From: Desulfobacterales bacterium
Lineage (GTDB): Bacteria > Desulfobacterota > Desulfobacteria > Desulfobacterales > UBA5852
Length of the DNA: 64,000 nucleotides
Assembly: GCA_963674755.2 (NCBI GenBank)
Contig: CAXXVS010000001.1
Location: 1,056,001-1,120,000 of the forward strand
Reading direction: 5' to 3'
Made by a program: the position numbers and the translations under genes. Shown here one piece after another: positions 1 to 64,000 of the stretch (positions within the stretch are counted from its first letter, which is position 1; each line of letters opens with the position of its first letter). The notes under the pieces are model-generated. The model was given only the letters and a program-made list of their open reading frames with translations. It was not told where the DNA came from and did no database searches.

Positions 1-344
1 AATTGCTCGAAGGCTGCGTTCTGGGGGTAGAGCCGCAAAACATTGTCGGGATGGTGGATGGTATCCGTTGTTGCAATGACTTGTTCGCAGGGCGTGCCGC
101 AGATGTCGAGGTAGAGGTCTTCGGCGACCTGGCCGTTGGACCAGAAGGCCAGCGCATGGAGCTGGCGTGTCTCAGGGATGTACTCGGTGACCCAGGCGCT
201 GTGGGTCTGCACGGCGCTGGACAGATGTTCCACCAGCGCCTTGAAAAATTGGCTGCCCGTAGCCGTGGCGGTGCCTTCCATAATATGACGCAGAATGGCA
301 TTCTCGTCCGGGATGCGGGTCGGGAGGGGTTGGACGGTTCCCAT
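1..344 (-). CDS. N-terminal part of a GAF-domain signalling/regulatory protein (runs off the window start)
   Basis: Not in the ORF track. Manual minus-strand translation from ATG at 344, with GGAGTG upstream, gives MGTVQPLPTRIPDENAILRHIMEGTATATGSQFFKALVEHLSSAV...LAFWSNG...GTPCEQV...YP, open to the edge. The 'GTA..TG..FF..LV..L' and 'GTPCE.V' patterns are typical of GAF modules. Confidence 0.75.
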   Translation of the reverse strand, partial: MGTVQPLPTRIPDENAILRHIMEGTATATGSQFFKALVEHLSSAVQTHSAWVTEYIPETRQLHALAFWSNGQVAEDLYLDICGTPCEQVIATTDTIHHPDNVLRLYPQNAAFEQ

Positions 345-489
345 GCGGATCACTCCAGTATAGGGCGGAAATCGACGGCACGATGCGAATTTTGTCGTCG
401 AGAATGATCGGGTAACGGGGGCGGCGCTTGGGGGAGGGGATTTAAGGAAACGGGAATTTATCCATAGCCCCATCGCAACCCGGATACTG

Positions 490-777
490 TCAAGATGGCG
501 TTTCGTCCTGTTTTGTCAAGATCGGCATGATCACGGATAGATAATCCCTTGCGTAGAAGAGGTGGAGCGCGTCGAGGAAAACGAAGGGCAGACTGAGCAG
601 GATGAGAACGATCGCGCGTTTGCGGTCCGCGGAAAGCGCGTAATAACTGGCCAGCGGAATCATGGCCACCAGCAAACTGGACGTCAGCCAACCGAGTCTC
701 CCGGCATGCCGGATGAAGGGCATCACCAGGATGACCAGCATGATGACCAAAACAATATAGAGAAAGCGGCTTTTCAT
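490..777 (-). pseudogene. short membrane protein, probably the truncated N-terminus of a potassium/ion-channel family protein
   Basis: ATG at 777 follows a GGAGG-rich RBS. The 95-aa product has three hydrophobic helices (MKSRFLYIVLVIMLVILVMPF...) and then an abrupt polar tail, with no in-frame pore signature. Confidence 0.4.
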
Positions 778-993
778 ATCCCTCCCTCCCATCACGTGCG
801 ATTCTGAAGTGTTCCCTGACATTATGCCCGCTAAATTATATGCGCAAATCAATTGACCCCTTCTCCGGGTTTCAGTATAGTCGCCCATTTTGATGCCGTT
901 GCCCCCAAAGCAATTCGATGCAATCCCCGTGGCCCTGCGGCGGCACGATCCTTCAGGCAGCTGCCGGAGGGCGACGCCATATCGCTGAACACC

Positions 994-2154
994 ATGACTG
1001 AAACCGCCAAAACCAACCTGCGGGTGATTTTCGCCCTGACCCTGGTGCATTTCACGGGAGACTTCTACAGTTCCTTCACCACGCCTCTGTTTCCGCTGTT
1101 TGTGGAAAAATTGGGCCTGTCGCTGACCGAGGTGGGGTTGATTGCCGGGATCAACCGGTTCCTGGCCTTCATCGTGCAGCCCTCGGTCGGTTACCTGGCG
1201 GATCGCTACCCCACCCGGGCCTTTACCATGACGGGGCTTATCCTGGCGGTGATTTTCATCCCCCTGTCCGGCCTGGCGTCGGGGTTCTGGACGCTGCTGC
1301 TGGTGGTGGCCGTGGGATCCGTCGGCTCATCCATGTTTCATCCGGCCGTTACCGGCATGGTGCCGCTGTATGCCGGCCGCAATGCCGGCTTTGCCATGTC
1401 CATCTTCAACACGGGCGGCACCCTGGCCTTCGGGGTGGGACCCCTTTTTGTCACCTGGTATGCGGCGCGCTTCGGCCTGGCCGCGCTGCCGGCCACCATG
1501 GCCCTCGGCCTGCTGACGGCGGTGTATCTCTACCTCGTGCTGCCATCGCCCCCCAACGAGGGGTTACAGCGCAACGGCCTTTGGGGCGCCATCCGGGAAA
1601 GTCTGGGTGATGCCTGGAAAGCCGTGGCCCTGATCTGGCTGGTTATGGTGCTGCGGGCGGTGGTGGGGCAGTCTTTCATGACGTTCATGCCGGTGCTTTT
1701 CGTTCAGGAGGGGTTTTCGCTGGTGGAGGCCGGCACCCTGTTTTCCCTGTTCACCGTAGCCGGCACCATTAGCGGATTGATGGCCGGCGCCATTTCCGAT
1801 CGGATCGGCTTCAAACCGGTGTTCTTCCTTACCCACGGGCTGATGACGCCCGTCCTGCTGCTTTTCCTGCAACTCAAAGGGGGCTGGGTCTATGCCGGCG
1901 CCGCCCTGGCCGGCGCCATCGTGCTGGCCACGCTGCCCCTGGGGGTGGTCATGGCCCAATCCCTGGCACCCAAGGGGCGTTCCATGGTGGGCAGCCTGAT
2001 GATGGGGTTTGCCTTCGGACTGGGGGGGATCGTGGCGCCTCTTGTGGGACGGTTGGCGGATGTCTATTCGGTGCGCGCCGTCCTGACAGGTATTTCCCTG
2101 ATCCCGCTCATCACCCTTCTCTTGATTGCCCGCTTTCCCGTCGTTAAACACTGA
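994..2154 (+). CDS. MFS transporter (fosmidomycin-resistance Fsr-like)
   Basis: About 12 TM helices; motifs HFxxDxY, QPxxGxLADR, GSSMFHP and GAISDRIG. Start set to the ATG at 994. Confidence 0.85.
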   Translation: MTETAKTNLRVIFALTLVHFTGDFYSSFTTPLFPLFVEKLGLSLTEVGLIAGINRFLAFIVQPSVGYLADRYPTRAFTMTGLILAVIFIPLSGLASGFWTLLLVVAVGSVGSSMFHPAVTGMVPLYAGRNAGFAMSIFNTGGTLAFGVGPLFVTWYAARFGLAALPATMALGLLTAVYLYLVLPSPPNEGLQRNGLWGAIRESLGDAWKAVALIWLVMVLRAVVGQSFMTFMPVLFVQEGFSLVEAGTLFSLFTVAGTISGLMAGAISDRIGFKPVFFLTHGLMTPVLLLFLQLKGGWVYAGAALAGAIVLATLPLGVVMAQSLAPKGRSMVGSLMMGFAFGLGGIVAPLVGRLADVYSVRAVLTGISLIPLITLLLIARFPVVKH

Positions 2155-2313
2155 ACCACTTGAAATCAAAGAAAATGGGTGTTTAATAGAAGGCGTGCCG
2201 CAGATTGGCGGGAATGGTCCCCATCCAGCGCCGTCTGCCGATATCCCTAAGCAGAAGCCCCGAGGCGTGGGGCTTGGAGGAGGTCTGCCGTGCCCGCATA
2301 CCCCTGGTATCGC

Positions 2314-3108
2314 ATGTCCGTAGGACCGGTTATGGTGGTTTTACTATTGGCGTTTTTAGGCTGCGCCGGGAAGAAGCCGCCGCCGGCGCCGGTGGTGGTG
2401 ACGGGCCCTGATCCGGCCGTCCTGGACGCATTGGAAGCCGACAATCGGCGCTTGTCCGAAACGGTGATCGAGCAGGAACGGCAACTCAAAGAAAAGGACG
2501 CCCAGATCGGCCGGCTTCAACTGCAGCTCCTGGAGCGTGATGCCCGCTATCGCGCCCTGGCCGGTCAACTTTCATCCCAGCAGGGCCGTCTGGACGAAGC
2601 CGTGGTGGAGGTGGTGCGGACCAAAGCCAAACTGCGCAGCATCGAAAGCCGGGCCGAGGCGGCCTCTTCCATCACCGAGGCCGAGATTGCCCTCAAGGGA
2701 CTGAAAGACCGCCTTGACGCCACCGACACCCGTCCCCACGATGATTATCAGAAGGCCCAAGCCCTGGTGCGCATGAGCACCAGTGAGTTCAAGAAGGCAA
2801 ACTACGGAGGCGCCCTTTATCTGGCGGGCCAGGCCCAGGGCCAGATCAGGGCTGCCGAAGCGCATTTTGCCCGACCGGAAGGTCGTTCCCTGGCACCGGG
2901 CGAGGTGCTCTTTGCGCTGCCCCTGCCGCTCAAGGTATTGAAGCGCAGTAATTTGCGCCGGGGACCCTCCCTGCAAGCCAAGATCGAACGCACCCTGGAT
3001 ATCGGCGATCCGATCCTCGGCTATTCCTACAAGGAGGAGTGGATTCGGGTCCAAACCGAGGACGGAATAAATGGTTGGATTTTCCAGACCCTGGTGAGTG
3101 AGCGCTAG
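2314..3108 (+). CDS. lipoprotein with a coiled coil and a C-terminal bacterial SH3 domain
   Basis: Lipobox FLGC after a hydrophobic stretch, heptad-rich middle region, C-terminal NLRRGPS...WIRVQ..GINGWI. Confidence 0.7.
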   Translation: MSVGPVMVVLLLAFLGCAGKKPPPAPVVVTGPDPAVLDALEADNRRLSETVIEQERQLKEKDAQIGRLQLQLLERDARYRALAGQLSSQQGRLDEAVVEVVRTKAKLRSIESRAEAASSITEAEIALKGLKDRLDATDTRPHDDYQKAQALVRMSTSEFKKANYGGALYLAGQAQGQIRAAEAHFARPEGRSLAPGEVLFALPLPLKVLKRSNLRRGPSLQAKIERTLDIGDPILGYSYKEEWIRVQTEDGINGWIFQTLVSER

Positions 3109-3215
3109 GCGTCCGGCCGGATTCGATCCGCCAGAGGCGTCCGAGGACTAATTCCCGGCCGCGTGCGGCGTTGGATGGCGTTTACCGATGCCCGGCTGGT
3201 TCGCGGCGGGGCCAT

Positions 3216-4988
3216 TCATTTTGCGGTGTGACGCCTTTCGGGCGTAATGAGTCGGATGGGGCCCTGCTTGGGCCCCGCGGCTTTCTGATCGGCGGCCGTG
3301 GTCACCCGGTTGCGCCCGGCCGCTTTGGCCGCGTAGAGGGCTTGATCCGCCTGCTGGAACAGTTCTTCCGGACTGTCGCCGTGTTGGGGGAACATGGCCA
3401 TTCCGAGGCTGACGGTGATCCGATCCCCCTTGGGGTTGATGCGTTGCTGGGCCACCCGTTCCCGAATCCGTTCGGCCACTTCCAACCCACCGGTCGCCCC
3501 CACCTCCGGCAGCATCACAATGAATTCCTCACCCCCGTAGCGGGCCGCATAGTCACAGCTGCGGACCGTATCCCGGAACACGCCGCCCAGCAGGCGCAGG
3601 ACCTCGTCGCCTTTCTGATGGCCGAAGGTATCGTTGATGTGTTTGAAATGGTCGATATCGATTACCAGCAGCGCAAACGTGTGCCCATTGCGTTTGGAGC
3701 GGGTGACCTCGTGCCCCAAAGTTTCCATCAGGTGTTTACGGTTGTTGAGGCCGGTCAACTCATCGGTGATGGACAGCTGGTGCAGTTCGCGGTTTTTCTC
3801 CTGGAGCTCTTCATTGACGCTGTCCAGCTCTTTGCGGCTGCGCCGGAGGCGCGCCACCATATGGTTGAAAACCTGGGTCAGGTAGCCTACCTCGGACCGG
3901 GTATAGACCGGCAGGTCCACCGCCAGATCGCCGGCCGCCACCTGATCGGCACCCCGGGTCAGGCGACGCAGGGGGCGCACAATGGTCAACCCCAGCCAAT
4001 AGGCGCACAGTCCGATACCGATCAGCAGGCCCCCCACCAGAACCAGGGTCATGCGCTGAAGGGCTTCGATTTGGGAAAAGGCCTTGGTTTTGTCCATCTC
4101 GGCCACCACCCCCCACTTTAAAGAGGGGACGACTTTGAGCGTGCCGATCACGGTTGCGTCCTTGTAGCTGGCATAGGTGACGGGTTTTCCCAGATGATCG
4201 TAAAGCTTGGTAATGCTGGCGTGTTCCAGGTAGACCTCCCGGGAGGGGCCGGAGAAAAGATGCGGACTGGCCAGCACTTTGCCCTCTTGGTTGACGAGGT
4301 AGGTTTCCCGGATATCGGATTGGGAGTAAGCAGCCAGGACACGGTCCATGGCATCCAGCGACAGTTTGGCCCCCAGGATGCCGATAACGTCGCCGCCGGG
4401 GGTGCGTATGGCATCGGCAATCAAGATGACCCGGGCTTGGAGCGCCTGGTCGTAGGTGGCCTGGCCGACGACCGCCTGGCCCTCGTCGATGCGCTCGCGC
4501 CAGCCCACCGGAAGGGCAGGCTCTCCCTGAACCGCCGCACTGGAGGCGATGCGGCGTCCGTCGAGGTCGAGGATCATCAGCTCTGCATAATCGGCGAATT
4601 TGGCGCGCACGGACTGCAAATACTCCTGAATCAAACTCATGGCCACCAGATGTTCCACATGGGAGCCGTTGGCGCGGAGAATTTTCAGCAGGTTTTCCGA
4701 AACGATGTAGGAACTGGCGAAGACGCGGACGTCATAGAGCTTTCCCTTTATCAGGAGATCGAGTTCGCGCGATACTTGGGAGGTGGCATCACGCAACTCC
4801 TGGGAGATCTTTTCACTGAGGAAGCGGGTGTTCTGGAGGTAGGAGAGGCTGCCCAGGGTGATGGCCGGGATGATGGTGGCCGCCAAGGCGAACACCATGA
4901 TGCGGATTTTGATGCTTTGCAGCCAGGGCGGTTTGGAAGAAACCGCAGGGCCATTTGTTTTCGACGATGGGGGGGGTTCGGATGCCAT
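3216..4988 (-). CDS. membrane-bound diguanylate cyclase (Cache-HAMP-GGDEF)
   Basis: Two TM helices flank a periplasmic region; HAMP linker; TDELTGL, DIDHFK.IND.FGH and RYGGEEF, with an RxxD I-site (RSCD). Confidence 0.92.
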   Translation of the reverse strand: MASEPPPSSKTNGPAVSSKPPWLQSIKIRIMVFALAATIIPAITLGSLSYLQNTRFLSEKISQELRDATSQVSRELDLLIKGKLYDVRVFASSYIVSENLLKILRANGSHVEHLVAMSLIQEYLQSVRAKFADYAELMILDLDGRRIASSAAVQGEPALPVGWRERIDEGQAVVGQATYDQALQARVILIADAIRTPGGDVIGILGAKLSLDAMDRVLAAYSQSDIRETYLVNQEGKVLASPHLFSGPSREVYLEHASITKLYDHLGKPVTYASYKDATVIGTLKVVPSLKWGVVAEMDKTKAFSQIEALQRMTLVLVGGLLIGIGLCAYWLGLTIVRPLRRLTRGADQVAAGDLAVDLPVYTRSEVGYLTQVFNHMVARLRRSRKELDSVNEELQEKNRELHQLSITDELTGLNNRKHLMETLGHEVTRSKRNGHTFALLVIDIDHFKHINDTFGHQKGDEVLRLLGGVFRDTVRSCDYAARYGGEEFIVMLPEVGATGGLEVAERIRERVAQQRINPKGDRITVSLGMAMFPQHGDSPEELFQQADQALYAAKAAGRNRVTTAADQKAAGPKQGPIRLITPERRHTAK

Positions 4989-5221
4989 GCCGCGATATCC
5001 CTCTCGGGTAAGACTTCGGCCAGGAAATGCAATCGGATCCTATGGGCGCCTAATATGTCTTGCATTATAACAACTATTTGAAACAATAGTCAATATTTCT
5101 CGATTTGAGGCGGTTTGGCAGTGCCCGGACAGGTTGACAAGCGGCCAGGCCCATGGTTTGACCCAAGGCCAAAGGGCATCGGACTCCTCCATTCTTGAAT
5201 CTTTAAAAGAGGGCGCGTCAT

Positions 5222-6307
5222 ATGGAATTATTGGTTCTGTTTTTTCTGCTTTCCATCGGATTCTCGTTTCTTTGCTCGGTATGGGAGGCCGTCCTCTTGA
5301 GTATCCCGCCCTCCTTTGTGGCGGCCCTTGAAAAAGAGGGCTCCCAGTTGGGGCGGCGTTTGGGGCGTTTCAAGGCGGATATCGACCGCCCGCTGGCGGC
5401 CATCCTGACCTTGAACACGATCGCCCACACGGTGGGGGCCATCGGCGTCGGCGCCCAGGCGGCCCGGATTTACAGCGACGCCCATTTATGGGGGCTCAAC
5501 GTGGCCGCGGTCATCGTCCCCACCGCCATGACCCTGGCGATCCTCATTCTCTCGGAGATCATCCCCAAAACCCTAGGCGCCACCTATTGGCGATTCCTGG
5601 TGGGCTTTACGGTCCGCGCCGTGACGGCGATCATCTACGGCCTTTATCCGCTGGTTGGTCTCAGCCAGTTGATTACGCGCAAGCTGAAGGGCGACAACCC
5701 GCGGAGTGTCCTGAGCCGCTCCGAGTTTTCCGCTATGGCCGAGAGCATTACGGCCCAAGGGGTTTTGAAGAAGCACGAGTTCGGGATGATCAAAAACCTG
5801 CTGGATTTTGAAACCGTGCGTGCCCGGGACGTCATGACGCCCCGCACGGTGATGGTGGCTGCCGACGAAACCCAGACCATCGCCGCGTTCAACGCAGCGA
5901 ATCCCTCCTTACGGGTTTCGCGAATCCCGGTTTTCGACGGCAGCATCGACCGGATCAGCGGGTTCGTGATCCGGGCCGATATCCTGGCCCGGCTGGTGGC
6001 CGATCAGGACAGTCTGCTGCTCAAGGACCTCAAGCGCCCCATCGTCCTCGTGTCGGAAGATGACTTGCTGCCGGACATCTTCAACATCCTGATCGAAAAA
6101 CGGGCCCACATCGCGGTCGTTGTGAATGCGTTTGGCGGCACGGCCGGGGTGTTGACCATGGAGGATGTGGTGGAAACCCTGCTGGGGCTGGAAATCGTCG
6201 ATGAATTCGACCGCACGGCGGATTTGCAGCAGCTGGCCCGCAAAAACTGGGAAGCGCGCGCCAAGGCCCTGGGGCTGATCGCCGGCGATGCGCCCGATGA
6301 GGGATGA
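5222..6307 (+). CDS. CNNM/DUF21-CBS domain protein (CorB/TlyC-like)
   Basis: FSFLCSxxEAxLLS, SEIIPK, VMTPR, SRIPV and GVLTMEDVVE motifs. Confidence 0.88.
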   Translation: MELLVLFFLLSIGFSFLCSVWEAVLLSIPPSFVAALEKEGSQLGRRLGRFKADIDRPLAAILTLNTIAHTVGAIGVGAQAARIYSDAHLWGLNVAAVIVPTAMTLAILILSEIIPKTLGATYWRFLVGFTVRAVTAIIYGLYPLVGLSQLITRKLKGDNPRSVLSRSEFSAMAESITAQGVLKKHEFGMIKNLLDFETVRARDVMTPRTVMVAADETQTIAAFNAANPSLRVSRIPVFDGSIDRISGFVIRADILARLVADQDSLLLKDLKRPIVLVSEDDLLPDIFNILIEKRAHIAVVVNAFGGTAGVLTMEDVVETLLGLEIVDEFDRTADLQQLARKNWEARAKALGLIAGDAPDEG

Positions 6308-6564
6308 TCGAAACCATCCCCGCTGTGACCGGCCTTGTTGAGGTTCGACCATCGCGGGGCCTTATCCCCCAAGTGGTGTCTCGCTCGGGCAATAGGCGAG
6401 GGAGCGGATAAGACGGCCGGATGCGCTTGCAGCGGGCGAAGGTCCTTCTCTTGACCCGTCCTGTCCAATGATCACATTCAGGCATCAGGCAGCGGAGATG
6501 GCGATTTGCGACCATCGCGGGCGCGCTGCCAATCGATAGCGTCCTTTTTCAAAGGAGGTTCTCC

Positions 6565-6882
6565 ATGGCCGATAGCATCAAGGTGCAAGCGCTGGCCGAT
6601 CAGCTGGCCGCCAACTCCGATATCACGCTGCTCGATGTCAGGCGCAAAGCGGATTTCGATCAGGCGCCCAAGAAGATCAAGGGCGCCCGCTGGCACGATC
6701 CGGAAGTCTTGGCGGAATGGATGGATGCCGTGCCTAAAGATCGCAACGTAGTTGTCTACTGCGTCAAAGGCGGCTCGGTCAGCCAGTCCGTGACGGAAAC
6801 GCTGGCCGGGCAGGGCTGCCGGGTGCACTATCTGGAAGGCGGCCTCAAGGCCTGGCGGGAAGCGGGCGGATCGGTGGCATAG
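6565..6882 (+). CDS. single-domain rhodanese/sulfurtransferase
   Basis: LLDVR, IKGA, VVVYC and LEGGLKAW motifs; AAGGAGG RBS. Confidence 0.85.
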   Translation: MADSIKVQALADQLAANSDITLLDVRRKADFDQAPKKIKGARWHDPEVLAEWMDAVPKDRNVVVYCVKGGSVSQSVTETLAGQGCRVHYLEGGLKAWREAGGSVA

Positions 6883-6887
6883 GCGAT

Positions 6888-6929
6888 AAAAAAAGCGCCC
6901 GAAGCCGTACAGAGCCGGCTCCGGGCGCT
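6888..6929 (-). terminator. intrinsic terminator of the proVWX operon
   Basis: On the minus strand, AGCGCCCGGAGCCG-loop-CGGCTTCGGGCGCT is followed by a T run, just after the proX stop. Confidence 0.8.
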
Positions 6930-6952
6930 CATGTCTTACGAGAGGTATTGCG

Positions 6953-7987
6953 TTACATGGCGGCCTTGCGGGCTGCCTCCAGCCAACCGTTCCACTTGTC
7001 CGTGTGCTTGCCGATCCAATAGTCCACGTATTTTTCAATGTCCTTCTGGGATTTCTCGCCTTCGTTCATGCGGGCGTTCTGGGCGTTGATGTCGGACAGC
7101 GGCAGGGTGAACACCTCGAAGAACTTCTTGGCGGCCGGGTTGCTTTCGGCAAATTTCTTGTTGGCCACGATGCGGATGTCGGAAACCACGAACCCCAGCT
7201 TGATGGGATCGGTTACGGCACCCTCGATGCCGGAGACGGTCATGCGGTCCACAGCGGGTTTCTGGGAGTCCTTGGGAATGATCTTGGGCACGTTGATCCA
7301 CATGACGTCCTTGCCCGGCTTCAACTTGTACGTGGTCCAGTTGGGCGTCCAGGTATAGAAGAAGATGGGCAGACCGCTTTTGTAGTCCCCCAGGGCGGAA
7401 GCCATGCCGGCTTCGTAGGAGGCCTTGACCGGGTTGATGTAATCGCCGAGGTCGTAGACCTTCATGTGCCAGGCGATGACGTTTTCGCAGCCCCAGCCCG
7501 GCGGGCAGGCGGTCAGATCGGCCTTGCCGTCACCGTTTTTGTCGAAGGCTTCCATGACCTCGGGACGTTTGAAGTCGTCCAGAGACTTGATGTTGAATTC
7601 ATCCACAGCCTTTTTGGATACCAGGTAACCCTGGAGCCCGCCGGCTTTGACCACATAACCGATCTTCTCGGCTTTTTCAGCGAAATCTTTGGGGGTCTGG
7701 CTGTCGTGGTTGGGAAACCAGCCGTTGGTCCAGTAGTCGACATCGCCGAGGGTCACGGATTTATAGAAGATGGGGTTTTGCAGGTCCTTGGGTTTTTTGA
7801 CATCATAGCCCAGTTCCTCCAGGCCGCGGCGCACCAGCGCTTCCTGGAAAAAACCCGTGTTCCAGGTGGCCCGGGCCGGCTTGACCGTGACGCCCTTGCC
7901 CGGTTTCATGTCGTCGGCGGAGGCGGGAAGCACAGCCAGCGACAGGCAGACGGTGATCATGATCAACAATTGGGATAATCTTTTCAT
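6953..7987 (-). CDS. proX: glycine betaine/L-proline ABC transporter substrate-binding protein
   Basis: Signal peptide; CPPGWGC and FFYTWTPNW motifs; GGAGG RBS before the ATG at 7987; operon context. Confidence 0.92.
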   Translation of the reverse strand: MKRLSQLLIMITVCLSLAVLPASADDMKPGKGVTVKPARATWNTGFFQEALVRRGLEELGYDVKKPKDLQNPIFYKSVTLGDVDYWTNGWFPNHDSQTPKDFAEKAEKIGYVVKAGGLQGYLVSKKAVDEFNIKSLDDFKRPEVMEAFDKNGDGKADLTACPPGWGCENVIAWHMKVYDLGDYINPVKASYEAGMASALGDYKSGLPIFFYTWTPNWTTYKLKPGKDVMWINVPKIIPKDSQKPAVDRMTVSGIEGAVTDPIKLGFVVSDIRIVANKKFAESNPAAKKFFEVFTLPLSDINAQNARMNEGEKSQKDIEKYVDYWIGKHTDKWNGWLEAARKAAM

Positions 7988-8050
7988 GGATCCTCCTTGA
8001 TTTGCTTCGTTGGTTGCATTGAAAGGTCGACGTTTGAAACGCCGCAAGCT

Positions 8051-8881
8051 CTATTTCTTCTGCGCCATGGACTGGGTAAGCCGGTCCAGAACGATGGCCA
8101 TCAGCACGATGCTCAGGCCGCCGATGACGGCCCGGCCGATATCCAGGGTGTTCAATCCCAGGATCACGGGGGATCCCAACCCTCCTGCGCCGATGAGGGC
8201 CGCAATCACCACCATGGACAGGGCCATCATGATGGTCTGATTCAGGCCGGCCAGGATGGTGGGCATGGCCAGGGGCACCTGCACTCGCACCAGGACCTGC
8301 CAGTTGGTGGCCCCGAAGGCCTGGGCGGCCTCCACCAGTTCGGGATGCACCTGGCGGATGCCCAGGGACGTCAGGCGGATGATGGGCGGCAGGGCGAAGA
8401 CGATGGTGGCCAGCACGCCGGCTACATTGCCCACCGAGAACAGCATGACGATGGGCACCAGGTAGACGAAGGCCGGCGTGGTCTGCATGGCATCCAGCAC
8501 GGGCCGGATGCCGGTCTCGAAGGCATCGCTGCGGCCGGCCCAGATGCCCAGCGGGATCCCGGCCAGGGCGCAGAAAATAACCGAGGACAGCACCATGGCC
8601 AGGGTGGTCATGGTGTCCCCCCAAAGCCCCAGAAAACCGATGAACGTCATGGTGATGATCGTGAAAATGGCCAGGCCCTTGCCTGAGAAGCGCCAGGCGG
8701 CGATGGCCAGCAGCGCGATCACGAGGAGGGGCGGCAGGGCGTTCAGGCCGGCATCGAGCCCGTTCAGGGTCTGCTCCACAGGCCACTTGATGGCCTGAAA
8801 GACATCGCGGTAGTTTTCTACCAGCCAGTCGACAAATTGGGAGACCCATATATCCAGTGGAATGACTTTGTCTTCAAACAT
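8051..8881 (-). CDS. proW: glycine betaine/L-proline ABC transporter permease
   Basis: LDAMQTTPAFVYL, EAAxAFG and GLNQTIMMALSMVVIA motifs. Confidence 0.93.
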   Translation of the reverse strand: MFEDKVIPLDIWVSQFVDWLVENYRDVFQAIKWPVEQTLNGLDAGLNALPPLLVIALLAIAAWRFSGKGLAIFTIITMTFIGFLGLWGDTMTTLAMVLSSVIFCALAGIPLGIWAGRSDAFETGIRPVLDAMQTTPAFVYLVPIVMLFSVGNVAGVLATIVFALPPIIRLTSLGIRQVHPELVEAAQAFGATNWQVLVRVQVPLAMPTILAGLNQTIMMALSMVVIAALIGAGGLGSPVILGLNTLDIGRAVIGGLSIVLMAIVLDRLTQSMAQKK

Positions 8882-8947
8882 GCTATTTCTCCGTATTCAG
8901 ATGGAGCGCTCAGGCACACGCCGATGCACGCTCGCGAATCCACCTGT

Positions 8948-10174
8948 TTATTGGTTGGCGGCCGCTTGCTCCTCCAGTTGTTCTTCCGTGCGGTGCAGTG
9001 TTCGCAGGAAGCGGTTCTTGGACACGACGCCCTTGTAGACATTCTGATCGTCCACCACCGGCACCGGCCAACTGCTGGAGGCCACCTGGGGGAGAATATC
9101 CTGCATGGAATCGTTCAAGTTGACGGCTACGGTATTTTCCAGAAAGGCCTGGTTGACCGGGTTGTCGGGCTTACCGCTTTCCAGGGCCTCGCGCAGGGAG
9201 TCCGACGACACGATGCCGAGAAAACGGTGTTTGGGATCGAGCACATAGAGGTGGTCGCGTTCACTGCTGCTCAGCAGTTCATGGCAGGTGCGCAGACTGC
9301 CTTTCTTGGACACCACGACCGTGGGGCGGGTATCACGCACGATGTCGCCGGCCGAGATGACGTTGGTGGGATCCACCCCCCTGAAAAAAGCCCGCACATA
9401 GTCGTCGGCCGGATTCTGGAGAATCTCCTCGGGCGGCCCCACCTGGACCACTCGGCCCCCTTCCATGATGGCGATGCGATCCCCGATGCGCAGGGCCTCA
9501 TCCAGGTCGTGGGAGATGAACACGATGGTGCGCTGGTCTTCTTCCTGGAGCTTGAGCAATTCGTCCTGCATCTCGGTGCGGATCAAGGGGTCTAAAGCGG
9601 AAAAGGCCTCGTCCATGAGGAGAATATCAGGATCCACGGCCAGCCCGCGGGCCAGCCCCACGCGCTGCTGCATGCCGCCGCTGAGTTCCCGCGGGTAGGA
9701 ATCCTCCCAGCCGGCCAGCCCCACCTGCTCCAGGGCTTCCATGGCCCGTTTACGGCGCTTTTCTTTTTCAACTTTGGCGAGATCCAGTCCGAAGGCGGCA
9801 TTGTCGAGCACCGTCAGGTGCGGCATGAGGGCAAAGGACTGGAACACCATGCTCATATTGTGCAGACGGAACTTGACCAGTTCGTCCTGCCCCATCTTGG
9901 TGACATCCTTCCCGTCCACGATCACCTTGCCGGCGGTGGGTTCGATGAGACGGTTGAGCATGCGCACGATGGTGGATTTGCCCGAACCGGAAAGTCCCAT
10001 GATGACGAAGATTTCGCCGGCCTGGATGGAGAAGCTGGCGTTGTCGACCCCCACATTCATACCGGTTTTGTCATGGACCGATTCCTTGTTGTGGCCCTCC
10101 TTGAGCAGTTGCAGGGCCTTTTTCGGTTGGTCACCGAAAATTTTATACAAATTCTCTACGACGATTTTTTCCAC
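8948..10174 (-). CDS. proV: glycine betaine/L-proline ABC transporter ATPase with CBS domains
   Basis: MGLSGSGKST, LSGGMQQRVGLAR and MDEAFSALDPLIR motifs; C-terminal CBS pair. Confidence 0.95.
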   Translation of the reverse strand: MEKIVVENLYKIFGDQPKKALQLLKEGHNKESVHDKTGMNVGVDNASFSIQAGEIFVIMGLSGSGKSTIVRMLNRLIEPTAGKVIVDGKDVTKMGQDELVKFRLHNMSMVFQSFALMPHLTVLDNAAFGLDLAKVEKEKRRKRAMEALEQVGLAGWEDSYPRELSGGMQQRVGLARGLAVDPDILLMDEAFSALDPLIRTEMQDELLKLQEEDQRTIVFISHDLDEALRIGDRIAIMEGGRVVQVGPPEEILQNPADDYVRAFFRGVDPTNVISAGDIVRDTRPTVVVSKKGSLRTCHELLSSSERDHLYVLDPKHRFLGIVSSDSLREALESGKPDNPVNQAFLENTVAVNLNDSMQDILPQVASSSWPVPVVDDQNVYKGVVSKNRFLRTLHRTEEQLEEQAAANQ

Positions 10175-10212
10175 GAATGCCCACCTCTTCTAAATGACGG
10201 TTACAGGAGCGC

Positions 10213-10767
10213 CTAAGGTTCCGTTTGAAACCCCGGCGGCGTGGTTTCGGTGATTTTGGTGCCCGAACTGTCCAGGGGGCTGGTGGCCAGGAAAGGGCCG
10301 GCCTGAATCGCCCGGGCGTCCATGATGGAGACCAGACGCTGCAAGGCACTCAGGATCATGGTCTGCTCCCAGTCCTGCAGGCTGGCAAAGCGTTCGATGA
10401 ACGCTTCCTGCATGAGGGGCGGGGCCTCTTGCAGAATATGTTTCCCTGAAGGGGTAATGCGGATCATGATGCGGCGTTTATCGCTGTCGCAGCGCTGGCG
10501 GGCCAGCAGACCGCGCTTTTCCATGCGTTCCAGAATGCCGGTTACGGTGGCCTGGCTGAGGCTGACGGCCCGGGCGATTTCTCCGGCGGTCACCTCTCCC
10601 AGGTTGTTGATTTCCTGAAGAATGACCAGTTGGGGGCCGGTCAGTCCGACGCGTTTGACCAGCTTTTTGGAATTCATGTCGATGGCCTGGATAATCTTTC
10701 GCAGGGCGATCATGACACTGTCGCTGACGGACCGCGGAGGAAGGGGCGTTGCTGAGGATTGGGCCAT
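10213..10767 (-). CDS. MarR-family regulator (EctR/CosR-like)
   Basis: ALRKIIQAID.NSK.L....GLTGPQL...SLSQATVTGIL.R.E.RG...DKRR; lies directly upstream of proV. Confidence 0.88.
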   Translation of the reverse strand: MAQSSATPLPPRSVSDSVMIALRKIIQAIDMNSKKLVKRVGLTGPQLVILQEINNLGEVTAGEIARAVSLSQATVTGILERMEKRGLLARQRCDSDKRRIMIRITPSGKHILQEAPPLMQEAFIERFASLQDWEQTMILSALQRLVSIMDARAIQAGPFLATSPLDSSGTKITETTPPGFQTEP

Positions 10768-10840
10768 ATCTATTTTGAGTCCAAAAAATTATAAGGAAAA
10801 AAATACGCAGGCTGTCGTGAGAGAATACCGGATAAAATAG

Positions 10841-10854
10841 TTTGTTATCTAAAG
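10841..10854. promoter_or_regulatory. candidate MarR operator (imperfect palindrome TTTGTTATCTAAA)
   Basis: Pseudo-palindrome in AT-rich DNA about 75 bp upstream of the MarR start. Confidence 0.4.
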
Positions 10855-11188
10855 AATACGGTCTCTGTCCGATGAGCCTGCGGCATACGAACGCATTGTA
10901 TAATATGGAATAATAAGTATTTCAAGTTCTTTTACAAGTAAAAATATATTTAGATCAGAAATGAATATGGGGCGAGTCTTTAGGGAGACAATCTGAAATC
11001 GATTTGAATTTCTTTATAAAAACAATTCGATGTCAATGGAATATATGCACAATAAATTGTGCTGTCCAAGGCTGGCGGGGGCCTTAAGGGGGGCTGATTC
11101 TGAGAAGGATGACGTCATGGAAGGGCTGGCTCACGGGGACCGCTACGGCGGGAGGGGCGGGCGAGATGGCAATGGGTGAGCCGGCCGA

Positions 11189-12064
11189 CTAGACCTGTTT
11201 TTTCACATCCACCGTGACGGAAAGGGTGTGGGCCCCGCCGCCCATGACAACCCCCTTGACCGGGGTCACATCGCCGTAGTCGCGTCCCCAGGCCACGGTA
11301 ATGTGAGCTTCACCCGGGATCAGGTTGTTGGTGGGGTCCAGGTCGATCCAACCATGGCCGGGCACGAACAGGGATACCCAGGCATGGGAAGCGTCGGCCC
11401 CGGTCAGCTTGGGTTTGCCCGGCGGTGGGGTCGTTTCCAGGTAGCCGCTGACATAGCGGGCCGCCAGCCCCAGGGATCGCAGACCGCCGATGGCCAGGTG
11501 GGCAAAATCCTGGCAAACCCCTTTGCGGTTGGTCAGCACCTGGTCCACCGATGTGTCCACCGTGGTGGCCCCCTTGTCATAGGTGAACTCGGTAAAAATG
11601 CGTGCCATCAGATCCAGGGCGCCCGCCAGAAGCGGCCGGCCGGGTGGAAAGGAGGTATGGGCGTAGTCTCTGGTGCCATCCGTCAGCTCGATCAAGGGGC
11701 TGGCAAAAACGAACTGACAGGGCTCCAGCGTTGCAGGGTCGGCATGGGCCGCCAACTGCTGAACGACGGATTCCCAAGAGGGGGTTTGCTCCGGCGCCGG
11801 TGTGGCGGGGCAAGTGGTTTCCACAAGGCTGGTGGCGGTCACCGCGAGCTCCCGGTGGGGGTGCTGGACCATGAAAATATGGACGTTGTTGCCGAAGTAG
11901 TCTGTCCGGCGGTGCAGGTATTGGGGTTGCGGCAGGATGGACAACCCGCTCTCAATCACTTTCTGGGTGCCGGTTTCCCGGGGCAGCAGATACAGCTCGT
12001 TCTGGGAAAGCGAGGCCGGTTCGGCATAACGATAAGTCGTCTTATGGCAGACACGGTATTTCAT
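11189..12064 (-). CDS. transglutaminase-like protein (Bact_transglu_N + core)
   Basis: True start MKYRVCHKTTYRY, overlapping the upstream stop as ATGA; catalytic triad motifs GVCQDFAH, SHAW and DPTN. Confidence 0.92.
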   Translation of the reverse strand: MKYRVCHKTTYRYAEPASLSQNELYLLPRETGTQKVIESGLSILPQPQYLHRRTDYFGNNVHIFMVQHPHRELAVTATSLVETTCPATPAPEQTPSWESVVQQLAAHADPATLEPCQFVFASPLIELTDGTRDYAHTSFPPGRPLLAGALDLMARIFTEFTYDKGATTVDTSVDQVLTNRKGVCQDFAHLAIGGLRSLGLAARYVSGYLETTPPPGKPKLTGADASHAWVSLFVPGHGWIDLDPTNNLIPGEAHITVAWGRDYGDVTPVKGVVMGGGAHTLSVTVDVKKQV

Positions 12065-14586
12065 GGTTGGCGACCGCCGGGGCCCATGGAAAAATGGGGC
12101 GTGGCCGGCACCCGGCTCAGGAAATGGGCGCTGATTTGCTGGGCGAATTGGATCAAGTGGGCCGCCATGCGTTCCAGGAATTCCGCCAGATCGTCGTGCG
12201 GGTCCCGATTGCCCGGGCAGGCCACGTCGGTCAGATCCAGCAGGCGCACGGCGGTCAGCATTTCCAGGGCCAGGCGTTCTTCCGGTGCGGCAAAGCGGCG
12301 GCTGCCGCGACCGGGCAGATTTTCCACGTGGGACGCCAGCTGGCTGAGCTGGAAGGCCAGAGACTTGGGATTGGTTTCGTCCGCCAGCAGCAGGTCCAGC
12401 ACCGGGGCCAGTTGAAAGGCTGTCCGGTAGCGGCTGCGATAGGTCATGATGCTGTCGGAGACTTCCAACAGGGCTTCCAGGGCGCTGCGGGATGCCGTGC
12501 AAGCCCGGGGGAGGCCGATCCGGATCAGGCGGGTCTGGTTCATGGCCCTTTCAACACGTCGCCCCATGTCCATGAAGCGCCACCCCAACCCGCGGGTCAT
12601 GCTCTCCATGGCCAGTCCGCTGAAGGCGCTGAGGGTGAAGAGGGTGTCGTCCAGCAGCTCCAGCGGATCGTCGGCCTGGGCATCGGCGAAGCTCTCCAGC
12701 CGATTGATGACGCGCCAGGAATCCAGGGAAAGCCGGTCGCGTACATTCCGGGCCGCTTCGCGCACCCGTGCCAGAACCGCCACCACGCTTTCGGGACGAT
12801 CCTGGTTGTATAAGGCTTCTTGCAACTGGGCGCTGAGTTCCCGATAGCGGGGCAAGATCTCACCTTCCCGCAGTGTTCCCGGAAGGGCGCCTTCCGCCAC
12901 AAGCAGATTCAGCAGAAAGGGCAGTTCGGGGATATCGCTCGCCCGGGTTTCGCCGGAAAGCCGGCGGAAGACGGCGCGCAGACGCCGCACCCGCCCTTCG
13001 GAACGTTCCAGATAGCGCCCCAGCCAGAGCAGATGGTCCGCCACCCGACTGGGCAGATCGCTGCCCCGGCTGAACTCGGCCACCTCATGAAGTCCGCCCA
13101 TGAGGCTGAAGGGGACGACAGGCTGGTCGGAAAGGACCCAGACATCTTTGCTCTGCTGCTGTTCCGGCAGATCCCCCGTCAGGGTTCCCACGTCCGTCGC
13201 CGTGATGGCGAGCCCGCCGGGCATTACCGCAAAGCCTTCCGCGGTTGCGCAGACAAAGACCCGCATAAGGGTAAACCGCGCTTCGGCACGGTTGGGGCCC
13301 CAGGCCGGTGCCGTGGCCGGCCGGAGCGGTTCCCGGGCTAAAAAGGCATGTGGGTTCGCCTGGATGGCGGCCCTTAGATCGGTTTCACGATCCGGAGCTC
13401 CGGAGGGGTCCATGGCCGGTTCCACCGTCAGTTGACTTATATTGGACAGGGCGTGATCCAGACCGTCCGGCGTTCCGCACCACCAGGACGGGTGGTTTTC
13501 CAGGAGCAGGTCCTCCCCGGCGAGTTGCCGGTAAAGGGCCGGCAAAAAAACGGCCAGGGCCGGTGTGTCTGCAAAGCCGCTGCCGATGGGGTTGATGACA
13601 TCGACGGATTGCTCCCGGGAAGCCTGGATGAGGCCCGCCACGCCGGCCGTGGTGCCCCGGCGCAGGGCAAAGGGATCGCTGAAGGCATCTGCGGTGTGGC
13701 GGAAAATGGCCTCCACCGGTTCCAAGCCGGCCAGTTTTTTGAGGAAAACCTTACCGTTGCGTACGGTCAGATCCTGGCCTTCCACCAGCGGGTAGCCCAG
13801 GTAGCGGGAGAGCAGGGCATGTTCGAAGTAGATCCGGCTTTCCGGTCCGGGCGTCAGCAGGACGATTCCGGGTTCCTCCCGCGGCAGGGCGGCCCGCTGG
13901 AGCGTGGCCTGGTGAAACGTCTGGAAAAAAGGGGCCAGCCGCCGGATCTGGGCTTTGTGATAGAGCTCCGGGAAGACGCGTGAAATGGCGATCCGGTTTT
14001 CGAGGGCGTAGCCCAGGCCGCAGGGGTTGGCGCCGTAGTCCCGGAGCACCCGGAACCGCCCCCGGGCATCCCGATAGAGATCGGCGGCATAGAAGGTCAG
14101 AAAGCGTTTGCCGACCGGTTGAATGCCGTGGCAGGGGCGCAAAAAGCGGGGATTGGCGAACAGTAGGGCCGGGGGGAGGTGGCCTTCCCTCAGCAAGCGC
14201 TGGGGGCCGTAGACGTCCGCCAGAATCTTCTCCATTACCCGGGCCCGCTGGAGCAGGCCGGCTTCCAGGGCCGCCCACTCCGCCGCCGTGACGAGCAGCG
14301 GCATCACATCCAGAGCCCAGGGGGTGGCGCGTCCGGCGGGATCGTCGAAGAGGTTGAAGGTGGCCCCGTCCTCGTGGCGTCGGCGCCGGACACGGTCCTG
14401 ACGGTTGGCCAGCACCTGGGGACTCATGGCTTCCAGCGCCGCGATGAGAGGTTGCCAGTGGGGCCGCGGCGTACCGGGCGACGCAAACGCTTCGCAATAG
14501 CCTTCCGGGGGACAGGCCAGCACTTCAAACAGCGAAGACGAGGACGGTTGAGAGGATGCCGGCCCGGTCGGTTCGGGAGTGATCAT
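12061..14586 (-). CDS. circularly permuted type-2 ATP-grasp fused to an alpha-E domain
   Basis: GLGYALENR, LTPG..S..YFEH.LL.RYLG..LVEG.DL, MPGGL and SKDVWV motifs, then alpha-E PSRVA..L.WLGRYLER and GRRVERA. Confidence 0.9.
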   Translation of the reverse strand: MITPEPTGPASSQPSSSSLFEVLACPPEGYCEAFASPGTPRPHWQPLIAALEAMSPQVLANRQDRVRRRRHEDGATFNLFDDPAGRATPWALDVMPLLVTAAEWAALEAGLLQRARVMEKILADVYGPQRLLREGHLPPALLFANPRFLRPCHGIQPVGKRFLTFYAADLYRDARGRFRVLRDYGANPCGLGYALENRIAISRVFPELYHKAQIRRLAPFFQTFHQATLQRAALPREEPGIVLLTPGPESRIYFEHALLSRYLGYPLVEGQDLTVRNGKVFLKKLAGLEPVEAIFRHTADAFSDPFALRRGTTAGVAGLIQASREQSVDVINPIGSGFADTPALAVFLPALYRQLAGEDLLLENHPSWWCGTPDGLDHALSNISQLTVEPAMDPSGAPDRETDLRAAIQANPHAFLAREPLRPATAPAWGPNRAEARFTLMRVFVCATAEGFAVMPGGLAITATDVGTLTGDLPEQQQSKDVWVLSDQPVVPFSLMGGLHEVAEFSRGSDLPSRVADHLLWLGRYLERSEGRVRRLRAVFRRLSGETRASDIPELPFLLNLLVAEGALPGTLREGEILPRYRELSAQLQEALYNQDRPESVVAVLARVREAARNVRDRLSLDSWRVINRLESFADAQADDPLELLDDTLFTLSAFSGLAMESMTRGLGWRFMDMGRRVERAMNQTRLIRIGLPRACTASRSALEALLEVSDSIMTYRSRYRTAFQLAPVLDLLLADETNPKSLAFQLSQLASHVENLPGRGSRRFAAPEERLALEMLTAVRLLDLTDVACPGNRDPHDDLAEFLERMAAHLIQFAQQISAHFLSRVPATPHFSMGPGGRQP

Positions 14587-14716
14587 ACCTTGAATGCCTC
14601 AGTAATCAGCCCGGGGCGGACGAGGGTTCATTCCCTGCTGATAACGACGTTACCTTGCCCCAGCGGATACCCGGCTGCCGGACGGTGGGGCCGTTCATTC
14701 GGATACAGGCGCCGGT

Positions 14717-17700
14717 TTACTTGGTTTGCCGCCGCAAATCAAGCGTATAAGGAAAGTCGCGATTGATTTCCGGTGCCGGCGGAGCGAGACGCGCGTCGGG
14801 GGTGTGGCCGCCGGCGATGAAGCGGGCATGGCGCCGCCCCTCGGCTTCGTTGGCATTGACCGGGAATATGTCATAGTTGCGCCCGCCCGGGTGGCCGACA
14901 TGGTAGGTGCAGCCGCCCACCGCCCGTCCCGACCAGGTGTCGAACAGGTCGATCACCAGCGGCGTGTGCACGCCGATGGTGGGGTGCAGACAGGTCGGTG
15001 GTTGCCAAGCCCGGTAGCGGATGCCGGCCACGAAGACCCCCTCCACGGCGGTGGGTTGCAGGGGCACCCGCCGGCCGTTGCAGGTCACGATATAGCGTCC
15101 GCCGGTCATGCCGGAAACTTTCACCTGGAGACGTTCCACCGATGAGTCCACGAAGCGCACGGTGCTCCCGCCGCCGGGCTCCTCGCCCAACACATGCCAG
15201 GGTTCGAGAGCCTGGCGCAGTTCCATTTCCATGCCCTGAAAGGTGACTTGGCCGAAAATGGGAAAGCGGAACTCGAAATGGGGATGGAAAAACGCCATGG
15301 AGACCGGGTAGCCGGCCGCATGGAGGGTCGCCAGCACATCGTCAAAATCGTCTTGCACCGGCTGGGGCAGCATGAAGCGGTCGTGCAACCGGGTACCCCA
15401 ACGGATCAGGTCCTGTCGGTAAGGGGTGCGCCAGAACCAGGCCATGCAAATCCGCAGGAGCAGTTGCTGGGCCAGGCTCATGCGGGCGTGGGGGGGCATC
15501 TCAAAGGCCCGGAACTCCAGCAGGCCCAACCGGCCGGCGGCGCTGTCCGGCGAGTAGAGCTTGTCGATGCAAAACTCGGCCCGGTGGGTGTTGCCGGTGA
15601 CGTCCACCAGCAGGTTGCGGAAGAGCCGGTCCACCAGCCAGAGCGGGCAGGGCCGGTCCGGACCGGTTTGCCGCGCCATTTCGGCAAAGGCGATTTCCAG
15701 CTCGTAGAGGCTGTCATGCCGGGCTTCGTCGATGCGCGGTTGTTGGCTGGTAGGCCCGATGAAAAGCCCCGAGAACAGAAAGGAGAGAGACGGGTGGTTG
15801 TTCCAGAAAGTAACGATGCTGCGCAGGAGGTCCGGCCGGCGCAGAAAAGGGCTGTCGGCCGGTGTGGCCCCGCCTACCACGATATGGTTGCCGCCCCCCG
15901 TACCGGTGTGGCGGCCGTCGAGCATAAACTTTTCCGTTCCCAGGCGGGTCTGGCGGGCGGTTTCGTAAAGCGTGGTGGTGACGGCGACCATTTCCCGCCA
16001 GTTGTGCATGGGCTGGATGTTGACTTCGATCACACCGGGGTCGGGGGTGATTTTGAGGCTGTTCATTCGCGGGTCGTAGGGCGGCGTATAGCCTTCGATG
16101 ACCACGGGGCAGCCGGTCTGGCGGGCCGTGGCCTCGATGGCGGCCGTGAGTTCCAGATATCCTTCCAGGGTCGCCACCGGCGGCATGAAGACGTAAAGGC
16201 GCCCTTCCCGGGGCTGCACGCAAAGGGCGGTGCGGACCACCCAGGCGGCGGATTCGCCGGGCACCGGCTCCGGGGCCTCGTAGGGGCGGGGCTGGGTGCG
16301 AACGCCTTCCCCGGTTTCGGGGGACGGAGCGCCTGCCAGGGCGGTTTGCCCGGCGTGCAGGTCCGGCAGGGGACCTCGCTCGGCCATGGGGTCCAGGGGG
16401 TGATCGTAGGGGAAATCCTTTTTCGAGACCCAGGGCAGCGATTCCAGGGGCAGGCGCAGGCCTGCGGGGGAGTCGCCGGGCAGCAGGTACATGTGTTCCC
16501 CCCGGCAGGGCCAGGGGCCGCTCTTCCAGGAGCCGTGCTGCAGGGGCAGCACATAGCCGGTCACCGCCCCCAGGCCCTGCCGGAAGGTCTCGACCATGCG
16601 GGCCCGGGCCTCGGGGTCCGTCAGGCGCGGGTCGAGCGGATCCACATTCACCGGCAGGCGCTGCTCCTTGTGAAGGTAGTACAGGATGTCCTCGTAAGCC
16701 GGGCGGATGAAGTCCCGCCGCACCCCCAGGGTATCGGCCAGAGCCTCGATGAAGACCTTGGCTTCGGTGGCCCCGAAGCCATAGTCCCGGTCCACGTCGG
16801 CAATCCAGCGGTCGTCTTCCCACACCGGCTTACCGTCCTGGCGCCAGTAGCAGCCCAGGGCCCAGCGGGGCAGGGATTCGCCGGGATACCATTTACCCTG
16901 GCCGTAGTGGAGGAGGCCGCCGGGGGCCCATTGGGCGCGCAGTTGCTTGATCAGGTGTTCGGACAGCCGGCGTTTGTCCTCCCCCAGGGCGGCGGTGTTC
17001 CACTGGTCGCCGTCCATGTCGTCGATGGAGACGAAGGTGGGCTCGCCCCCCATGGTGAGACGCACGTCGGCCGCCGCCAGTTCCCGGTCCACCTGGTCCC
17101 CCAGGGAGACGATGGCGGACCACACGTCCTCCGGATAGGGCCGGGTGGCGCGGGGGGCTTCCCACAGGCGCTGCACCTCCATATGGTGGCTGAATTCCAC
17201 TTCGCATTCGTCCACCGCGCCGGAGACGGGGGCGGCGCTCTGGGGCTCCGGGGAGCAGGCCAGGGGAATGTGCCCCTCGCCGGCAAACAGGCCCGACGTG
17301 GGGTCCAGTCCCACCCAGCCGGCCCCGGGCAGATAGACTTCGGTCCAGGCATGCAAATCGGTGAAATCAGCCTCCGGCCCGGAAGGACCGTCCAGGGATT
17401 TCACGTCCGCCGCCAGTTGGATGAGGTAGCCGGAGGCAAAGCGGGCGGCCAGGCCCAGATGACGCAGGATGTTGACCAGCAGCCAGGCCGAGTCCCGGCA
17501 GGAGCCGCTTCCCAGGGTCAGGGTCTGCTCGCAGCTCTGCACGTTGGGCTCCATGCGGATCAGGTAGCGGATGTCGCTGGTCAGCTTCTGGTTCAGCTTC
17601 ACCAGAAAGTCGATGATCTGCTCGGGAGCGCGGTCGATTTCCGCCAGATAGGCCGCGAAAGCCTTGCCCGGCGCTTCAGCGGCCAGGTAAGGGGCCAGAT

Positions 17701-18037
17701 CCGATTTCAGCTTGGGGTCGTAGGTGAAGGGAAAGGTTTCCGTCTCCGGTTCCAGAAAGAAATCGAAGGGATTGATGACGATCATATCGGCCACCAGATC
17801 GATTTCCACACGGAATTCGCGTGTTTTTTCCGGGAACACCAGGCGGCCTAAATAGTTGCTGAAGGGATCCTGCTGCCAGTTGATGAAATGGTCCCGGGGG
17901 GTCACCGTCATGGAATAGCTCAGGATGGGGGTGCGGCAATGGGGTGCCGGCCGCAGGCGGACGATCTGCGGCGAGAGGGTTACACGCCGGTCGTAGCGGT
18001 AGCTGGTTTTGTGGTTCAGGGCAATATGGATTCCCAC
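14717..18037 (-). CDS. transglutaminase fused to DUF2126 (putative amidoligase)
   Basis: GSCRDSAW, DLHAW and GLDPTSG triad motifs; TMGGEPTF, VTPDPGVIEVN-like, TGGGNH and EFRAFEMPP motifs. Confidence 0.92.
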   Translation of the reverse strand: MGIHIALNHKTSYRYDRRVTLSPQIVRLRPAPHCRTPILSYSMTVTPRDHFINWQQDPFSNYLGRLVFPEKTREFRVEIDLVADMIVINPFDFFLEPETETFPFTYDPKLKSDLAPYLAAEAPGKAFAAYLAEIDRAPEQIIDFLVKLNQKLTSDIRYLIRMEPNVQSCEQTLTLGSGSCRDSAWLLVNILRHLGLAARFASGYLIQLAADVKSLDGPSGPEADFTDLHAWTEVYLPGAGWVGLDPTSGLFAGEGHIPLACSPEPQSAAPVSGAVDECEVEFSHHMEVQRLWEAPRATRPYPEDVWSAIVSLGDQVDRELAAADVRLTMGGEPTFVSIDDMDGDQWNTAALGEDKRRLSEHLIKQLRAQWAPGGLLHYGQGKWYPGESLPRWALGCYWRQDGKPVWEDDRWIADVDRDYGFGATEAKVFIEALADTLGVRRDFIRPAYEDILYYLHKEQRLPVNVDPLDPRLTDPEARARMVETFRQGLGAVTGYVLPLQHGSWKSGPWPCRGEHMYLLPGDSPAGLRLPLESLPWVSKKDFPYDHPLDPMAERGPLPDLHAGQTALAGAPSPETGEGVRTQPRPYEAPEPVPGESAAWVVRTALCVQPREGRLYVFMPPVATLEGYLELTAAIEATARQTGCPVVIEGYTPPYDPRMNSLKITPDPGVIEVNIQPMHNWREMVAVTTTLYETARQTRLGTEKFMLDGRHTGTGGGNHIVVGGATPADSPFLRRPDLLRSIVTFWNNHPSLSFLFSGLFIGPTSQQPRIDEARHDSLYELEIAFAEMARQTGPDRPCPLWLVDRLFRNLLVDVTGNTHRAEFCIDKLYSPDSAAGRLGLLEFRAFEMPPHARMSLAQQLLLRICMAWFWRTPYRQDLIRWGTRLHDRFMLPQPVQDDFDDVLATLHAAGYPVSMAFFHPHFEFRFPIFGQVTFQGMEMELRQALEPWHVLGEEPGGGSTVRFVDSSVERLQVKVSGMTGGRYIVTCNGRRVPLQPTAVEGVFVAGIRYRAWQPPTCLHPTIGVHTPLVIDLFDTWSGRAVGGCTYHVGHPGGRNYDIFPVNANEAEGRRHARFIAGGHTPDARLAPPAPEINRDFPYTLDLRRQTK

Positions 18038-18076
18038 AGGCGGTCCTTTCTGAAAGCGGCAGCCGGCACCGTTCGG

Positions 18077-19051
18077 CTATTGTTCCTGCGTGGCGGCCTC
18101 GATCAGCGTTTGGAGGTTGAAAAAGGTGGTGCCGATGGCTTCGTCCACCTCGTTGAGACGGCTTTGCAACCCGTCCATATATTCGTGCATGCCGTGGGCG
18201 ACCACTTCATCGACATCCGTATAGGCCAGATCCGAAGCGAGCCGGCCCAGGCGTTTCTCGGCCGCGTTTTGGGCCGACCCGGGCGGTGAGCCGCTAATCC
18301 GGTGCAGGCAAATTTGCGCCTTGGCGACGCAATGGCGGATGGAGCGCGGGAACTGGCTGTCGAAAATGAGAAAATCCGCCACATTGCGGGGGGTGATGCG
18401 ATGATGGGTCTTGCGGAACATCTCAAAGGCACTGGCGGATTTCAACACGGCCATCCACTGGATATTGTCCACCGGGGTATTCACCAGATCCGCCTGGGGG
18501 AGCAGCATGAAGTACTTCACGTCCAGAATGCGGGAAGTTTTGTCCGCCCGCTCCATCATCATGCCGATGCGGGCGAAGTTCCAGGCCTCGCCATGGCTCA
18601 TGGTGGAGTCCAGTAGGCCGGTGAACAAGTGGCTGCGCATCTGGATGATTTTGAAAAAGCGGTGGGGCTCCTCCAGGGCCAGGGTAACGCTCCGGTTATC
18701 GGCCAGCTCGAGGTAGAAATTGTTCAGGTGCTCCCACATCTCCGAGGAGATGATCTCCCGGATCGAGCGGCCGTTCTCGCGGGCGGCGGCCAGGCAGGCC
18801 AGGATCGAGTTGGCGTAGGCTTTGTCGAAAGTCAGGAAGCGGATCACGGCTTCCTGGTCGTAGTCGGGATAATGCGCCTCGAACAACGCCTGGTCGCCGG
18901 TGGTCATCACCACCGGCTCCCAGTGCTTGCCCTTTTCCGAGGGCATGTCCAGCAGCAGGTTGAGGTTGACGCTGATGAAGCGGGCTACGTTTTCCGCCCG
19001 TTCGATATAGCGGCACATCCAGTAGATCGAGTTGGCCACACGGCTGAGCAT
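18077..19051 (-). CDS. alpha-E domain protein
   Basis: MLSRVA..IYWM.RYIERAEN.AR, ARENGRSIRE, ERADKTSRILDVKY and FPRS motifs. Confidence 0.92.
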   Translation of the reverse strand: MLSRVANSIYWMCRYIERAENVARFISVNLNLLLDMPSEKGKHWEPVVMTTGDQALFEAHYPDYDQEAVIRFLTFDKAYANSILACLAAARENGRSIREIISSEMWEHLNNFYLELADNRSVTLALEEPHRFFKIIQMRSHLFTGLLDSTMSHGEAWNFARIGMMMERADKTSRILDVKYFMLLPQADLVNTPVDNIQWMAVLKSASAFEMFRKTHHRITPRNVADFLIFDSQFPRSIRHCVAKAQICLHRISGSPPGSAQNAAEKRLGRLASDLAYTDVDEVVAHGMHEYMDGLQSRLNEVDEAIGTTFFNLQTLIEAATQEQ

Positions 19052-19067
19052 TTGGGTCCCTCCTTAT

Positions 19068-19214
19068 TTGACCTTTCAGAAACGGCATCTTTTGGCCCAT
19101 GCCTGCGTTCTCCCGATATTGAAATCCTCGACGTAGCCCTGCTACGCCTCCGGCTTCAATATCGCTGCGGCCTTGGCCTGAACCAAAATCTATCATTTCT
19201 GCCTGGTCAACACT
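19068..19214. repeat. intergenic palindromic (MITE/REP-like) element, family A copy 1
   Basis: GGCATCTTTTGGCCC...GCGTTCTC...CCTCGACGTAGCCCTGCTACGCC...GCGGCCTTGGCC...CCAAAATCTA, shared with copies at 36593, 45654, 48574, 51667 and 59449. Confidence 0.85.
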
Positions 19215-19373
19215 TACAGTGATATGCCTACCAAGTCTGTTTGAAAATGTTTCACTTCGGTCAAGATCACGGCGATGGATCATTCCAACCGCAGGCATAC
19301 ATTTCGTAAGTCGAGGGTTGAAATGTGAGCTCAACGCTGAAATGGGTCGAAATGGGATGTTTTGCAATTGACT

Positions 19374-20807
19374 TTAAAGCACCCAGGTGTCCTTGCTGCC
19401 GCCCCCCTGGGAAGAGTTTACCACCAGGGATCCTTTGGTGAGGGCCACCCGGGTCAGGCCGCCGGGCTGGACGTAAATGTCCTCTCCGAAAATCACATAG
19501 GGCCGCAGGTCTACGTGGCGTCCCTCGATGCGGTCGCCCACGATGGTGGGCACCCGGGAGAGGGAAATGGTCGGTTGGGCCATGTAGTTGCGGGGTTCGG
19601 CCGCGATCTTGGCGGCGAAGGCCGCCCGCTCCGCTTCGGTGGCATGGGGACCCACCAGCATGCCGTAGCCGCCGGATTCGTTGGCCGCCTTGACCACCAA
19701 CTGGTCGAGATGCGCCAGCACATAGGCCCGGTCCTCATCGTTGCGGCAGATATAGGTGGGCACGTTGGGCAGAATGGCGTCTTCGCCGGTATAGTAGCGG
19801 ATGATCTTGGGCACGTAGGCGTAAATCACCTTGTCGTCGGCGATGCCGGTGCCCGGTGCGTTGGCCATGGCCAGGCGGCCGGTCTTGTAGACCCCGATGA
19901 GGCCCTTGACCCCCAAAAGGGAATCGGGGCGGAAGACTTCCGGATCGATGAAGTCGTCGTCGATGCGCCGGTAGAGGACATCCACCCGCTGAAGCCCCTT
20001 GGTGGTGAGCATGTGGACATAGCCGTCGGCGACCACCAGATCCTGGCCCTCCACCAGTTCCACCCCCATTTGCTGGGAAAGAAAGGAGTGTTCGAAATAG
20101 GCGCTGTTGTAAATGCCGGGGGTCAGGACCCCTATGGTGGGGGATTGGATCTGCTCCGGGGCCAGGTAGGCCAGCATTTCCAGCAGTTTGGCGGGGTAGT
20201 CGTCCACCGGTCGAACCTGGGAGGCCTGGAAGACCTGGGGGAAAGTGCGTTTGAGCACCTGACGGTTCTCCAGCACATAGGAAACGCCCGAGGGGCAGCG
20301 CAAGTTGTCCTCCAGCACATAGAAGCGCCCGTCCTGATCCCGCACCAGGTCGGTGCCGGTGACATGGCACCAGATGCCCCGCGGCGGGGTGAACCCCTCA
20401 CATTCCGGGCGGTAGGTGCGGCTGGTAAGGACCAGTTCCTCGGGGACCACCTTGTCTTTGAGGATTTTTTTGTCGTTGTAGACGTCCTGGAGGAATTCGT
20501 TGAGCGCGAAAATCCGCTGTTTCAGCCCGTTTTCGATCTGCTGCCAGTCGTTGCCGGAAACGATGCGGGGAATGATGTCGAAGGGAAAGATCTTCTCGGT
20601 GCCCTCGTCGCGTCCGTACACATTAAACGTAATGCCCATCTTGAGAAGCAGGGCTTCGGCCGCCTTCTGGCGCATGGCCAGGCCGCCGGCCGGCAGGGAT
20701 TCGATTTTGTCCACCAGCAGCCGGGCGCCGGGCCGGGGGGTGCCGTCGGCCTCGATTAGCTCGTCGTAGTAGTCCCCTGGTTCATAACTTCCAAATGTTG
20801 CCGTCAT
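19374..20807 (-). CDS. circularly permuted type-2 ATP-grasp protein
   Basis: PFDIIPR, EDNLRCPSGVSY, NSAYFEH, YRRIDDDFIDP, GIADDK and VVNSSQGGGSKDTWV motifs. Start set to the ATG at 20807. Confidence 0.93.
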   Translation of the reverse strand: MTATFGSYEPGDYYDELIEADGTPRPGARLLVDKIESLPAGGLAMRQKAAEALLLKMGITFNVYGRDEGTEKIFPFDIIPRIVSGNDWQQIENGLKQRIFALNEFLQDVYNDKKILKDKVVPEELVLTSRTYRPECEGFTPPRGIWCHVTGTDLVRDQDGRFYVLEDNLRCPSGVSYVLENRQVLKRTFPQVFQASQVRPVDDYPAKLLEMLAYLAPEQIQSPTIGVLTPGIYNSAYFEHSFLSQQMGVELVEGQDLVVADGYVHMLTTKGLQRVDVLYRRIDDDFIDPEVFRPDSLLGVKGLIGVYKTGRLAMANAPGTGIADDKVIYAYVPKIIRYYTGEDAILPNVPTYICRNDEDRAYVLAHLDQLVVKAANESGGYGMLVGPHATEAERAAFAAKIAAEPRNYMAQPTISLSRVPTIVGDRIEGRHVDLRPYVIFGEDIYVQPGGLTRVALTKGSLVVNSSQGGGSKDTWVL

Positions 20808-21168
20808 GCCGTTTGCTCCGATTTTTTGATGGAAAAGACCCCTATCGTTTCTTCTGGGCTTCATTTAGAACACTCCCACGCGCCGGGCACGTCGGCACGG
20901 CGGGTCGAGATCAGTGATGGGGAGTGCTGCCGTTTTCTTAAGGATGAAGCGGGGTGTGTTTCGTGCTGATCAACTATTTCAGGAAGGTGCCGGCGTGTCA
21001 ACTGATCCACCGTGGGAATTGGCTGGCACCGGAGGGGCATCCTGGTCTATCGGATCGACAGCGAAACCGGATCCAGGCATTGTCGGCAGGCATCGTGTTG
21101 CAAGGGGGGGAGCGGCCCCCGTCAAAACTAGCGAGGGCCGCGGTTCAATCGGGGATCACCGGGAGGCA

Positions 21169-22815
<1,647 letters not shown>

Positions 22816-23103
22816 TTAATTCAAAATGCCCAGAATATCGTCTTCACGCATGAAAATGTGCTCTTTACCGTCAATCTTGATCTCGGTGCCGGCATATTTG
22901 GAAAAAAGGATGCGGTCGCCCTTTTTGACCTCCAACGGGACCCGCTTGCCGCTGTCGTCCAGCTTGCCGGGCCCCACGGCCACCACCTTGCCCTCCTGGG
23001 GCTTTTCCTTGGCCGTATCGGGAATGATGATGCCGCCGGCGGTTTTCTGCTCTTCTTCCACGCGTGTGACAAGCACCCTGTCGTTCATGGGTTGGATTTT
23101 CAT
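22816..23103 (-). CDS. groS: co-chaperonin GroES
   Basis: [10 protein letters not shown]...[25 protein letters not shown]...[17 protein letters not shown]. Confidence 0.97.
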
Positions 23104-23739
23104 TGTTTCGTCTCCTCGTCTGATAAAATAGATGAATTGGGGTTTTCCGTTGCGCAGAACGGTCGATGCGGGCCGGTTTCCATTCTCAGGGAGGGGCCGT
23201 GATCCCGCACAAAACATAGCGCCCGGAGGGAGGGTGGACATCCGGGAGGGCCTTTGTCATCTCCTGGACATTTGAGGCCTGATAAAACCGACTCGAAAGG
23301 GTTTCCACCGGGAAGCGGCGGCCGGTTTGATCATTGAACGGCATCCGATGGGCGGACCGGGCAGGTTGCGGACGCGATTCAGTCGTTTGACGAATTGGGG
23401 CATGAGGATGGCTGTCAATCAAAAGGGCGCTCCCCAGGGCCGGCCAACAACCTCCGGGGAATGGGCATGCATTTTCGAACGCATCAATATTAAGGCTGTT
23501 ACGAACCAATCCCAGAAAGTCGCGTTCCATCTCTCGAAACGTCCAGAATCAACAACAAGCCGCCATATCGACCGCTCCGGCGGGATAAGCCGCCCGAAGC
23601 CTGCTTTTTATTCGTCATCGCCAGGGCCCCCAGGCACGAGAGCCCTCGGTAGGTCTGCTGAAACTTAATGCACAATGACTCTTGCGCAAGGGGGCGTGCC
23701 TGCATTTATGATCCGTTTACACGGTTTCGATAAATAAAA

Positions 23740-23775
23740 TTGACTTTATTAGGGTAACGGTGTTACGCTAATAAA
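23740..23775 (+). promoter_or_regulatory. sigma70-type promoter overlapped by a 31-bp palindromic TetR operator
   Basis: TTGACT at 23740-45 and TGnTACGCT at 23761-69; palindrome TTTATTAG-G-GTAAC-GGT-GTTAC-G-CTAATAAA at 23745-23775. Confidence 0.75.
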
Positions 23776-23802
23776 ATTAAATGCTCAGGGAGAGGACCGG
23801 CC

Positions 23803-24468
23803 GTGCCCAAACCCCAACGCAGCCTTCAAGAAATCGAAGCCGTCCGGGAAGATATTCTCCACCATGCCCTGGAACTGATCGTGCAGGACGGATTCCAGGG
23901 TTTCAGTATGCGCAAACTGGCAGTCCGCCTGGGCATTGCCGCCAAAACCATCTACAATTACTACCGCAACCAGGACGAGCTCTACCTCTGCATTCTGATC
24001 AAGGGGTTCGAACAGCTCCACGCCGCTTCCGAAGCGGCGGTCCGCGCGGCCGGGCAGCCCCAGGAACAATTGGAAGCCGCCATCCGGGCTTACGTGGATT
24101 TCGGTCTGGCCAATCCCCACCTCTACAACCTGATGTTCACCTGGCATGTGCCCAAATACAACGACTATGTGGGCACACCCATGGAAAAAGCGGCCTATCG
24201 CGAACTGACGGCGGCGTTGAAGTGTGCGGATCTTTTCCTGGCCATCATGGCGGCCTGCCGGGCGGAGGCGGCACCCATGAGCGAAGACGATTTGCGCTTC
24301 GAGATGATTCAGATCTGGTCCCAGATGCACGGCTATGTGGCCGGCATCAACAATTCGCTGCTGGACTACATGCACGCAAGCCCGCGTGCGCTCCAGCCGC
24401 GCATCATCGATCGTCTGATCCGCAATACCCGGCAGGCACTCCAAACCATGGACGAAAAGCGGAATTGA
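23803..24468 (+). CDS. TetR/AcrR-family regulator
   Basis: GF..FSMRKLA..LG....TIYNYY.N.DEL HTH; WHG-like C-terminal motif WSQMHG. Confidence 0.92.
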   Translation: MPKPQRSLQEIEAVREDILHHALELIVQDGFQGFSMRKLAVRLGIAAKTIYNYYRNQDELYLCILIKGFEQLHAASEAAVRAAGQPQEQLEAAIRAYVDFGLANPHLYNLMFTWHVPKYNDYVGTPMEKAAYRELTAALKCADLFLAIMAACRAEAAPMSEDDLRFEMIQIWSQMHGYVAGINNSLLDYMHASPRALQPRIIDRLIRNTRQALQTMDEKRN

Positions 24469-24511
24469 GAATATGAAAACACAGTTATCTACCCGGTAAA
24501 GACGATTGCCC

Positions 24512-25471
24512 ATGACCGCATCCCATACGCCCGATGAGATCCCCCCATCCGCCGAAGCGGCCCCTCTGATTCTGGACGTCAAAGGCAATGCCCTCGATGA
24601 CGGGCCGGGCATCCGATCGGTGGTCTTTTTCAAAGGATGCCCGTTGGCCTGCGTCTGGTGCCACAACCCCGAGAGCAAAAAGGCACTCCCGGAACTGGCC
24701 TTCGATGCCAAGGCCTGCACCGGTTGCGAGGCCTGCCTGGCGGTCTGCGACGCCGACGCCCTGGCACGGGGGAATCCCGGCTATGTCGACCGGCAGGTTT
24801 GCCGGCAATGCTTTGCCTGTGCGGCGGTCTGTCCCTCGGGCGCGCTGGCGCAGGTGGGGCAGGTGATGCCCGTTGAAGGGCTGGTCGAGAAACTTCTCAG
24901 GGACAAGCCGTTCTATGACACGTCCGGCGGCGGGGTCACCTTCTCAGGGGGCGAACCCACCCTGTTCATGCCCTACCTGTCGTCCCTGGCCGCTGCCCTG
25001 CAGGCTGCGGGGGTTTCGACCCTGCTCGAAACCTGCGGGCATTTCGATGCGGATCGGTTTGAGACGCGGGTGCTGCCCCACCTGGATGCCATCTACTTCG
25101 ATCTGAAACTCTTCGATGGGGAGCGGCACCGGCGTTACTGCGGCCTGCCCAACGACATCATCCTGACCAATTTTATCCGTTTATGGGCGCTTTCCCGCGG
25201 GAGCCACTTCTCCTTGTTGCCCCGGATTCCACTGGTTCCCGGCCTAACGGCCACCCAGGCCAACATTCGCGCCTGGGTGTCCTTTCTGAAAACCCACCGA
25301 GTCGGCCGGGTTAAACTGCTGGCCTATAACCCCTTGTGGCCGGCCAAGGCCGCCCGCATTGGAGAAGACAACCCCCATGCAGCCGCGGCAGCGCTGCAGG
25401 ACTGGATGCCGCCGGCCGATGTGGCCCGCCTGGAAGGCCTGTTCCATGAGGCCGGTATCGAAACGCTTTAA
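24512..25471 (+). CDS. glycyl-radical enzyme activating protein (radical SAM with ferredoxin-like insert)
   Basis: DGPGIR..VFFKGCPLACVWCHNPES; two CxxCxxCxxxC motifs; SGGGVTFSGGEP. Confidence 0.95.
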   Translation: MTASHTPDEIPPSAEAAPLILDVKGNALDDGPGIRSVVFFKGCPLACVWCHNPESKKALPELAFDAKACTGCEACLAVCDADALARGNPGYVDRQVCRQCFACAAVCPSGALAQVGQVMPVEGLVEKLLRDKPFYDTSGGGVTFSGGEPTLFMPYLSSLAAALQAAGVSTLLETCGHFDADRFETRVLPHLDAIYFDLKLFDGERHRRYCGLPNDIILTNFIRLWALSRGSHFSLLPRIPLVPGLTATQANIRAWVSFLKTHRVGRVKLLAYNPLWPAKAARIGEDNPHAAAAALQDWMPPADVARLEGLFHEAGIETL

Positions 25472-25491
25472 GAATTCGGGGAGACATCACC

Positions 25492-26268
25492 ATGACATAC
25501 GACCTTAACGGAAAAGCCGTGGTTCTGACCGGGGGCAGCCGCGGCATCGGGCGATGCGTCGCCGTGCAGTTGGCCGGGGCCGGTGCCCGGCTGGTTGTGC
25601 TGGCCCGGGATGTGGCCGCCTTGCAGGACACCGTGGGCCAGGTGGCTGCCGCCGGGGGGCAGGCTGTTGCGATCCCCTGCGACGTGACCGACGAGGCCTC
25701 TGTCCGCAGCGCGGTCGAACAGGCCGCCCGGGCCCTGGACGGGATCGATGTCTTCATGAACATTGCCGGCGTCACGCTGCAGAAACCCCTGCTGGAGGCC
25801 ACGGATGACGACGTACGCCGCGTCATGGAGACCAACCTGCTGGGGGTGCTGCGCTGCTGCCGCCATGCCGTGCCTTTTCTGAAAGCGCGCCGCGGGGTGC
25901 TGGTCAATGTGGCCAGCATCATCGTCAGCAACCCCTTCCCCCATATGGGGGTTTACGCCTGCTCCAAGTGGGCCCTGGCCGCCCTCAGCCACACCCTGCG
26001 GCAGGAGCTCCACGGCGGCGGCGTACGGGTGCTCACCGTCTATCCCGCCGTGGTGCGCACCGGCATGCTGGCCCAGGAGCCGGTCCTGGCCCTCACCCCG
26101 ACCCAATCACCGGAGGTCTGCGCCCGGGCCATCGTCAGGGCCCTCCAAAAAGGCCGTCAAGAGGCCAGCACGGCTTGGCTGCCCAAGATCAGCGGGGCCC
26201 TGTTCAAGCTGCATGCGCCCTGGTGTGACCGCATCAATCGCCTCTTTTTACCCCGGGCCTTCAAATGA
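25492..26268 (+). CDS. classical SDR oxidoreductase
   Basis: TGGSRGIG, CDV, NIAG and catalytic YACSK. Confidence 0.93.
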   Translation: MTYDLNGKAVVLTGGSRGIGRCVAVQLAGAGARLVVLARDVAALQDTVGQVAAAGGQAVAIPCDVTDEASVRSAVEQAARALDGIDVFMNIAGVTLQKPLLEATDDDVRRVMETNLLGVLRCCRHAVPFLKARRGVLVNVASIIVSNPFPHMGVYACSKWALAALSHTLRQELHGGGVRVLTVYPAVVRTGMLAQEPVLALTPTQSPEVCARAIVRALQKGRQEASTAWLPKISGALFKLHAPWCDRINRLFLPRAFK

Positions 26269-26305
26269 TCCTATGGGGACCTTTTTAAATGAAGGAGGTG
26301 TCGTC

Positions 26306-29300
26306 ATGGTCCTGTTGCAACCCGCAGCGTCGAACGATTTTTCCCCGCCGCACACCGGCCGGTCCGCCATGCACTGGGTAGTCAAATTGCTCCTGGGGCT
26401 CATGGCGGCCAGCTTTCGCTATCGCCCCGCCCTGCGGCGCTGTCTGCGAAGCGATCAGGGCTGGATCAATTTTACGGCCGGCATCCGGACGCGTTCCGGA
26501 TCGATCCAGGCGGCCATCCGCTTCAAGGACGGACGGGTGTCCGTGCGGAGCGGCCTGCCCGAGGACACGGATATTGCCCTGGTGTTCCGGTCGGATGCCG
26601 CCGTGCGCCGATTCCTTACGGCCACGCCCACCGAGCAGGTCACCATGATCCTCCAAAACGATTTCTACACGCTGGGCAACGTTTCCTACCTGAACCTCTT
26701 CGTCTATTGTCTCTCCCTGCTGCTCAGCAAGCAACAGATCCGGCAGATGGAAAAAGAGCGGCGGAAGGCCCGCCAAGACCTGCTCGAAACATCCCCCAGC
26801 GCCCAACCCCAACTGGTCGATGAATTCACGGCGCGACGGGCCAATCCCTTGAAGGGAACCCGGGTCGACCCCGGCGTCCGCTATCTCGAAGACCCTTACC
26901 TGGGCGCTTATCGCCTGGAGGATTTCCCCCGGGTGGCGGCCTTTCTGGACGCCCATTTCGAGACCCGGGCCGAGGTTTGCCCCGAACTGCCGAAGCTGGT
27001 GACCGACTGGCACAAGGCCAACGGCTATGAGACCGACATGGCGGGGCGCCCCTGGAATCCGATTTTGCGCAAGGCCCTCTGCTACAAGCACACCATGGCC
27101 AAGCGGCGTCCCATCATTCGGGAAAACGATCTGATTGCCGGGACCACTACCACCAAGGCGATCGGCGTGGTGGTCTACCCGGAGGGCCACGGCACCATGA
27201 TCTGGGGGGAGCTGCTGACCGTACCCCACCGGTCGCTCAATCCTTACGACGTGGCCCCGGAGACCCGGCGCCTGCTGCACCACGAGGTGTTTCCCTATTG
27301 GATCCAGCGCAACTTCAAGGAATGGGTGCGGCAAAAGTACGACCAGCCCCTCTGCCAGCAGATCGACGAGCGCTGGGCCGTGTATTTCAACTGGAAGTCA
27401 GTGACCATTTCCCACACCATCCCGGATTTTCCCAAGATCCTGCGGCTGGGGGCCCGGGGCATCATCGCGGAAATCGAGGCCGAACGGGCCGCCGAGCCCG
27501 ACGATCCCGGGAAGACCGCCACCCGGCAGGCCATGATCCTGTGCCTGGAGGGTCTCATGACCTATGCCGCCAACCTCTCCCGCCAGGCGGCGATCGAGGC
27601 CCGCCAAGCCGATGACCCCGCGCGTCGGGCTGAACTTGAAAACCTGGCCCGCATCTGCAGGCAGGTGGTGGCCCATCCGGCCCGCACCCTGGATGAAGCG
27701 GTCAACGCCGTCTGGATCACTTGGGTCGGCCTCCATATGGAGAGCACCAACGCGGGGCTGTCCCTGGGACGGCTCGACCAGTGGCTGCAGCCCTATTTCG
27801 AGGCGGACATGGTCCTGCGGGACCGGCCGGAGGATCGGGAGGCCTATCTGCGCTACGCCATCGAGCTGATCAGCTGTTTCATGTTGCGCTGCACAGACCA
27901 TCTTCCCCTGACGCCGGATTTCGCCAACTACTACTTTGGCGGCAGTTCCTCAGACCAGGCCATCACCCTGGGCGGGGTCACGCCGGAAGGCGAGGATGCC
28001 GTCAACGACATGACCTACATCTTCCTCAAGGTCACCGAAATGCTCAGCCTGCGGGACCCCAACGTCAATGCCCGCTACAATGGGGCGCAGAACAGCGACG
28101 TCTATCTCAAGCGTCTCTGCGACGTCAACCTGACCACCGCGGCGACCCCTTCCCTGCACAACGACGAGGCCATCTGGCAATCCCTGGCGGAGTTCGACTA
28201 CGCTCCGGAAGACTTGCGCAACTGGTCGGCCACGGGCTGTGTCGAGCCCACCCTTTCGGGCCGGCACATGGGCCATACCAATTTCCAGATGATCAGCCTG
28301 GTGGCAGCCCTGGAGATGGCCTTGAACAACGGGCGCCACCCCCTCATGGACTGGAAGCTCGGACCGGACACGGGGGAGGTGGAGGACGGGGACTTTGCCA
28401 CTTTCGACCAGTTTTTCGAGGCCTTCACCCGGCAGATGGGCTTTCTCGTCGCGCAATCCATCCAGTACAATGAAATGCTGGCCCGGGCCCACCAGGTGAT
28501 CCGCCCCACCCCGCTGCTCTCCACCCTGATCGAGGACTGCATTCGCACCGGCCGGGACGCTACCCGGGGCGGCGCCCGCTACAACAGCTCGGGGGCGGCC
28601 TGTATCGGCCTGGCCGACGTCACGGATTCCCTGCTGGTGATCAAACAACTGGTCTTCGACGAGGGGCGGGTATCCTTCGCGGACCTGAAGCGGGCCATCG
28701 ACACCAATTTCGAAGACGATCCGGCCCTGCATGCCCTGGTGACCCGCAAAGTACCCCTGTTCGGGTCGGGCAGCGCAGCCGCGGTGGCCATGGCCAACCG
28801 CGTTACCCGCTTCGTCCACGATACCTATGGAAGCTACCCCCACTACCGGGGCGGGCGCTACACGGCCGGCTTCTGGTCCATGTCCAACCACGTGGCCTAC
28901 GGCACCCTGGCCGGCGCCCTGCCTTCCGGGCGCCTGGCGGGCAAACCCTTCACCCCCGGGCTGACCCCCCAGCCGGCGGCCTCCACCAATCTGCTGGACA
29001 ACCTGCGGGACGTGGCCGCCTTGGAGCCGCGTAACATGAACAACAACATCGCCTTCAACGTGAAGGTGGTGCCCGGCGCCGGGGAGCCCCGCACCCGGAC
29101 CGTGGACACCATGTTCGCCTACGTGAAAACCTATTTTCAGCTCGGCGGCATGCAGATGCAGATGAACGTGGTCACCTCCGCGATGCTGCGCGACGCCATG
29201 GCCCACCCGGAAAACTACCGCAACCTGCTGGTGCGCATTTCCGGCTACAACGCCTATTTCGTGACCCTCAACCGGAACATGCAGCAGGAGCTGATCGAGC

Positions 29301-29320
29301 GGGCGGAATACGGATTATGA
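26306..29320 (+). CDS. glycyl radical enzyme (non-PFL, eliminase-like) with N-terminal SCP2-like extension
   Basis: Start after an AAGGAGGT RBS (alternative ATG at 26369); SLGRLDQ, ITLGG, Cys loop GCVEP and Gly loop LVRISGY; about 1004 aa. Confidence 0.9.
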   Translation: MVLLQPAASNDFSPPHTGRSAMHWVVKLLLGLMAASFRYRPALRRCLRSDQGWINFTAGIRTRSGSIQAAIRFKDGRVSVRSGLPEDTDIALVFRSDAAVRRFLTATPTEQVTMILQNDFYTLGNVSYLNLFVYCLSLLLSKQQIRQMEKERRKARQDLLETSPSAQPQLVDEFTARRANPLKGTRVDPGVRYLEDPYLGAYRLEDFPRVAAFLDAHFETRAEVCPELPKLVTDWHKANGYETDMAGRPWNPILRKALCYKHTMAKRRPIIRENDLIAGTTTTKAIGVVVYPEGHGTMIWGELLTVPHRSLNPYDVAPETRRLLHHEVFPYWIQRNFKEWVRQKYDQPLCQQIDERWAVYFNWKSVTISHTIPDFPKILRLGARGIIAEIEAERAAEPDDPGKTATRQAMILCLEGLMTYAANLSRQAAIEARQADDPARRAELENLARICRQVVAHPARTLDEAVNAVWITWVGLHMESTNAGLSLGRLDQWLQPYFEADMVLRDRPEDREAYLRYAIELISCFMLRCTDHLPLTPDFANYYFGGSSSDQAITLGGVTPEGEDAVNDMTYIFLKVTEMLSLRDPNVNARYNGAQNSDVYLKRLCDVNLTTAATPSLHNDEAIWQSLAEFDYAPEDLRNWSATGCVEPTLSGRHMGHTNFQMISLVAALEMALNNGRHPLMDWKLGPDTGEVEDGDFATFDQFFEAFTRQMGFLVAQSIQYNEMLARAHQVIRPTPLLSTLIEDCIRTGRDATRGGARYNSSGAACIGLADVTDSLLVIKQLVFDEGRVSFADLKRAIDTNFEDDPALHALVTRKVPLFGSGSAAAVAMANRVTRFVHDTYGSYPHYRGGRYTAGFWSMSNHVAYGTLAGALPSGRLAGKPFTPGLTPQPAASTNLLDNLRDVAALEPRNMNNNIAFNVKVVPGAGEPRTRTVDTMFAYVKTYFQLGGMQMQMNVVTSAMLRDAMAHPENYRNLLVRISGYNAYFVTLNRNMQQELIERAEYGL

Positions 29321-29324
29321 AAGG

Positions 29325-30851
29325 ATGAAGACACATATGATGACGCGGCGCAGTTATCAAAACGGCAGGCGACTCGTGCTTTGGCGCGCATGGGCGCGGG
29401 GGATGTTGGGCCTCTTCTGGATCGGGTCGATGGTGCTTCTTGGGGGGCATACGGCTGCCGCGGCGACCGGCAATACTGAACCGGCGCCGCGGCCCAACGT
29501 CATCATCGTTTACTGCGACGACTTGGGCTATGGCGATCTGGGGTGCTACGGCAGCCGGGCCATCGCCACACCCCACGTGGACCGGCTGGCCCGGGAAGGG
29601 GTGCGCATGACCGACTACTACGCCTGCAATGCCATCTGCGCCCCCTCCCGGGCCGGACTGCTGACAGGCCGCTACCCCTTCCGATCAGGGGTCATCGGCA
29701 ACATCTACCCCAAGGACGAACCCTTTACCCGCCGGGCTGCCCGGGAGTACGTGGGGGGATCCTTGCGGGGACTGGGGGTTCTCGATTTGCGGGAAGGGGA
29801 GGTGGTTTCCGGCATTCCATCCAAGGAGCTGCTCCTCGGCGAAGCCCTGCAGACCGCAGGCTACCACACCGCCATGGTGGGCAAGTGGCACCTGGGGGAC
29901 TACAGCATCGACCCGGCTTACAACCCCCGGCGCAACGGGTTCGATTTCTACCTCGGGCTGCCCCACAGCAACGATATGCGGCCCTGCCCCCTGTACCATA
30001 ACGAGGAGATGCTGCAAGCGGATATCGGCACCGACCAGGCCAAGTTGACCGGCCTTTATACCCGGGAAGCCGTACGGTTCATCAAAGAGGCCGGCCGGGA
30101 GCCCTTTTTTCTTTACGTGGCCCACACCTTTCCCCATCAGCCCCTGTACGCTTCGGCGCAATTTGAGGGTCAATCCAAGGCCAGCAAATTCGGGGATGCG
30201 GTGGAGGAAATCGACTGGAGTGTGGGCCAAATCATGACGACGCTGCAGGAGGCGGGGGTTGCGGATAATACCCTTGTTTTTTTCACCAGCGACAACGGCC
30301 CCTGGTTCGAGGGCAGCCCCGGCCCTTTCCGGGGGCGCAAGGGGCAAAGCTACGAGGGCGGTTTCCACGTGCCCATGATCGCCCACTGGCCCGCCGGGCT
30401 GCCGGCCGGACGGGTATGCCGGGTACCCTGGATGAATATCGATCTCTATCCCACCATCCTGGCCCTGGCCGGGGTGCCCCTGCCCGACGACCGCGTGATC
30501 GACGGACGGGACATCCTGGGGCTGCTCGCCGGCCGGGAGATCCGGGCCCCCCACGAAGCGCTCTTCTTCTACCACTACGATCAACTGGAAGGCCTCCGCT
30601 CCGGCCAATGGAAGTATTTCCGTCGGATCAACCGGTATGTATGGCCCATCCCCCTCGATGCGACTCCACTAGTGAACAAGTTGGGCGGCAGCCAATTGGG
30701 CAACCGCTGGCCGTTACTCTACAATCTCGACTTGGATCCGGGCGAAAGCTACAATGTCATCGCCACCCATCCGGAGGTGGCCGAGCGGCTGGCCACCCTG
30801 TTGGAGCGCTGGGAAGCGGACAACGCACAGAATCCGGGGGGCTGGCGGTAG
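29325..30851 (+). CDS. exported Cys-type formylglycine-dependent sulfatase (arylsulfatase A-like)
   Basis: PNVI....DDLGYGD, CAPSR..LLTGR, GKWHLG and FTSDNG motifs; hydrophobic signal ending in AAAA. Confidence 0.93.
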   Translation: MKTHMMTRRSYQNGRRLVLWRAWARGMLGLFWIGSMVLLGGHTAAAATGNTEPAPRPNVIIVYCDDLGYGDLGCYGSRAIATPHVDRLAREGVRMTDYYACNAICAPSRAGLLTGRYPFRSGVIGNIYPKDEPFTRRAAREYVGGSLRGLGVLDLREGEVVSGIPSKELLLGEALQTAGYHTAMVGKWHLGDYSIDPAYNPRRNGFDFYLGLPHSNDMRPCPLYHNEEMLQADIGTDQAKLTGLYTREAVRFIKEAGREPFFLYVAHTFPHQPLYASAQFEGQSKASKFGDAVEEIDWSVGQIMTTLQEAGVADNTLVFFTSDNGPWFEGSPGPFRGRKGQSYEGGFHVPMIAHWPAGLPAGRVCRVPWMNIDLYPTILALAGVPLPDDRVIDGRDILGLLAGREIRAPHEALFFYHYDQLEGLRSGQWKYFRRINRYVWPIPLDATPLVNKLGGSQLGNRWPLLYNLDLDPGESYNVIATHPEVAERLATLLERWEADNAQNPGGWR

Positions 30852-30905
30852 AAACGAGGTGCCTTGGGGCGTCCGACCCCGCTCCTCGTCCCGAACGGCT
30901 GCCCC

Positions 30906-32048
30906 TCAGGATACGGCCCCCAGCCCCAAGGCCTCCGCGTTGACGATGCTCGGCGCTGCCCGGGGCGGGTCATCCTCCAGGAAAGGCTGGATATCAGAGC
31001 CCTTCCAGACCGGATAGCCCATCAGGAGGCCGGCCACGTTGGCGGCCGCCAGGGTGGCCATACCCCGGCGGGTCCATCCGGTGGCCGAGGCGATGTGGGG
31101 GACCATGACCACATTGTCCAGCTCACCCAATCCTTCGGCCAGTTCCGGTTCGTTCTCAAAGACGTCCAGGCCGGCCCGGAATTCGGGGTGGGCGCGGCAG
31201 TGGGCCACCAGGTCGTCTTCCTTGACCACCGGCCCCCGGCTGGTGTTGACCAGGATGGCATTGGGTTTCATCAGGGCCAGACGCCGGGCGTCGATCAGGT
31301 GGCGGGTGGTCTCATCCAGCACGGTGTGGATGCTGACGCAATCCGCCTGTTGCAGGAGGGCTTCGAGGGTGTCGACCCGGCGGCAGGCGACGGCCGATTC
31401 ACCCCGGGTGGCCCGGAACCGGCCGAAGGCATCGATATCCTCCTCCAGGTCCTTGTTCGCGCTGCGGCTGTAGTAGAGGACGTCCATCCCGTAGGCCCGG
31501 GCCATCATGCGGGCATAGGCGGCCCCGATACGGCCGGCGCCGATGAGGCCCAGGGTTTTGCCCTTCAGCAGCTCCCCCAGGAACAAGGTCGGCAGCCAGC
31601 CCCGGTAAAGTCCGGCCCTGAGGAAACGTTCGGCTTCCCCCAAGCGGCGGGCGGCGGCCAGGGTCAGGGCCACCGCCATCTCGGCCGTGGTGTCGGTGAG
31701 CACCCCGGGGGTGTTGCCCACCGGTATGCCGCAGCGGGTGGCGGCCGCCAGGTCCACGTTGTTGTAGCCCACCGCGTAATTGCTGTAGACGATGCCGCCG
31801 GCGGCCTGCAGCGCGCGGAAGAGATCTTCGCCCCAGGCCTCGGTCAGCTGGCCGATGGCCCCCTGACAATGGTCGCCAATGGCGGCCGCGATCACTTCGG
31901 TGGGCAATACTTCGGGCGAGGTGCCGATCTCGACCCGACAGTCGGCGGCGGTGAGAACGTCGAGCCAGCGCCGGCCGGGCAGTTCCTTGGTCACGATCAC
32001 CCGCCGCCGGCCAGCGGGGTTGTGAACACGCCATTGCTTTGAGGTCAT
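30906..32048 (-). CDS. D-glycerate dehydrogenase / hydroxypyruvate reductase (plant HPR1-like)
   Basis: AVGYNNVD, VGNTPGVLT, GAGRIG, SRGPV, LDVFENEP and PHIASA motifs; AAGGAG RBS before the ATG at 32048. Confidence 0.9.
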   Translation of the reverse strand: MTSKQWRVHNPAGRRRVIVTKELPGRRWLDVLTAADCRVEIGTSPEVLPTEVIAAAIGDHCQGAIGQLTEAWGEDLFRALQAAGGIVYSNYAVGYNNVDLAAATRCGIPVGNTPGVLTDTTAEMAVALTLAAARRLGEAERFLRAGLYRGWLPTLFLGELLKGKTLGLIGAGRIGAAYARMMARAYGMDVLYYSRSANKDLEEDIDAFGRFRATRGESAVACRRVDTLEALLQQADCVSIHTVLDETTRHLIDARRLALMKPNAILVNTSRGPVVKEDDLVAHCRAHPEFRAGLDVFENEPELAEGLGELDNVVMVPHIASATGWTRRGMATLAAANVAGLLMGYPVWKGSDIQPFLEDDPPRAAPSIVNAEALGLGAVS

Positions 32049-32227
32049 GCGGGGCTCCTTAACGCTTGCCATACCATGATTTAGTCTGTGGGGAGGTAGG
32101 CGTCTTGCTGATCCGTCATCCAATAGCCGGGGCGCTGGCGGCCGTCAATCAAATCTTGATCAATAGGGTCCCAGGTATTATATGCCCTTTTTTAACCTCG
32201 TGATGGCATTTTTCGGAAGGATGCGCC

Positions 32228-32473
32228 TTGGCCTACGAACTCCTCTATGGCTACTGCCACTGTTTTGGAAAAACAACCTACCGCAAGGGGGTCGTCGCTT
32301 CGGAGAAGGAAGCGCGTCGCTGGGTGGCGGCGTCCCGCGAAGATTTGCGCCGGCCCGTGCCCCCCGGCAGCGACCCGGTCTGGACCTGTCCGGTGGCTGG
32401 CTGTCCGGGGCATGTTCAGCGGCCCTGGTTCGCCTATCGCCTCGCGCCCGGCGGTGAGGATGCCCAACCATGA
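32228..32473 (+). CDS. small Cys/His-containing hypothetical protein
   Basis: TTG start 6 nt after GGAAGGA; stop overlaps the next start as ATGA; CHC and CPxxxCxxH motifs. Confidence 0.5.
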   Translation: MAYELLYGYCHCFGKTTYRKGVVASEKEARRWVAASREDLRRPVPPGSDPVWTCPVAGCPGHVQRPWFAYRLAPGGEDAQP

Positions 32474-32790
32474 AACGCTTTTGGCCGGTCATGGGCGGGG
32501 CGCTTCTGGCGGTGGTGCATTTCGCGGCCAGCCTGGCCATCGTACCGCTCACCCTCAAGATCGGGGCAACCCTGCCGGAGGGGCCGGCCAATTCGCTTTT
32601 CTACAATGTGCTGGCCGGGGTGACCAAGGTGCTCTACTTCCCGATTATATCCCTGGCCCTCTATCCGCGCCACTGGTTTCCGGGGGACATGATCACCATC
32701 CCCATCGCCTGCAACAGCCTGCTGTGGGGCATCGGGTTGATGGCCGCCATCGGGCTGGCACGGCGCATGCGACGGCGGGGCGGACATTAA
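32470..32790 (+). CDS. small membrane hypothetical protein
   Basis: Two to three hydrophobic helices; GAGG RBS; codon usage like its neighbours. Confidence 0.65.
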   Translation: MKRFWPVMGGALLAVVHFAASLAIVPLTLKIGATLPEGPANSLFYNVLAGVTKVLYFPIISLALYPRHWFPGDMITIPIACNSLLWGIGLMAAIGLARRMRRRGGH

Positions 32791-32871
32791 CGGCCACGGC
32801 CCGGGGGTTATTCCCGCCGGGGCGCCGGAGCCGCCCAGCGATTCTATTCATAAAGGAGCTAAGAGAATCCT

Positions 32872-33222
32872 ATGCTGCACCACATCGTCCTGATGAAGTT
32901 CAAACCCGATATCAGTGAGGACCAGATCCACCACCTGGCGCAAATGCTCGACGCCCTGCCCGACAAGATCATCGAAATCCAGACCTACGAATTCGGCCGG
33001 GATATCGTCCACTCGGAGCGCTCCTACGACTTCGCCCTGGTGTCGGGGTTTGCCAACTTGGGAGCCATGCAGCGCTACCAGACCCATCCCGAGCACCAGA
33101 AGGTGGTGGCCCACATCCGCGACATCTGCGACGACATTCGGGCCGTGGACTTTACCACGGAATACGCAGCCCCCGATGGGCTGGCGGACCCTGATCCGTT
33201 TAAGGGCTTTAAAATGCCCTGA
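32872..33222 (+). CDS. Dabb (stress-responsive A/B barrel) protein
   Basis: M.HHIVL.KFK and YD.AL...F.......YQ.HPEH motifs; AAGGAG RBS. Confidence 0.88.
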   Translation: MLHHIVLMKFKPDISEDQIHHLAQMLDALPDKIIEIQTYEFGRDIVHSERSYDFALVSGFANLGAMQRYQTHPEHQKVVAHIRDICDDIRAVDFTTEYAAPDGLADPDPFKGFKMP

Positions 33223-33290
33223 ACAGCAGGATGGCGGTGGAACCCTATCCGATAGCACGTTCCCCCTGGGATGAGAGGAGAATGAAAGCC

Positions 33291-34190
33291 ATGCGTCAGC
33301 TCGTAGCCGCCGCCGTGCAGATGCGCTGCACGGCCGATCCGGAAGCCAACATCGCCAAGGCCGAGCGCTTCGTCCGCGAGGCTGCTGCCCAGGGCGCCCG
33401 TCTGATCCTTCTTCAGGAACTTTTCGAAACCCTCTATTTCTGCCAGCGCGAAAAGCCGGACTTCTATGACCTGGCCGCTCCCTTGGAAGAGAACCGGGCG
33501 GTGCGCCGCTTTGCCGCTCTGGCCCGGGAACTCGGTGTCGTCCTGCCCGTCAGCTTTTACGAGCGCAAGCATCAGGCCCATTACAACGCCGTGGCCGTAG
33601 TCGACGCCGACGGCAGCATCCTGGGGGTCTACCGCAAGACCCATATTCCGGACGGCCCGGGTTATGAAGAGAAATATTACTTCAATCCCGGCGACACCGG
33701 TTTCAAGGTGTGGGACACCCGGGCCGGCCGGATCGGGGTGGGCATCTGCTGGGACCAGTGGTTCCCGGAAACCGCCCGCAGCCTGGCCCTGATGGGGGCG
33801 GAAGTCCTGCTCTTTCCCACCGCCATCGGTTCCGAACCCCAGGATCCGGACTACGACAGCCGGGACCACTGGCAGCTGTGCATGCGGGGGCATGCCGCCG
33901 CCAACATGATGCCGGTGATTGCCGCCAACCGGGTCGGCACCGAACACATCGATGACGCCCGGCAAACCTTCTACGGGTCCTCTTTCATTACGGACCACAC
34001 GGGTCGGCTCCTGGCGGAAATGGACCGCACCGAGGAAGGCATTATCCAGGCTTCCCTGGACCTGGATGCCATGCGGCAGGCACGCCGCAGTTGGGGCGTT
34101 TTCCGCGACCGGCGCCCGAGTCTTTACGGGACCCTGTTGACGAGCGACGGCGTGATGCGGCGTGAAGCAGGCGGGCCCCACGGGCGGTGA
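33291..34190 (+). CDS. aguB: N-carbamoylputrescine amidase (carbon-nitrogen hydrolase)
   Basis: LQELF...YFCQ, YRK.HIPDGPGY.EK.YF.PGD and ICWDQWFPE...PTAIGSEP motifs. Confidence 0.9.
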   Translation: MRQLVAAAVQMRCTADPEANIAKAERFVREAAAQGARLILLQELFETLYFCQREKPDFYDLAAPLEENRAVRRFAALARELGVVLPVSFYERKHQAHYNAVAVVDADGSILGVYRKTHIPDGPGYEEKYYFNPGDTGFKVWDTRAGRIGVGICWDQWFPETARSLALMGAEVLLFPTAIGSEPQDPDYDSRDHWQLCMRGHAAANMMPVIAANRVGTEHIDDARQTFYGSSFITDHTGRLLAEMDRTEEGIIQASLDLDAMRQARRSWGVFRDRRPSLYGTLLTSDGVMRREAGGPHGR

Positions 34191-34517
34191 TTTCCGACGG
34201 CCGGATGCCCCCCATCAGGCCTCGCAGCCCGGCCGGCGGTTTCCGAAGCCCATCGCCGCCGCGTAAGGTGCGGCATGGCAGCGCTCCGATCATGGACACG
34301 GCACAGACATCCCACGATATAGAGACGACGCGGCCCCTGATAAGCCGGGGGTTCCTTGATGCGCGATGCTTGAGCCTCCGGGAAGAGGTGTGCTATGGTT
34401 AAAGTGCATCGATTTCAGCGGCATGGGCGTCTGGCCGGGTCGCGGCGGTTTCGCGGCATCCGGGCAGGCGGTTCCGTATTTCAACAGCAACCTGACAGCT
34501 GCAAAGGGACCCTCGTG

Positions 34518-36581
34518 ATGCCCTTCAACCATACGGCTTCCATTATTCGGATCACTGTCATTTTGACCTGCTTATGGCTGGCGGCTTGTGCGCCGCGCGG
34601 CATCAGCCCGCCGCCACCGGCTGCCGCGACGGATTCGGCCTTGCAGTTACAGGCGGAAGAGGCGTTTCAAAAAGGCCAATTGCACACCGCCCTGGACTAC
34701 TACCAGACCTTGGTCCAGAATTTTCCGGACAGCCCCCTGGTCCCCCTGGCCTTCCTGAAGATCGGCCGCATCCAGACCGCCCTGGCCGACGATCCCGCCG
34801 CCCTGGAGAGCTATCAGCAATTGATAAGCCGTTTCCCGGAGACGCCGGAGGCCATGGACGCCCGGATCGAGATGCTGGGGGCCCTGCAGCGGTTGGGCCG
34901 CAACCAGGAGATCATCGACACGGCCCCGGCCTTTGCCGATCAGGTGCAGGGTGATATCCAACAGTTTCGTCTCTACAGTATTCTGGGGGATGCGTATGGG
35001 GCCCTGTCCATGTGGGACCAGGCCGTCTTTTTCTATGACCTGGCCCTGTCGCTGGCGCCGCCCCTGCATCAGTCCGCCCTCAAGGAGAAGATTGCGGCGG
35101 CCGTGCCCCGGCTGCCGGAGGACCAGATCGACCTTCTGCTGGGCCAGGTGCAAACCGATGCGGTCGCGGGGTATCTTACGTTTCAACAGGCGGTCAACAT
35201 GGCCGGTCAATCCCATTACGACGACGCGGTCTGGCACCTGGAGACCTTTCTGGCCCGTTTTCCGACCCATGAAGACGCGCCCCACGCCCGGGAGCTGATC
35301 GCCCAACTGAAGGACAAGGTCGATTTCGATCGTTCGGCCCTGGGGTGCCTGCTGCCCCTCAGCGGACCCTATAAACTTTTCGGCGCCCGGGCCCTGGACG
35401 GCATTCAACTGGCGTTCAGCGAGGTGAACGCGGCCCACGAGGGAAGACCCCTGAAACTGGTGGTCAAGGATACGGGCTCCGATCCCAATCAGGCCGCCCG
35501 GGCCATGCAAGCCCTGGCCGATGCCAAGGTGGCGGCCGTGGTGGGCCCTATTGCCACGGCCGAGTCGGCCGCCGAGGTGGCCCAGATGAACCGCATTCCC
35601 ATCATGACCATTTCCCAGCGGGAAGGCGTGACCGATATCGGTGACAATGTTTTTCGCAATTTCATCACCCCCCGCATGCAGGCCGCCGCCCTGGCGTCCT
35701 ATGTGATGGACACCCTCGGTATGCACCGTTTGGCAATCCTCTATCCCAACGAGAATTACGGACGCACCTTCCGGGATGCCTTCTGGGATGAGGTCTACCA
35801 GCGGAAGGGCGAGATCGTGGCATTGGAAGCCTACGACCCCCAGAAGACGGATTTCGAGGCGGCCATCAAGAAGCTCGCGGGGCGCTACTATGAAACGCCG
35901 GCCGATCTGGCTTCCCTGCGGGAACCCCTGGATCTGTTAGGACCTTTGACGGCGCTGCCGGGCTACACCCCACCGGCCGAGGAGGCGGATCAGGAGAAGG
36001 CTCCGGGCAAGCGGTCCTCCCGGAAGGGGGACGATACACCACCGCCCATCGTGGACTTCGAAGCCCTGCTAGTGCCGGATTCCCCCAAAATGCTGGGGTT
36101 GGTGATCCCCCAGCTGGCCTACTATGACATCGTCAACGTCACTCTGCTGGGCACCAATCTGTGGTATGCGGACAAAGTGCTCAAAGAGACCGGTGAATAC
36201 GCCCAGGGAGCGGTATTGCCCATCGATTTTTTCCCGGACAGCCAATCCCCCCGGGTTCAACGGTTCAAAGCCGCCTTCGAAGCCGTCTATGGCCGCTCGC
36301 CGGGCTTTATCGAGGCCATCGCCTATGATAGCGCCATGATGATGCTGGACATCCTGCGCAACCCCGATGTGCGGTTGCGCGCCGCCATACGGCACGTCCT
36401 GCAGGAAGGGTGGAGCAGGGAAGGGGTGACCGGACGCATCGCTTTCGATGCCCATGGGGAACCCGTTAAGAATTTGGTGCTGTTGCAGATCCGCGGCAAT
36501 GCTTTCGTGGAAATCGATCCGTCCCAACCGCCTCCGGTGAAGAGCGAACCGGCGGGCGTACCGCCCACGCCGCCCCTCTGA
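34518..36581 (+). CDS. TPR lipoprotein with periplasmic-binding-protein-I fold (LpoA-like PBP activator)
   Basis: Lipobox LAAC; BamD-like TPRs; LLPLSG, VVGP, AYDSA and GVTGRI.FD..G motifs. Confidence 0.8.
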   Translation: MPFNHTASIIRITVILTCLWLAACAPRGISPPPPAAATDSALQLQAEEAFQKGQLHTALDYYQTLVQNFPDSPLVPLAFLKIGRIQTALADDPAALESYQQLISRFPETPEAMDARIEMLGALQRLGRNQEIIDTAPAFADQVQGDIQQFRLYSILGDAYGALSMWDQAVFFYDLALSLAPPLHQSALKEKIAAAVPRLPEDQIDLLLGQVQTDAVAGYLTFQQAVNMAGQSHYDDAVWHLETFLARFPTHEDAPHARELIAQLKDKVDFDRSALGCLLPLSGPYKLFGARALDGIQLAFSEVNAAHEGRPLKLVVKDTGSDPNQAARAMQALADAKVAAVVGPIATAESAAEVAQMNRIPIMTISQREGVTDIGDNVFRNFITPRMQAAALASYVMDTLGMHRLAILYPNENYGRTFRDAFWDEVYQRKGEIVALEAYDPQKTDFEAAIKKLAGRYYETPADLASLREPLDLLGPLTALPGYTPPAEEADQEKAPGKRSSRKGDDTPPPIVDFEALLVPDSPKMLGLVIPQLAYYDIVNVTLLGTNLWYADKVLKETGEYAQGAVLPIDFFPDSQSPRVQRFKAAFEAVYGRSPGFIEAIAYDSAMMMLDILRNPDVRLRAAIRHVLQEGWSREGVTGRIAFDAHGEPVKNLVLLQIRGNAFVEIDPSQPPPVKSEPAGVPPTPPL

Positions 36582-36592
36582 CGTCTATTCGG

Positions 36593-36833
36593 TAGTGCCC
36601 ATCCAGAGATGGCATCTTTTGGCCCCTGGCCCGCCGCCGGTATACCATTTCACCTTTGGCGGACAAGCCGGCGTTCTCGCCTCCTGTCGGTCCTCGGCGT
36701 AGCCCGGGCTACGCCTGTGGGCGCCCGTCGGCAGCGGTTTGTTGAACAGCGATGTGTTAAAAGAATCAGACGTGAAATCCCGCGCTGTACGGCGGGACCA
36801 GGAACCAAAATCTACCATTTATGGATGGCACTA
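36593..36833. repeat. intergenic palindromic element, family A copy 2 (expanded)
   Basis: TAGTGCCCATCC...GGATGGCACTA ends; CGTAGC-ccgg-GCTACG core; extra internal segments; the right end forms the pfkA TAG stop. Confidence 0.8.
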
Positions 36834-38159
36834 GGTGGGATTTTTCAGGGAACCCTGGCCGGTGGCTTCCAGCACGGTGGACCAGAGTTTGCCCTTGGGA
36901 TCGACCTGTTTGCGCTGCACCGCCGAAACAGCCATGGGCACGTGGACAAAGTGGTTGTTCCAGTGGCCCACCAGCATGCGGGTTTTGCCGGCCATCCCGG
37001 CATGCACGGCATCGCGCCCCAGAAACCCGCAGAAGACACTGTCATTGGCATTGGCCTGCAGGCTGCGGATCATGTAGCTGGGATCGATGTATTTGAGATT
37101 GATTTCGATGCCCTTCTCCTGAAAATAAGCCTGAATCCGGGCTTTCAGAAAGAGCCCCACGTCGTGCAGCTTGACATTGCCGCTGGCATCCCGGGCGGTC
37201 TCCTCTTCGTGAAAGTAGCCCTGCAAAGCGCCTTCCGCCACCACGATCACGGCATGCCCCCGCTGCTTGAGACGCTCCTCGAGTTTGGTCAGCAGCCCGA
37301 AAGGCCCGTCCAGATCGATGGAAATTTCCGGAATCAGGACGAAATTGACATCCTGTTTAGCCAGGGTCGCCGTGGCGGCGATAAAGCCCGAATGGCGTCC
37401 CATGAGTTTGATCAGGCCGATCCCATTGGGATAGCCTGCGGCTTCGTTGTGGGCTCCGCGAATGGCCTGGGTGGCGACATCCACGGCGGTATCGAAGCCA
37501 AACGAGCGGGACACCATGTGGATGTCGTTGTCGATGGTTTTGGGGATGCCGATGACGCTGATTTTCAATCCGTTGGCGGCGATGGCGTCAGCGATGGCAC
37601 TGGCCGCTTTCAGGGTGCCGTCCCCGCCCACCATGAAGAGGATGCCGATGTTCATGCGGTCCAGGGTGTCCACGATGTCTTCGATGGGCTGGGGGCCCCG
37701 GGACGATCCCAGAATCGAGCCCCCCATGTCCTGGATATCCGCCACCATGTCGGGTGTCAGGTCGATCACATCGTGTCCGTAGCGGGGAATGAAACCCTGC
37801 AGGCCGTACTTGATGCCATAGATGTGACGCACGCCATAGCCGTAGTAAAGTTCCAGCACCACCGAGCGGAGGATGTCGTTCAGGCCGGGGCACAGGCCGC
37901 CGCAGGTCACGATGGCGCACCGCAGCTTGCTGGGATCGAAATAGATGCGGTGGCGGGGTCCGGCCATCTCAAACGATGGAACCGGCTGATTTTCCAGGCA
38001 CGAATTTTCCAGGTCGGGGGGGGTGACATCCACCAGCACCCGGTGGTGATCGTCAATGAAGTTGGTTTCCTCGTTGCCGTTTTTCCATCCCTGGATCGGG
38101 GTGGGGATCTTGGCGTCGCCAAGCACCGGAATGGTCGTGTCGATATGGCCGAAAAACAT
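36831..38159 (-). CDS. pfkA: ATP-dependent 6-phosphofructokinase (long/clade X type)
   Basis: TCGGLCPG.N, GGDGT, PKTIDND, KLMGR.SG and YIDPSY motifs. Confidence 0.92.
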   Translation of the reverse strand: MFFGHIDTTIPVLGDAKIPTPIQGWKNGNEETNFIDDHHRVLVDVTPPDLENSCLENQPVPSFEMAGPRHRIYFDPSKLRCAIVTCGGLCPGLNDILRSVVLELYYGYGVRHIYGIKYGLQGFIPRYGHDVIDLTPDMVADIQDMGGSILGSSRGPQPIEDIVDTLDRMNIGILFMVGGDGTLKAASAIADAIAANGLKISVIGIPKTIDNDIHMVSRSFGFDTAVDVATQAIRGAHNEAAGYPNGIGLIKLMGRHSGFIAATATLAKQDVNFVLIPEISIDLDGPFGLLTKLEERLKQRGHAVIVVAEGALQGYFHEEETARDASGNVKLHDVGLFLKARIQAYFQEKGIEINLKYIDPSYMIRSLQANANDSVFCGFLGRDAVHAGMAGKTRMLVGHWNNHFVHVPMAVSAVQRKQVDPKGKLWSTVLEATGQGSLKNPT

Positions 38160-38420
38160 GATGCCCTCGTTCGTATAGGGTATGGATGGTGTGGTGCCGG
38201 CCGGGTGCCCCGCGTTCGGGGATCATACTGCCGGGGCACCTTACAATCGATAAAAGTGCACCTCAATTCCGCATTGTCAATATGCGCGCCGGCAAGCTGG
38301 TCCGGCCCGCCCGCAACCCGCCGCGATCGTGCCGCTAGAGGGTCAGCCCTCAAATGGCTAAAGGTTCGGCGCCCGCAACCGATAAGCGTTTTTATCCGGG
38401 ATGAACTTCCAAAAAAGGGG

Positions 38421-38449
38421 TTGACAAGCCCCGGTGAATCATTTAGGTT
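38421..38449 (+). promoter_or_regulatory. sigma70-type promoter for the PxxKW gene
   Basis: TTGACA-17 bp-TAGGTT with an upstream A tract. Confidence 0.6.
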
Positions 38450-38538
38450 CCGGCGGCTTTAAAAGAGACTTGCATTAGGCCGGGTGCAGCATTGTCCCGG
38501 CCTTTCTGCATTAAAATTCCCCTAAGGAGGCGATACCC

Positions 38539-38817
38539 ATGCTTTGTACAACCGTTCGTAAAGATAAGGAATGCCCGTTCATGACCGCCAATGGTTGCTC
38601 TTACAACGGCGGCATCTGTCACGAAATCGTGGAAGCCTGTGACGGCTGCGGCCGTAAGGTTGAATTCGATGCCGGCTGGTTCTGCAGCGCCTGCCCCCAG
38701 CCTTCCACCAAATGGAAGGCCGGCCACTGCAATCTGGCCACCCATGTCAGCCGTGCGGCGGCCGACAACAAGCAGAAAATCAATCCTCTCAAAGCTTCCA
38801 AGCGCGCCCATCGCTAA
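38539..38817 (+). CDS. PxxKW family cysteine-rich small protein
   Basis: Nine Cys; PSTKW; C-terminal INPLKASKR; TAAGGAGG RBS. Confidence 0.85.
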   Translation: MLCTTVRKDKECPFMTANGCSYNGGICHEIVEACDGCGRKVEFDAGWFCSACPQPSTKWKAGHCNLATHVSRAAADNKQKINPLKASKRAHR

Positions 38818-38837
38818 AGGGCACGGTGCCTTGTCTT

Positions 38838-38871
38838 AAACCCCCGTTTGTTCGCAAACGGGGGTTTTTTT
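38838..38871 (+). terminator. intrinsic terminator, possibly bidirectional
   Basis: AAACCCCCGTTTG-TTCG-CAAACGGGGGTTT followed by a T run, between convergent genes. Confidence 0.9.
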
Positions 38872-40147
38872 ATGCCAGCTGCCGGTCGATGGCCACGATC
38901 TGGGTGCCGATGGCCAGCACTTCCACCGCTATGCGCACGTCGTCCACCGCGGCAAAGGTGGGGGCAATCCGGATATTGCTGTCACGCGGATCGTTCTTCA
39001 ATGGATAGGTGGCACCGGCCGGCGTCAGTTTGACCCCGGCCTCGGCCGCCATCCGAACGACCCGGCGTGCGCATCCCGCTGGCGTGTCGAAGCTCACGAA
39101 ATAGCCGCCTTCCGGTCGGGTCCAGGTCGCAATATCCTTTCCGTCGAGTTCGCGTGCGAGGACGTCCTGGACGGCCTGGAAGCGGGGGGCTACGATGGCG
39201 GCATGCTTTTCCATGTGGCGGTGGATGCCGGACAGATCGCCAAAGAAACGGACGTGCCGCAGCTGGTTGAGCTTGTCCGGGCCGATGGTCTGGAAAAACA
39301 TGTGGGCCCGCACCCAGTCCATGTTGGCCGTACTGCCGGCGATCATGGCCAGGCCGGCGCCGGGAAATGTGATTTTAGAGGTCGAGCCGAACAAAAAGGG
39401 CCGCTCCGGGTTGCCTGCCGCCTTGCACGCGGCGAGGATGTTGCGTACACGGGGCGGGCCGCCACCGAAATGGTGAACGGCGTAGGCGTTGTCCCAGAAA
39501 ATCCGGAAATCGGCGGCCCGGGTGGTCATCCGCGCCAGGCGCTCGACGGTCGCATCCGCATAAACCGCGCCCGTGGGATTGCTGTAGACGGGCACGCACC
39601 AGATGCCTTTGACCGCCTCATCTTCCGCCGCCAGGGATTCCACCGCATCCATGTCCGGGCCGTCCCCGGTCATGGGCACGGGGATCATTTCGATCCCCAG
39701 ATGTTCGCAGATCGCGAAATGCCGGTCGTAGCCGGGGCTGGGGCAGATGAATTTCAGTGCGGGCTGACGCCCCCAGGGGGGATGGCCATTGCCGACACCG
39801 TGCACCATGGCCCGCAGGAAGGTGTCGTACATGAGATTGAGACTGCTGTTGCCGCCGATAATGATTTCTTCCGGGGTGACCCCCATGTAGTCGGCAAACA
39901 GGCGGCGGGCTTCCGGCAGACCGTCTATGCCGCCGTAATTGCGGCAATCGGTGCCCCCTGCCGAACGAAAGCTGCTCTCATCGAGGTTGCTGAGCAGTCC
40001 GTTGGATAGATCCAGCTGCTCCGCGGAAGGCTTGCCGCGGGTAATGTCCAAAGACAGGCGCCGCTCGCAAATGGCGTCGTAGCGGTTTTGCAATGCATCG
40101 CGTAGGCGGTGCAATTCTTCCGGCGCGAGGGCGCTGAATTCGGTCAT
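38870..40147 (-). CDS. PLP-dependent class I/II aminotransferase (actinobacterial-type aspartate aminotransferase-like)
   Basis: LD.TRGKP..EQLDLS, NYGG, PGYDRHF, WDNAY, STSKITFPG and NIRIAPT motifs. Confidence 0.88.
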   Translation of the reverse strand: MTEFSALAPEELHRLRDALQNRYDAICERRLSLDITRGKPSAEQLDLSNGLLSNLDESSFRSAGGTDCRNYGGIDGLPEARRLFADYMGVTPEEIIIGGNSSLNLMYDTFLRAMVHGVGNGHPPWGRQPALKFICPSPGYDRHFAICEHLGIEMIPVPMTGDGPDMDAVESLAAEDEAVKGIWCVPVYSNPTGAVYADATVERLARMTTRAADFRIFWDNAYAVHHFGGGPPRVRNILAACKAAGNPERPFLFGSTSKITFPGAGLAMIAGSTANMDWVRAHMFFQTIGPDKLNQLRHVRFFGDLSGIHRHMEKHAAIVAPRFQAVQDVLARELDGKDIATWTRPEGGYFVSFDTPAGCARRVVRMAAEAGVKLTPAGATYPLKNDPRDSNIRIAPTFAAVDDVRIAVEVLAIGTQIVAIDRQLA

Positions 40148-40350
40148 GGCCGGTTCTCCTCTGCAATCAATAGTGTTTTGGTTCGGCGTCGAGCGGTTTT
40201 GCCTTATAGCACCGCTCCACAGGGTCATCAAGAGCGGTTCATAGACGGAGTGTCAATTTTCCTTGCAATTCAACGGGCGAGCGTTTAGACAAAATGTCAC
40301 ACGTTGACCCAACGGCCGGTTGCGGCCGCCGGACTACGAAAAGCAGGCGC

Positions 40351-42177
40351 ATGTCCCCATCGTTATTCAGCCGGACCCCAAACTTGGATCCCTATTCCCT
40401 CTCTGCCTGGATCAGCCGGGCCGGGAAATACTCATTTTACTTCATCATCATCGGGCTCATTGCCGGGTTGGGATCGGTTGTCTTCCACTATCTGTGCCTG
40501 ATAGGCGTTCACTGGCTCATGGATTTCCTGGCCGGCTACGTCCCCCCTTCGCCGGCCGGCGAACATCACCTCTGGCCGCCCACCGGAAAACCCCTCAACC
40601 GCTATATCCTCCTCTTCCTGCCGGCCCTGGGCGGGATTTTCAGCGGCTGGATCGTCTACACCTTCGCCCCGGAGGCCGAAGGGCACGGGACTGACGCCGC
40701 CATCGACGCCTACCATCGTCATGACGGCTTTATGCGGGGACGGGTGCCGTTCGTCAAGACCATCGCATCCGCCATCACCCTGTCCACCGGCGGATCCGGG
40801 GGGCGTGAAGGACCAATTGCCCAGATCGGAGCCGGCTTCGGATCCTTTCTGGCCACGCGCCTGAAACTCTCTGTTCGGGAACGCCGCATCATGATGGCGG
40901 CCGGGATCAGCGCCGGGGTCGGCAGTATTTTCCGGGCCCCCATGGCCGGCGCGCTCTTCGCGGCGGAAGTTCTCTACCGGGATCCGGAATTCGAATCGGA
41001 GGTGATCATTCCGGCCGGCATATCATCGGTGGTGGCCTATTGCGTGTTCTGCCTGTTCTTCGGCTGGGGTGCCCTTTTTGAAACCCCGCCGTTTACCTTC
41101 GAGAACCCGCTGGAGCTGGGCCCCTATCTGGTCCTGGCCCTGGTACTGGTGGCCACCGGGGCTTTCTACGTCAAGTCTTTCTATGGGATCACGGCCTTTT
41201 TCAAGAAGATCAAGGTCCCCAACCACATCAAGCCCGCCATCGGCGGGTTGTGTACGGGCCTGATCGGGTTCTACTTCCCCCAGTGCCTGGCGTTCGGGTA
41301 TGGTTTCGCCCAGCAGGCCCTGCACAATGAGGCTACGGTCCCCTTTTTGCTGGCCCTGGCCATCGGGAAGGTCCTGACCACCTCTTTTTCTATCGGCTCC
41401 GGCGGCAGCGGCGGGGTTTTCGGGCCTTCGGTCGTGATCGGCGGTGCCATGGGCGGGGTCGTGGGGCGGATTTTCCATGACATCATGCCCGGGGTGGTAA
41501 CCGAACCGGGGGCCTTCGTCGTGGTGGGCATGGCCGGCTTTTTCACGGCCGTTTCCAACACGCCCATCTCGACGATCATATTCGTCAGCGAAATGACGGA
41601 TTCCTATCAGCTGCTACTGCCCTGTCTGCTGGTGTGCTCGGTGGCGTATCTGGCGTCCAAGCGCTGGACCATCTACGACAAACAAGCCCTCAATCGCATC
41701 GATTCGCCGGCCCACGCCGGCGAGTTTTTCGTGGATATCCTGCAGACTTTCAAGGTGAAGGACCTGATGCCGCGCGTCCGCAAGGTCAACCTGATCCCCG
41801 AGGACATGCATTTTGTGGATTTCAAGCGCTACTTCGCCAAGACCAAGCAGCATTACTTTCCTGTCATGGACCAGAACGGGCGGTTGAACGGCATTTTTTC
41901 CAGCACGGATATCCGCGGTGTTCTGTTCTCCCCGGAAATCGAGGACCTGGTGGTGATGAAGGACATCGCTACCAGCGACATCATTTTGACCACCCCGGAA
42001 GAAGATCTCAACATCGTCCTGCAGAAGTTTACCCGGAAGAACATCGACAGCCTGCCGGTGGTGGAGACGACGGATCATGGCATCCTGGTGGGCATGCTGA
42101 CCCGCCGCGAGGTGATTTCCTTTTACAACGAGCGTATTCAGGAGATCAAAGACGGCCATGCGGCTTCCGCGGTATAG
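40351..42177 (+). CDS. ClC-family chloride channel/transporter with CBS pair
   Basis: GHGTD, GREGP and GVFGP motifs; C-terminal CBS domains; start uncertain (40294 or 40351). Confidence 0.92.
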   Translation: MSPSLFSRTPNLDPYSLSAWISRAGKYSFYFIIIGLIAGLGSVVFHYLCLIGVHWLMDFLAGYVPPSPAGEHHLWPPTGKPLNRYILLFLPALGGIFSGWIVYTFAPEAEGHGTDAAIDAYHRHDGFMRGRVPFVKTIASAITLSTGGSGGREGPIAQIGAGFGSFLATRLKLSVRERRIMMAAGISAGVGSIFRAPMAGALFAAEVLYRDPEFESEVIIPAGISSVVAYCVFCLFFGWGALFETPPFTFENPLELGPYLVLALVLVATGAFYVKSFYGITAFFKKIKVPNHIKPAIGGLCTGLIGFYFPQCLAFGYGFAQQALHNEATVPFLLALAIGKVLTTSFSIGSGGSGGVFGPSVVIGGAMGGVVGRIFHDIMPGVVTEPGAFVVVGMAGFFTAVSNTPISTIIFVSEMTDSYQLLLPCLLVCSVAYLASKRWTIYDKQALNRIDSPAHAGEFFVDILQTFKVKDLMPRVRKVNLIPEDMHFVDFKRYFAKTKQHYFPVMDQNGRLNGIFSSTDIRGVLFSPEIEDLVVMKDIATSDIILTTPEEDLNIVLQKFTRKNIDSLPVVETTDHGILVGMLTRREVISFYNERIQEIKDGHAASAV

Positions 42178-42389
42178 CCGGCTGTGGCGAAACGCCGCCT
42201 AAGAGCGAGATGCGGCCTGCAGCCTTTGCGAAACGGCCTACATTGGGGTTGCAGCGCTTTTCGCCTCGGCCGGTGCTTTGCCGTGCGGCCCAATTCTTGT
42301 TTACCCACAATCTGCTAGGGCCCAACCTTCCCGGCGTTTTTCCGCATCCTTTCTGGCGATGATCTCCACCCTGAACAGGGCCTCCCCGA

Positions 42390-43172
42390 CTAGGGGGCCG
42401 GCGCGTAGTGGACCTGCATCAGGAACAATCCCTGGGGAGGTGCCGCGGCCGGCGCCCGGCGGCGGTCGGCGGCCTGCAGCAGTTCCGGCAGAAAGGCGGC
42501 CGGCCGTTGACCCATGCCCACGGCCACCAGGGTCCCCACCATATTGCGCACCATGCCGCGCAGGAAGCCGTTGGCACGGATGTCGAATTCCAGGTGGTCG
42601 TCGGATTCCCGCCAGGCGGCTTCCATGACCTCGCGCACAGTGTGGGCGCGCGGGCTGCCGCTGCTTTCGAAGGATTTGAAGTCGTGCCGGCCCACCAGGT
42701 ATGTGGCTGCGATCTGCATGGCGGCCAGGTCGAGGGGGCGCTGGATGTGCCAGGCATAGCGGTGGCCCACGGCGCGGCGCACGGGTTGGTTTAAGATGCG
42801 ATAGCGGTAGCGTTTCCAGCGGCAGTCGAAGCGGGCGTGAAAGGTCAGGGGGACCCTCTGGCAGGTCCGCACGGCAATATCGGCCGGCAGCAGGCTGTTC
42901 AGTCCCTTGTGCAGTTCTTCAGGGGACAGCCGGGTGCGGCTCCGGAAATGGGCCGTCTGCCCCAGGGCGTGAACACCGGCATCGGTGCGGCCGGAGCCGT
43001 GCAGGGTGACGGGCGCCTGGGTCATACGCTGCAAAACGTCTTCCAGCAGGCCCTGGATGGTGGGCCGGTCGGGCTGGCGCTGCCAGCCGCAATAGGCCGT
43101 GCCGTCGTATTCCACGATCAGCTTGAAATTCTTTTCCGGCAGCGGTTTGGGGGGCGGCGGCATGGCAGACAT
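42390..43172 (-). CDS. truA: tRNA pseudouridine(38-40) synthase
   Basis: YDGT.Y.GWQ.Q, GRTDAGVHA.GQ, FHARF and FL..MVR motifs. Confidence 0.95.
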   Translation of the reverse strand: MSAMPPPPKPLPEKNFKLIVEYDGTAYCGWQRQPDRPTIQGLLEDVLQRMTQAPVTLHGSGRTDAGVHALGQTAHFRSRTRLSPEELHKGLNSLLPADIAVRTCQRVPLTFHARFDCRWKRYRYRILNQPVRRAVGHRYAWHIQRPLDLAAMQIAATYLVGRHDFKSFESSGSPRAHTVREVMEAAWRESDDHLEFDIRANGFLRGMVRNMVGTLVAVGMGQRPAAFLPELLQAADRRRAPAAAPPQGLFLMQVHYAPAP

Positions 43173-43176
43173 GGTC

Positions 43177-44091
43177 CTATCCAAAAACCGTCAGCACGAT
43201 CGTGAGCGAGATGAAGGACAGCATCGTGGACAGCACGATGGAGGCCGAGGCCAGGCGGGTGTCGCTTTTCAGCTGGGAGGAGAGCACGTAGATGGCCGGC
43301 GAAGTCGGCAGCGCAAAGAAGATCATGCCGATTTGCAGGTCCAGGCCTTGGACCCCGCTCCAGGTGAACAGCCACCAGCCGGTAAGGGGCAAAAGCACGA
43401 TCTTGAAGGCCGCGCCCGCCAGTGAGCGCGGCCAGTGTTCGCGCAGGCCGTTTAACGTCAGCGCGCCGCCGATGGACAACAGCGCCATGGGCAGGGTAAT
43501 CGCGGCCATCAACCCCAGGGCGTTGTTCACGAATGGCGGAAAATAGCCGACCCCCCGGGAATAGAGCAGCCCGACCAGGCAGGCGATGATCAGGGGGTTG
43601 GAGAGCATGGCGCGGACGGCCTGCCGGATGCGGGCCCGGCCGGCGGTGTGGCCTTCCGCAAACCAGGTCAGGGTCGAGACGGCCAGGACATTGATGATGG
43701 GGATGAGAATACTGATCAGAATCCCGAATTGCCGCACCCCCTCCTCGCCCAGGGCATTGATGATGATGGCCATGCCGATATAGGTGTTGAAGCGGTAGCA
43801 GCTTTGGGAAAAGGTGCCGGCCTGGAAGGCCGGCACCCGCCAGACGATATAGGCCAGGGAAACCAGGTAGACCAATACGACCGTCAGCACGGCCGCCAGG
43901 TAGAAATGGCCGTTGGCGTTAGGCGAGGGGGAGGATCCCCCGATTTTCCAAAACAGCAGGGCCGGAAAGAAGATGAAGTAGACCAGGCGGTCGGCCGTTC
44001 GCAGGAAATCGGTGGTGGTGAACTGCCAGTGCCTGAGCGCCATCCCCATGGCGATGAGGGTAAAAACCGGGAAAAGGCTGTTTAACACCAT
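43177..44091 (-). CDS. AEC (auxin efflux carrier) family transporter
   Basis: LVYFIFFPALLF, NTYIG, NPLI and P.ALLSIG motifs; about 10 TM helices. Confidence 0.88.
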   Translation of the reverse strand: MVLNSLFPVFTLIAMGMALRHWQFTTTDFLRTADRLVYFIFFPALLFWKIGGSSPSPNANGHFYLAAVLTVVLVYLVSLAYIVWRVPAFQAGTFSQSCYRFNTYIGMAIIINALGEEGVRQFGILISILIPIINVLAVSTLTWFAEGHTAGRARIRQAVRAMLSNPLIIACLVGLLYSRGVGYFPPFVNNALGLMAAITLPMALLSIGGALTLNGLREHWPRSLAGAAFKIVLLPLTGWWLFTWSGVQGLDLQIGMIFFALPTSPAIYVLSSQLKSDTRLASASIVLSTMLSFISLTIVLTVFG

Positions 44092-44097
44092 GGGATC

Positions 44098-44280
44098 TCA
44101 GATCCTGTCGCAGGGGATGTCGGCCAGGGCATCCTCAAGGGCGTCATCCATATCCTCGACCATCCCCTCGACGGGGTAATCCGCACCGCAGACCCGGCAG
44201 TGCAAGGTGACACGGCGTCAGGTGCGCTGGAGAACGAGGGGGTGTCCGCAACGGCGGCAAACCATCGGAGGCGGGTTCAT
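44098..44280 (-). CDS. dual-CXXC small selenoprotein (Sec at UGA 44220-44218)
   Basis: Manual translation: MNPPPMVCRRCGHPLVLQRT-U-RRVTLHCRVCGADYPVEGMVEDMDDALEDALADIPCDRI*. GGTGGA RBS; SECIS-like hairpin after the UGA; stop 6 bp before the AEC start. Confidence 0.85.
44181..44205 (-). promoter_or_regulatory. bacterial SECIS-like hairpin
   Basis: The mRNA sequence UUGCACUGC-CGGGUCU-GCGGUGCGG begins 12 nt after the UGA and contains GGUCUGC, as in the E. coli fdhF SECIS apex. Confidence 0.8.
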
Positions 44281-44469
44281 ATCCATTCCACCATTGATAC
44301 GCAGGGGTTTCGAGTTGACGGCAAGGTGTAAGCCGGACACCGGGTGTTGTCAAGAAAAGAGTCGCCGGGCGTTGACAAAGAAACGGGTTTCCTGCATGGA
44401 GCTTTTGACCGGGAGGCCTGCATGGCTTGTCCCGGAATCGACATCGACCTTCGCGAAAGGATAGCGTAT

Positions 44470-45654
44470 ATGACGGCATTTGCCTGCAACGGGTTGCAAG
44501 CGGCCGGAGTTGCTGCGGGTTTGAAAAAAAACGGCCGGCCCGATCTGGGGCTGCTCTATTCCACCACACCGGCCACGGCGGCCGCCGTGTTTACGCGCAA
44601 TGTGGTCCAGGCGGCGCCGGTGCTGCTCGACCGGCAGCGCATCCGTTCCGGCCGCTGTCGGGCCATCGTGGCCAACAGCGGCAATGCCAATTGCTGCACC
44701 GGCGAGGAGGGCCTGCGCCATGCCGCGGCTGTCTGTGCCGCCGTGGCCCGGGCCCTGGATATCCCGGAAGAAGAAGTGCTGGCGGCGTCCACCGGGGTGA
44801 TCGGCAATCCCCTGCCCGTCGACCGCGTGATCGGGGCGGTGCCGGGCTTGGTGGCCGAGCTCCATGAAGACGGCATCCCAAAACTGGCCTCCGCCATCAT
44901 GACCACCGACACGGAACCCAAATACCTTCACCGCCAGGGGCGCATCGGCGAGCGGACCTATAACATCGTGGCCGTGGCCAAGGGGGCCGGCATGATCCGT
45001 CCGGACATGGCCACCATGCTCTGTTTTGCCGGCACCGATGCGGCCGTGGATGCCCCGCGTCTGGATGCCATGCTGCGCCGGGCCGTGGAGCAGTCTTTCA
45101 ACCGCATCACCATCGACGGGGATACCAGCACCAACGACACGGTGATTCTCCTGGCCAACGGGGCCAGCGCTGCCGTGGTGGAGGACGAAGCCGACCAGGC
45201 CCGGTTTCAGGCCCTGCTGGACGAGATCTTTCTGGAGCTGGCCAAATGGCTGGTGCGCGACGGCGAAGGCGTCAACAAACTGGTGGAGGTGCGGGTACAG
45301 GGGGCGCCCTCCGATGCCGCCGCCCGGCGCGTGGCGGATACCATTGCCCACTCCCCTTTGGTCAAGACCGCCCTTTTCGGCGAAGATGCCAACTGGGGAC
45401 GGATTCTGGGGGCGGCCGGCCGGGCCGGCGTGACCTTCGACCCGGGACAGGTAGCCCTCTATTTCGACCAGGTCCGGATGGTGGCGAACGGGGTCGGCTG
45501 TGGGGCCGAGGCCGAAGCGGCCGCCACGGCGGTGCTGAAGCAGCCCGAACTGCAGATCACCTTGGATCTCAACTGCGGGGAGGGAAAGGCCAGTGTGTTG
45601 ACGTGCGATTTTTCGATCGAGTACGTAAAGATCAACGCCGACTACCGCAGCTGA
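44470..45654 (+). CDS. argJ: bifunctional glutamate N-acetyltransferase/ornithine acetyltransferase
   Basis: NSGNAN, STGVIG, AIMTTDT, KGAGMI.P.MATML, DGDTSTND, DGEG and DANWGR motifs. Confidence 0.96.
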   Translation: MTAFACNGLQAAGVAAGLKKNGRPDLGLLYSTTPATAAAVFTRNVVQAAPVLLDRQRIRSGRCRAIVANSGNANCCTGEEGLRHAAAVCAAVARALDIPEEEVLAASTGVIGNPLPVDRVIGAVPGLVAELHEDGIPKLASAIMTTDTEPKYLHRQGRIGERTYNIVAVAKGAGMIRPDMATMLCFAGTDAAVDAPRLDAMLRRAVEQSFNRITIDGDTSTNDTVILLANGASAAVVEDEADQARFQALLDEIFLELAKWLVRDGEGVNKLVEVRVQGAPSDAAARRVADTIAHSPLVKTALFGEDANWGRILGAAGRAGVTFDPGQVALYFDQVRMVANGVGCGAEAEAAATAVLKQPELQITLDLNCGEGKASVLTCDFSIEYVKINADYRS

Positions 45655-45796
45655 TCGCCTGCCATAAGGGGCATCTTTTGCCCCCGGCCGGCGTTCTCGG
45701 GATTTTGCAATCCTCGACGTAGCGCTGCTACGTCTGCGGTTTCAAAATCCCTGCGGCCTTGGCCAGAGGCAAAATCTACCCCTTATGGCAGGCGAT
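45654..45796. repeat. intergenic palindromic element, family A copy 3
   Basis: Perfect 18-bp terminal inverted repeat ATCGCCTGCCATAAGGGG / CCCCTTATGGCAGGCGAT; CGTAGC-gct-GCTACG core; begins at the argJ stop. Confidence 0.88.
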
Positions 45797-45831
45797 TGAA
45801 GTAAACATCATGCCCTATCATAGTATATAAA

Positions 45832-46563
45832 ATGACAGACGTAAGACTGCAGAAATGGCTGGCGTCGGTGGGGGTTTGCTCCCGGCGGCGGGGGGAGGCG
45901 CTGATCCTGGAAGGCCGGGTGGCGGTCAACGGGACGGTGGTCACCCAACTGGGGGTCAAGATCGATCCGGATGTGGACCGGGTGGCGGTGGACGGCGTAG
46001 CCGTGGCGGCCGCCGAGGACCCTCTGGTCTATATCATCCTTAACAAGCCCCGGGGTGTGGTGACCTCCTGCGAACAGGAGGGGGTGCCGGTGGTGGTGGA
46101 CCTGGTGGACTGCGCGACCCGGATCTATCCGGTGGGCCGCCTGGACAAGGATTCCACCGGACTGGTACTGCTCACCAACGACGGGCGTCTGCACCACGGC
46201 CTGCTGCACCCCTCTTTCGATCATGAAAAGGAATACGAGGTGACGGTGGCCCGGCCGATTCCCGACGGCGCCCTGCAGCACATGGCCGAGGGGATGCCCC
46301 TGATGGGCACCCGCACCCGCCCGGCCCGGGTGCGCCGGACCTCGGGCCGGCATTTCCGGATCACCCTCCAGGAGGGTAAGAATCGCCAGATCCGCCGGAT
46401 GGTGCGCAAGGTGGGCAACCATGTGGTAAGGCTCAAGCGTATCCGCATGGCCTCCCTTCGCCTAGGCAACCTCAAGGAGGGCCAATGGCGTCACCTCACC
46501 GCCAAAGAAGTCACAGCGCTTCTCGACACCCTGCCCAGTGACGTTTTATCCAAGGGGATCTAA
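45832..46563 (+). CDS. rRNA pseudouridine synthase (RsuA/RluB family)
   Basis: S4 domain RLQK.LA..G.CSRR; GRLDKDSTGL.LLTNDG; EGKNRQIRRM. Confidence 0.93.
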   Translation: MTDVRLQKWLASVGVCSRRRGEALILEGRVAVNGTVVTQLGVKIDPDVDRVAVDGVAVAAAEDPLVYIILNKPRGVVTSCEQEGVPVVVDLVDCATRIYPVGRLDKDSTGLVLLTNDGRLHHGLLHPSFDHEKEYEVTVARPIPDGALQHMAEGMPLMGTRTRPARVRRTSGRHFRITLQEGKNRQIRRMVRKVGNHVVRLKRIRMASLRLGNLKEGQWRHLTAKEVTALLDTLPSDVLSKGI

Positions 46564-46642
46564 CGGGCGAATCCCCCCCTGCCCGGCGGCATTTCCTCCA
46601 AAAATACCTGTGCGATGCATTTTCCGAAAACATGCCTGGGAA

Positions 46643-46763
46643 GGCTGCGGGAAACGGTCAAGATCAAGGCGTGCGAATACCGGGGAACGCGGCGTACATT
46701 TGTACGCCGCAGTGACCTGGTATGAAGCACAACGCCGATATTGGGCGTTTCACGAAGCCGTCA
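46643..46763. repeat. intergenic palindromic element, related family B
   Basis: GGCTGCGGGAAACG / CGTTTCACGAAGCC ends; perfect core GCGGCGTACA-TT-TGTACGCCGC; abuts the dctM TGA. Only one copy in the window, but its layout resembles family A. Confidence 0.65.
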
Positions 46764-48062
46764 GTGCATCATGTTGGGTAGCCAAAGCGCAATTTCGGGG
46801 AACGGCAGCATGAGCAGGGTGGCCACGATCAAGGCGATCAAAAGCGGCACGACCCCCTTGAAGATGACGTGCAGGGGGATGTCCCGGGCCACCCCGCTGA
46901 CCACATAGACATTGACCCCCACCGGCGGGGTGATCACCCCGATCTGGGTCACCAGGACAATGACGACCCCGAACCAGATGGGGTTGTAACCCAGGGAAAT
47001 GACAACCGGATAGAAGATCGGCACGGTCAGCATGATCAGCGCCAGGGAATCGATGACGCAGCCCCCCACCAGGTAGACCAGGATAATCAGGGCCATGATG
47101 GCGTACGCCGGCAGGTTGAAACCGGCCACCCATTCGGCGATGTCGAAAGGGATGCGGGTGATGGCCAGGAAATGGCCGAAAATCGTGGCCCCGGCCACGA
47201 TGACCAGGATCATGCAGGAAATGCGGGTGGTTTCGAAGAGGGACTGGATAAAGCCTTTCCAGCTGATGTTGCGGCGGAAGACGGCGATCAGGAGCGATCC
47301 CATGGCCCCCACGGCCCCGGCCTCGGTGGGGGTGAAAAATCCCAGGAAAAGGCCTCCCATGACCAGCAGGAACAGCAGCAGGGTTTCGATCAGACCCGAA
47401 AGGGAGGCCAGGCGGGCCCGGAAATCCGCCCGCGGGCCGCGCGGCGCCACCTCGGGGGACAGGTACGCCCAGAGGACCACGGTCAGCATGAACAGGCCGG
47501 CCAGCAGGATGCCGGGCAGGATGCCGGCCATGAAGAGTTTGCCGATGGACTGCTCGGTCATGATGCCGTAGATGATGAAGACCACGCTGGGGGGCACCAA
47601 AATCCCCAGGCTGCCCCCGGCCGCCACCACGCCGGCCGCCAGGGTGTCTTTATAGTGGTATTTGCGCATTTCGGGCAGGGTCACGGCGGCCATGGTGGCG
47701 GCCGTGGCGTTGGTGGAGCCGCAAATGGCCGAGAAGCCGGCGCAGGCGCCGATGGTGGCGATGGCCATGCCCCCCGGCCAGTGGCCGATGAATTTGTAGG
47801 CCACCTCGAACAGACGGCTGCTGATCCCGGCATGGAAGGAGATCTGCCCCATCAGGATGAAAAGGGGAATCACCGTGAGATTGTAGGAGCCGAAGACATC
47901 GAAGATATCCTTGGCGATCAGGCTCAGGGCAGCATCGGTGTTGACGATGGTGCCGAAGCCGACGAAGCCGATCAGGGCCATGACAAAGCCTACCGGCATG
48001 CGGGAGAAGATCAGGGTGAAGAGCGCGAACAGACCGATAATGCCGATAACCGTCGGGGTCAT
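46761..48062 (-). CDS. dctM: TRAP transporter large permease
   Basis: IPLFILMG, GILVPPS, FTPTEA and ITPPVG motifs. Confidence 0.93.
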   Translation of the reverse strand: MTPTVIGIIGLFALFTLIFSRMPVGFVMALIGFVGFGTIVNTDAALSLIAKDIFDVFGSYNLTVIPLFILMGQISFHAGISSRLFEVAYKFIGHWPGGMAIATIGACAGFSAICGSTNATAATMAAVTLPEMRKYHYKDTLAAGVVAAGGSLGILVPPSVVFIIYGIMTEQSIGKLFMAGILPGILLAGLFMLTVVLWAYLSPEVAPRGPRADFRARLASLSGLIETLLLFLLVMGGLFLGFFTPTEAGAVGAMGSLLIAVFRRNISWKGFIQSLFETTRISCMILVIVAGATIFGHFLAITRIPFDIAEWVAGFNLPAYAIMALIILVYLVGGCVIDSLALIMLTVPIFYPVVISLGYNPIWFGVVIVLVTQIGVITPPVGVNVYVVSGVARDIPLHVIFKGVVPLLIALIVATLLMLPFPEIALWLPNMMH

Positions 48063-48074
48063 GCTACCATCCTT

Positions 48075-48563
48075 TCATTGCCCCAGGGCGACGGCCAGGT
48101 CCTTGAGAAACCGGACCGCCAGCACCAGGGTCAGCAGGCCGCAGCCGGCTGCAAGGCCATAGACAAAAGGATAGATCGGCATTTGCAGGGTCATGGAAAC
48201 TTCCCCGAAGGTTTTCAGGTCGCCGGCGTAGATCACGCACTGGCGCGCCACCAATCCAAAAAAGACCGCGCATATCAAGGCGTTGACCCCGTCCACGAGG
48301 GACTGCACCCGGCCGGGGAACTTCTGCACCAGAAAATCCACGGCGATATGGCCCCGGTTGATAGAGGTGTAGCCCAGGGAGAAGGCCGCGAACACGGCGC
48401 CCAGAAATCCCACCATTTCATAAGTGCCGGGGATCGGATGCCGGAATAGCCGCAAGATGACGTCCATGCAGGTCAGCACCATCATGCCCGCCACAGCGGC
48501 CGCCGATACCCAGTTGAAGGCTTCGGCGGCTTTGGCTGTCCATTGTTCGATGCGTAAAATCAA
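48075..48563 (-). CDS. dctQ: TRAP transporter small permease
   Basis: Four TM helices; DV.LR....PI.G..E and HIAVD motifs; TTG start with AGGAG RBS. Confidence 0.9.
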   Translation of the reverse strand: MILRIEQWTAKAAEAFNWVSAAAVAGMMVLTCMDVILRLFRHPIPGTYEMVGFLGAVFAAFSLGYTSINRGHIAVDFLVQKFPGRVQSLVDGVNALICAVFFGLVARQCVIYAGDLKTFGEVSMTLQMPIYPFVYGLAAGCGLLTLVLAVRFLKDLAVALGQ

Positions 48564-48573
48564 GCGATCTCCT

Positions 48574-48701
48574 TATGTTTCCGTTCAGGGGTGGTATCTT
48601 TTGGCTTCGGCTCCGCCGTCGGTGGGGAAACCCCTGGCGGACAAGGCAGCGTTCTCGGTCATTGGCCGGAACCAAAATCGGCCACCTCTGAACGGACACT
48701 A
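48574..48701. repeat. intergenic palindromic element, family A copy 4 (core deleted)
   Basis: TCCGTTCAGGGGTGG / CCACCTCTGAACGGA ends; ATCTTTTGGC, GGCGGACAAG, GCGTTCTC and GGAACCAAAATC segments shared with other copies. Confidence 0.75.
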
Positions 48702-48778
48702 AATATGGTCAGGCCGTCGCCGGTGGTCGTCAGCCCTGGTTGCTGCGGGGCACCGGTTTTCACGCGGCCTGACATGCC

Positions 48779-48815
48779 GAACCGGGTGATGCCGTGCCGC
48801 GGCATCACCCGGTTC
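48779..48815. other. perfect 16-bp stem-loop just downstream of dctP (probable mRNA stabiliser/attenuator)
   Basis: GAACCGGGTGATGCCG-TGCCG-CGGCATCACCCGGTTC, with no T tail. Confidence 0.7.
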
Positions 48816-48830
48816 CGTGAAGCTTTGGTT

Positions 48831-49841
48831 CTAATTACCCGACGTGATCAGTTCCTTCAACGTACTGATATAGGCCTTCCCGTCCAGCCCCTTGGCGCTG
48901 ACCGTGGCGGCATAGTCGTCCATGATGGGTTGCACGGCCTGCTCCCAGCGGGCTGTTTCGGCAGCCGAGAGCTCCAGGATCTGGTTGCCCAGGCTTAAGG
49001 TGTATTCGCGGCCGGCGGCATCGTCCTTGTCCCATTGTTCGCCGTGTACGTCAATCCATTCCCGGCTCACCTCTTCGAATATCTTTTGGACATCCGCCGG
49101 CAGCTTGGCCCATTTGCCGCGGTTCATTACCACATACATGGCCGTGGTGTAGCCGATGGCGCGGCAATCGGTGGTATCTTTGATGACTTCGGCCTGTTTC
49201 CAGCCCTTGAGGGTTTCCATGGGCGCGAAGGTGCCCTCCACGACGCCCTTCTGCAGGGCTTCGTAGGCGGCATTCTGGGGCATGGCCACCGGCACGCCGC
49301 CCAGGGCTTCCACGATGCGGGCGCTCAGTCCGGTGGAGCGGATCTTGAGGCCTTTCATATCTTCCATGGAGCGGACGGGCTTTTGGGTGTGCAGCAGGCC
49401 GGGCCCATGGCCGTGCAGGTAGAGCACTTTGACATCGTTCAACTCGGCGGGCCTGAATTTCTGATAATAGGCGTTGGCGGCGCGGGTGGCCACTTTGCCG
49501 CTGGGGTAGCCCAGGGGCAGGTCGAGGGCTTCCATGACCGGGAAACGTCCCCGGGTGTAGGCAAACACCGACATGCCGATGTCGGAGATGCCGTTGACCA
49601 CGCCGTCATAGCACTGCTGGGGTTTGGTCAGGGTGCCGGTGGGAAAGATTTGAATGGCGACCTGGCCGTTGGTGCGTTTCTCGATTTCCTTGGCCCAGCT
49701 CATGGCGGCCTTGCACTGGCCGTGGGAGGGGGGGAAGAAGATGCTGTAGGTCAGATTGGTGGTCTGGGCGGCGGCCGGCCCGGTCAGGACCATACCGACG
49801 ACGATGGCCAGAATCGTGAGAGATGCGAATTGTTTTTTCAT
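48831..49841 (-). CDS. dctP: TRAP transporter substrate-binding protein
   Basis: Signal peptide; D.KGLKIR and [11 protein letters not shown] motifs; AAGGAG RBS. Confidence 0.93.
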
Positions 49842-50338
49842 GACGTCTCCTTGCTGTCATCCTGCGGGGTGAATCAGATGCCGGGCAGCCATGCGCGCCG
49901 CAGGCGAAGCGTTGCGGCGCTGACGCGGCAACCTGAATGAACGCGTTAAATGCAAGTTTTAATGAATGACGGTAACGGTGTTCGGCCGGCAGGGCCGTAC
50001 TTCGGGGTCGGTGTCGGGCCTGCCTGCCCGTCGCGGGACGAGCAGCAGGCCTTCAATAGGTATAATCGTAGGTGTGGTGGCGGATATGTTGTAAAATTCG
50101 CGGCAGCATTGAACCCATCCTTGCGTGATGGGCGATTCTGATCAATGGGGGCGTTCTTGTCAAGCCTTTTCTACGCGCCCAGGGAGAGGGCCGGGGCTGG
50201 TGGACGTGAGGCCAAGTCTTCCTTGACTTAGCGGCCGGTTGCGATAGAAATGGGATGCTGTCAGGCCGATGGCCGGCCCTGACCGCTGCCGTTGTTCCAG
50301 TTTATCATCTGTGTACACATACGGATTGGGGAACGATC

Positions 50339-51649
50339 ATGGTGACATTTGAATCACTGGAAGACCGCCGCGACCGGATTGCCGTGGTGGGGCTGGGCTA
50401 TGTCGGCCTGCCCCTGGCCATTCACCTGGCGCGGCATTTCGATGTGGTGGGCTTCGATCTCAAGCAGACGCGCATCGCCGAACTCCAGGCGGGACACGAC
50501 CGCACCCTGGAGGTGGACGATGCCGCTTTGCGCGCCTCGGCGTTGCAGTACTCTGCCGATCCCGAAGAACTGGTCCGCTGCCGCCTGATCATCGTGGCGG
50601 TGCCGACCCCCATCGACGATCATCGCATCCCCGACCTGGCCCCGCTGCGGGGCGCGGCCCAGACCGTCGGTGCCCGGCTGTCCGCCGGCGCCTGCGTGGT
50701 CTTCGAATCGACCGTCTTCCCGGGAGCCACCGAAGATATCTGTGTGCCCATCATGGAGGCCCAGTCCGGCCTGGTCTGCGGAAAAGATTTTACGGTGGGG
50801 TATTCCCCCGAACGGATCAATCCGGGAGACAAGGTCCATACGGTGGACAAGATCACCAAGATCGTGGCCGGCTCCGATGCGGCAACCACCCGGCTGCTGG
50901 CAGCGGTCTACGGCCGGGTGGTGTCGGCCGGCATCCACCAGGCGCCCTCCATCAAGGTCGCCGAGGCCGCCAAGGTGATCGAGAATACCCAGCGGGACAT
51001 CAATATCGCCCTGATGAACGAACTGGCCATGATTTTCGACCACATGGACATCGATACCCTCGATGTGCTCTCGGCGGCCGGCACCAAATGGAATTTTCTC
51101 AATTTCCGTCCCGGGCTGGTGGGCGGTCATTGCATCGGCGTCGATCCTTACTACCTGACCTTCAAGGCCGAGGCCATCGGCTATCACCCCAACATGATCC
51201 TGGCGGGCCGCCGCATCAACGACAACGTGGGCAAATTCGTGGCGGAGAAGACCGTCAAAATGCTCATCAAAGGCAAACGCCAGGTGCGCGGCGCCATCGT
51301 GGCCGTTTTGGGGCTGACCTTCAAGGAGAATGTGCCCGACCTGCGCAACACCAAGGTGGTGGACATCATCCGTGAACTGGAGGATTACGGCGTGAACGTG
51401 CGGATCCACGATCCCCTGGCGGATCCGGAGGAGGCCCGGCACTACTATGGCCTCGAACTGACCGCCTGGGACCAGCTGGGCACCGTGGATGCCGTGATCC
51501 TGACGGTGCTGCACGACGACTACCGCGAGCGGGGGCTGAAGGCCATCAGCGCCCTTCTGCACCCGGAGTATCCCCTGCTCCTGGATGTGAAGGGGGCCTT
51601 TCATGCGGAGGATGCCCAGCCCCTGGGACTGCATTACTGGCGGCTGTAG
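50339..51649 (+). CDS. UDP-N-acetylhexosamine 6-dehydrogenase (TviB/WbpO-like)
   Basis: GLGYVGLPLA, ESTV, YSPERINPGD, AKVIENTQRD.NIA, GGHCIGVDPYYL and FKEN.PDLRN motifs. Confidence 0.93.
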   Translation: MVTFESLEDRRDRIAVVGLGYVGLPLAIHLARHFDVVGFDLKQTRIAELQAGHDRTLEVDDAALRASALQYSADPEELVRCRLIIVAVPTPIDDHRIPDLAPLRGAAQTVGARLSAGACVVFESTVFPGATEDICVPIMEAQSGLVCGKDFTVGYSPERINPGDKVHTVDKITKIVAGSDAATTRLLAAVYGRVVSAGIHQAPSIKVAEAAKVIENTQRDINIALMNELAMIFDHMDIDTLDVLSAAGTKWNFLNFRPGLVGGHCIGVDPYYLTFKAEAIGYHPNMILAGRRINDNVGKFVAEKTVKMLIKGKRQVRGAIVAVLGLTFKENVPDLRNTKVVDIIRELEDYGVNVRIHDPLADPEEARHYYGLELTAWDQLGTVDAVILTVLHDDYRERGLKAISALLHPEYPLLLDVKGAFHAEDAQPLGLHYWRL

Positions 51650-51666
51650 CCGGGCAGGAACGATCC

Positions 51667-51705
51667 GTGTCCGTCCGTAAATGGCATCTTCTGGCCCCTG
51701 CCGGC
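51667..51705. repeat. truncated left end of the family A element
   Basis: GTGTCCGTCCGTAAATGGCATCTTCTGGCCCCTG matches the left end of the copy at 36593. Confidence 0.6.
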
Positions 51706-51731
51706 CTGACAGGAACCGAATCTTGAACGCC

Positions 51732-52454
51732 ATGCTGCGCAAGCTCTACAAAATTTACACCTGGCTGGTATTTGCCCCGATTCTGGGTTTGTCCACCGTG
51801 TTTTTCGGAACGGCCACCGTCCTTCTGCTCTTCTTCCTCAAACCGCGGCAGGTCAGTACTCTGTGCGGCAAAAGCTGGGCGCGGGTCAACAGCTTCTTCA
51901 CCCCCATGCGCGTGACCGTGATCGGTCGGGAAAACGTGGACCCCCGCCAGTCTTACGTGATCGTCAGCAATCACCAGAGCCAGTTCGATATCTTCATGCT
52001 TTACGGGTGGCTGGATATCGACTTCAAATGGGTCATGAAGAAGGAGTTGCGCAAGGTGCCCGCGATCGGGATCGCCTGTGAACGACTGGGGCATATCTAC
52101 GTGGACCGCTCCAATCGGGAAGCGGCCCTGGCCTCGATCAACGCGGCCAAGCAGCGTATCGTGGACGGCACTTCGGTGCTGTTCTTCCCGGAAGGCACCC
52201 GCAGCCGTGACAGCCACATGCGGCCTTTTAAAAAAGGCGCTTTCCGCATGGCGCTCGATCTGCAGCTGCCGATCCTGCCGGTCACCATTTTGGGAACCCG
52301 GGATATTTTGCCTTCCGATACGCTGGACCTTTATCCGGGGCGGGCCACCATGATCATTCACCCCCCCATTGCCGTCGATCCATACGACAACACCCGCCTG
52401 ACAGAACTCATCGAGCGGACCCGCGAGGTGATCGCGGCTCCCGGAATCGAGTAA
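51732..52454 (+). CDS. plsC: 1-acyl-sn-glycerol-3-phosphate acyltransferase
   Basis: NHQS.FD, FFPEGTRS and FKKGAF motifs. Confidence 0.88.
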   Translation: MLRKLYKIYTWLVFAPILGLSTVFFGTATVLLLFFLKPRQVSTLCGKSWARVNSFFTPMRVTVIGRENVDPRQSYVIVSNHQSQFDIFMLYGWLDIDFKWVMKKELRKVPAIGIACERLGHIYVDRSNREAALASINAAKQRIVDGTSVLFFPEGTRSRDSHMRPFKKGAFRMALDLQLPILPVTILGTRDILPSDTLDLYPGRATMIIHPPIAVDPYDNTRLTELIERTREVIAAPGIE

Positions 52455-52479
52455 TCCTGGCAGGCCCTGGAGACCGCGC

Positions 52480-53133
52480 ATGCTTCTTTCGGCGATTTTT
52501 TTGCTTGCACCGGTATTACTGGCCATACTGTTGATTTTCGAGCGTCAGGAGCGTCTGGGAGGCAAGCTGCTGGTCAAACCGCTGCTCTCCGGCCTATTCG
52601 TCCTGACGGCCCTGGTGGCGGCGCCCCGCTTTTCGTCTTATACTGTTATTGTGGTCAGCGGCCTGGTGCTGTGTCTGGCGGGCGACGTCTGCCTGGCGTT
52701 GCCCCAGCCAACCGGCTTCCGTGTCGGTCTGGTGGCGTTTCTGCTGGGCCATGTGGCCTATATCGCCGCCTTCGCTTCGACGGCCTCTCCCAACTGGGGA
52801 TTGTGGATCGCCGCCGTGGCGGCCCTGCCGGTCAGCAGCCTGGTCTACCACCGCTTGCAGCCGTTTCTGGGGCCCATGCGAACGGCGGTCATGGCCTATA
52901 TCGTGGTGATCACGGTCATGCTGATTGCCGCCGGCGGTTTGTTCGGCGATTTGCGTTTACCCGTGACGGGGCGCTTTCTGGTATTGAACGGGGCTTTCAG
53001 TTTTTACCTTTCCGATATTTTTGTAGCGCGGCAGCGCTTTGTCCAGCCGTCCTTCTGGAATCGCCTGATCGGCCTGCCGCTCTACTACCTGGGGCAGTTC
53101 CAGATTGCCTACACCACCGGATTGATCGGTTGA
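52480..53133 (+). CDS. YhhN/TMEM86 family lysoplasmalogenase-like membrane protein
   Basis: KP, GD..L, F..GL..FL.GH..Y, F..SD and YY.GQ motifs. Confidence 0.85.
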   Translation: MLLSAIFLLAPVLLAILLIFERQERLGGKLLVKPLLSGLFVLTALVAAPRFSSYTVIVVSGLVLCLAGDVCLALPQPTGFRVGLVAFLLGHVAYIAAFASTASPNWGLWIAAVAALPVSSLVYHRLQPFLGPMRTAVMAYIVVITVMLIAAGGLFGDLRLPVTGRFLVLNGAFSFYLSDIFVARQRFVQPSFWNRLIGLPLYYLGQFQIAYTTGLIG

Positions 53134-53143
53134 CGGCCGCCCC

Positions 53144-54856
53144 ATGACGATGGTCACAAGAAGGAATCGGTCCATGCCTATCCACGGCAAAGACGAAGAT
53201 CTTCCGGCCATTCTGGCGCGTTGTTTGGATACCCTGCAGTCCGCATGGGACGATGCGCGGGCGCCCGCCGCGCGGGAGGCGCTGATCCGGGATCTCCGTC
53301 TGGCGGTCACCCGGGCGGAGCGGGCCCTGGCGGAGCGGGAACGCATCGATGAAGAGCGCACCCGCCTGGCCACGGCCGTGGACCAGGCCAGCGAGCTGAT
53401 CTTTATCACGGATACCGAAGGCCTCATCCAATACGTCAATCCTTCCTTTGAAAAAGTCACGGGCTATACCCGGGCGGAAGTCCTGGGCCGCAAACCCTCC
53501 CTGCTCAGAAGCGGTAAACACGACCCGGCCTTTTATGCCGGCATGTGGTCCACCATCGCACGCGGCGCGGTCTGGAACGGCCGGATCGTCAATCGCAAGA
53601 AAGACGGGACGCTCTACGAGGAAGAGGCCACCATCACCCCCATCCGGGACCACACCGGCCGTATCGTCAGCTATGTGGCCGTCAAGCGGGACGTCACCCG
53701 GGAGATTACCCTGAAAAAGCAGCTGCGCCAGGCCCAGAAGATGGAAGCCATCGGCACACTGGCCGGGGGGATCGCCCACGACTTCAACAACATCCTGGCG
53801 GCCATCATCGGCTACACCGAACTGGTCCGCATGGATCTGGCGGAAGACAGCGCCCTCATGGCGAACGTCAACAAGGTTCTCGGCGCCAGCTACCGGGCCC
53901 GGGATCTGGTGGCCCAGATTCTGGCCTTCAGCCGCCAGACCGAACAGGAATTGAAACCGGTCAGCATCAGCGCCATCGTCAAGGAGGCCCTCAAACTGCT
54001 GCGGGCCTCCCTGCCGGTCACCATTGAAATCCGACAGCGGATTTGTATGGAGCCCGCCACCATTCTGGCCGATGCCACCCAGATCCATCAGGTGCTCATG
54101 AATATCTGCACCAATGCCGGTCATGCCATGCGGTTGACCGGCGGGATTCTCGACGTCTATCTGGGCGAGCCCCGGGAAGAATTCGAACCACCGCTGCCCC
54201 TGCAGCACCTGGCTGCGGATCATTATCTGTGCCTTGCCATCCGGGATACCGGACACGGCATGTCCCCCGAGGTGCTGGAACGGATTTTCGACCCCTATTT
54301 CACCACCAAGAAAAAGGAAGAGGGGACCGGACTCGGCCTGGCCGTGGTGCACGGCATCGTCACCAGCCACAACGGCCATATCACCGTCGAGAGTACGCCG
54401 GGGCAAGGCACGGTTTTCAAGATCTACTTTCCGTTTATTCCGGCCAAGGTTTTCGATCACAAAAAAACCATGGGATCGCGGTTGCCCGGAGGGACGGAGC
54501 GCGTGCTGCTCATCGACGACGAGGTCGATATCGTGCATGTGAACCGCCTGATGCTCGAACGTCTGGGCTATACCGTGTCCGCTTACAGCGACAGCCACAA
54601 GGCGGTGGCCGCTTTCGAAAGCGATCCGCAAAGCATCGACCTGCTGATCACGGACATGACCATGCCGGGGCTGACCGGCGACCTGGTGGTGCGGGCCGTC
54701 CACGCCCGGCGTCCGGATCTGCCCATCATCATGTGTACGGGCTTCAGCGAAATTATCACGGCGGAGAAGGCCCAGGCCCTGGGGGTGCGCAAGTTGATGA
54801 TGAAACCCCTGTTGGTGGGGGAGTTGGCGCGGTCGATTCGGGAGTTGCTGGATTGA
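53144..54856 (+). CDS. hybrid sensor kinase (PAS-HisKA-HATPase-REC)
   Basis: PAS domain; [10 protein letters not shown] box, DTGHG, FTTK and GTGLGL; receiver DD...TDMTMP...KP. Start may be 53174. Confidence 0.93.
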
Positions 54857-54979
54857 TTCCTGTCGATAGGTAACCTTGGTTAAGGTATCTTTAATCAGTA
54901 CCCGTGCGTCATCCGCTATACCCTCTAAATTTTTTCTCAGAGCACACCTAAGTTTACACGATGTATTTGCCTTGAGCAT

Positions 54980-55972
54980 TCAGGGTCGGGCGCGGTTGAG
55001 GCCCACGAAGGCCCCGCCGTTGCGTTCGCACATGGCACGCATGAGGGTGGCGAAGCGCAGGCCGGTGATGCCACGGGGGTCGCGGAGCACGGTGGGGAAG
55101 CCCACGGCGTGGATGCGTACCCGGCGCTGGCCGCCCGGGCCGGCGTGGTTGAGCCGGTCCACGGTGTTGATGGCAGCCTGCATGTCCTTGCCGGAATACT
55201 CGTCCCCGAAGACATAGAGGCTGATCTTCTTCCGGGGATCGTAGAAGGCGCGGATGGCCATGGCGATGCCCTCCACCGGGCTGCTGTTGCTGAAGGGCTG
55301 CCAGGTGGCCAGGGTTTCCAGGATCACCCGCCGGCGGCGGGCCGTGTCCGGAATCCAACGACCGCGGTATTGCGGGAACATATAGTCCCCCATGTCATTC
55401 ATGATCTGGATGCCTTTCACCTTGGGGTAGACGTTGAGCGTTTCGCGCAGTTTCTGCTGCACGCTGCCCCAGGCGCCCCGCTGCATGCTGCCGGAGGTGT
55501 CGATGATGAAAATGATGTACTCGCTGTCCACCGGGATGCCTCCCACCGAAGCGCTGGGGGGAGGCGGCCGGCGGGCGGCGAGGCGCTTCATCTCCGCGGT
55601 GAGGTCCTGCAGGGTGCGGGCCATGCGGCCTTCGATGATGTTCTGCACCTCGGCGTTGTCGCGGGAGGCGGCAAATTCCCCTTTCAGGGAAGACAAATCC
55701 CCCTGCAACCGGGCCAGGTGTTCCTGGGCTGCGGTGAGCTGCCGGCGCTTGGCCTCGAGCTCCCGCTCCAGCACGAGGGATTCGCCTCGGATATCGTGTT
55801 TTTCCTCCTCCAGCCGAACGATGGCCGCATCCAGGTCGGTGCGGGTCTGTTCGATCACCAGGGGCTCGCCGAACTTGGAGAGCACGAAAAGCAGGATGAT
55901 GGCCCCGAAGGCGCAGCAGATGCAGTCCAGGAAGGAGAGGCTGAAGACGTGGATTTCGCGGCGGGTGCGCAT
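54980..55972 (-). CDS. membrane-anchored coiled-coil vWA protein with ExbD/MotB-like N-terminal TM
   Basis: FSLSFLDCICCAFGAIILLF TM with Asp; coiled coil; MIDAS DTSGS. Confidence 0.8.
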   Translation of the reverse strand: MRTRREIHVFSLSFLDCICCAFGAIILLFVLSKFGEPLVIEQTRTDLDAAIVRLEEEKHDIRGESLVLERELEAKRRQLTAAQEHLARLQGDLSSLKGEFAASRDNAEVQNIIEGRMARTLQDLTAEMKRLAARRPPPPSASVGGIPVDSEYIIFIIDTSGSMQRGAWGSVQQKLRETLNVYPKVKGIQIMNDMGDYMFPQYRGRWIPDTARRRRVILETLATWQPFSNSSPVEGIAMAIRAFYDPRKKISLYVFGDEYSGKDMQAAINTVDRLNHAGPGGQRRVRIHAVGFPTVLRDPRGITGLRFATLMRAMCERNGGAFVGLNRARP

Positions 55973-55974
55973 GA

Positions 55975-57063
55975 TCAGGGCCAGTCCGGTGAGGGGCAGA
56001 AGTAGGCGCCCCGGGTAAGGACGGCCAGCTGCCAGTAGGCGCTGGCCGCCGCCGGATCCCCTTCCAGGGGGAAGAGGATGACGTTGACCGGAATGTCGGG
56101 CAGCATCTTGACCGCCTCGTTGAACAGGCTGAGGCGTTTTTCGCCGGAGACTTTCTTGAACCAGGGCGTGCCACTGCCCATGGTGGGCAGGCCGTCCGTG
56201 ATCAGGAAGACGTTTTCGGGCATTGGCCGCAGCTTGCGCAGTTCCGCAAAGGCGTTGGCCAGGCTGGTGCTCTTCTCCGGCACCAGTTGGTAGAGACGGT
56301 TGACCGCGTCGTTGAGCTGCTTGCTATCGGCGGTTTTAAGCCAGCGGCCGTCGGTGCCCGGCACCAGAAAACGCGCGGTCTCGTTGAAGACGACGATCTG
56401 GTAGCGGCTTCCCGGCGGGAACTGGGCTGTCAGCCAGTCCACCGTGGCCAGCGCCTTGCGCCACTTGGGGGCCTGGCGCTGCTGGTCTTTGGCCAGGTTG
56501 CGGCGGCGGACGATGCCCACGATGGAATGGTCCAGCATGCTGGCCGAGGCATCCAGCAGAATCAGAATATGGCCGCCGTCCACCCGCAGATCGGTGAGAT
56601 ACTGGCGGCGGCCCTCCCCGGCAAAGGCGCGGACCTTGGACCCGTAGTCGTCTTCCTCCTGGCTGCCGGCTTTGAGCCGTTTGACGTCTTCTTCCATGGA
56701 ACGCAGGTCGGCCTTGAGTTGGTCGGCATGTTCCTTCCGGGCCAGGGTCTGGTCCTGGTAGTGGGCGATTTCTTCCTGGCGCGCCTCGAGGACGGGCACG
56801 ATCTGGCGGGTGGTGCCGCGGATGTCGACGATTTCCTGCTCGGCCGCTTCCAGGGCGTTGCGCAGGTCGGCCATGCGCTTGCGCCCATCCAGAACCTCGC
56901 GCTCCAGCCGGTCCACTTCACTGCTCAGGTCCTGGGTGATCTGGTCGCGGCGGACGGCCGAACGGGCGTTGACGATGACGAACAGCAGAATGACGGCCCC
57001 CAGACCGCAGCAGATGCAGTCGATGAAGGAGAGGCTGAAGACGTTAAGCGGCCGGCGTTTCAT
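55975..57063 (-). CDS. second membrane-anchored coiled-coil vWA protein
   Basis: FSLSFIDCICCGLGAVILLF TM; coiled coil; MIDAS DASAS...TDG. Confidence 0.8.
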   Translation of the reverse strand: MKRRPLNVFSLSFIDCICCGLGAVILLFVIVNARSAVRRDQITQDLSSEVDRLEREVLDGRKRMADLRNALEAAEQEIVDIRGTTRQIVPVLEARQEEIAHYQDQTLARKEHADQLKADLRSMEEDVKRLKAGSQEEDDYGSKVRAFAGEGRRQYLTDLRVDGGHILILLDASASMLDHSIVGIVRRRNLAKDQQRQAPKWRKALATVDWLTAQFPPGSRYQIVVFNETARFLVPGTDGRWLKTADSKQLNDAVNRLYQLVPEKSTSLANAFAELRKLRPMPENVFLITDGLPTMGSGTPWFKKVSGEKRLSLFNEAVKMLPDIPVNVILFPLEGDPAAASAYWQLAVLTRGAYFCPSPDWP

Positions 57064-58462
57064 CGTTTTCCCGGCAGGCAATCACCTGCAGCGTTTCGCC
57101 CGGGGTTCCCACCCGGATGGTCTGCCCCACGGTCAATTCGGTTTCGCCGTCCACCTTGTCACCGTCCACGTAGGTGCCGTAGGTGCTGGTATCGCTGAGC
57201 ACCAGGCGATCCCCCCGGCGGGTCACGATGCAGTGGCGGCGGGAGACCCCGGCGGTTTTGCCCTGGATAAGGATGCCGGCGCAGCCGGCCGGGATGTCGC
57301 GGCCGATGATCAGCGGACGCTCTGACAGGGGATACCCCCGGCTGCAATACAGGAGATGGGTGGCGGCCGGCTCCTGGTCCGTGGCATGCCCGGGGGAGGG
57401 GACGGCCGCGGGCGGCCTTTTGCCCTTGCGCGGTCGGCGGTTGAGCAAGGGCACACCCTGGCCGGCCTCCCCGGGTGGGAAGGCCTTTGCGAAGGCAAGC
57501 ACCCCTGACGCGGCGGCCCCTTGGGCCAACGGCACCACCCGGGCGCCGACGGCGGCCGCCAGGCGGCGGCTAAAGCCGGGCAGACAAGAGGCGCGGTGGC
57601 TCACGAGAATCGTTTCCAGGGGGTGCCCATGGAAAAAATCCTGCTGCAAGGCACCGATCTCACGCTGGAGGGCCTCCATCAAGGGGTGCAGGGCCTGTTC
57701 CACCACCTCCCGGGTCAACTGAATGCGGTGCACGGCGGCGGGCGTGTCCATCGCCACGGCGACCTCTTCGGAGGTTTCCAGGGCGGCCAGCAGGCCCGGC
57801 AGTTGGTCGTAGAGGGCCTGCTCGGTGTCGGCGGCATGGAAAGGATCGAAACGGGTGTGGCGCACGAATTCGTCGGCCATGGCCTGCATCCAGGCCTTCC
57901 GCAGGGCTTCCAGGCCCAGGCCTGCGATGGCCGTCTTCTCCGGATGGACGGCCTCCCGGCGCAAGTTCAGCACGGTCAGGAGGGTTTGGTGCAAGCCGAG
58001 GTCGAGGTGCAGCAGGATTTCGGCCGGGGCATTTGGCGGGAGGGCCGCCAGGGACAGGGGCACGAAGCCCTGGACGGGCATCGCTAGCGCGTTCATGATG
58101 CCCGCCAGCAGTCCCAGCTGGTGTTCGCTGAAGCTATCCGGTACCGCCACCAGAAGCGCCTCACGGGCCGGGGCCAGTTGCTGCCAGATATGGGACAGGT
58201 GGGCGTGGGCCAGGTCGGCCTGGGTCCAGCCGGCATAGGCCGGATCCTGCAGGGGATCACTGGCCAATTCACTCCAGAAATGGCGGTTGATCTGACGCGG
58301 CAGCCGCCGGCAGCGCTTTTCAGCAGCGAGGCCCACCCGGAGGCGGCCTTCCTCGATGAGGGCCACCCCGGGGCTGGCCGTCGCTCCCCGCTCGATCTCC
58401 AACAAATCCCCTTCGGGGCCGGCCGCCAGGAGCCCGGCATCGTTGAGTTCCAGCCCGATCAT
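57044..58462 (-). CDS. FHA-domain protein with a degenerate actin/Hsp70-like N-terminal region
   Basis: Start MIGLELNDAG overlaps the upstream stop as ATGA; C-terminal IIGR...SRRHC...D.STYGT.V.G FHA motif. Confidence 0.8.
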   Translation of the reverse strand: MIGLELNDAGLLAAGPEGDLLEIERGATASPGVALIEEGRLRVGLAAEKRCRRLPRQINRHFWSELASDPLQDPAYAGWTQADLAHAHLSHIWQQLAPAREALLVAVPDSFSEHQLGLLAGIMNALAMPVQGFVPLSLAALPPNAPAEILLHLDLGLHQTLLTVLNLRREAVHPEKTAIAGLGLEALRKAWMQAMADEFVRHTRFDPFHAADTEQALYDQLPGLLAALETSEEVAVAMDTPAAVHRIQLTREVVEQALHPLMEALQREIGALQQDFFHGHPLETILVSHRASCLPGFSRRLAAAVGARVVPLAQGAAASGVLAFAKAFPPGEAGQGVPLLNRRPRKGKRPPAAVPSPGHATDQEPAATHLLYCSRGYPLSERPLIIGRDIPAGCAGILIQGKTAGVSRRHCIVTRRGDRLVLSDTSTYGTYVDGDKVDGETELTVGQTIRVGTPGETLQVIACRENDETPAA

Positions 58463-59283
58463 GCGGCGTCCTCCTCCCCGCGGCGGGTATGCAGCCGCCG
58501 GGTGAGCCGCTCCTCGCAATAGGCTTCGGTATCCAAAATGTAGCGCTCCTGCAGCAGTTGCAGCTGGTAGAGGAGAAACATGAGCACGATGCTGATGAGC
58601 AGGGCCACCAGGGTGGAGTTGAAGGCCACCCCCAGGCTGCGGGTGACTTCCAGGATATCCCCCTGGACGGCCTTGTGCGCATTGCCCAGGGCCTGGCCGA
58701 TGCCGCGTACCGTGCCGATAAAGCCCACAGACGGGATGGCCCAGGCGATGTAGCGGATCATGGCCAGTTCGGCGTCCAGCCGTTCCCCTTCCGTGTCGCA
58801 GGAGGCGTGCATGGCATTGGCCACGTCCTGGATGTTGCGGGTGGACCCGAAACGGTGCAGGGCCGCCAGCAGGGTCCGGGGCAGGAGTGATTCCCGCTGG
58901 GCCGGCGGCAGGGCTTCGATGCGGCGGGAAAAGGCGAGGGCGTCCTCCGGCAGGATGCGGACCCCCTCGGCCAGGGGAATCAGGTCGAGATTGAGCAGGC
59001 CGCGATGCTTTAAGGTCGCAACGCTTTTATAGCCCATGATGGCCAGGGCCCAGAACATGAGGATGAAACAGGATTCCTGTTCGTAGTCCTTGATCATGAC
59101 AAACAAGGATTGTTCGCTGGTGGTTGTGCCTTCGGCGGCCTGGGCCGTCTCCTGGGCGTCTTGGAAGGCGGCCGCATTAGGCCGGATGACGGCCACATAG
59201 GCGGCATGCACCAGGATAACGATCACGATCAGGGCGAAGATCTGGTAGATGAATTCCAGCGAAACGGGGAGATTTTGTTTCAT
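58459..59283 (-). CDS. MotA/TolQ/ExbB proton-channel family protein
   Basis: AIPSVGFIGTVRGI...LGVAFNSTLVAL TM pair. Confidence 0.9.
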   Translation of the reverse strand: MKQNLPVSLEFIYQIFALIVIVILVHAAYVAVIRPNAAAFQDAQETAQAAEGTTTSEQSLFVMIKDYEQESCFILMFWALAIMGYKSVATLKHRGLLNLDLIPLAEGVRILPEDALAFSRRIEALPPAQRESLLPRTLLAALHRFGSTRNIQDVANAMHASCDTEGERLDAELAMIRYIAWAIPSVGFIGTVRGIGQALGNAHKAVQGDILEVTRSLGVAFNSTLVALLISIVLMFLLYQLQLLQERYILDTEAYCEERLTRRLHTRRGEEDAA

Positions 59284-59448
59284 TAAGCCATACCTATTGT
59301 TGAAGTAAGCTTCTGGATGCCTTGCGCTTGAACGTTTTCGAAACCCTGGTCAGAATGATTTCTTGCTCTCTAACGCGGTCGTGGTTCTTCGCAGCCCATG
59401 CAAGGCCTAATCCTTTCATCAAGCAACAGTATCAAAATATACCTAAAC

Positions 59449-59594
59449 AGTATCTGTTCGGAGAGGGTAGATTTCGGTTCCGGCCAAGGCCGCAGGGAAT
59501 TGGAAACCGGAGGCGTAGCTGGGCTACGGCGAGGATTTCCAATGACCGAGAACGCCAGCCGGGGCCGAAAGATGCCCCCTCCGGACGGATACTA
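59449..59594. repeat. intergenic palindromic element, family A copy 5 (reverse orientation)
   Basis: AGTATCTGTTCGGAGAGGG / CCCCCTCCGGACGGATACT ends; CGTAGC-tgg-GCTACG core; the end overlaps the TAG of the upstream gene. Confidence 0.85.
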
Positions 59595-59897
59595 GATGTC
59601 TGCCGGGAAGTCCACGGCCTTATCCACCCGGATTTCTTCGGACGGTTCAAAGGGTTTCAGGTTGTCCTTTTGTTTGCGATAGGCGCTGCCCTGCTCTGGG
59701 GGGGGCTGCGCCATGTCGGTTGCGGTGCCCTTGGGCGGTGCGGCCTTGTCGGCACGCTGTTCCGTCTGTTGCGGGACCTCCCCGGCGGGTGCGGTCTGGG
59801 CCAAAACCAGCGGCGGCGGCCCGCTCAGCAGCAGGAGGATCATCACACCAGCGCCACAGGCCAGGCGTCGGCAGCTGAAAAAGCGTTTGATCGTCAT
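59592..59897 (-). CDS. small exported protein with C-terminal FEPSEEI..D..VDFP.DI motif
   Basis: ATG at 59897 overlaps the upstream stop as ATGA; signal peptide ending VLA-Q; low-complexity linker; 101 aa. Confidence 0.7.
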   Translation of the reverse strand: MTIKRFFSCRRLACGAGVMILLLLSGPPPLVLAQTAPAGEVPQQTEQRADKAAPPKGTATDMAQPPPEQGSAYRKQKDNLKPFEPSEEIRVDKAVDFPADI

Positions 59898-62056
59898 GGG
59901 GTACTCCCGGCCGCTTCGGCATAGCGGCAGATGCGGAAGCCCAGGTCCGGACGGGCTTCGTCCTGGTAATCCCGGTAGGCGGCCCGCAGGGTGCGGATGG
60001 AGGCGTCCTGCCAGCTGCTGCCCCGGATGACGTGGTGCTGGCCCTGGGCCGGGCCGCTGGGATCGGTGGCCACCAGACCGGGCTGGGCCGGATAGATGCT
60101 GTAAAAATCGTGGCACCATTCGGCCACGTTGCCCCCCAGGTCGTACAGGCCGTCGGGGTTGGGGGCAAAGGATCCCACCGGGGATGCGGTGGGAAAGGTA
60201 TCGTCGTATTTTTCCACCACCAGGTTCAACAGACGCGCGGCGCTGGCATCGGCGATATTGACGCTTTGGGCCGGGGGCGGGTAGCCCGTGCCCCAGGGGT
60301 ATTTCCAGCCCCGGGCGGCGGCCCCGTAACGGGCGCAAAATTCCCACTCGGCCTCGGTGGGCAGCCGGTAGCCGTTGCCCATGGGATCCGTTGGCCTGAG
60401 TTTGCCGTCGGTTTCTTTGTACACCGGTTTGAGGCCTTCCTGGCGGCTCAGCCAGTTGCAGAAACGGGCGGCCTGCTCCCAGGTGACCTGCGCCACCGGC
60501 TGGTCATCCAGATTCAGCGGGGCACCCTTGAACGAGCCGGAATCGTGGGCCGGATCAAAGGCCCGGAATTCCCGGTTGCTGACTTCCTTGAGGCCCATGA
60601 AGAACGGCCGTGTCAACAGGATCAGCCGCAGGGTCTCGTTGGCGCGCCGGCCCTGCTCGCGCCGGGAGGCCCCCATTTGAAAGCGGGCCGGGGCGATCAG
60701 TTTCAGGCGGTACCCGTCGGCCGCCCGGATGATCCCCGGGACCTGGGTGGCGTTGGTCCGTTGGAGGCCGGCCTTTAGTTCGAGGGGGAACCCCGGCCGG
60801 GGCGTGACCTGGTGAATGACGGGGGTAAACCCTTCCTTGCGGATCTCGATGCGGTGGGGCACGGCCAGCAGGGTAAGCTGTTCCGGGACCGGGCCCTGGT
60901 CGCGGCCGTCCACCCGGAGAGTGGCCCCCGGCGGTGCGCCGCGCAGATAGAGGATGCCCCGGCGCGGCGCCAGCTCCACCTGGAGGGCGGTTTCCTCGCC
61001 CGACCGCAAGGTGACCTCCCGGGCGGCAGGGGCATAGCCGGCCTTGGAGAGCTGAACCTTGTGGGGTTGGTCCGGCGGCAGATCGATGGTCAGGGGGGTT
61101 TGGCCGTGATACCGGGTGCCCACCATGACGCTGGCGCCCTCCGGCTGTGAATTGACGACCAGACGGCCGTCCAGGGGCGCCAGGACCGCGGTTTCCAGGG
61201 TGAGGGGCGATCCGGCCGTGACCGGCACGGTTCGGGTCCAGGGCTTGTAGCCCGGGTGCTGCAATTCCAGCTGACGCGGGCCGGCCGCCATGGCCAGGGT
61301 GGCCGGGGTGAGGCCCTGGCGGACGCCATCCACCTGGATGACGGCCTCCGGAGGGTCCGAGCTTACGGTAACCCGGGCATAATCGGGCGTCAGCGCATAG
61401 GTCAGGCCCTGCCGGTGTTCCATGCCCTCCACCGTCAGGGGGGTTTCCAGCGGGCGGTAGAGATCGGCTTCGATGCGCAGCTGGTGTTCTCCGGCGGGGA
61501 CCGGCCGATCCTTCAGTGGCGTGACGCCCGCGTCGCTTCCGTCGATGAAAACCCGGGCCCGTTCGATCGCGAGATCGGGCTGGCCCGCCTCGTGGGCGCT
61601 GATGTCCAGGCGGCCCGGCAACTTCTCCAGGGTCAGGGTGAGGGTCTGGCGGTCCTGGTTTGCCACCACCACATCGGTTGCCAGCGGTGTATACCCGGTT
61701 TTGACGGCGCGGATGTGATAGGTACCGGGGCGCAGCAGATAATAGCCGCGCAGCTGCGGGGTCAGCCAGGCGCCCTGGAGATCCACCCGGTCGGGCTCCG
61801 GCTGGATATCGAGCCGCAGCTGGCGGGCCGTGAAGACGAACCATAGACTGTAGAGGAGCACCGCCAGGAGGGCGGCGGCCAGCAGGCTGACAGACAGTCG
61901 GTAGGATGAAGCGCGAACAGGCGGCGCCTGGTGGGCCGGCTCGAAGGGGAAGGGCTCGATCCTCCGGGGCGCGCTTAGGTCCGGCGGCGTGGTGCGGCGG
62001 ACGCTTTTAGCCGCATCCTGTGGAGGTGCGGCAGGATCTATATCTTTTCCGTGCAT
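59894..62056 (-). CDS. membrane-anchored PEGA-repeat protein with a C-terminal FGE-sulfatase (SUMF1-like) domain
   Basis: TM helix; several S.P.GA.V.VDG...G.TP repeats; F.MG, RLPTEAEWE, N..GLYD..GNVAEW, RGSSW and GFR motifs. Confidence 0.9.
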   Translation of the reverse strand: MHGKDIDPAAPPQDAAKSVRRTTPPDLSAPRRIEPFPFEPAHQAPPVRASSYRLSVSLLAAALLAVLLYSLWFVFTARQLRLDIQPEPDRVDLQGAWLTPQLRGYYLLRPGTYHIRAVKTGYTPLATDVVVANQDRQTLTLTLEKLPGRLDISAHEAGQPDLAIERARVFIDGSDAGVTPLKDRPVPAGEHQLRIEADLYRPLETPLTVEGMEHRQGLTYALTPDYARVTVSSDPPEAVIQVDGVRQGLTPATLAMAAGPRQLELQHPGYKPWTRTVPVTAGSPLTLETAVLAPLDGRLVVNSQPEGASVMVGTRYHGQTPLTIDLPPDQPHKVQLSKAGYAPAAREVTLRSGEETALQVELAPRRGILYLRGAPPGATLRVDGRDQGPVPEQLTLLAVPHRIEIRKEGFTPVIHQVTPRPGFPLELKAGLQRTNATQVPGIIRAADGYRLKLIAPARFQMGASRREQGRRANETLRLILLTRPFFMGLKEVSNREFRAFDPAHDSGSFKGAPLNLDDQPVAQVTWEQAARFCNWLSRQEGLKPVYKETDGKLRPTDPMGNGYRLPTEAEWEFCARYGAAARGWKYPWGTGYPPPAQSVNIADASAARLLNLVVEKYDDTFPTASPVGSFAPNPDGLYDLGGNVAEWCHDFYSIYPAQPGLVATDPSGPAQGQHHVIRGSSWQDASIRTLRAAYRDYQDEARPDLGFRICRYAEAAGSTP

Positions 62057-64000
62057 TGAATCACGACCTGGGTTGGCCCCTGACCGGGGCGGATGCGGAG
62101 CGTATGGCGCACGTCCTTGTAGCCGTCCCGGGCTCCAGCAATGGTGTAGGTGCCCGGGCGCAGTTCCAGCTGGCGGGTCGCAAACTGCCCCAACCGGCCG
62201 ATCCGATAGACGGTCACCACGGTCTGTTCATCGGATTTGAGGGTGACCACGACCGGGGTGCGGGCATTCTGCACCATCCGCTCCAGGGATGCAATCTGGG
62301 ATTGCAGGTGCGGCCCCCGGGGATCCAGGCGCTTCAGCTCGGTCAGCAGGTCCTCGGCCTCGGCCAGATAGGCGTCATGTCCCAGGTCGTCCGGATGGTC
62401 CATGTAGTAGGTCACCCGTTTTTCAAGGCGCAGCCGTTCCCCGGTCCGAACCACTCCCTGGGCGGCAAAGCGGACAGCCGGATCGATGCCCTGCACCTGG
62501 CGGTAGTATGCCAGGGCCTGGTCCCAGGCCTCATCGGACTCGGCCTTGCCGGCCAGCGTTCTTAGACGGGCGATGCGGTCCTCGCGGGCGGCGGTCTCGA
62601 TCTGGGTGAGGGCGTCGCGGGCTTCCGGGGCCTGTGGGTTAAAGGTCAGGGCCTTGTCGATTTCCCGCCGGGCCTCGTCATAGGCTTTACGGCCCAGCGC
62701 TGTCAGGCCGGCCGACATGTGGCGCTGGAACTGGTCGGCGGCAATCTGGTCCCGGACGCGGGGCACGGCCGTCCGGGCCGGCTGCCAGTCCGGATCCAGC
62801 GCCAGGGCGGCTTCGTAATCCGTCAGGGCCAGGGCCAGGCGGCCGGCGGTTTCCTGGGCCGCACCGGATGCCATCAGGGCGGTCACTTCCGCCACCTTGG
62901 CGGCCCGTGCGAGTCCCTCGCGGGCCACGCTGTTCTGAGGATCGATTTTAAGGGCCAGTTCGAAACTCCGTTTTGATTCGGCGCCGTCCCCCGCTTCCAG
63001 GGCCGCCCGGCCTTCCGCCAGGAGTCGGACCAGGGCTTCCGGGGCCCGGGCCGCAAGTTGACGCGCATCCCGCGCGGCAGTGGCGTAGTGCTCGGCTGCC
63101 GCGGCGAAGTCGGCCGCCAGGAAGGCTGCATCGCCGGCGTCGGCCTGTGCGCTGAGGGCGGCAAAGGCGTCCGCCCCCCATTGGGGTCCCCCGATGGCTT
63201 CAAGGTCGGTTTGGGCCTGACGCCAGTCGGCCAGCGCCTGTTCCGCTGTGTTCTCATCGACCGCCGACGGGGCGGAGGGGGCTACGGCCGCCGGCCGCGA
63301 TGGGGGCGGGGCGGGTTTTTCAGGGGTCGTGAGGGCGGCGGGTTTGGGCACCCATGGATGGCTTGCCAGATAGTGGAGCAGCCATCCACCCCCGGCCAGG
63401 AGCATGAGCCCCATCAGACCGAGGAAAACAGGGGCGCGCCACCCGGAACGTTTCGTCCCGGCGGGGTGGTCTTCAGGCCCTGTAAACGGCTGGGGGGCGA
63501 TGACGGTGGCCGCGGACCCGGAGGCCACTTCACGCCGTTCCGCTGTTTCGCCAGACGGAGGGATGGTTCGGCGGTCATGACGGGCCAGGAGCTGGTCCAG
63601 GGCGGCGGCCACGGCGGCCATGTCCCCGGGACGGTCTTCCCGCCGTTCGGCCAGGGTGCCGGCCAGCCATTCGATCCACTCGGCCGGTGCGCCGTTCCGG
63701 TCCTGGAGAGACCGCCGCAGGGCCGCGCGGCGCGCCTCGGGTTCAGGGGTGTCGTTCGCTGCGGAAGGCTCCAGGGCTTCCAGGAGGAGGACGCCGAAAC
63801 TATAGATGTCGTCGCCGGGGTGGGGCGGCCGGCCGGCGCGCTGCTGGGGGCTCATGCAGAACCGGGAACCGCCGGAATAGCGGATGGCGGGGTCCGACCC
63901 CATCTGCGCGACCCCGGCAATGCCGAAATCGGTCCAGTACGGGCGGGTCTGCCGGTCCAGCAGCAGGTTGCCGGCCTTGACGTCCCGATGGACCAGCCCC
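62038..64000 (-). CDS. Hanks-type Ser/Thr protein kinase with TM and TPR-like extracytoplasmic region (N-terminus beyond window)
   Basis: The frame stays open beyond the track start at 63903: GLVHRDVKAGNLLL...TDFGIA, then MSPQQ and DIYSFG; TM helix; helical repeats. Confidence 0.9.
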   Translation of the reverse strand, partial: GLVHRDVKAGNLLLDRQTRPYWTDFGIAGVAQMGSDPAIRYSGGSRFCMSPQQRAGRPPHPGDDIYSFGVLLLEALEPSAANDTPEPEARRAALRRSLQDRNGAPAEWIEWLAGTLAERREDRPGDMAAVAAALDQLLARHDRRTIPPSGETAERREVASGSAATVIAPQPFTGPEDHPAGTKRSGWRAPVFLGLMGLMLLAGGGWLLHYLASHPWVPKPAALTTPEKPAPPPSRPAAVAPSAPSAVDENTAEQALADWRQAQTDLEAIGGPQWGADAFAALSAQADAGDAAFLAADFAAAAEHYATAARDARQLAARAPEALVRLLAEGRAALEAGDGAESKRSFELALKIDPQNSVAREGLARAAKVAEVTALMASGAAQETAGRLALALTDYEAALALDPDWQPARTAVPRVRDQIAADQFQRHMSAGLTALGRKAYDEARREIDKALTFNPQAPEARDALTQIETAAREDRIARLRTLAGKAESDEAWDQALAYYRQVQGIDPAVRFAAQGVVRTGERLRLEKRVTYYMDHPDDLGHDAYLAEAEDLLTELKRLDPRGPHLQSQIASLERMVQNARTPVVVTLKSDEQTVVTVYRIGRLGQFATRQLELRPGTYTIAGARDGYKDVRHTLRIRPGQGPTQVVIQCTEKI

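Follow-up and report, generated by a model that had tools for sequence, protein, structure and literature searches.

A Desulfobacterales genome encodes an oxygen-sensitive glycyl radical enzyme (GRE) whose N-terminal domain has the SCP2 fold and is predicted to bind lipid, and which by its sequence lies outside every characterized GRE family, scoring far under each cut-off tested. Its conserved setting is a unit of TetR regulator, operator (TAAC-N3-GTTA), activase, and GRE. Gene neighbors hint that the operon likely helps sphingolipid breakdown without oxygen. We tentatively propose that the GRE acts by radical 1,2-elimination on a sphingoid base, attacking its head group and most likely releasing ammonia to give a long-chain 3-hydroxy-aldehyde, a specific chemistry that we consider possible rather than probable.

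Operon organization and regulation

The window, the whole stretch of 64,000 nucleotides analyzed here, contains five open reading frames that run in the same direction between 23803 and 30851, with 4 bp separating the GRE stop from the sulfatase ATG (Table 1). The activase scored 249.9 bits against TIGR02494 (cut-off 174.35). The hydrophobic N-terminal stretch of the sulfatase suggests export, and its closest solved structures are steryl-sulfatase, GALNS, and arylsulfatase A (E 3e-78 to 4e-68).

Table 1 Predicted features of the operon, with positions counted within the window
Feature	Position	Strand	Basis or remark
Promoter/operator, predicted TetR site	23740..23780	+	Inverted repeat, 19-nt arms, 84%
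TTGACT -35-like hexamer	23740-23745	+	Within 23740..23780
Palindrome GTAAC-GGT-GTTAC	23754-23766	+	Core TAAC-N3-GTTA
TetR-family regulator	23803..24468	+	PF00440 + PF13305
Radical-SAM GRE-activating enzyme with ferredoxin insert	24512..25471	+	TIGR02494 above cut-off
Classical SDR, lineage-specific type	25492..26268	+	PF00106
SCP2-fused GRE, 1004 aa	26306..29320	+	PF02901 + PF01228
SCP2-fold domain, residues ~19-142	26360..26731	+	PF02036 in homologues + fold search
Cys loop Gly644-Cys645-Val646-Glu647 (GCVE)	28235..28246	+	Invariant in 103/103 aligned homologues
Glycyl loop RISGY (977-981), Gly980	29234..29248	+	Gly980 in 103/103 aligned homologues
S1-family Cys-type sulfatase (CAPSR), signal-like N-terminus	29325..30851	+	PF00884

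The core of the operator recurs in 39 of 58 start regions of homologous tetR genes, where ~0.014 per region would be expected, and in many cases it occurs in tandem with a spacing of 14 bp. A sigma-70 scan did not call a promoter at 23740..23780, and predicted promoters and terminators were no more numerous than chance would give. Profile scores place the window TetR in a subfamily tied to the SCP2-fused GRE (298 bits against the subfamily HMM, compared with at most 83 for other TetRs in the genome). A weight matrix run across the genome revealed no convincing further target. Twelve exact operator sites were found outside tetR regions, of which only that at L033 (=L080) has the tandem-operator look; this second operator stands in front of a DJ-1-family gene and an aldehyde:ferredoxin oxidoreductase. 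The operator was not found at most ceramidase or lyase loci.

Domain architecture and active site of the GRE

The predicted model of the GRE (pLDDT 86.9, pTM 0.90) has a long helix (126-162) joining the SCP2 domain to the barrel. Residues 1-17 are of low confidence, and Met22 (26369) is an alternative possible start. The Pfam search gave no SCP2 match to the N-terminal domain of this GRE itself; among 60 homologous N-termini, 23 matched PF02036 at E<=1 (best E 6.9e-5). Comparing a profile of the aligned N-termini with PDB sequences returned nothing significant. Only the fold search settled the assignment; in it, ranks 1-10 were all SCP2 domains (Z 11.1-8.0) and rank 11 fell to Z 6.5.

PFL-like barrel, C-terminal glycyl motif, Cys loop, and adjoining activase are all four present, and the top matches in a fold search with the GRE were propanediol and glycerol dehydratase. 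The core reads as an eliminase-type site (His370, Cys645, Glu647, Gly980) with a predicted radical. His370 aligns to His166 of propanediol dehydratase (5i2a) and, by offset, to His164 of glycerol dehydratase (1r8w); His at this position is typical of water-eliminating GREs, and CutC has Asp there. The CxE motif, which defines GRE 1,2-eliminases and isomerases and whose role is described in section 5.6 of PMC13450708, is present as C645-V-E647 in 103/103 homologues. Asp550, kept in 88/103, aligns to a Phe of CutC and, counted from the following GG, corresponds to HypD Phe340, which according to PMC7077986 faces the substrate nitrogen. Several paralogue clades carry another residue at this position, which may mean that substrates vary among paralogues.

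Comparison with characterized families placed the GRE apart from each of them. It has a single Cys rather than the Cys-Cys pair of pyruvate formate-lyase (TIGR01255, 116 vs 994 bits). Against the C-S lyases IslA, IseG, and HpsG it scored 344 vs 1000 bits with the HpsG model, and their Arg-Gln-Arg sulfonate clamp is absent, with the first Arg and the Gln reading Val366 and His370 by alignment offsets. Fumarate-adding GREs are not known to carry a Glu two residues after the Cys, and they have small accessory subunits; here Glu647 is invariant, and folds of the BssA and MasD type ranked lowest among GREs. The pocket of glycerol and propanediol dehydratase (His281/Ser282, Tyr339 or Phe344, Asp447, and Tyr640) is not matched, the GRE having Ala483/Gly484, Asp550, Asn659, and Trp857. 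For CutC the score was 379.9 vs 1050 bits (TIGR04394), and the choline-pocket Asp and Phe read His370 and Asp550. The HypD model gave 373 vs 1100 bits (NF043068), and by motif offsets the HypD pocket described in PMC7077986 (Asp278, Ser334, Asp339, Phe340, Thr645) becomes Ala483, Phe544, Ser549, Asp550, and Met859.

The initial annotation had described a tight co-oriented unit of five genes behind an operator, an SCP2-like N-terminus, and a single-Cys eliminase-type loop. All of these readings held, the GRE fell outside the characterized families, and the hydrophobic substrate that the annotation proposed is a reasonable one.

Distribution and conserved neighborhood

The SCP2-fused GRE family is widespread among anaerobes: of 221 genomes from the host's order, 33 carry it, and it also reaches several further phyla. 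A profile search of 1.84 billion representatives returned 313 matches, 118 of them at E<=1e-10 and most of them short nameless proteins. Among sequencing runs, no RNA data set was listed as carrying the sequence, which has no bearing on expression. We found no report on the family among the open-literature titles examined; GRE similarity networks in subscription papers or supplements may contain the clade.

Among 120 homologous GRE loci, the activase adjoins the GRE in 78 and a TetR homologue lies within 3 kb in 57. Counting only same-strand genes up to 3 kb away, a sulfatase is present in 3/120 and an SDR of the window type in 1/120, which rules both out as core pathway parts; the sulfatase is an accessory gene. 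An alkyl-sulfatase gene is close to the operon in L033. The window SDR is 71% identical to the SDR of L001 and at most 34% to the remaining SDRs. Two other SDR types recur, one ketosphinganine-reductase-like (19/120) and one extended (14/120), fused in several cases; 95/120 loci have neither within 3 kb. The window SDR scored 125 bits against the ketosphinganine-reductase-like profile, compared with 330-460 for the conserved type itself, and does not belong to that type. We named this partner ketosphinganine-reductase-like from automatic labels, two of the ten Atlas rows shown carrying the name '3-dehydrosphinganine reductase family protein', and from a PPExxTP motif that we take to be KDSR-like; against the PDB it matched generic SDRs, with no ketosphinganine reductase among the best 60 matches.

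The initial annotation had treated the sulfatase and the window SDR as general pathway parts and had named their conservation beside homologues as one check on its own proposal; the counts above speak against that part of it. Of the substrates that it listed, ether lipid stays a live rival; sphingoid bases, now favored by the neighbors and by genome co-occurrence, were missing from its list.

Possible links to sphingolipid metabolism

Co-occurrence was scored in the same 221 genomes, 33 with the GRE and 188 without. The ketosphinganine-reductase-like SDR was found in 23/33 vs 11/188, an enrichment that is partly circular because its profile was built from GRE-adjacent genes. Neutral ceramidase was found in 14/33 vs 4/188 (19/33 have no ceramidase match) and a 2-hydroxyacyl-CoA-lyase-like enzyme in 17/33 vs 10/188, with WS/DGAT, a control for lipid lifestyle, at 9/33 vs 24/188; Fisher values for these counts overstate the association because the genomes are kin. 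S1P lyase was not enriched (12/33 vs 49/188) and is ruled out as an obligatory partner of the GRE. In a second order, GRE genomes compared with non-GRE genomes carried ceramidase in 2/7 vs 0/68 and the SDR in 3/7 vs 6/68. At the thresholds applied, the genome studied here has neither a PF04734 ceramidase nor an SDR of the ketosphinganine-reductase-like type. Two loci are informative in their gene order. In L040, which belongs to the clade of the query GRE (support 0.974), the order is S1P lyase, FGGY kinase, operator, TetR, activase, GRE; L172 has a cluster of ceramidase, TetR, FGGY, aminotransferase, and RuBisCO-like genes, whose TetR belongs to the subfamily of the window TetR.

The conserved partner SDRs and the genome co-occurrence point to sphingoid bases, and we hypothesize the following route. 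Ceramidases and related hydrolases would release the base, whose alkyl tail the SCP2 domain would hold and hand to the barrel. Once the activase has generated the Gly980 radical, Cys645 could take a hydrogen from C1 while Glu647 deprotonates the C1 hydroxyl. The C2 group, held by Asp550 and His370, would then leave, either as ammonia or, had a hydroxyl earlier replaced the amine, as water, with Ala483/Gly484, Trp857, and Met859 giving space to the tail. An aldehyde:ferredoxin oxidoreductase or the extended SDR may oxidize the aldehyde, and the ketosphinganine-reductase-like SDR, running in reverse, may oxidize the (3R)-hydroxyl so that the chain enters beta-oxidation. A pathway lipid would free TetR from the operator. 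In this genome, the different SDR and the sulfatase would be local additions.

Evidence for the sphingoid-base reading comes from the SCP2 fold, the CxE/His370 site, Asp550, the partner SDRs, the enrichment of ceramidase and of the 2-hydroxyacyl-CoA-lyase-like enzyme, and the arrangements in L040, L172, and L033. Set against it are this genome without ceramidase and partner SDR, the S1P lyase counts, and the co-occurrence of an alkyl-DHAP-synthase-like gene, with ether-lipid genes near the GRE in L068 and L175. The GRE genomes without ceramidase, the loci without a conserved SDR, a His370 of the water-eliminating type, and the operator missing at most ceramidase or lyase loci also count against it.

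Alternative substrates

The main rival, which we consider unlikely, is an ether lipid: the GRE would dehydrate a 1-O-alkylglycerol to a 3-alkoxypropanal, or split the ether into a fatty alcohol and hydroxyacetone. The head pocket is glycerol-dehydratase-like with room beyond C3, and the alkyl-DHAP-synthase-like gene occurs in 31/33 GRE genomes vs 63/188, a fuller co-occurrence than that of ceramidase; it is common order-wide (94/221), so its presence says little. Local gene content adds to this case, with GRE-activase of L068 followed immediately by an FGGY kinase and a glycerol-3-phosphate dehydrogenase, synthase-like and FGGY genes ~3.7 kb upstream in L175, a YhhN gene adjoining the operon in L052, and Zn-dependent alcohol dehydrogenases nearby in L013, L054, L055, L071, L085, and L175. 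However, an ether lipid accounts neither for the enrichment of ceramidase nor for the ketosphinganine-reductase-like partner, L040, or L172, and Asp at 550 would be better suited to a hydroxyl or amine than to the oxygen of an ether. In a second rival reading, the GRE would dehydrate the C3/C4 diol of phytosphingosine or phytoceramide to 3-ketosphinganine, which the partner SDR would reduce to sphinganine for cleavage by kinase and lyase. This gives the SDR its textbook substrate and agrees with His370, which fits water loss, with the upstream lyase and kinase of L040, with the FGGY-lyase pair of this genome (C3:2547663-2544616), and with the presence of lyase or GRE in 37/39 DUF6206 genomes (hand count). 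Yet the GRE-bearing families f19 and f59 have no lyase match, f19 also lacking DUF6206, so that sphinganine would be a dead end there, given the queries used. Dehydratase geometry would turn the alkyl chain toward Asp550, and links to aldehyde oxidoreductase favor an aldehyde product. We regard C3/C4 dehydration as quite unlikely.

Diol dehydratases are the best fold matches, and the substrate might be some other hydrophobic vicinal diol: a 1,2-alkanediol with a long chain (perhaps released from a sulfate ester, as the initial annotation suggested), a dihydroxy fatty acid, a hopanoid polyol, or a steroid diol. Sulfatases in the window, L001, L035, and L076, the alkyl-sulfatase gene near the L033 operon, and an extended SDR whose best NCBIfam match is HpnA, far under cut-off, would agree. 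But sulfatases are rare across the loci, no steroid or hopanoid genes recurred among neighbors run through Pfam, and the sphingolipid links go unexplained. We consider this reading unlikely. Very improbable, in our judgment, is a GRE that is not a lipid eliminase, either adding a hydrocarbon to fumarate, as debated for Archaeoglobus PFL2, or acting on a small soluble substrate with SCP2 as membrane anchor. Its best sequence match is indeed A. fulgidus PFL2 (E 2e-112), for which section 7 of PMC13450708 notes a proposed role as an alkylsuccinate synthase. Against this stand the invariant CxE motif, the position of benzyl- and alkylsuccinate synthases last in the fold search and low by sequence, and the lack of a recurring small-subunit cluster among neighbor ORFs of at least 80 aa.

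Significance

Every GRE eliminase listed in section 5.6 of a 2026 review (PMC13450708) has a small soluble substrate, and 'sterol' appears nowhere in that review. A GRE carrying its own lipid carrier would extend radical elimination to membrane lipids. We see a little short of an even prospect that this is the first GRE acting on a membrane lipid, providing sulfate reducers, syntrophs, and other sediment anaerobes with an oxygen-free entry for sphingoid bases as an alternative to kinase and S1P lyase, with paralogues (up to four per genome) covering several head groups under one TetR subfamily. If a sphingoid base is the substrate, the reaction would open an anoxic path by which sphingolipids of plants, algae, and fungi are turned over in sediments and digesters, and would bear on sphingolipids as biomarkers. 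The analysis narrows a 'greasy substrate' to a few candidates that can be assayed, and ligands could be screened cheaply with the conserved operator.

Comparison with known systems

The N-terminal domain shares its fold with the SCP2 domains 3bn8, human SCP2 (8af2), the alkyl-sulfatase C-terminal domain (4pdx), and UbiJ (6h6n) (Z 11.1-8.3, rmsd 2.6-3.8 A, 100-116 residues), and differs in its 12-15% identity and its fusion to a radical enzyme. Archaeoglobus fulgidus PFL2 (2f3o) has SH at 369-370 and a similar 545-552 loop, but is 776 aa long, has no SCP2 domain, and is 29% identical by structural alignment. CutC shares the CxE loop and would offer a parallel mode if the leaving group is nitrogen, although the GRE reaches only 380 bits of its 1050-bit cut-off and the CutC Asp and Phe align to His370 and Asp550. 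B12-independent glycerol dehydratase (1r8w) and 1,2-propanediol dehydratase (5i2g/9rco) share the barrel (rmsd 2.1-2.3 A over ~810 columns), the CxE loop, the His164/166 equivalent of His370, and a cognate activase. They are 27-29% identical to the GRE, whose SCP2 domain is extra, and 5i2a residues are exchanged in its pocket: His283/Ser284 for Ala483/Gly484, Phe344 for Asp550, Asp452 for Asn659, Tyr694 for Trp857, and Val696 for Met859.

Operon organization and putative operator

The operon in the window had been annotated as a tight, co-oriented five-gene unit behind a strong operator. Reanalysis bears out the co-oriented five-gene unit, with 4 bp separating the genes for the glycyl radical enzyme (GRE) and the sulfatase, and the presence of an inverted repeat ahead of it. 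Upstream, groES/groEL lie on the opposite strand, and a convergent 2-hydroxyacid dehydrogenase lies downstream. Among 58 start regions of homologous tetR genes, 39 contain the core of this repeat, TAAC-N3-GTTA, against an expectation of ~0.014 per region. Recurrence so far over expectation indicates a conserved site, most simply a predicted TetR operator. Sites are frequently double, 14 bp apart, and mostly follow directly on a TTGAC-like hexamer.

Coordinates of features in the window, the host genome (G000, contigs C1-C3) and comparison loci (L handles)
Region	Feature	Coordinates	Strand
Window	Presumed cluster of circularly permuted ATP-grasp, alpha-E and transglutaminase-like genes	12061-20864	-
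Window	Inverted repeat	23740-23780	
Window	TetR	23803-24468	+
Window	Radical-SAM activase, above curated GRE-activase cut-off	24512-25471	+
Window	SDR	25492-26268	+
Window	GRE, 1004 aa	26306-29320	+
Window	Sulfatase	29325-30851	+
Window	YhhN-family (lysoplasmalogenase-like) gene	52480-53133	+
G000	Further GRE	C1:338476-340842	
G000	Further GRE	C3:205124-207556	
G000	Further GRE	C3:856393-858909	
G000	Further GRE	C2:266687-269143	
G000	Class III aminotransferase-DUF6206 pair	C2:2594123-2596387	
G000	Alcohol dehydrogenase, small SCP2-like, lyase operon	C3:1115483-1118821	
G000	GlpD, alkyl-DHAP-synthase-like, FGGY operon	C3:2013815-2019328	
L004	Diverged SCP2-GRE copies in tandem	3908-9899	
L092	Diverged SCP2-GRE copies in tandem	6357-13224	
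L166	GRE-subfamily TetR continuing into apparent extended-SDR fragment, beside lyase operon	5268-5954	
L172 (G240:C8)	Ceramidase, TetR, FGGY kinase, class III aminotransferase (glutamate-semialdehyde-aminomutase-like), RuBisCO-like protein	1252-8977	one orientation

The SCP2-like domain

The SCP2 fold first suspected in the N-terminus is recovered by structure comparison. Aligned to 48,161 solved chains, the domain model (pLDDT 84.7) matched SCP2 domains at ranks 1-10 (Z 11.1-8.0; rmsd 2.6-3.9 Å over 100-118 residues), with rank 11 dropping to Z 6.5. Pfam SCP2 gave no match to the window's own domain; it matched 23 of 60 aligned N-termini at E ≤ 1 (best 6.9e-5), and any other family matched at most three. 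Every one of 50 proteins found with residues 20-230 (targets limited to 552-1757 aa) contained a PFL-like domain. Beside a GRE of 815-832 aa, L124, L125 and L173 carry a separate small gene with an SCP2-like domain, so the pairing exists in split form too. Judged from its fold, the GRE's domain may bind lipid.

A 118-aa SCP2-like gene, weakly matching the GRE N-terminal profile, forms a conserved operon with a 2-hydroxyacyl-CoA-lyase-like enzyme in the host genome, L013, L054, L160, L161, L163 and L166, frequently joined by a Zn alcohol dehydrogenase. The TetR/SDR fragment in L166 is possibly the leftover of a deleted GRE operon.

Distribution and gene neighbourhood

A genome scan kept 74 loci, from the best 80 of 148 confirmed stretches, in records titled Desulfobacterales, Smithellaceae, Leptospirales, other Spirochaetota, Actinomycetota, Chloroflexota and others. 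The SCP2-GRE domain occurs in 33 of 221 genomes of the host's order (1-4 matches per genome) and in 7 of 75 of a second order. GRE genes in L049, L053, L065, L071, L073, L091 and L117 are interrupted by frame breaks, through sequencing error or decay.

Neighbours were counted on the same strand within 3 kb of the GRE in 120 loci remaining after removal of six duplicates (in brackets, counts for the 73 whose flanks extend 3 kb or more on both sides); their Pfam annotation covered ORFs near the core, picked by a crude longest-ORF rule. An activase is present in 78 (54) and TetR in 57 (46). The sulfatase and SDR, to which the initial annotation gave a part in the chemistry, are not conserved neighbours, occurring in just 3 (1) and 1 (1). 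The window's operon is a local variant common to L001, which additionally carries an extended SDR. The sulfatase's nearest relatives are steryl-sulfatase, GALNS and arylsulfatase A; it may act on a sulfated lipid.

A different classical SDR (the partner SDR) recurs in 19 (16) loci and an extended SDR in 14 (11), the two forming one fused gene in L013, L015, L102, L105, L107 and L109. The partner SDR carries a CPPExxTP motif, which we take to be that of 3-ketosphinganine reductases; that name is attached automatically to 2 of the 10 Atlas rows listed, and a PDB search returned generic SDRs only.

In L040, whose GRE shares a five-member clade with the window's (support 0.974), an S1P-lyase homologue (E 1e-169) overlaps an FGGY kinase that ends right before operator and tetR. 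The L172 TetR scores 238 bits on the GRE-subfamily profile (members 219-313; the host genome's other TetRs ≤83), and its cluster may represent a third route for sphingoid bases, one that does without the lyase. L013 and L054 have a 2-hydroxyacyl-CoA-lyase-like enzyme close to the GRE; in four Leptospirales loci, TPP enzymes fall in the same cluster and could also be acetolactate synthases. Class III aminotransferase and DUF6206 are nearby in five loci, and L054 has the aminotransferase without DUF6206. Such pairs occur in the host genome, L004, L015, L016, L020, L032, L157 and L165. DUF6206 looks kinase-like by eye (IDGQISNW, YFDT), 37 of 39 DUF6206 genomes have S1P lyase or SCP2-GRE, and the pair is possibly an amino-alcohol kinase and phospho-lyase.

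Co-occurrence with lipid genes

Across the 221 genomes, which are incomplete and include non-independent kin, GRE-positive (of 33) versus GRE-negative (of 188) counts were 23 versus 11 for the partner SDR (profile built from GRE neighbours, 11 candidates scored per genome), 14 versus 4 for neutral ceramidase, 17 versus 10 for the hydroxyacyl-CoA-lyase-like enzyme, 13 versus 26 for DUF6206 and 12 versus 49 for S1P lyase. The single control, WS/DGAT, gave 9 versus 24, and a general lipid-scavenging lifestyle could also account for the co-occurrence. Eleven GRE-negative genomes carry the partner SDR: 10 have an S1P lyase as well, and in the remaining one an activase and the two SDRs sit at the edge of a contig (L137). 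A hand count over 78 families (15 GRE-bearing versus 63 others) gave 7 versus 3 for ceramidase, 9 versus 7 for the partner SDR and 6 versus 18 for WS/DGAT. In the second order, ceramidase was found in 2/7 positive versus 0/68 negative genomes and the partner SDR in 3/7 versus 6/68. The host genome has an FGGY-S1P-lyase pair; profile searches of it matched neither the ceramidase family nor the partner SDR.

Catalytic core and candidate substrates

Cys645, Glu647, Gly980, Lys364, His532, Asp538, Trp857, Met859 and His862 are invariant in 103 aligned homologues, and His370 (101), Asn659 (98), Ala483 (96) and Asp550 (88) nearly so. Paralogue clades vary at positions 370, 550 and 659. By alignment offsets, the substrate residues of HypD and of C-S lyases are absent. 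Matching catalytic residues together with the missing substrate residues of known GREs argue that the enzyme works like an eliminase and belongs to no characterised family. HypD Phe340, equivalent by offset to GRE position 550, faces the substrate nitrogen (PMC7077986); an ammonium or a hydroxyl would pair well with Asp at this position.

Very probably the GRE is an eliminase whose target is the head group of some long-chain lipid; the chance that it does something other than elimination is slim. Whether its substrate derives from a sphingolipid is close to an even call. Inferring throughout, we tentatively propose that it would take C1-H from a free sphingoid base, whereupon the C2 group would leave to give a long-chain 3-hydroxy-aldehyde. 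This C1/C2 reading is favoured because it retains the geometry of glycerol dehydratase, provides Asp550 with a partner and does not require S1P lyase (none matched in GRE-bearing families f19 and f59); it also accounts for a reductase specific for the (3R)-hydroxyl and is consistent with aldehyde oxidoreductases. Aldehyde:ferredoxin oxidoreductase follows a second operator in L033, lies upstream in L049/L061, and adjoins partner SDR copies in L130, L142 and L143.

An ether lipid seems an unlikely substrate. Ether-lipid genes too lie near the GRE (L068, L175, L052), and an alkyl-DHAP-synthase-like gene matches in 94 of the 221 genomes, 31/33 GRE-positive versus 63/188 negative. Some other greasy diol is improbable to the same degree, and C3/C4 dehydration of phytosphingosine a little more so. 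Compared with any of these, the free sphingoid base remains our preferred substrate.

Relation to known glycyl radical enzymes

That the GRE lies outside characterised families is supported by full-length GRE models, on which it scores 116-485 bits against cut-offs of 678-1150. Sections 5.6 and 7 of the GRE review PMC13450708, together with its outline and further selected passages, describe no SCP2-fused or lipid-acting eliminase, and a search of open-access papers listed nothing on the family. The host genome encodes four more GREs (788-838 aa, 28-33% identical). The SCP2-GRE family is genuine and broadly distributed, and its proposed class of substrates can be assayed. By sequence its best match is A. 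fulgidus PFL2, and the closest folds to the full model (pLDDT 86.9, pTM 0.90) are propanediol and glycerol dehydratase (27-29% identity). His370 is equivalent in sequence to His166 of propanediol dehydratase (5i2a), whereas His283/Ser284, Phe344, Asp452, Tyr694 and Val696 of that enzyme become Ala483/Gly484, Asp550, Asn659, Trp857 and Met859, and CutC has Asp and Phe at the positions of His370 and Asp550.

Follow-up and report, generated by a model that had tools for sequence, protein, structure and literature searches.

A predicted envelope motor with two vWA heads encoded by a nine-gene operon of a Desulfobacterales bacterium

A nine-gene operon, lying mostly within a 64,000-nt window (the whole stretch of DNA analysed), is read here as encoding an ion-driven 5:2 rotary motor. 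Its axle, a predicted heterodimer of the proteins vWA_A and vWA_B, would carry two metal-dependent grips to the outer periplasm and work mechanically there against a predicted frame of scaffolds and lipoprotein, under a kinase-FHA switch that is likely limited to certain lineages. Taken as a whole this account is tentative, with slightly less than an even chance of being right; the motor core within it is highly probable, and the trans-envelope frame is rather probable. Ion motors of 5:2 stoichiometry power flagella, nutrient import, outer-membrane upkeep, gliding, T9SS secretion and Zorya defence. An axle that bears its own ligand-gripping heads, in a widespread class, would put the proton gradient to a new use in a periplasm that has no ATP. 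The motor core is already in print as a prediction, and it is the function of the operon that we infer here. With a parts list and with residues and contacts to mutate, the question left open by the 2025 paper that predicted this core (PMC12204202) is now directly testable.

Gene content and gene order

The original prediction described seven co-oriented genes, and all seven are found on the minus strand of the window. Two of them, vWA_B (54980-55972, 330 aa) and vWA_A (55975-57063, 362 aa), encode proteins with an N-terminal trans-pore helix (Asp16 and Cys20 in vWA_B, Asp15 and Cys19 in vWA_A), a predicted coiled coil and a vWA head. Next come a cytoplasmic Hsp70-like/FHA protein (57044-58462, 472 aa) and a divergent member of the MotA/TolQ/ExbB family, the channel subunit (58459-59283, 274 aa). 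The small secreted protein (59592-59897, 101 aa) has a signal peptide, a variable linker and a conserved acidic C-terminus ending in F-P-x-D-I, and the TM-PEGA-FGE scaffold (59894-62056, 720 aa) combines a cytoplasmic tail bearing the motif I-x-P-x-x-F with one TM, PEGA repeats and an FGE-fold domain. The kinase-TM-TPR protein (797 aa; Ser/Thr kinase, TM, TPR and C-terminal beta domain) runs from 62038 past the window edge to its start at G000:C1:1120431. Upstream of position 64000 the operon continues, on the same strand, with a lipoprotein (G000:C1:1120464-1121735, 423 aa) and a secreted acidic protein whose C-terminus has a conserved helical motif (G000:C1:1121735-1122649, 304 aa), bringing the total to nine. 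Pfam matches over cut-off are MotA_ExbB, FHA, PEGA (five stretches), FGE-sulfatase, Pkinase and, for vWA_A, VWA_2.

Gene order is kept in all 80 genome loci and all 77 metagenome loci, and the MotA gene is present in 37/37 genome and 24/24 metagenome loci of sufficient length. Distant members (L083 and L088-L090) have the same core, with the kinase and the Hsp70-FHA gene absent and the other eight genes kept. L152 is without the four upstream genes and L013 without the three most upstream, and L091, cut by a contig end, showed nothing. The parts list is an eight-gene core with an optional pseudo-Hsp70-FHA gene and an optional kinase. The small protein is not optional: its C-terminal motif occurs in L083 and L088, and in 59/59 genome and 35/37 metagenome loci as well.

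The repeat that had been noted in the gap at 59284-59591 is present, as a palindromic element of about 145 nt (59449..59593, no strand assigned), which is not an operon-specific feature. It gives 126 BLAST matches in the same genome, 92 with a length of 80 nt or more, and this genome-wide dispersal rules it out as an operon element and places it outside the system. Comparison with Rfam returned no family of note, and the element is presumably MITE/REP-like.

The channel subunit and its vWA pair

TolQ is the nearest solved relative of the channel subunit (profile alignment probability 80.7%, E 1.3e-5). Channel residues P184, T191 and T224 align with TolQ P138, T145 and T178, and the two pore threonines, matched to TolQ at the sequence level, are found in 71/71 channel subunits. 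Channel residues Arg193 and Asn222 are also invariant and correspond to Trp147 and Ile176 of TolQ, and TolQ Glu173 is without an equivalent. With TolQR-TolA, ExbBD-TonB and MotAB the operon has in common the channel family (PF01618 over cut-off), the Pro/Thr/Thr pore residues and the TM Asp of the partner. It differs from them in having no ExbD/TolR or OmpA-like periplasmic domain and in an extra predicted N-terminal TM helix.

The two vWA proteins are about 26% identical, and their genes are adjacent across loci. The N-terminal TM motif reported for both, FSLSF[LI]DCICC.[FL]GA[IV]ILLF, is exact in each. The MIDAS comprises D171-x-S173-x-S175, T266 and D290 in vWA_A; vWA_B, which lies under the Pfam cut-off (E 0.019), has D158-x-S160-x-S162 and D257, an intact DxSxS...D. 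Conservation of the TM Asp, on which the proposed motor depended, is complete in vWA_A (80/80 loci) and in vWA_B (68/68), and the MIDAS residues are invariant in both. Among the 150 listed representatives of distant 50%-identity clusters, the TM Asp is kept in 109/110 and the MIDAS Asp in 139/141. The spacing from the Asp to the MIDAS is constant in the clade, at 156 and 142 residues, and varies between 125 and 159 among distant members. No SHLS motif was found, nor any His in the TM columns of the vWA proteins, and an ESM Atlas search returned clusters that were either unnamed or vWA. The label "ExbD-like" stands for position and motif and fails for profile similarity, since comparison of the vWA N-terminal helix with E. 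coli TolR gave no match; Pfam and NCBIfam likewise found no periplasmic domain of the ExbD/TolR kind in the B subunit, which has a vWA domain in its place.

The motor core is supported because the Asp, the pore threonines and the co-occurrence of the genes in fixed order are all conserved, and the proposal of a stator-like ring whose two B subunits differ and are each tipped by a vWA domain holds up as a sequence-based prediction. The three-gene core fits the TPH-vWA class already predicted in 2025, a TolQ-like motor with a heterologous vWA pair (Mol Biol Evol 2025;42:msaf138, PMC12204202). As described in that computational study, a tolQ-like gene adjoins two different TM-tethered vWA genes, and the helix Asp and pore threonines are conserved, the SHLS motif is missing and the spread is Proteobacteria-wide, all features common to the operon. 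The paper reports no syntenic tolR, exbD or motB, and none is encoded among the nine proteins here; the assignment is by such shared features. The terms PEGA, formylglycine and kinase are absent from its main text, which describes no TPH-vWA partner genes, and its figure 4c may draw them. For the six partner genes of the operon no description was found in the literature, and for the operon as a whole no phenotype.

Mechanistically, five MotA/TolQ-like subunits would enclose the two Asp-bearing helices, an assembly proposed by analogy with TolQR/ExbBD/MotAB and from the 2025 prediction. At 1.5 A per residue, the predicted coiled coil of about 110-120 residues would raise the MIDAS heads by roughly 16-18 nm. 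Such heads might instead pull on the plug of a transporter in the outer membrane whose gene lies elsewhere, making the operon a Ton-like energiser of import, and the relationship of the channel to TolQ agrees with this. We rate it as very unlikely: the operon has no TonB or receptor family, the genome carries four further MotA/ExbB-family genes, and the flanking genes vary between loci.

A known machine with a mixed axle is the Myxococcus Agl-Glt apparatus: its AglR5 is paired with AglQ and AglS as a heterodimer, and its further parts include TPR scaffolds, FHA domains and CglB, a vWA adhesin (PMC11761067). The pentamer with heterodimeric axle (predicted here), the TPR scaffolds and the FHA domain, which adjoins the TM in Agl-Glt, are common to the two systems. 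A motor for surface motility or adhesion, whose vWA heads pass force to a surface adhesin, would be the counterpart of Agl-Glt, and such a role is suggested in PMC12204202. This is nevertheless quite unlikely here. AglQ/AglS are described as TolR-like; CglB is a vWA lipoprotein of the outer membrane, whereas the operon proteins hold their vWA domains on an inner-membrane tether; and the GltABH barrels have no counterpart. None of the nine genes belongs to a beta-barrel, TonB-C or surface adhesin family, and no NCBIfam motility model scores over cut-off.

A putative frame and its secreted partners

In the preferred reading, that of a motor working against a frame, the TM-PEGA-FGE protein, the TM-TPR protein and the lipoprotein would be the fixed parts. 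The FGE domain has no Cys in the segment checked, and its best NCBIfam match is GldK, at 118 bits against a cut-off of 350. In the T9SS, the PorLM motor drives a ring in which PorK uses an FGE fold that is not catalytic (PMC12421860). That system, PorLM-PorKN (GldLM-GldKN), has a 5:2 motor, a dimeric axle with a long periplasmic arm and an FGE hub, and offers a comparison in manner of working only (PMC12421860). By contrast, the operon FGE protein is anchored in the inner membrane and is not a lipoprotein, it falls short of the GldK equivalog score, the motor is of MotA/TolQ type, the arm is a coiled coil with a vWA domain, and there is no Sov-like barrel. In 11 loci the PEGA-FGE protein has an N-terminal extension that weakly resembles FHA (probability 63%) and has no Pfam match.

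The lipoprotein has no meaningful sequence match in Pfam or the PDB. Its modelled domain is of the FlgT/PelC/CsgG/TolB-N type, accompanied by a 75-residue helix and a hydrophobic hairpin, and compares with FlgT (Z 9.7, rmsd 4.7, 161 aligned), PelC (Z 9.4, rmsd 2.5, 111 aligned) and the curli complex (Z 8.3, rmsd 3.6, 122 aligned). The alpha/beta fold is shared with the ring-forming lipoproteins PelC, CsgG, FlgT and PqiC, and also with TolB-N and LptE, which have the fold without forming rings. By analogy, the operon lipoprotein may form a ring.

A four-chain complex prediction of lipoprotein with FGE domain scored 0.52, compared with 0.01 for the best of three controls and 0.00 with the FGE chain replaced. 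Between runs at least 47% of contacts agreed, and the partner pLDDT was at least 72. The mark used is reached by 116/157 solved complexes and 2/215 mismatches, of which 18 solved complexes and both mismatches score 0.60 or less. The lipoprotein-FGE contact is weakly predicted, in a range where a score is more often wrong than right unless the contact is likely beforehand. The 0.00 after the FGE swap was obtained with both vWA domains included, and it neither supports nor counters a contact of vWA with the lipoprotein.

Within such a frame, the heads may take hold of acidic motifs, for which the conserved C-termini of the two secreted proteins of the operon are the likeliest candidates; this step is proposed purely from MIDAS chemistry and conservation. 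The gripped proteins, or the outer-membrane layer, would then be pulled or repositioned. A bolder version, to which we give a low probability, casts the operon as a hitherto unrecognised proton-powered machine of Gram-negatives for export or outer-membrane assembly. Here the rotating vWA pair would grip a C-terminal acidic signal on secreted clients and deliver them to, or thread them through, a ring of the hairpin-bearing lipoprotein, the F-P-x-D-I and Asp-Asp proteins serving as built-in clients or tethers. Such a machine would parallel the MoxR-vWA remodellers in the periplasm without using ATP, and in this lineage a damage signal resembling TagQR-PpkA would trigger it.

Adaptor, kinase and distribution

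The Hsp70-like domain named in the original prediction is borne out by fold comparison and profile alignment (probability 97%) together, with no Pfam match. The model (pLDDT 88) has the actin-like fold of a nucleotide-binding domain, and Foldseek gives E values of about 1e-16 to 1e-18 to DnaK/Hsp110, with a TM score of 0.82 on M. tuberculosis DnaK. Alignment with the DnaK proteins of the same genome shows all four ATP motifs replaced, the phosphate loops and catalytic Glu among them; judged from these residues the domain is a pseudo-ATPase. The FHA domain stands where an Hsp70 would have its substrate-binding domain. FHA domains that bind pThr canonically carry G-R, S-R-x-H and N-G residues. 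This copy keeps G-R388 and S407-R408-x-H410, and Y428 replaces the usual Asn. The motif is degenerate in most members, and most kinase-less members are without it.

The adaptor may bind the FGE scaffold at its I-x-P-x-x-F tail, as co-occurrence suggests. The tail motif is found in 71/76 loci with an Hsp70-FHA gene and 0/7 without one, and in 4% of shuffles, a count that ignores kinship, uses a motif set on part of the same data and leaves out six loci with cut or weak tails. Where present, the kinase would likely phosphorylate a tail threonine read by the FHA domain, gating assembly much as PpkA-Fha1 gates the T6SS.

The kinase is found in 14/43 scorable genome loci and 0/24 long metagenome loci, which rules it out as a defining part; its catalytic motifs are intact in kinase-bearing loci with a whole frame. 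FHA S-R-x-H occurs in 15/15 kinase-bearing rows and 1/25 kinase-less rows, and Y428 in 15/15 and 0/25, four kinase-less rows without an FHA state having been dropped; the match comes from only two independent pairs (sign test p 0.5). The first phosphate-binding Arg of the FHA domain is present in 5/15 kinase-bearing and 4/25 kinase-less rows. None of the nine operon genes encodes a phosphatase, and two PP2C genes lie elsewhere in the genome. The proposal that the complex is switched by phosphorylation is therefore plausible in this lineage and fails as a general rule, because the kinase is absent from most loci, the operon has no phosphatase and the FHA motif is mostly degenerate.

Similar part types make up a sensing path in P. 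aeruginosa, where the lipoprotein TagQ binds the FGE-type TagR and activates PpkA (PMC13713981). This H1-T6SS path, TagQ-TagR-PpkA-Fha1, uses a lipoprotein, an FGE-fold protein, a membrane Ser/Thr kinase and an FHA protein, and the operon has all four types (PMC13713981). It differs in having neither a TagS/T transporter nor a phosphatase and in its optional kinase. The operon might accordingly be read as an envelope sensor, in which the channel and vWA grips detect strain or damage and signal through Hsp70-FHA and kinase, like TagQ-TagR-PpkA-Fha1 or ZorAB. The four shared part types and the weakly predicted lipoprotein-FGE contact favour this, as does a sister clade of MotA that has just one TM-Asp partner and adjoins kinases, PP2C-like genes and FHA proteins (L084-L086, L093). 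We nonetheless consider it unlikely. The kinase is absent from 29/43 genome and 24/24 metagenome loci, the distant L083 and L088-L090 retain the other eight genes without kinase or Hsp70-FHA, and the operon has no regulator or effector gene. The T6SS sheath marker PF05943 (VipB), the one marker searched, was not found in this 97%-complete genome.

Zorya ZorAB is a MotA-like ring whose B subunit is anchored in the periplasm. As originally predicted, no TonB or Zorya effector genes are present: the nine operon proteins include no TonB/TolA and no ZorC, ZorD or ZorE. The operon also differs from ZorAB in lacking a PADLOC Zorya match and the long ZorA tail. Anti-phage defence of the Zorya type would suit a motor with an unusual B subunit and a patchy spread, and the kinase domain does match PADLOC kinase models. 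These matches, however, span the generic kinase domain, and the other eight proteins, with the channel subunit and the vWA pair among them, have no PADLOC match at E 0.001. No nuclease, helicase or toxin domain is encoded, and order and sequence are highly conserved, leaving defence highly improbable.

The system occurs in 7/251 genomes of the phylum, a patchy spread that argues against general envelope housekeeping, and a plasmid search gave no match. The phylum sample of G044 gave 2/61 at E 0.001, with a clear match in the seed genome only. Judged by protein names and metagenome loci, the taxonomic range takes in Woeseia, Methylophaga, Kordiimonas and Nitrosomonadaceae as named relatives. 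The family comprises 2,233 clusters at 50% identity (E up to 0.001), or 421 at 1e-30.

Operon content and distribution

The operon is real and conserved, and its features match those of a motor class that the literature has already predicted. The seven minus-strand genes of the original prediction are confirmed as single-copy and mostly overlapping. The window corresponds to G000:C1:1056001-1120000, and the sequence outside it supplies the rest of the kinase gene (797 aa in total) and two further genes in the same orientation, one for a lipoprotein of 423 aa and one for a secreted protein of 304 aa whose linker is acidic. The full order is acidic protein, lipoprotein, TM-TPR protein (with or without a fused kinase), TM-PEGA-FGE protein, small secreted protein, MotA-type channel subunit, Hsp70/FHA protein, and the paralogues vWA_A and vWA_B, each an Asp-bearing TM helix followed by a coiled coil and a vWA domain. 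The upstream neighbour, judged by eye, resembles pyruvate phosphate dikinase and is unrelated; a PAS-histidine kinase-receiver hybrid gene (window 53144-54856, plus strand) converges on the operon end. The repeat noticed earlier in the 308-nt gap is present as a palindromic dispersed element of ~145 nt (window 59449-59593; strong predicted hairpin, z -5.4), yet its 126 matches across the genome make it a passenger; an Rfam search with it returned no match.

Gene order, one of the checks proposed for the system, is the same in 80/80 species-genome loci, the best 80 of 134 relatives, which are not independent because they are 51-93% identical and largely from Desulfobacterales. Where these loci have room for all upstream genes, the TM-PEGA-FGE, MotA and Hsp70/FHA genes each occur in 37/37, the lipoprotein and TM-TPR genes each in 36/37, and the acidic protein in 35/37. 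The C-terminal F-P-x-D-I motif of the small protein appears in all 59 with a visible interval. A second set, the best 80 of at least 575 metagenome loci, seeded from a different clade, preserves the order in 77/77 loci with two or more genes. Its 24 long loci contain the four upstream genes in 23 cases, the Hsp70-like gene in 22 and the kinase in none. Four distant loci (L083, L088-L090) lack both kinase and Hsp70/FHA and retain the small protein; the core of the system is therefore eight genes.

Distribution is patchy, with the system in 13/41 relatives. A class sample gave 10/151 positives, 7 of them of the vWA type, and a phylum sample gave the channel subunit in 7/251, 5 of them strong. 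Loci L010, L012 and L038 are labelled Gammaproteobacteria or Acidobacteriota yet closely resemble Desulfobacterales loci, so the labels may reflect binning or naming errors; these loci are left out of the taxonomic range.

The channel subunit and its paired vWA partners

PMC12204202 describes tolQ-like genes that lack exbD and are accompanied by heterologous TPH-vWA pairs; it reports a conserved Asp, models a 5:2 complex with AF3, and gives the function of these motors as not known. The operon shows every sequence-level feature used there for the TPH-vWA class. The proposed stator with a paired vWA B subunit thus agrees with the sequence, but as a member of a class already predicted. The terms PEGA, formylglycine and kinase are absent from its main text, though figure 4c and the model files may show neighbours; a literature search covering few subscription journals found no further description of the class or the operon's partner genes. 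Added here are a full parts list, the lipoprotein fold with its predicted FGE contact, the pseudo-ATPase adaptor together with a motif on which it might dock, and the optional nature of phospho-control.

The channel subunit scores above the MotA_ExbB cut-off, and TolQ is its closest solved relative. Its P184, T191 and T224 align with TolQ P138, T145 and T178 and are kept in 71/71 sequences. The TM Asp, on whose conservation the stator proposal hinged, is kept in 80/80 and 68/68 sequences and in 109/110 distant representatives covering the position, and the MIDAS motif is intact in both paralogues. The "ExbD-like" label is weakened by a comparison with E. coli TolR, which detected no similarity.

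The most likely reading is an axle-frame-grip machine, kinase-gated in some lineages. Ion flow past both Asp residues would rotate the vWA_A/vWA_B axle within the channel pentamer, and the coiled coils would place the MIDAS heads in the outer periplasm. In layout, PorLM-PorKN or Tol come nearest, and the motor belongs to neither. A gliding or adhesion motor is a quite improbable account, and an import energiser slightly less probable again.

Two further features concern the pore. An invariant Cys lies four residues past the TM Asp (80/80, 68/68, and 110/110 distant representatives; codons at window 55913-55915 in vWA_B and 57007-57009 in vWA_A) and might provide an inter-chain disulfide, or else a site for redox chemistry or metal binding, within the pore. 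In the channel subunit (window 58459-59283), Arg193 and Asn222 are invariant near the pore threonines and the equivalent of TolQ Glu173 is missing, all of which may bear on the choice of ion.

A predicted periplasmic frame

In the axle-frame-grip reading, the PEGA-FGE stalks, TPR stalks and lipoprotein would form a fixed frame in the outer periplasm. In the model of the lipoprotein (pLDDT 80), an alpha/beta domain occupies the N-terminus and residues 209-284 form a helix; a hydrophobic hairpin is modelled with low confidence. By fold, the N-terminal domain matches FlgT, PelC, PqiC-like proteins, TolB-N and CsgG (top Z 9.7, 9.4, 9.3 and 8.8). Many proteins of these types are rings beneath the outer membrane; some are not.

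A single complex prediction combined both vWA heads and the FGE domain with the lipoprotein as partner. It scored 0.52, against 0.01 for the best control and 0.00 on replacing FGE, with contact agreement between runs of at least 47% and partner pLDDT of at least 72. In calibration, 116/157 solved complexes and 2/215 mismatches reached the mark, only 18 of the solved complexes and both mismatches doing so at scores of 0.60 or below. The prediction tentatively suggests, and may do so wrongly, a lipoprotein-FGE link resembling TagQ-TagR (PMC13713981). Within the stretch of the FGE domain inspected, Cys is absent from 43/43 rows, as in PorK (PMC12421860). The MIDAS heads would grip acidic motifs and exert force on them, the best candidate targets being the invariant C-termini of both secreted proteins.

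Some TM-PEGA-FGE proteins carry an extra N-terminal cytoplasmic beta-domain of ~100 residues, weakly FHA-like and recalling Myxococcus GltG (L023, L025, L027, L041-L043, L045, L046, L053, L058, L071 and L089:4450-6873).

Proposed cytoplasmic control and related motors

In fold, the Hsp70-like domain matches the nucleotide-binding domain of DnaK, but its catalytic Glu, its adenosine motif and its two phosphate loops have all been replaced; it is therefore likely a scaffold rather than an ATPase. A short motif precedes the membrane segment in each of the two single-TM proteins. In TM-PEGA-FGE this motif, [ILV]-x-[PA]-x-x-F, occurs in 71/76 loci with the Hsp70-FHA gene, 0/7 without it and 4% of shuffles (six loci skipped; counts ignore kinship). 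Because it tracks that gene, the motif is a candidate docking site. The pseudo-Hsp70-FHA adaptor would arrange the cytoplasmic face in most lineages.

The proposed phosphorylation switch stays plausible for some lineages only: the kinase is fused in 14/43 scorable loci (37/80 unscorable) and missing from the other scorable ones, so it is optional. Its catalytic motifs are kept wherever the reading frame is whole. FHA S-R-x-H with Y428 occurs in 15/15 kinase-bearing rows and S-R-x-H in 1/25 kinase-less rows (four dropped). Mapped on the tree, this match comes from two distinct clades and yields two independent pairs (p 0.5); the first FHA Arg is kept in just 5/15 kinase-bearing rows. The FGE-protein tail in the clade of this genome (G000) contains a T-T-P-P-D-like segment, which resembles an FHA ligand. 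The kinase likely gates the adaptor in some lineages, G000 included. The nearest system in regulation is TagQR-PpkA-Fha1, of which the motor is not a member; no T6SS sheath gene was found in G000. No phosphatase gene lies within the operon, and two PP2C genes lie elsewhere in the genome. These signalling parts also suit a pure sensor, which we consider unlikely while giving it some weight. PADLOC models matched only the kinase domain among the operon proteins, and a defence system is very improbable.

A sister clade of the channel subunit has a single TM-Asp coiled-coil partner ending in a small non-vWA domain with weak DUF2135 or DUF5697 matches (L084:7216-8836, L085:1080-2674, L086:6734-8334, L093:8415-10431); the post-Asp Cys is missing from this type. 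Its neighbours include Ser/Thr kinases (some FGE- or PEGA-fused), PP2C-like genes, FHA proteins and a vWA-TM-FHA protein. The axle tip appears swappable, and the sister clade recurs alongside phospho-signalling. Another channel-subunit relative (L092:8204-10152) is extended at its C-terminus by a long segment, is paired with a short ExbD-like protein, and adjoins proteins that look TPR-like by eye.
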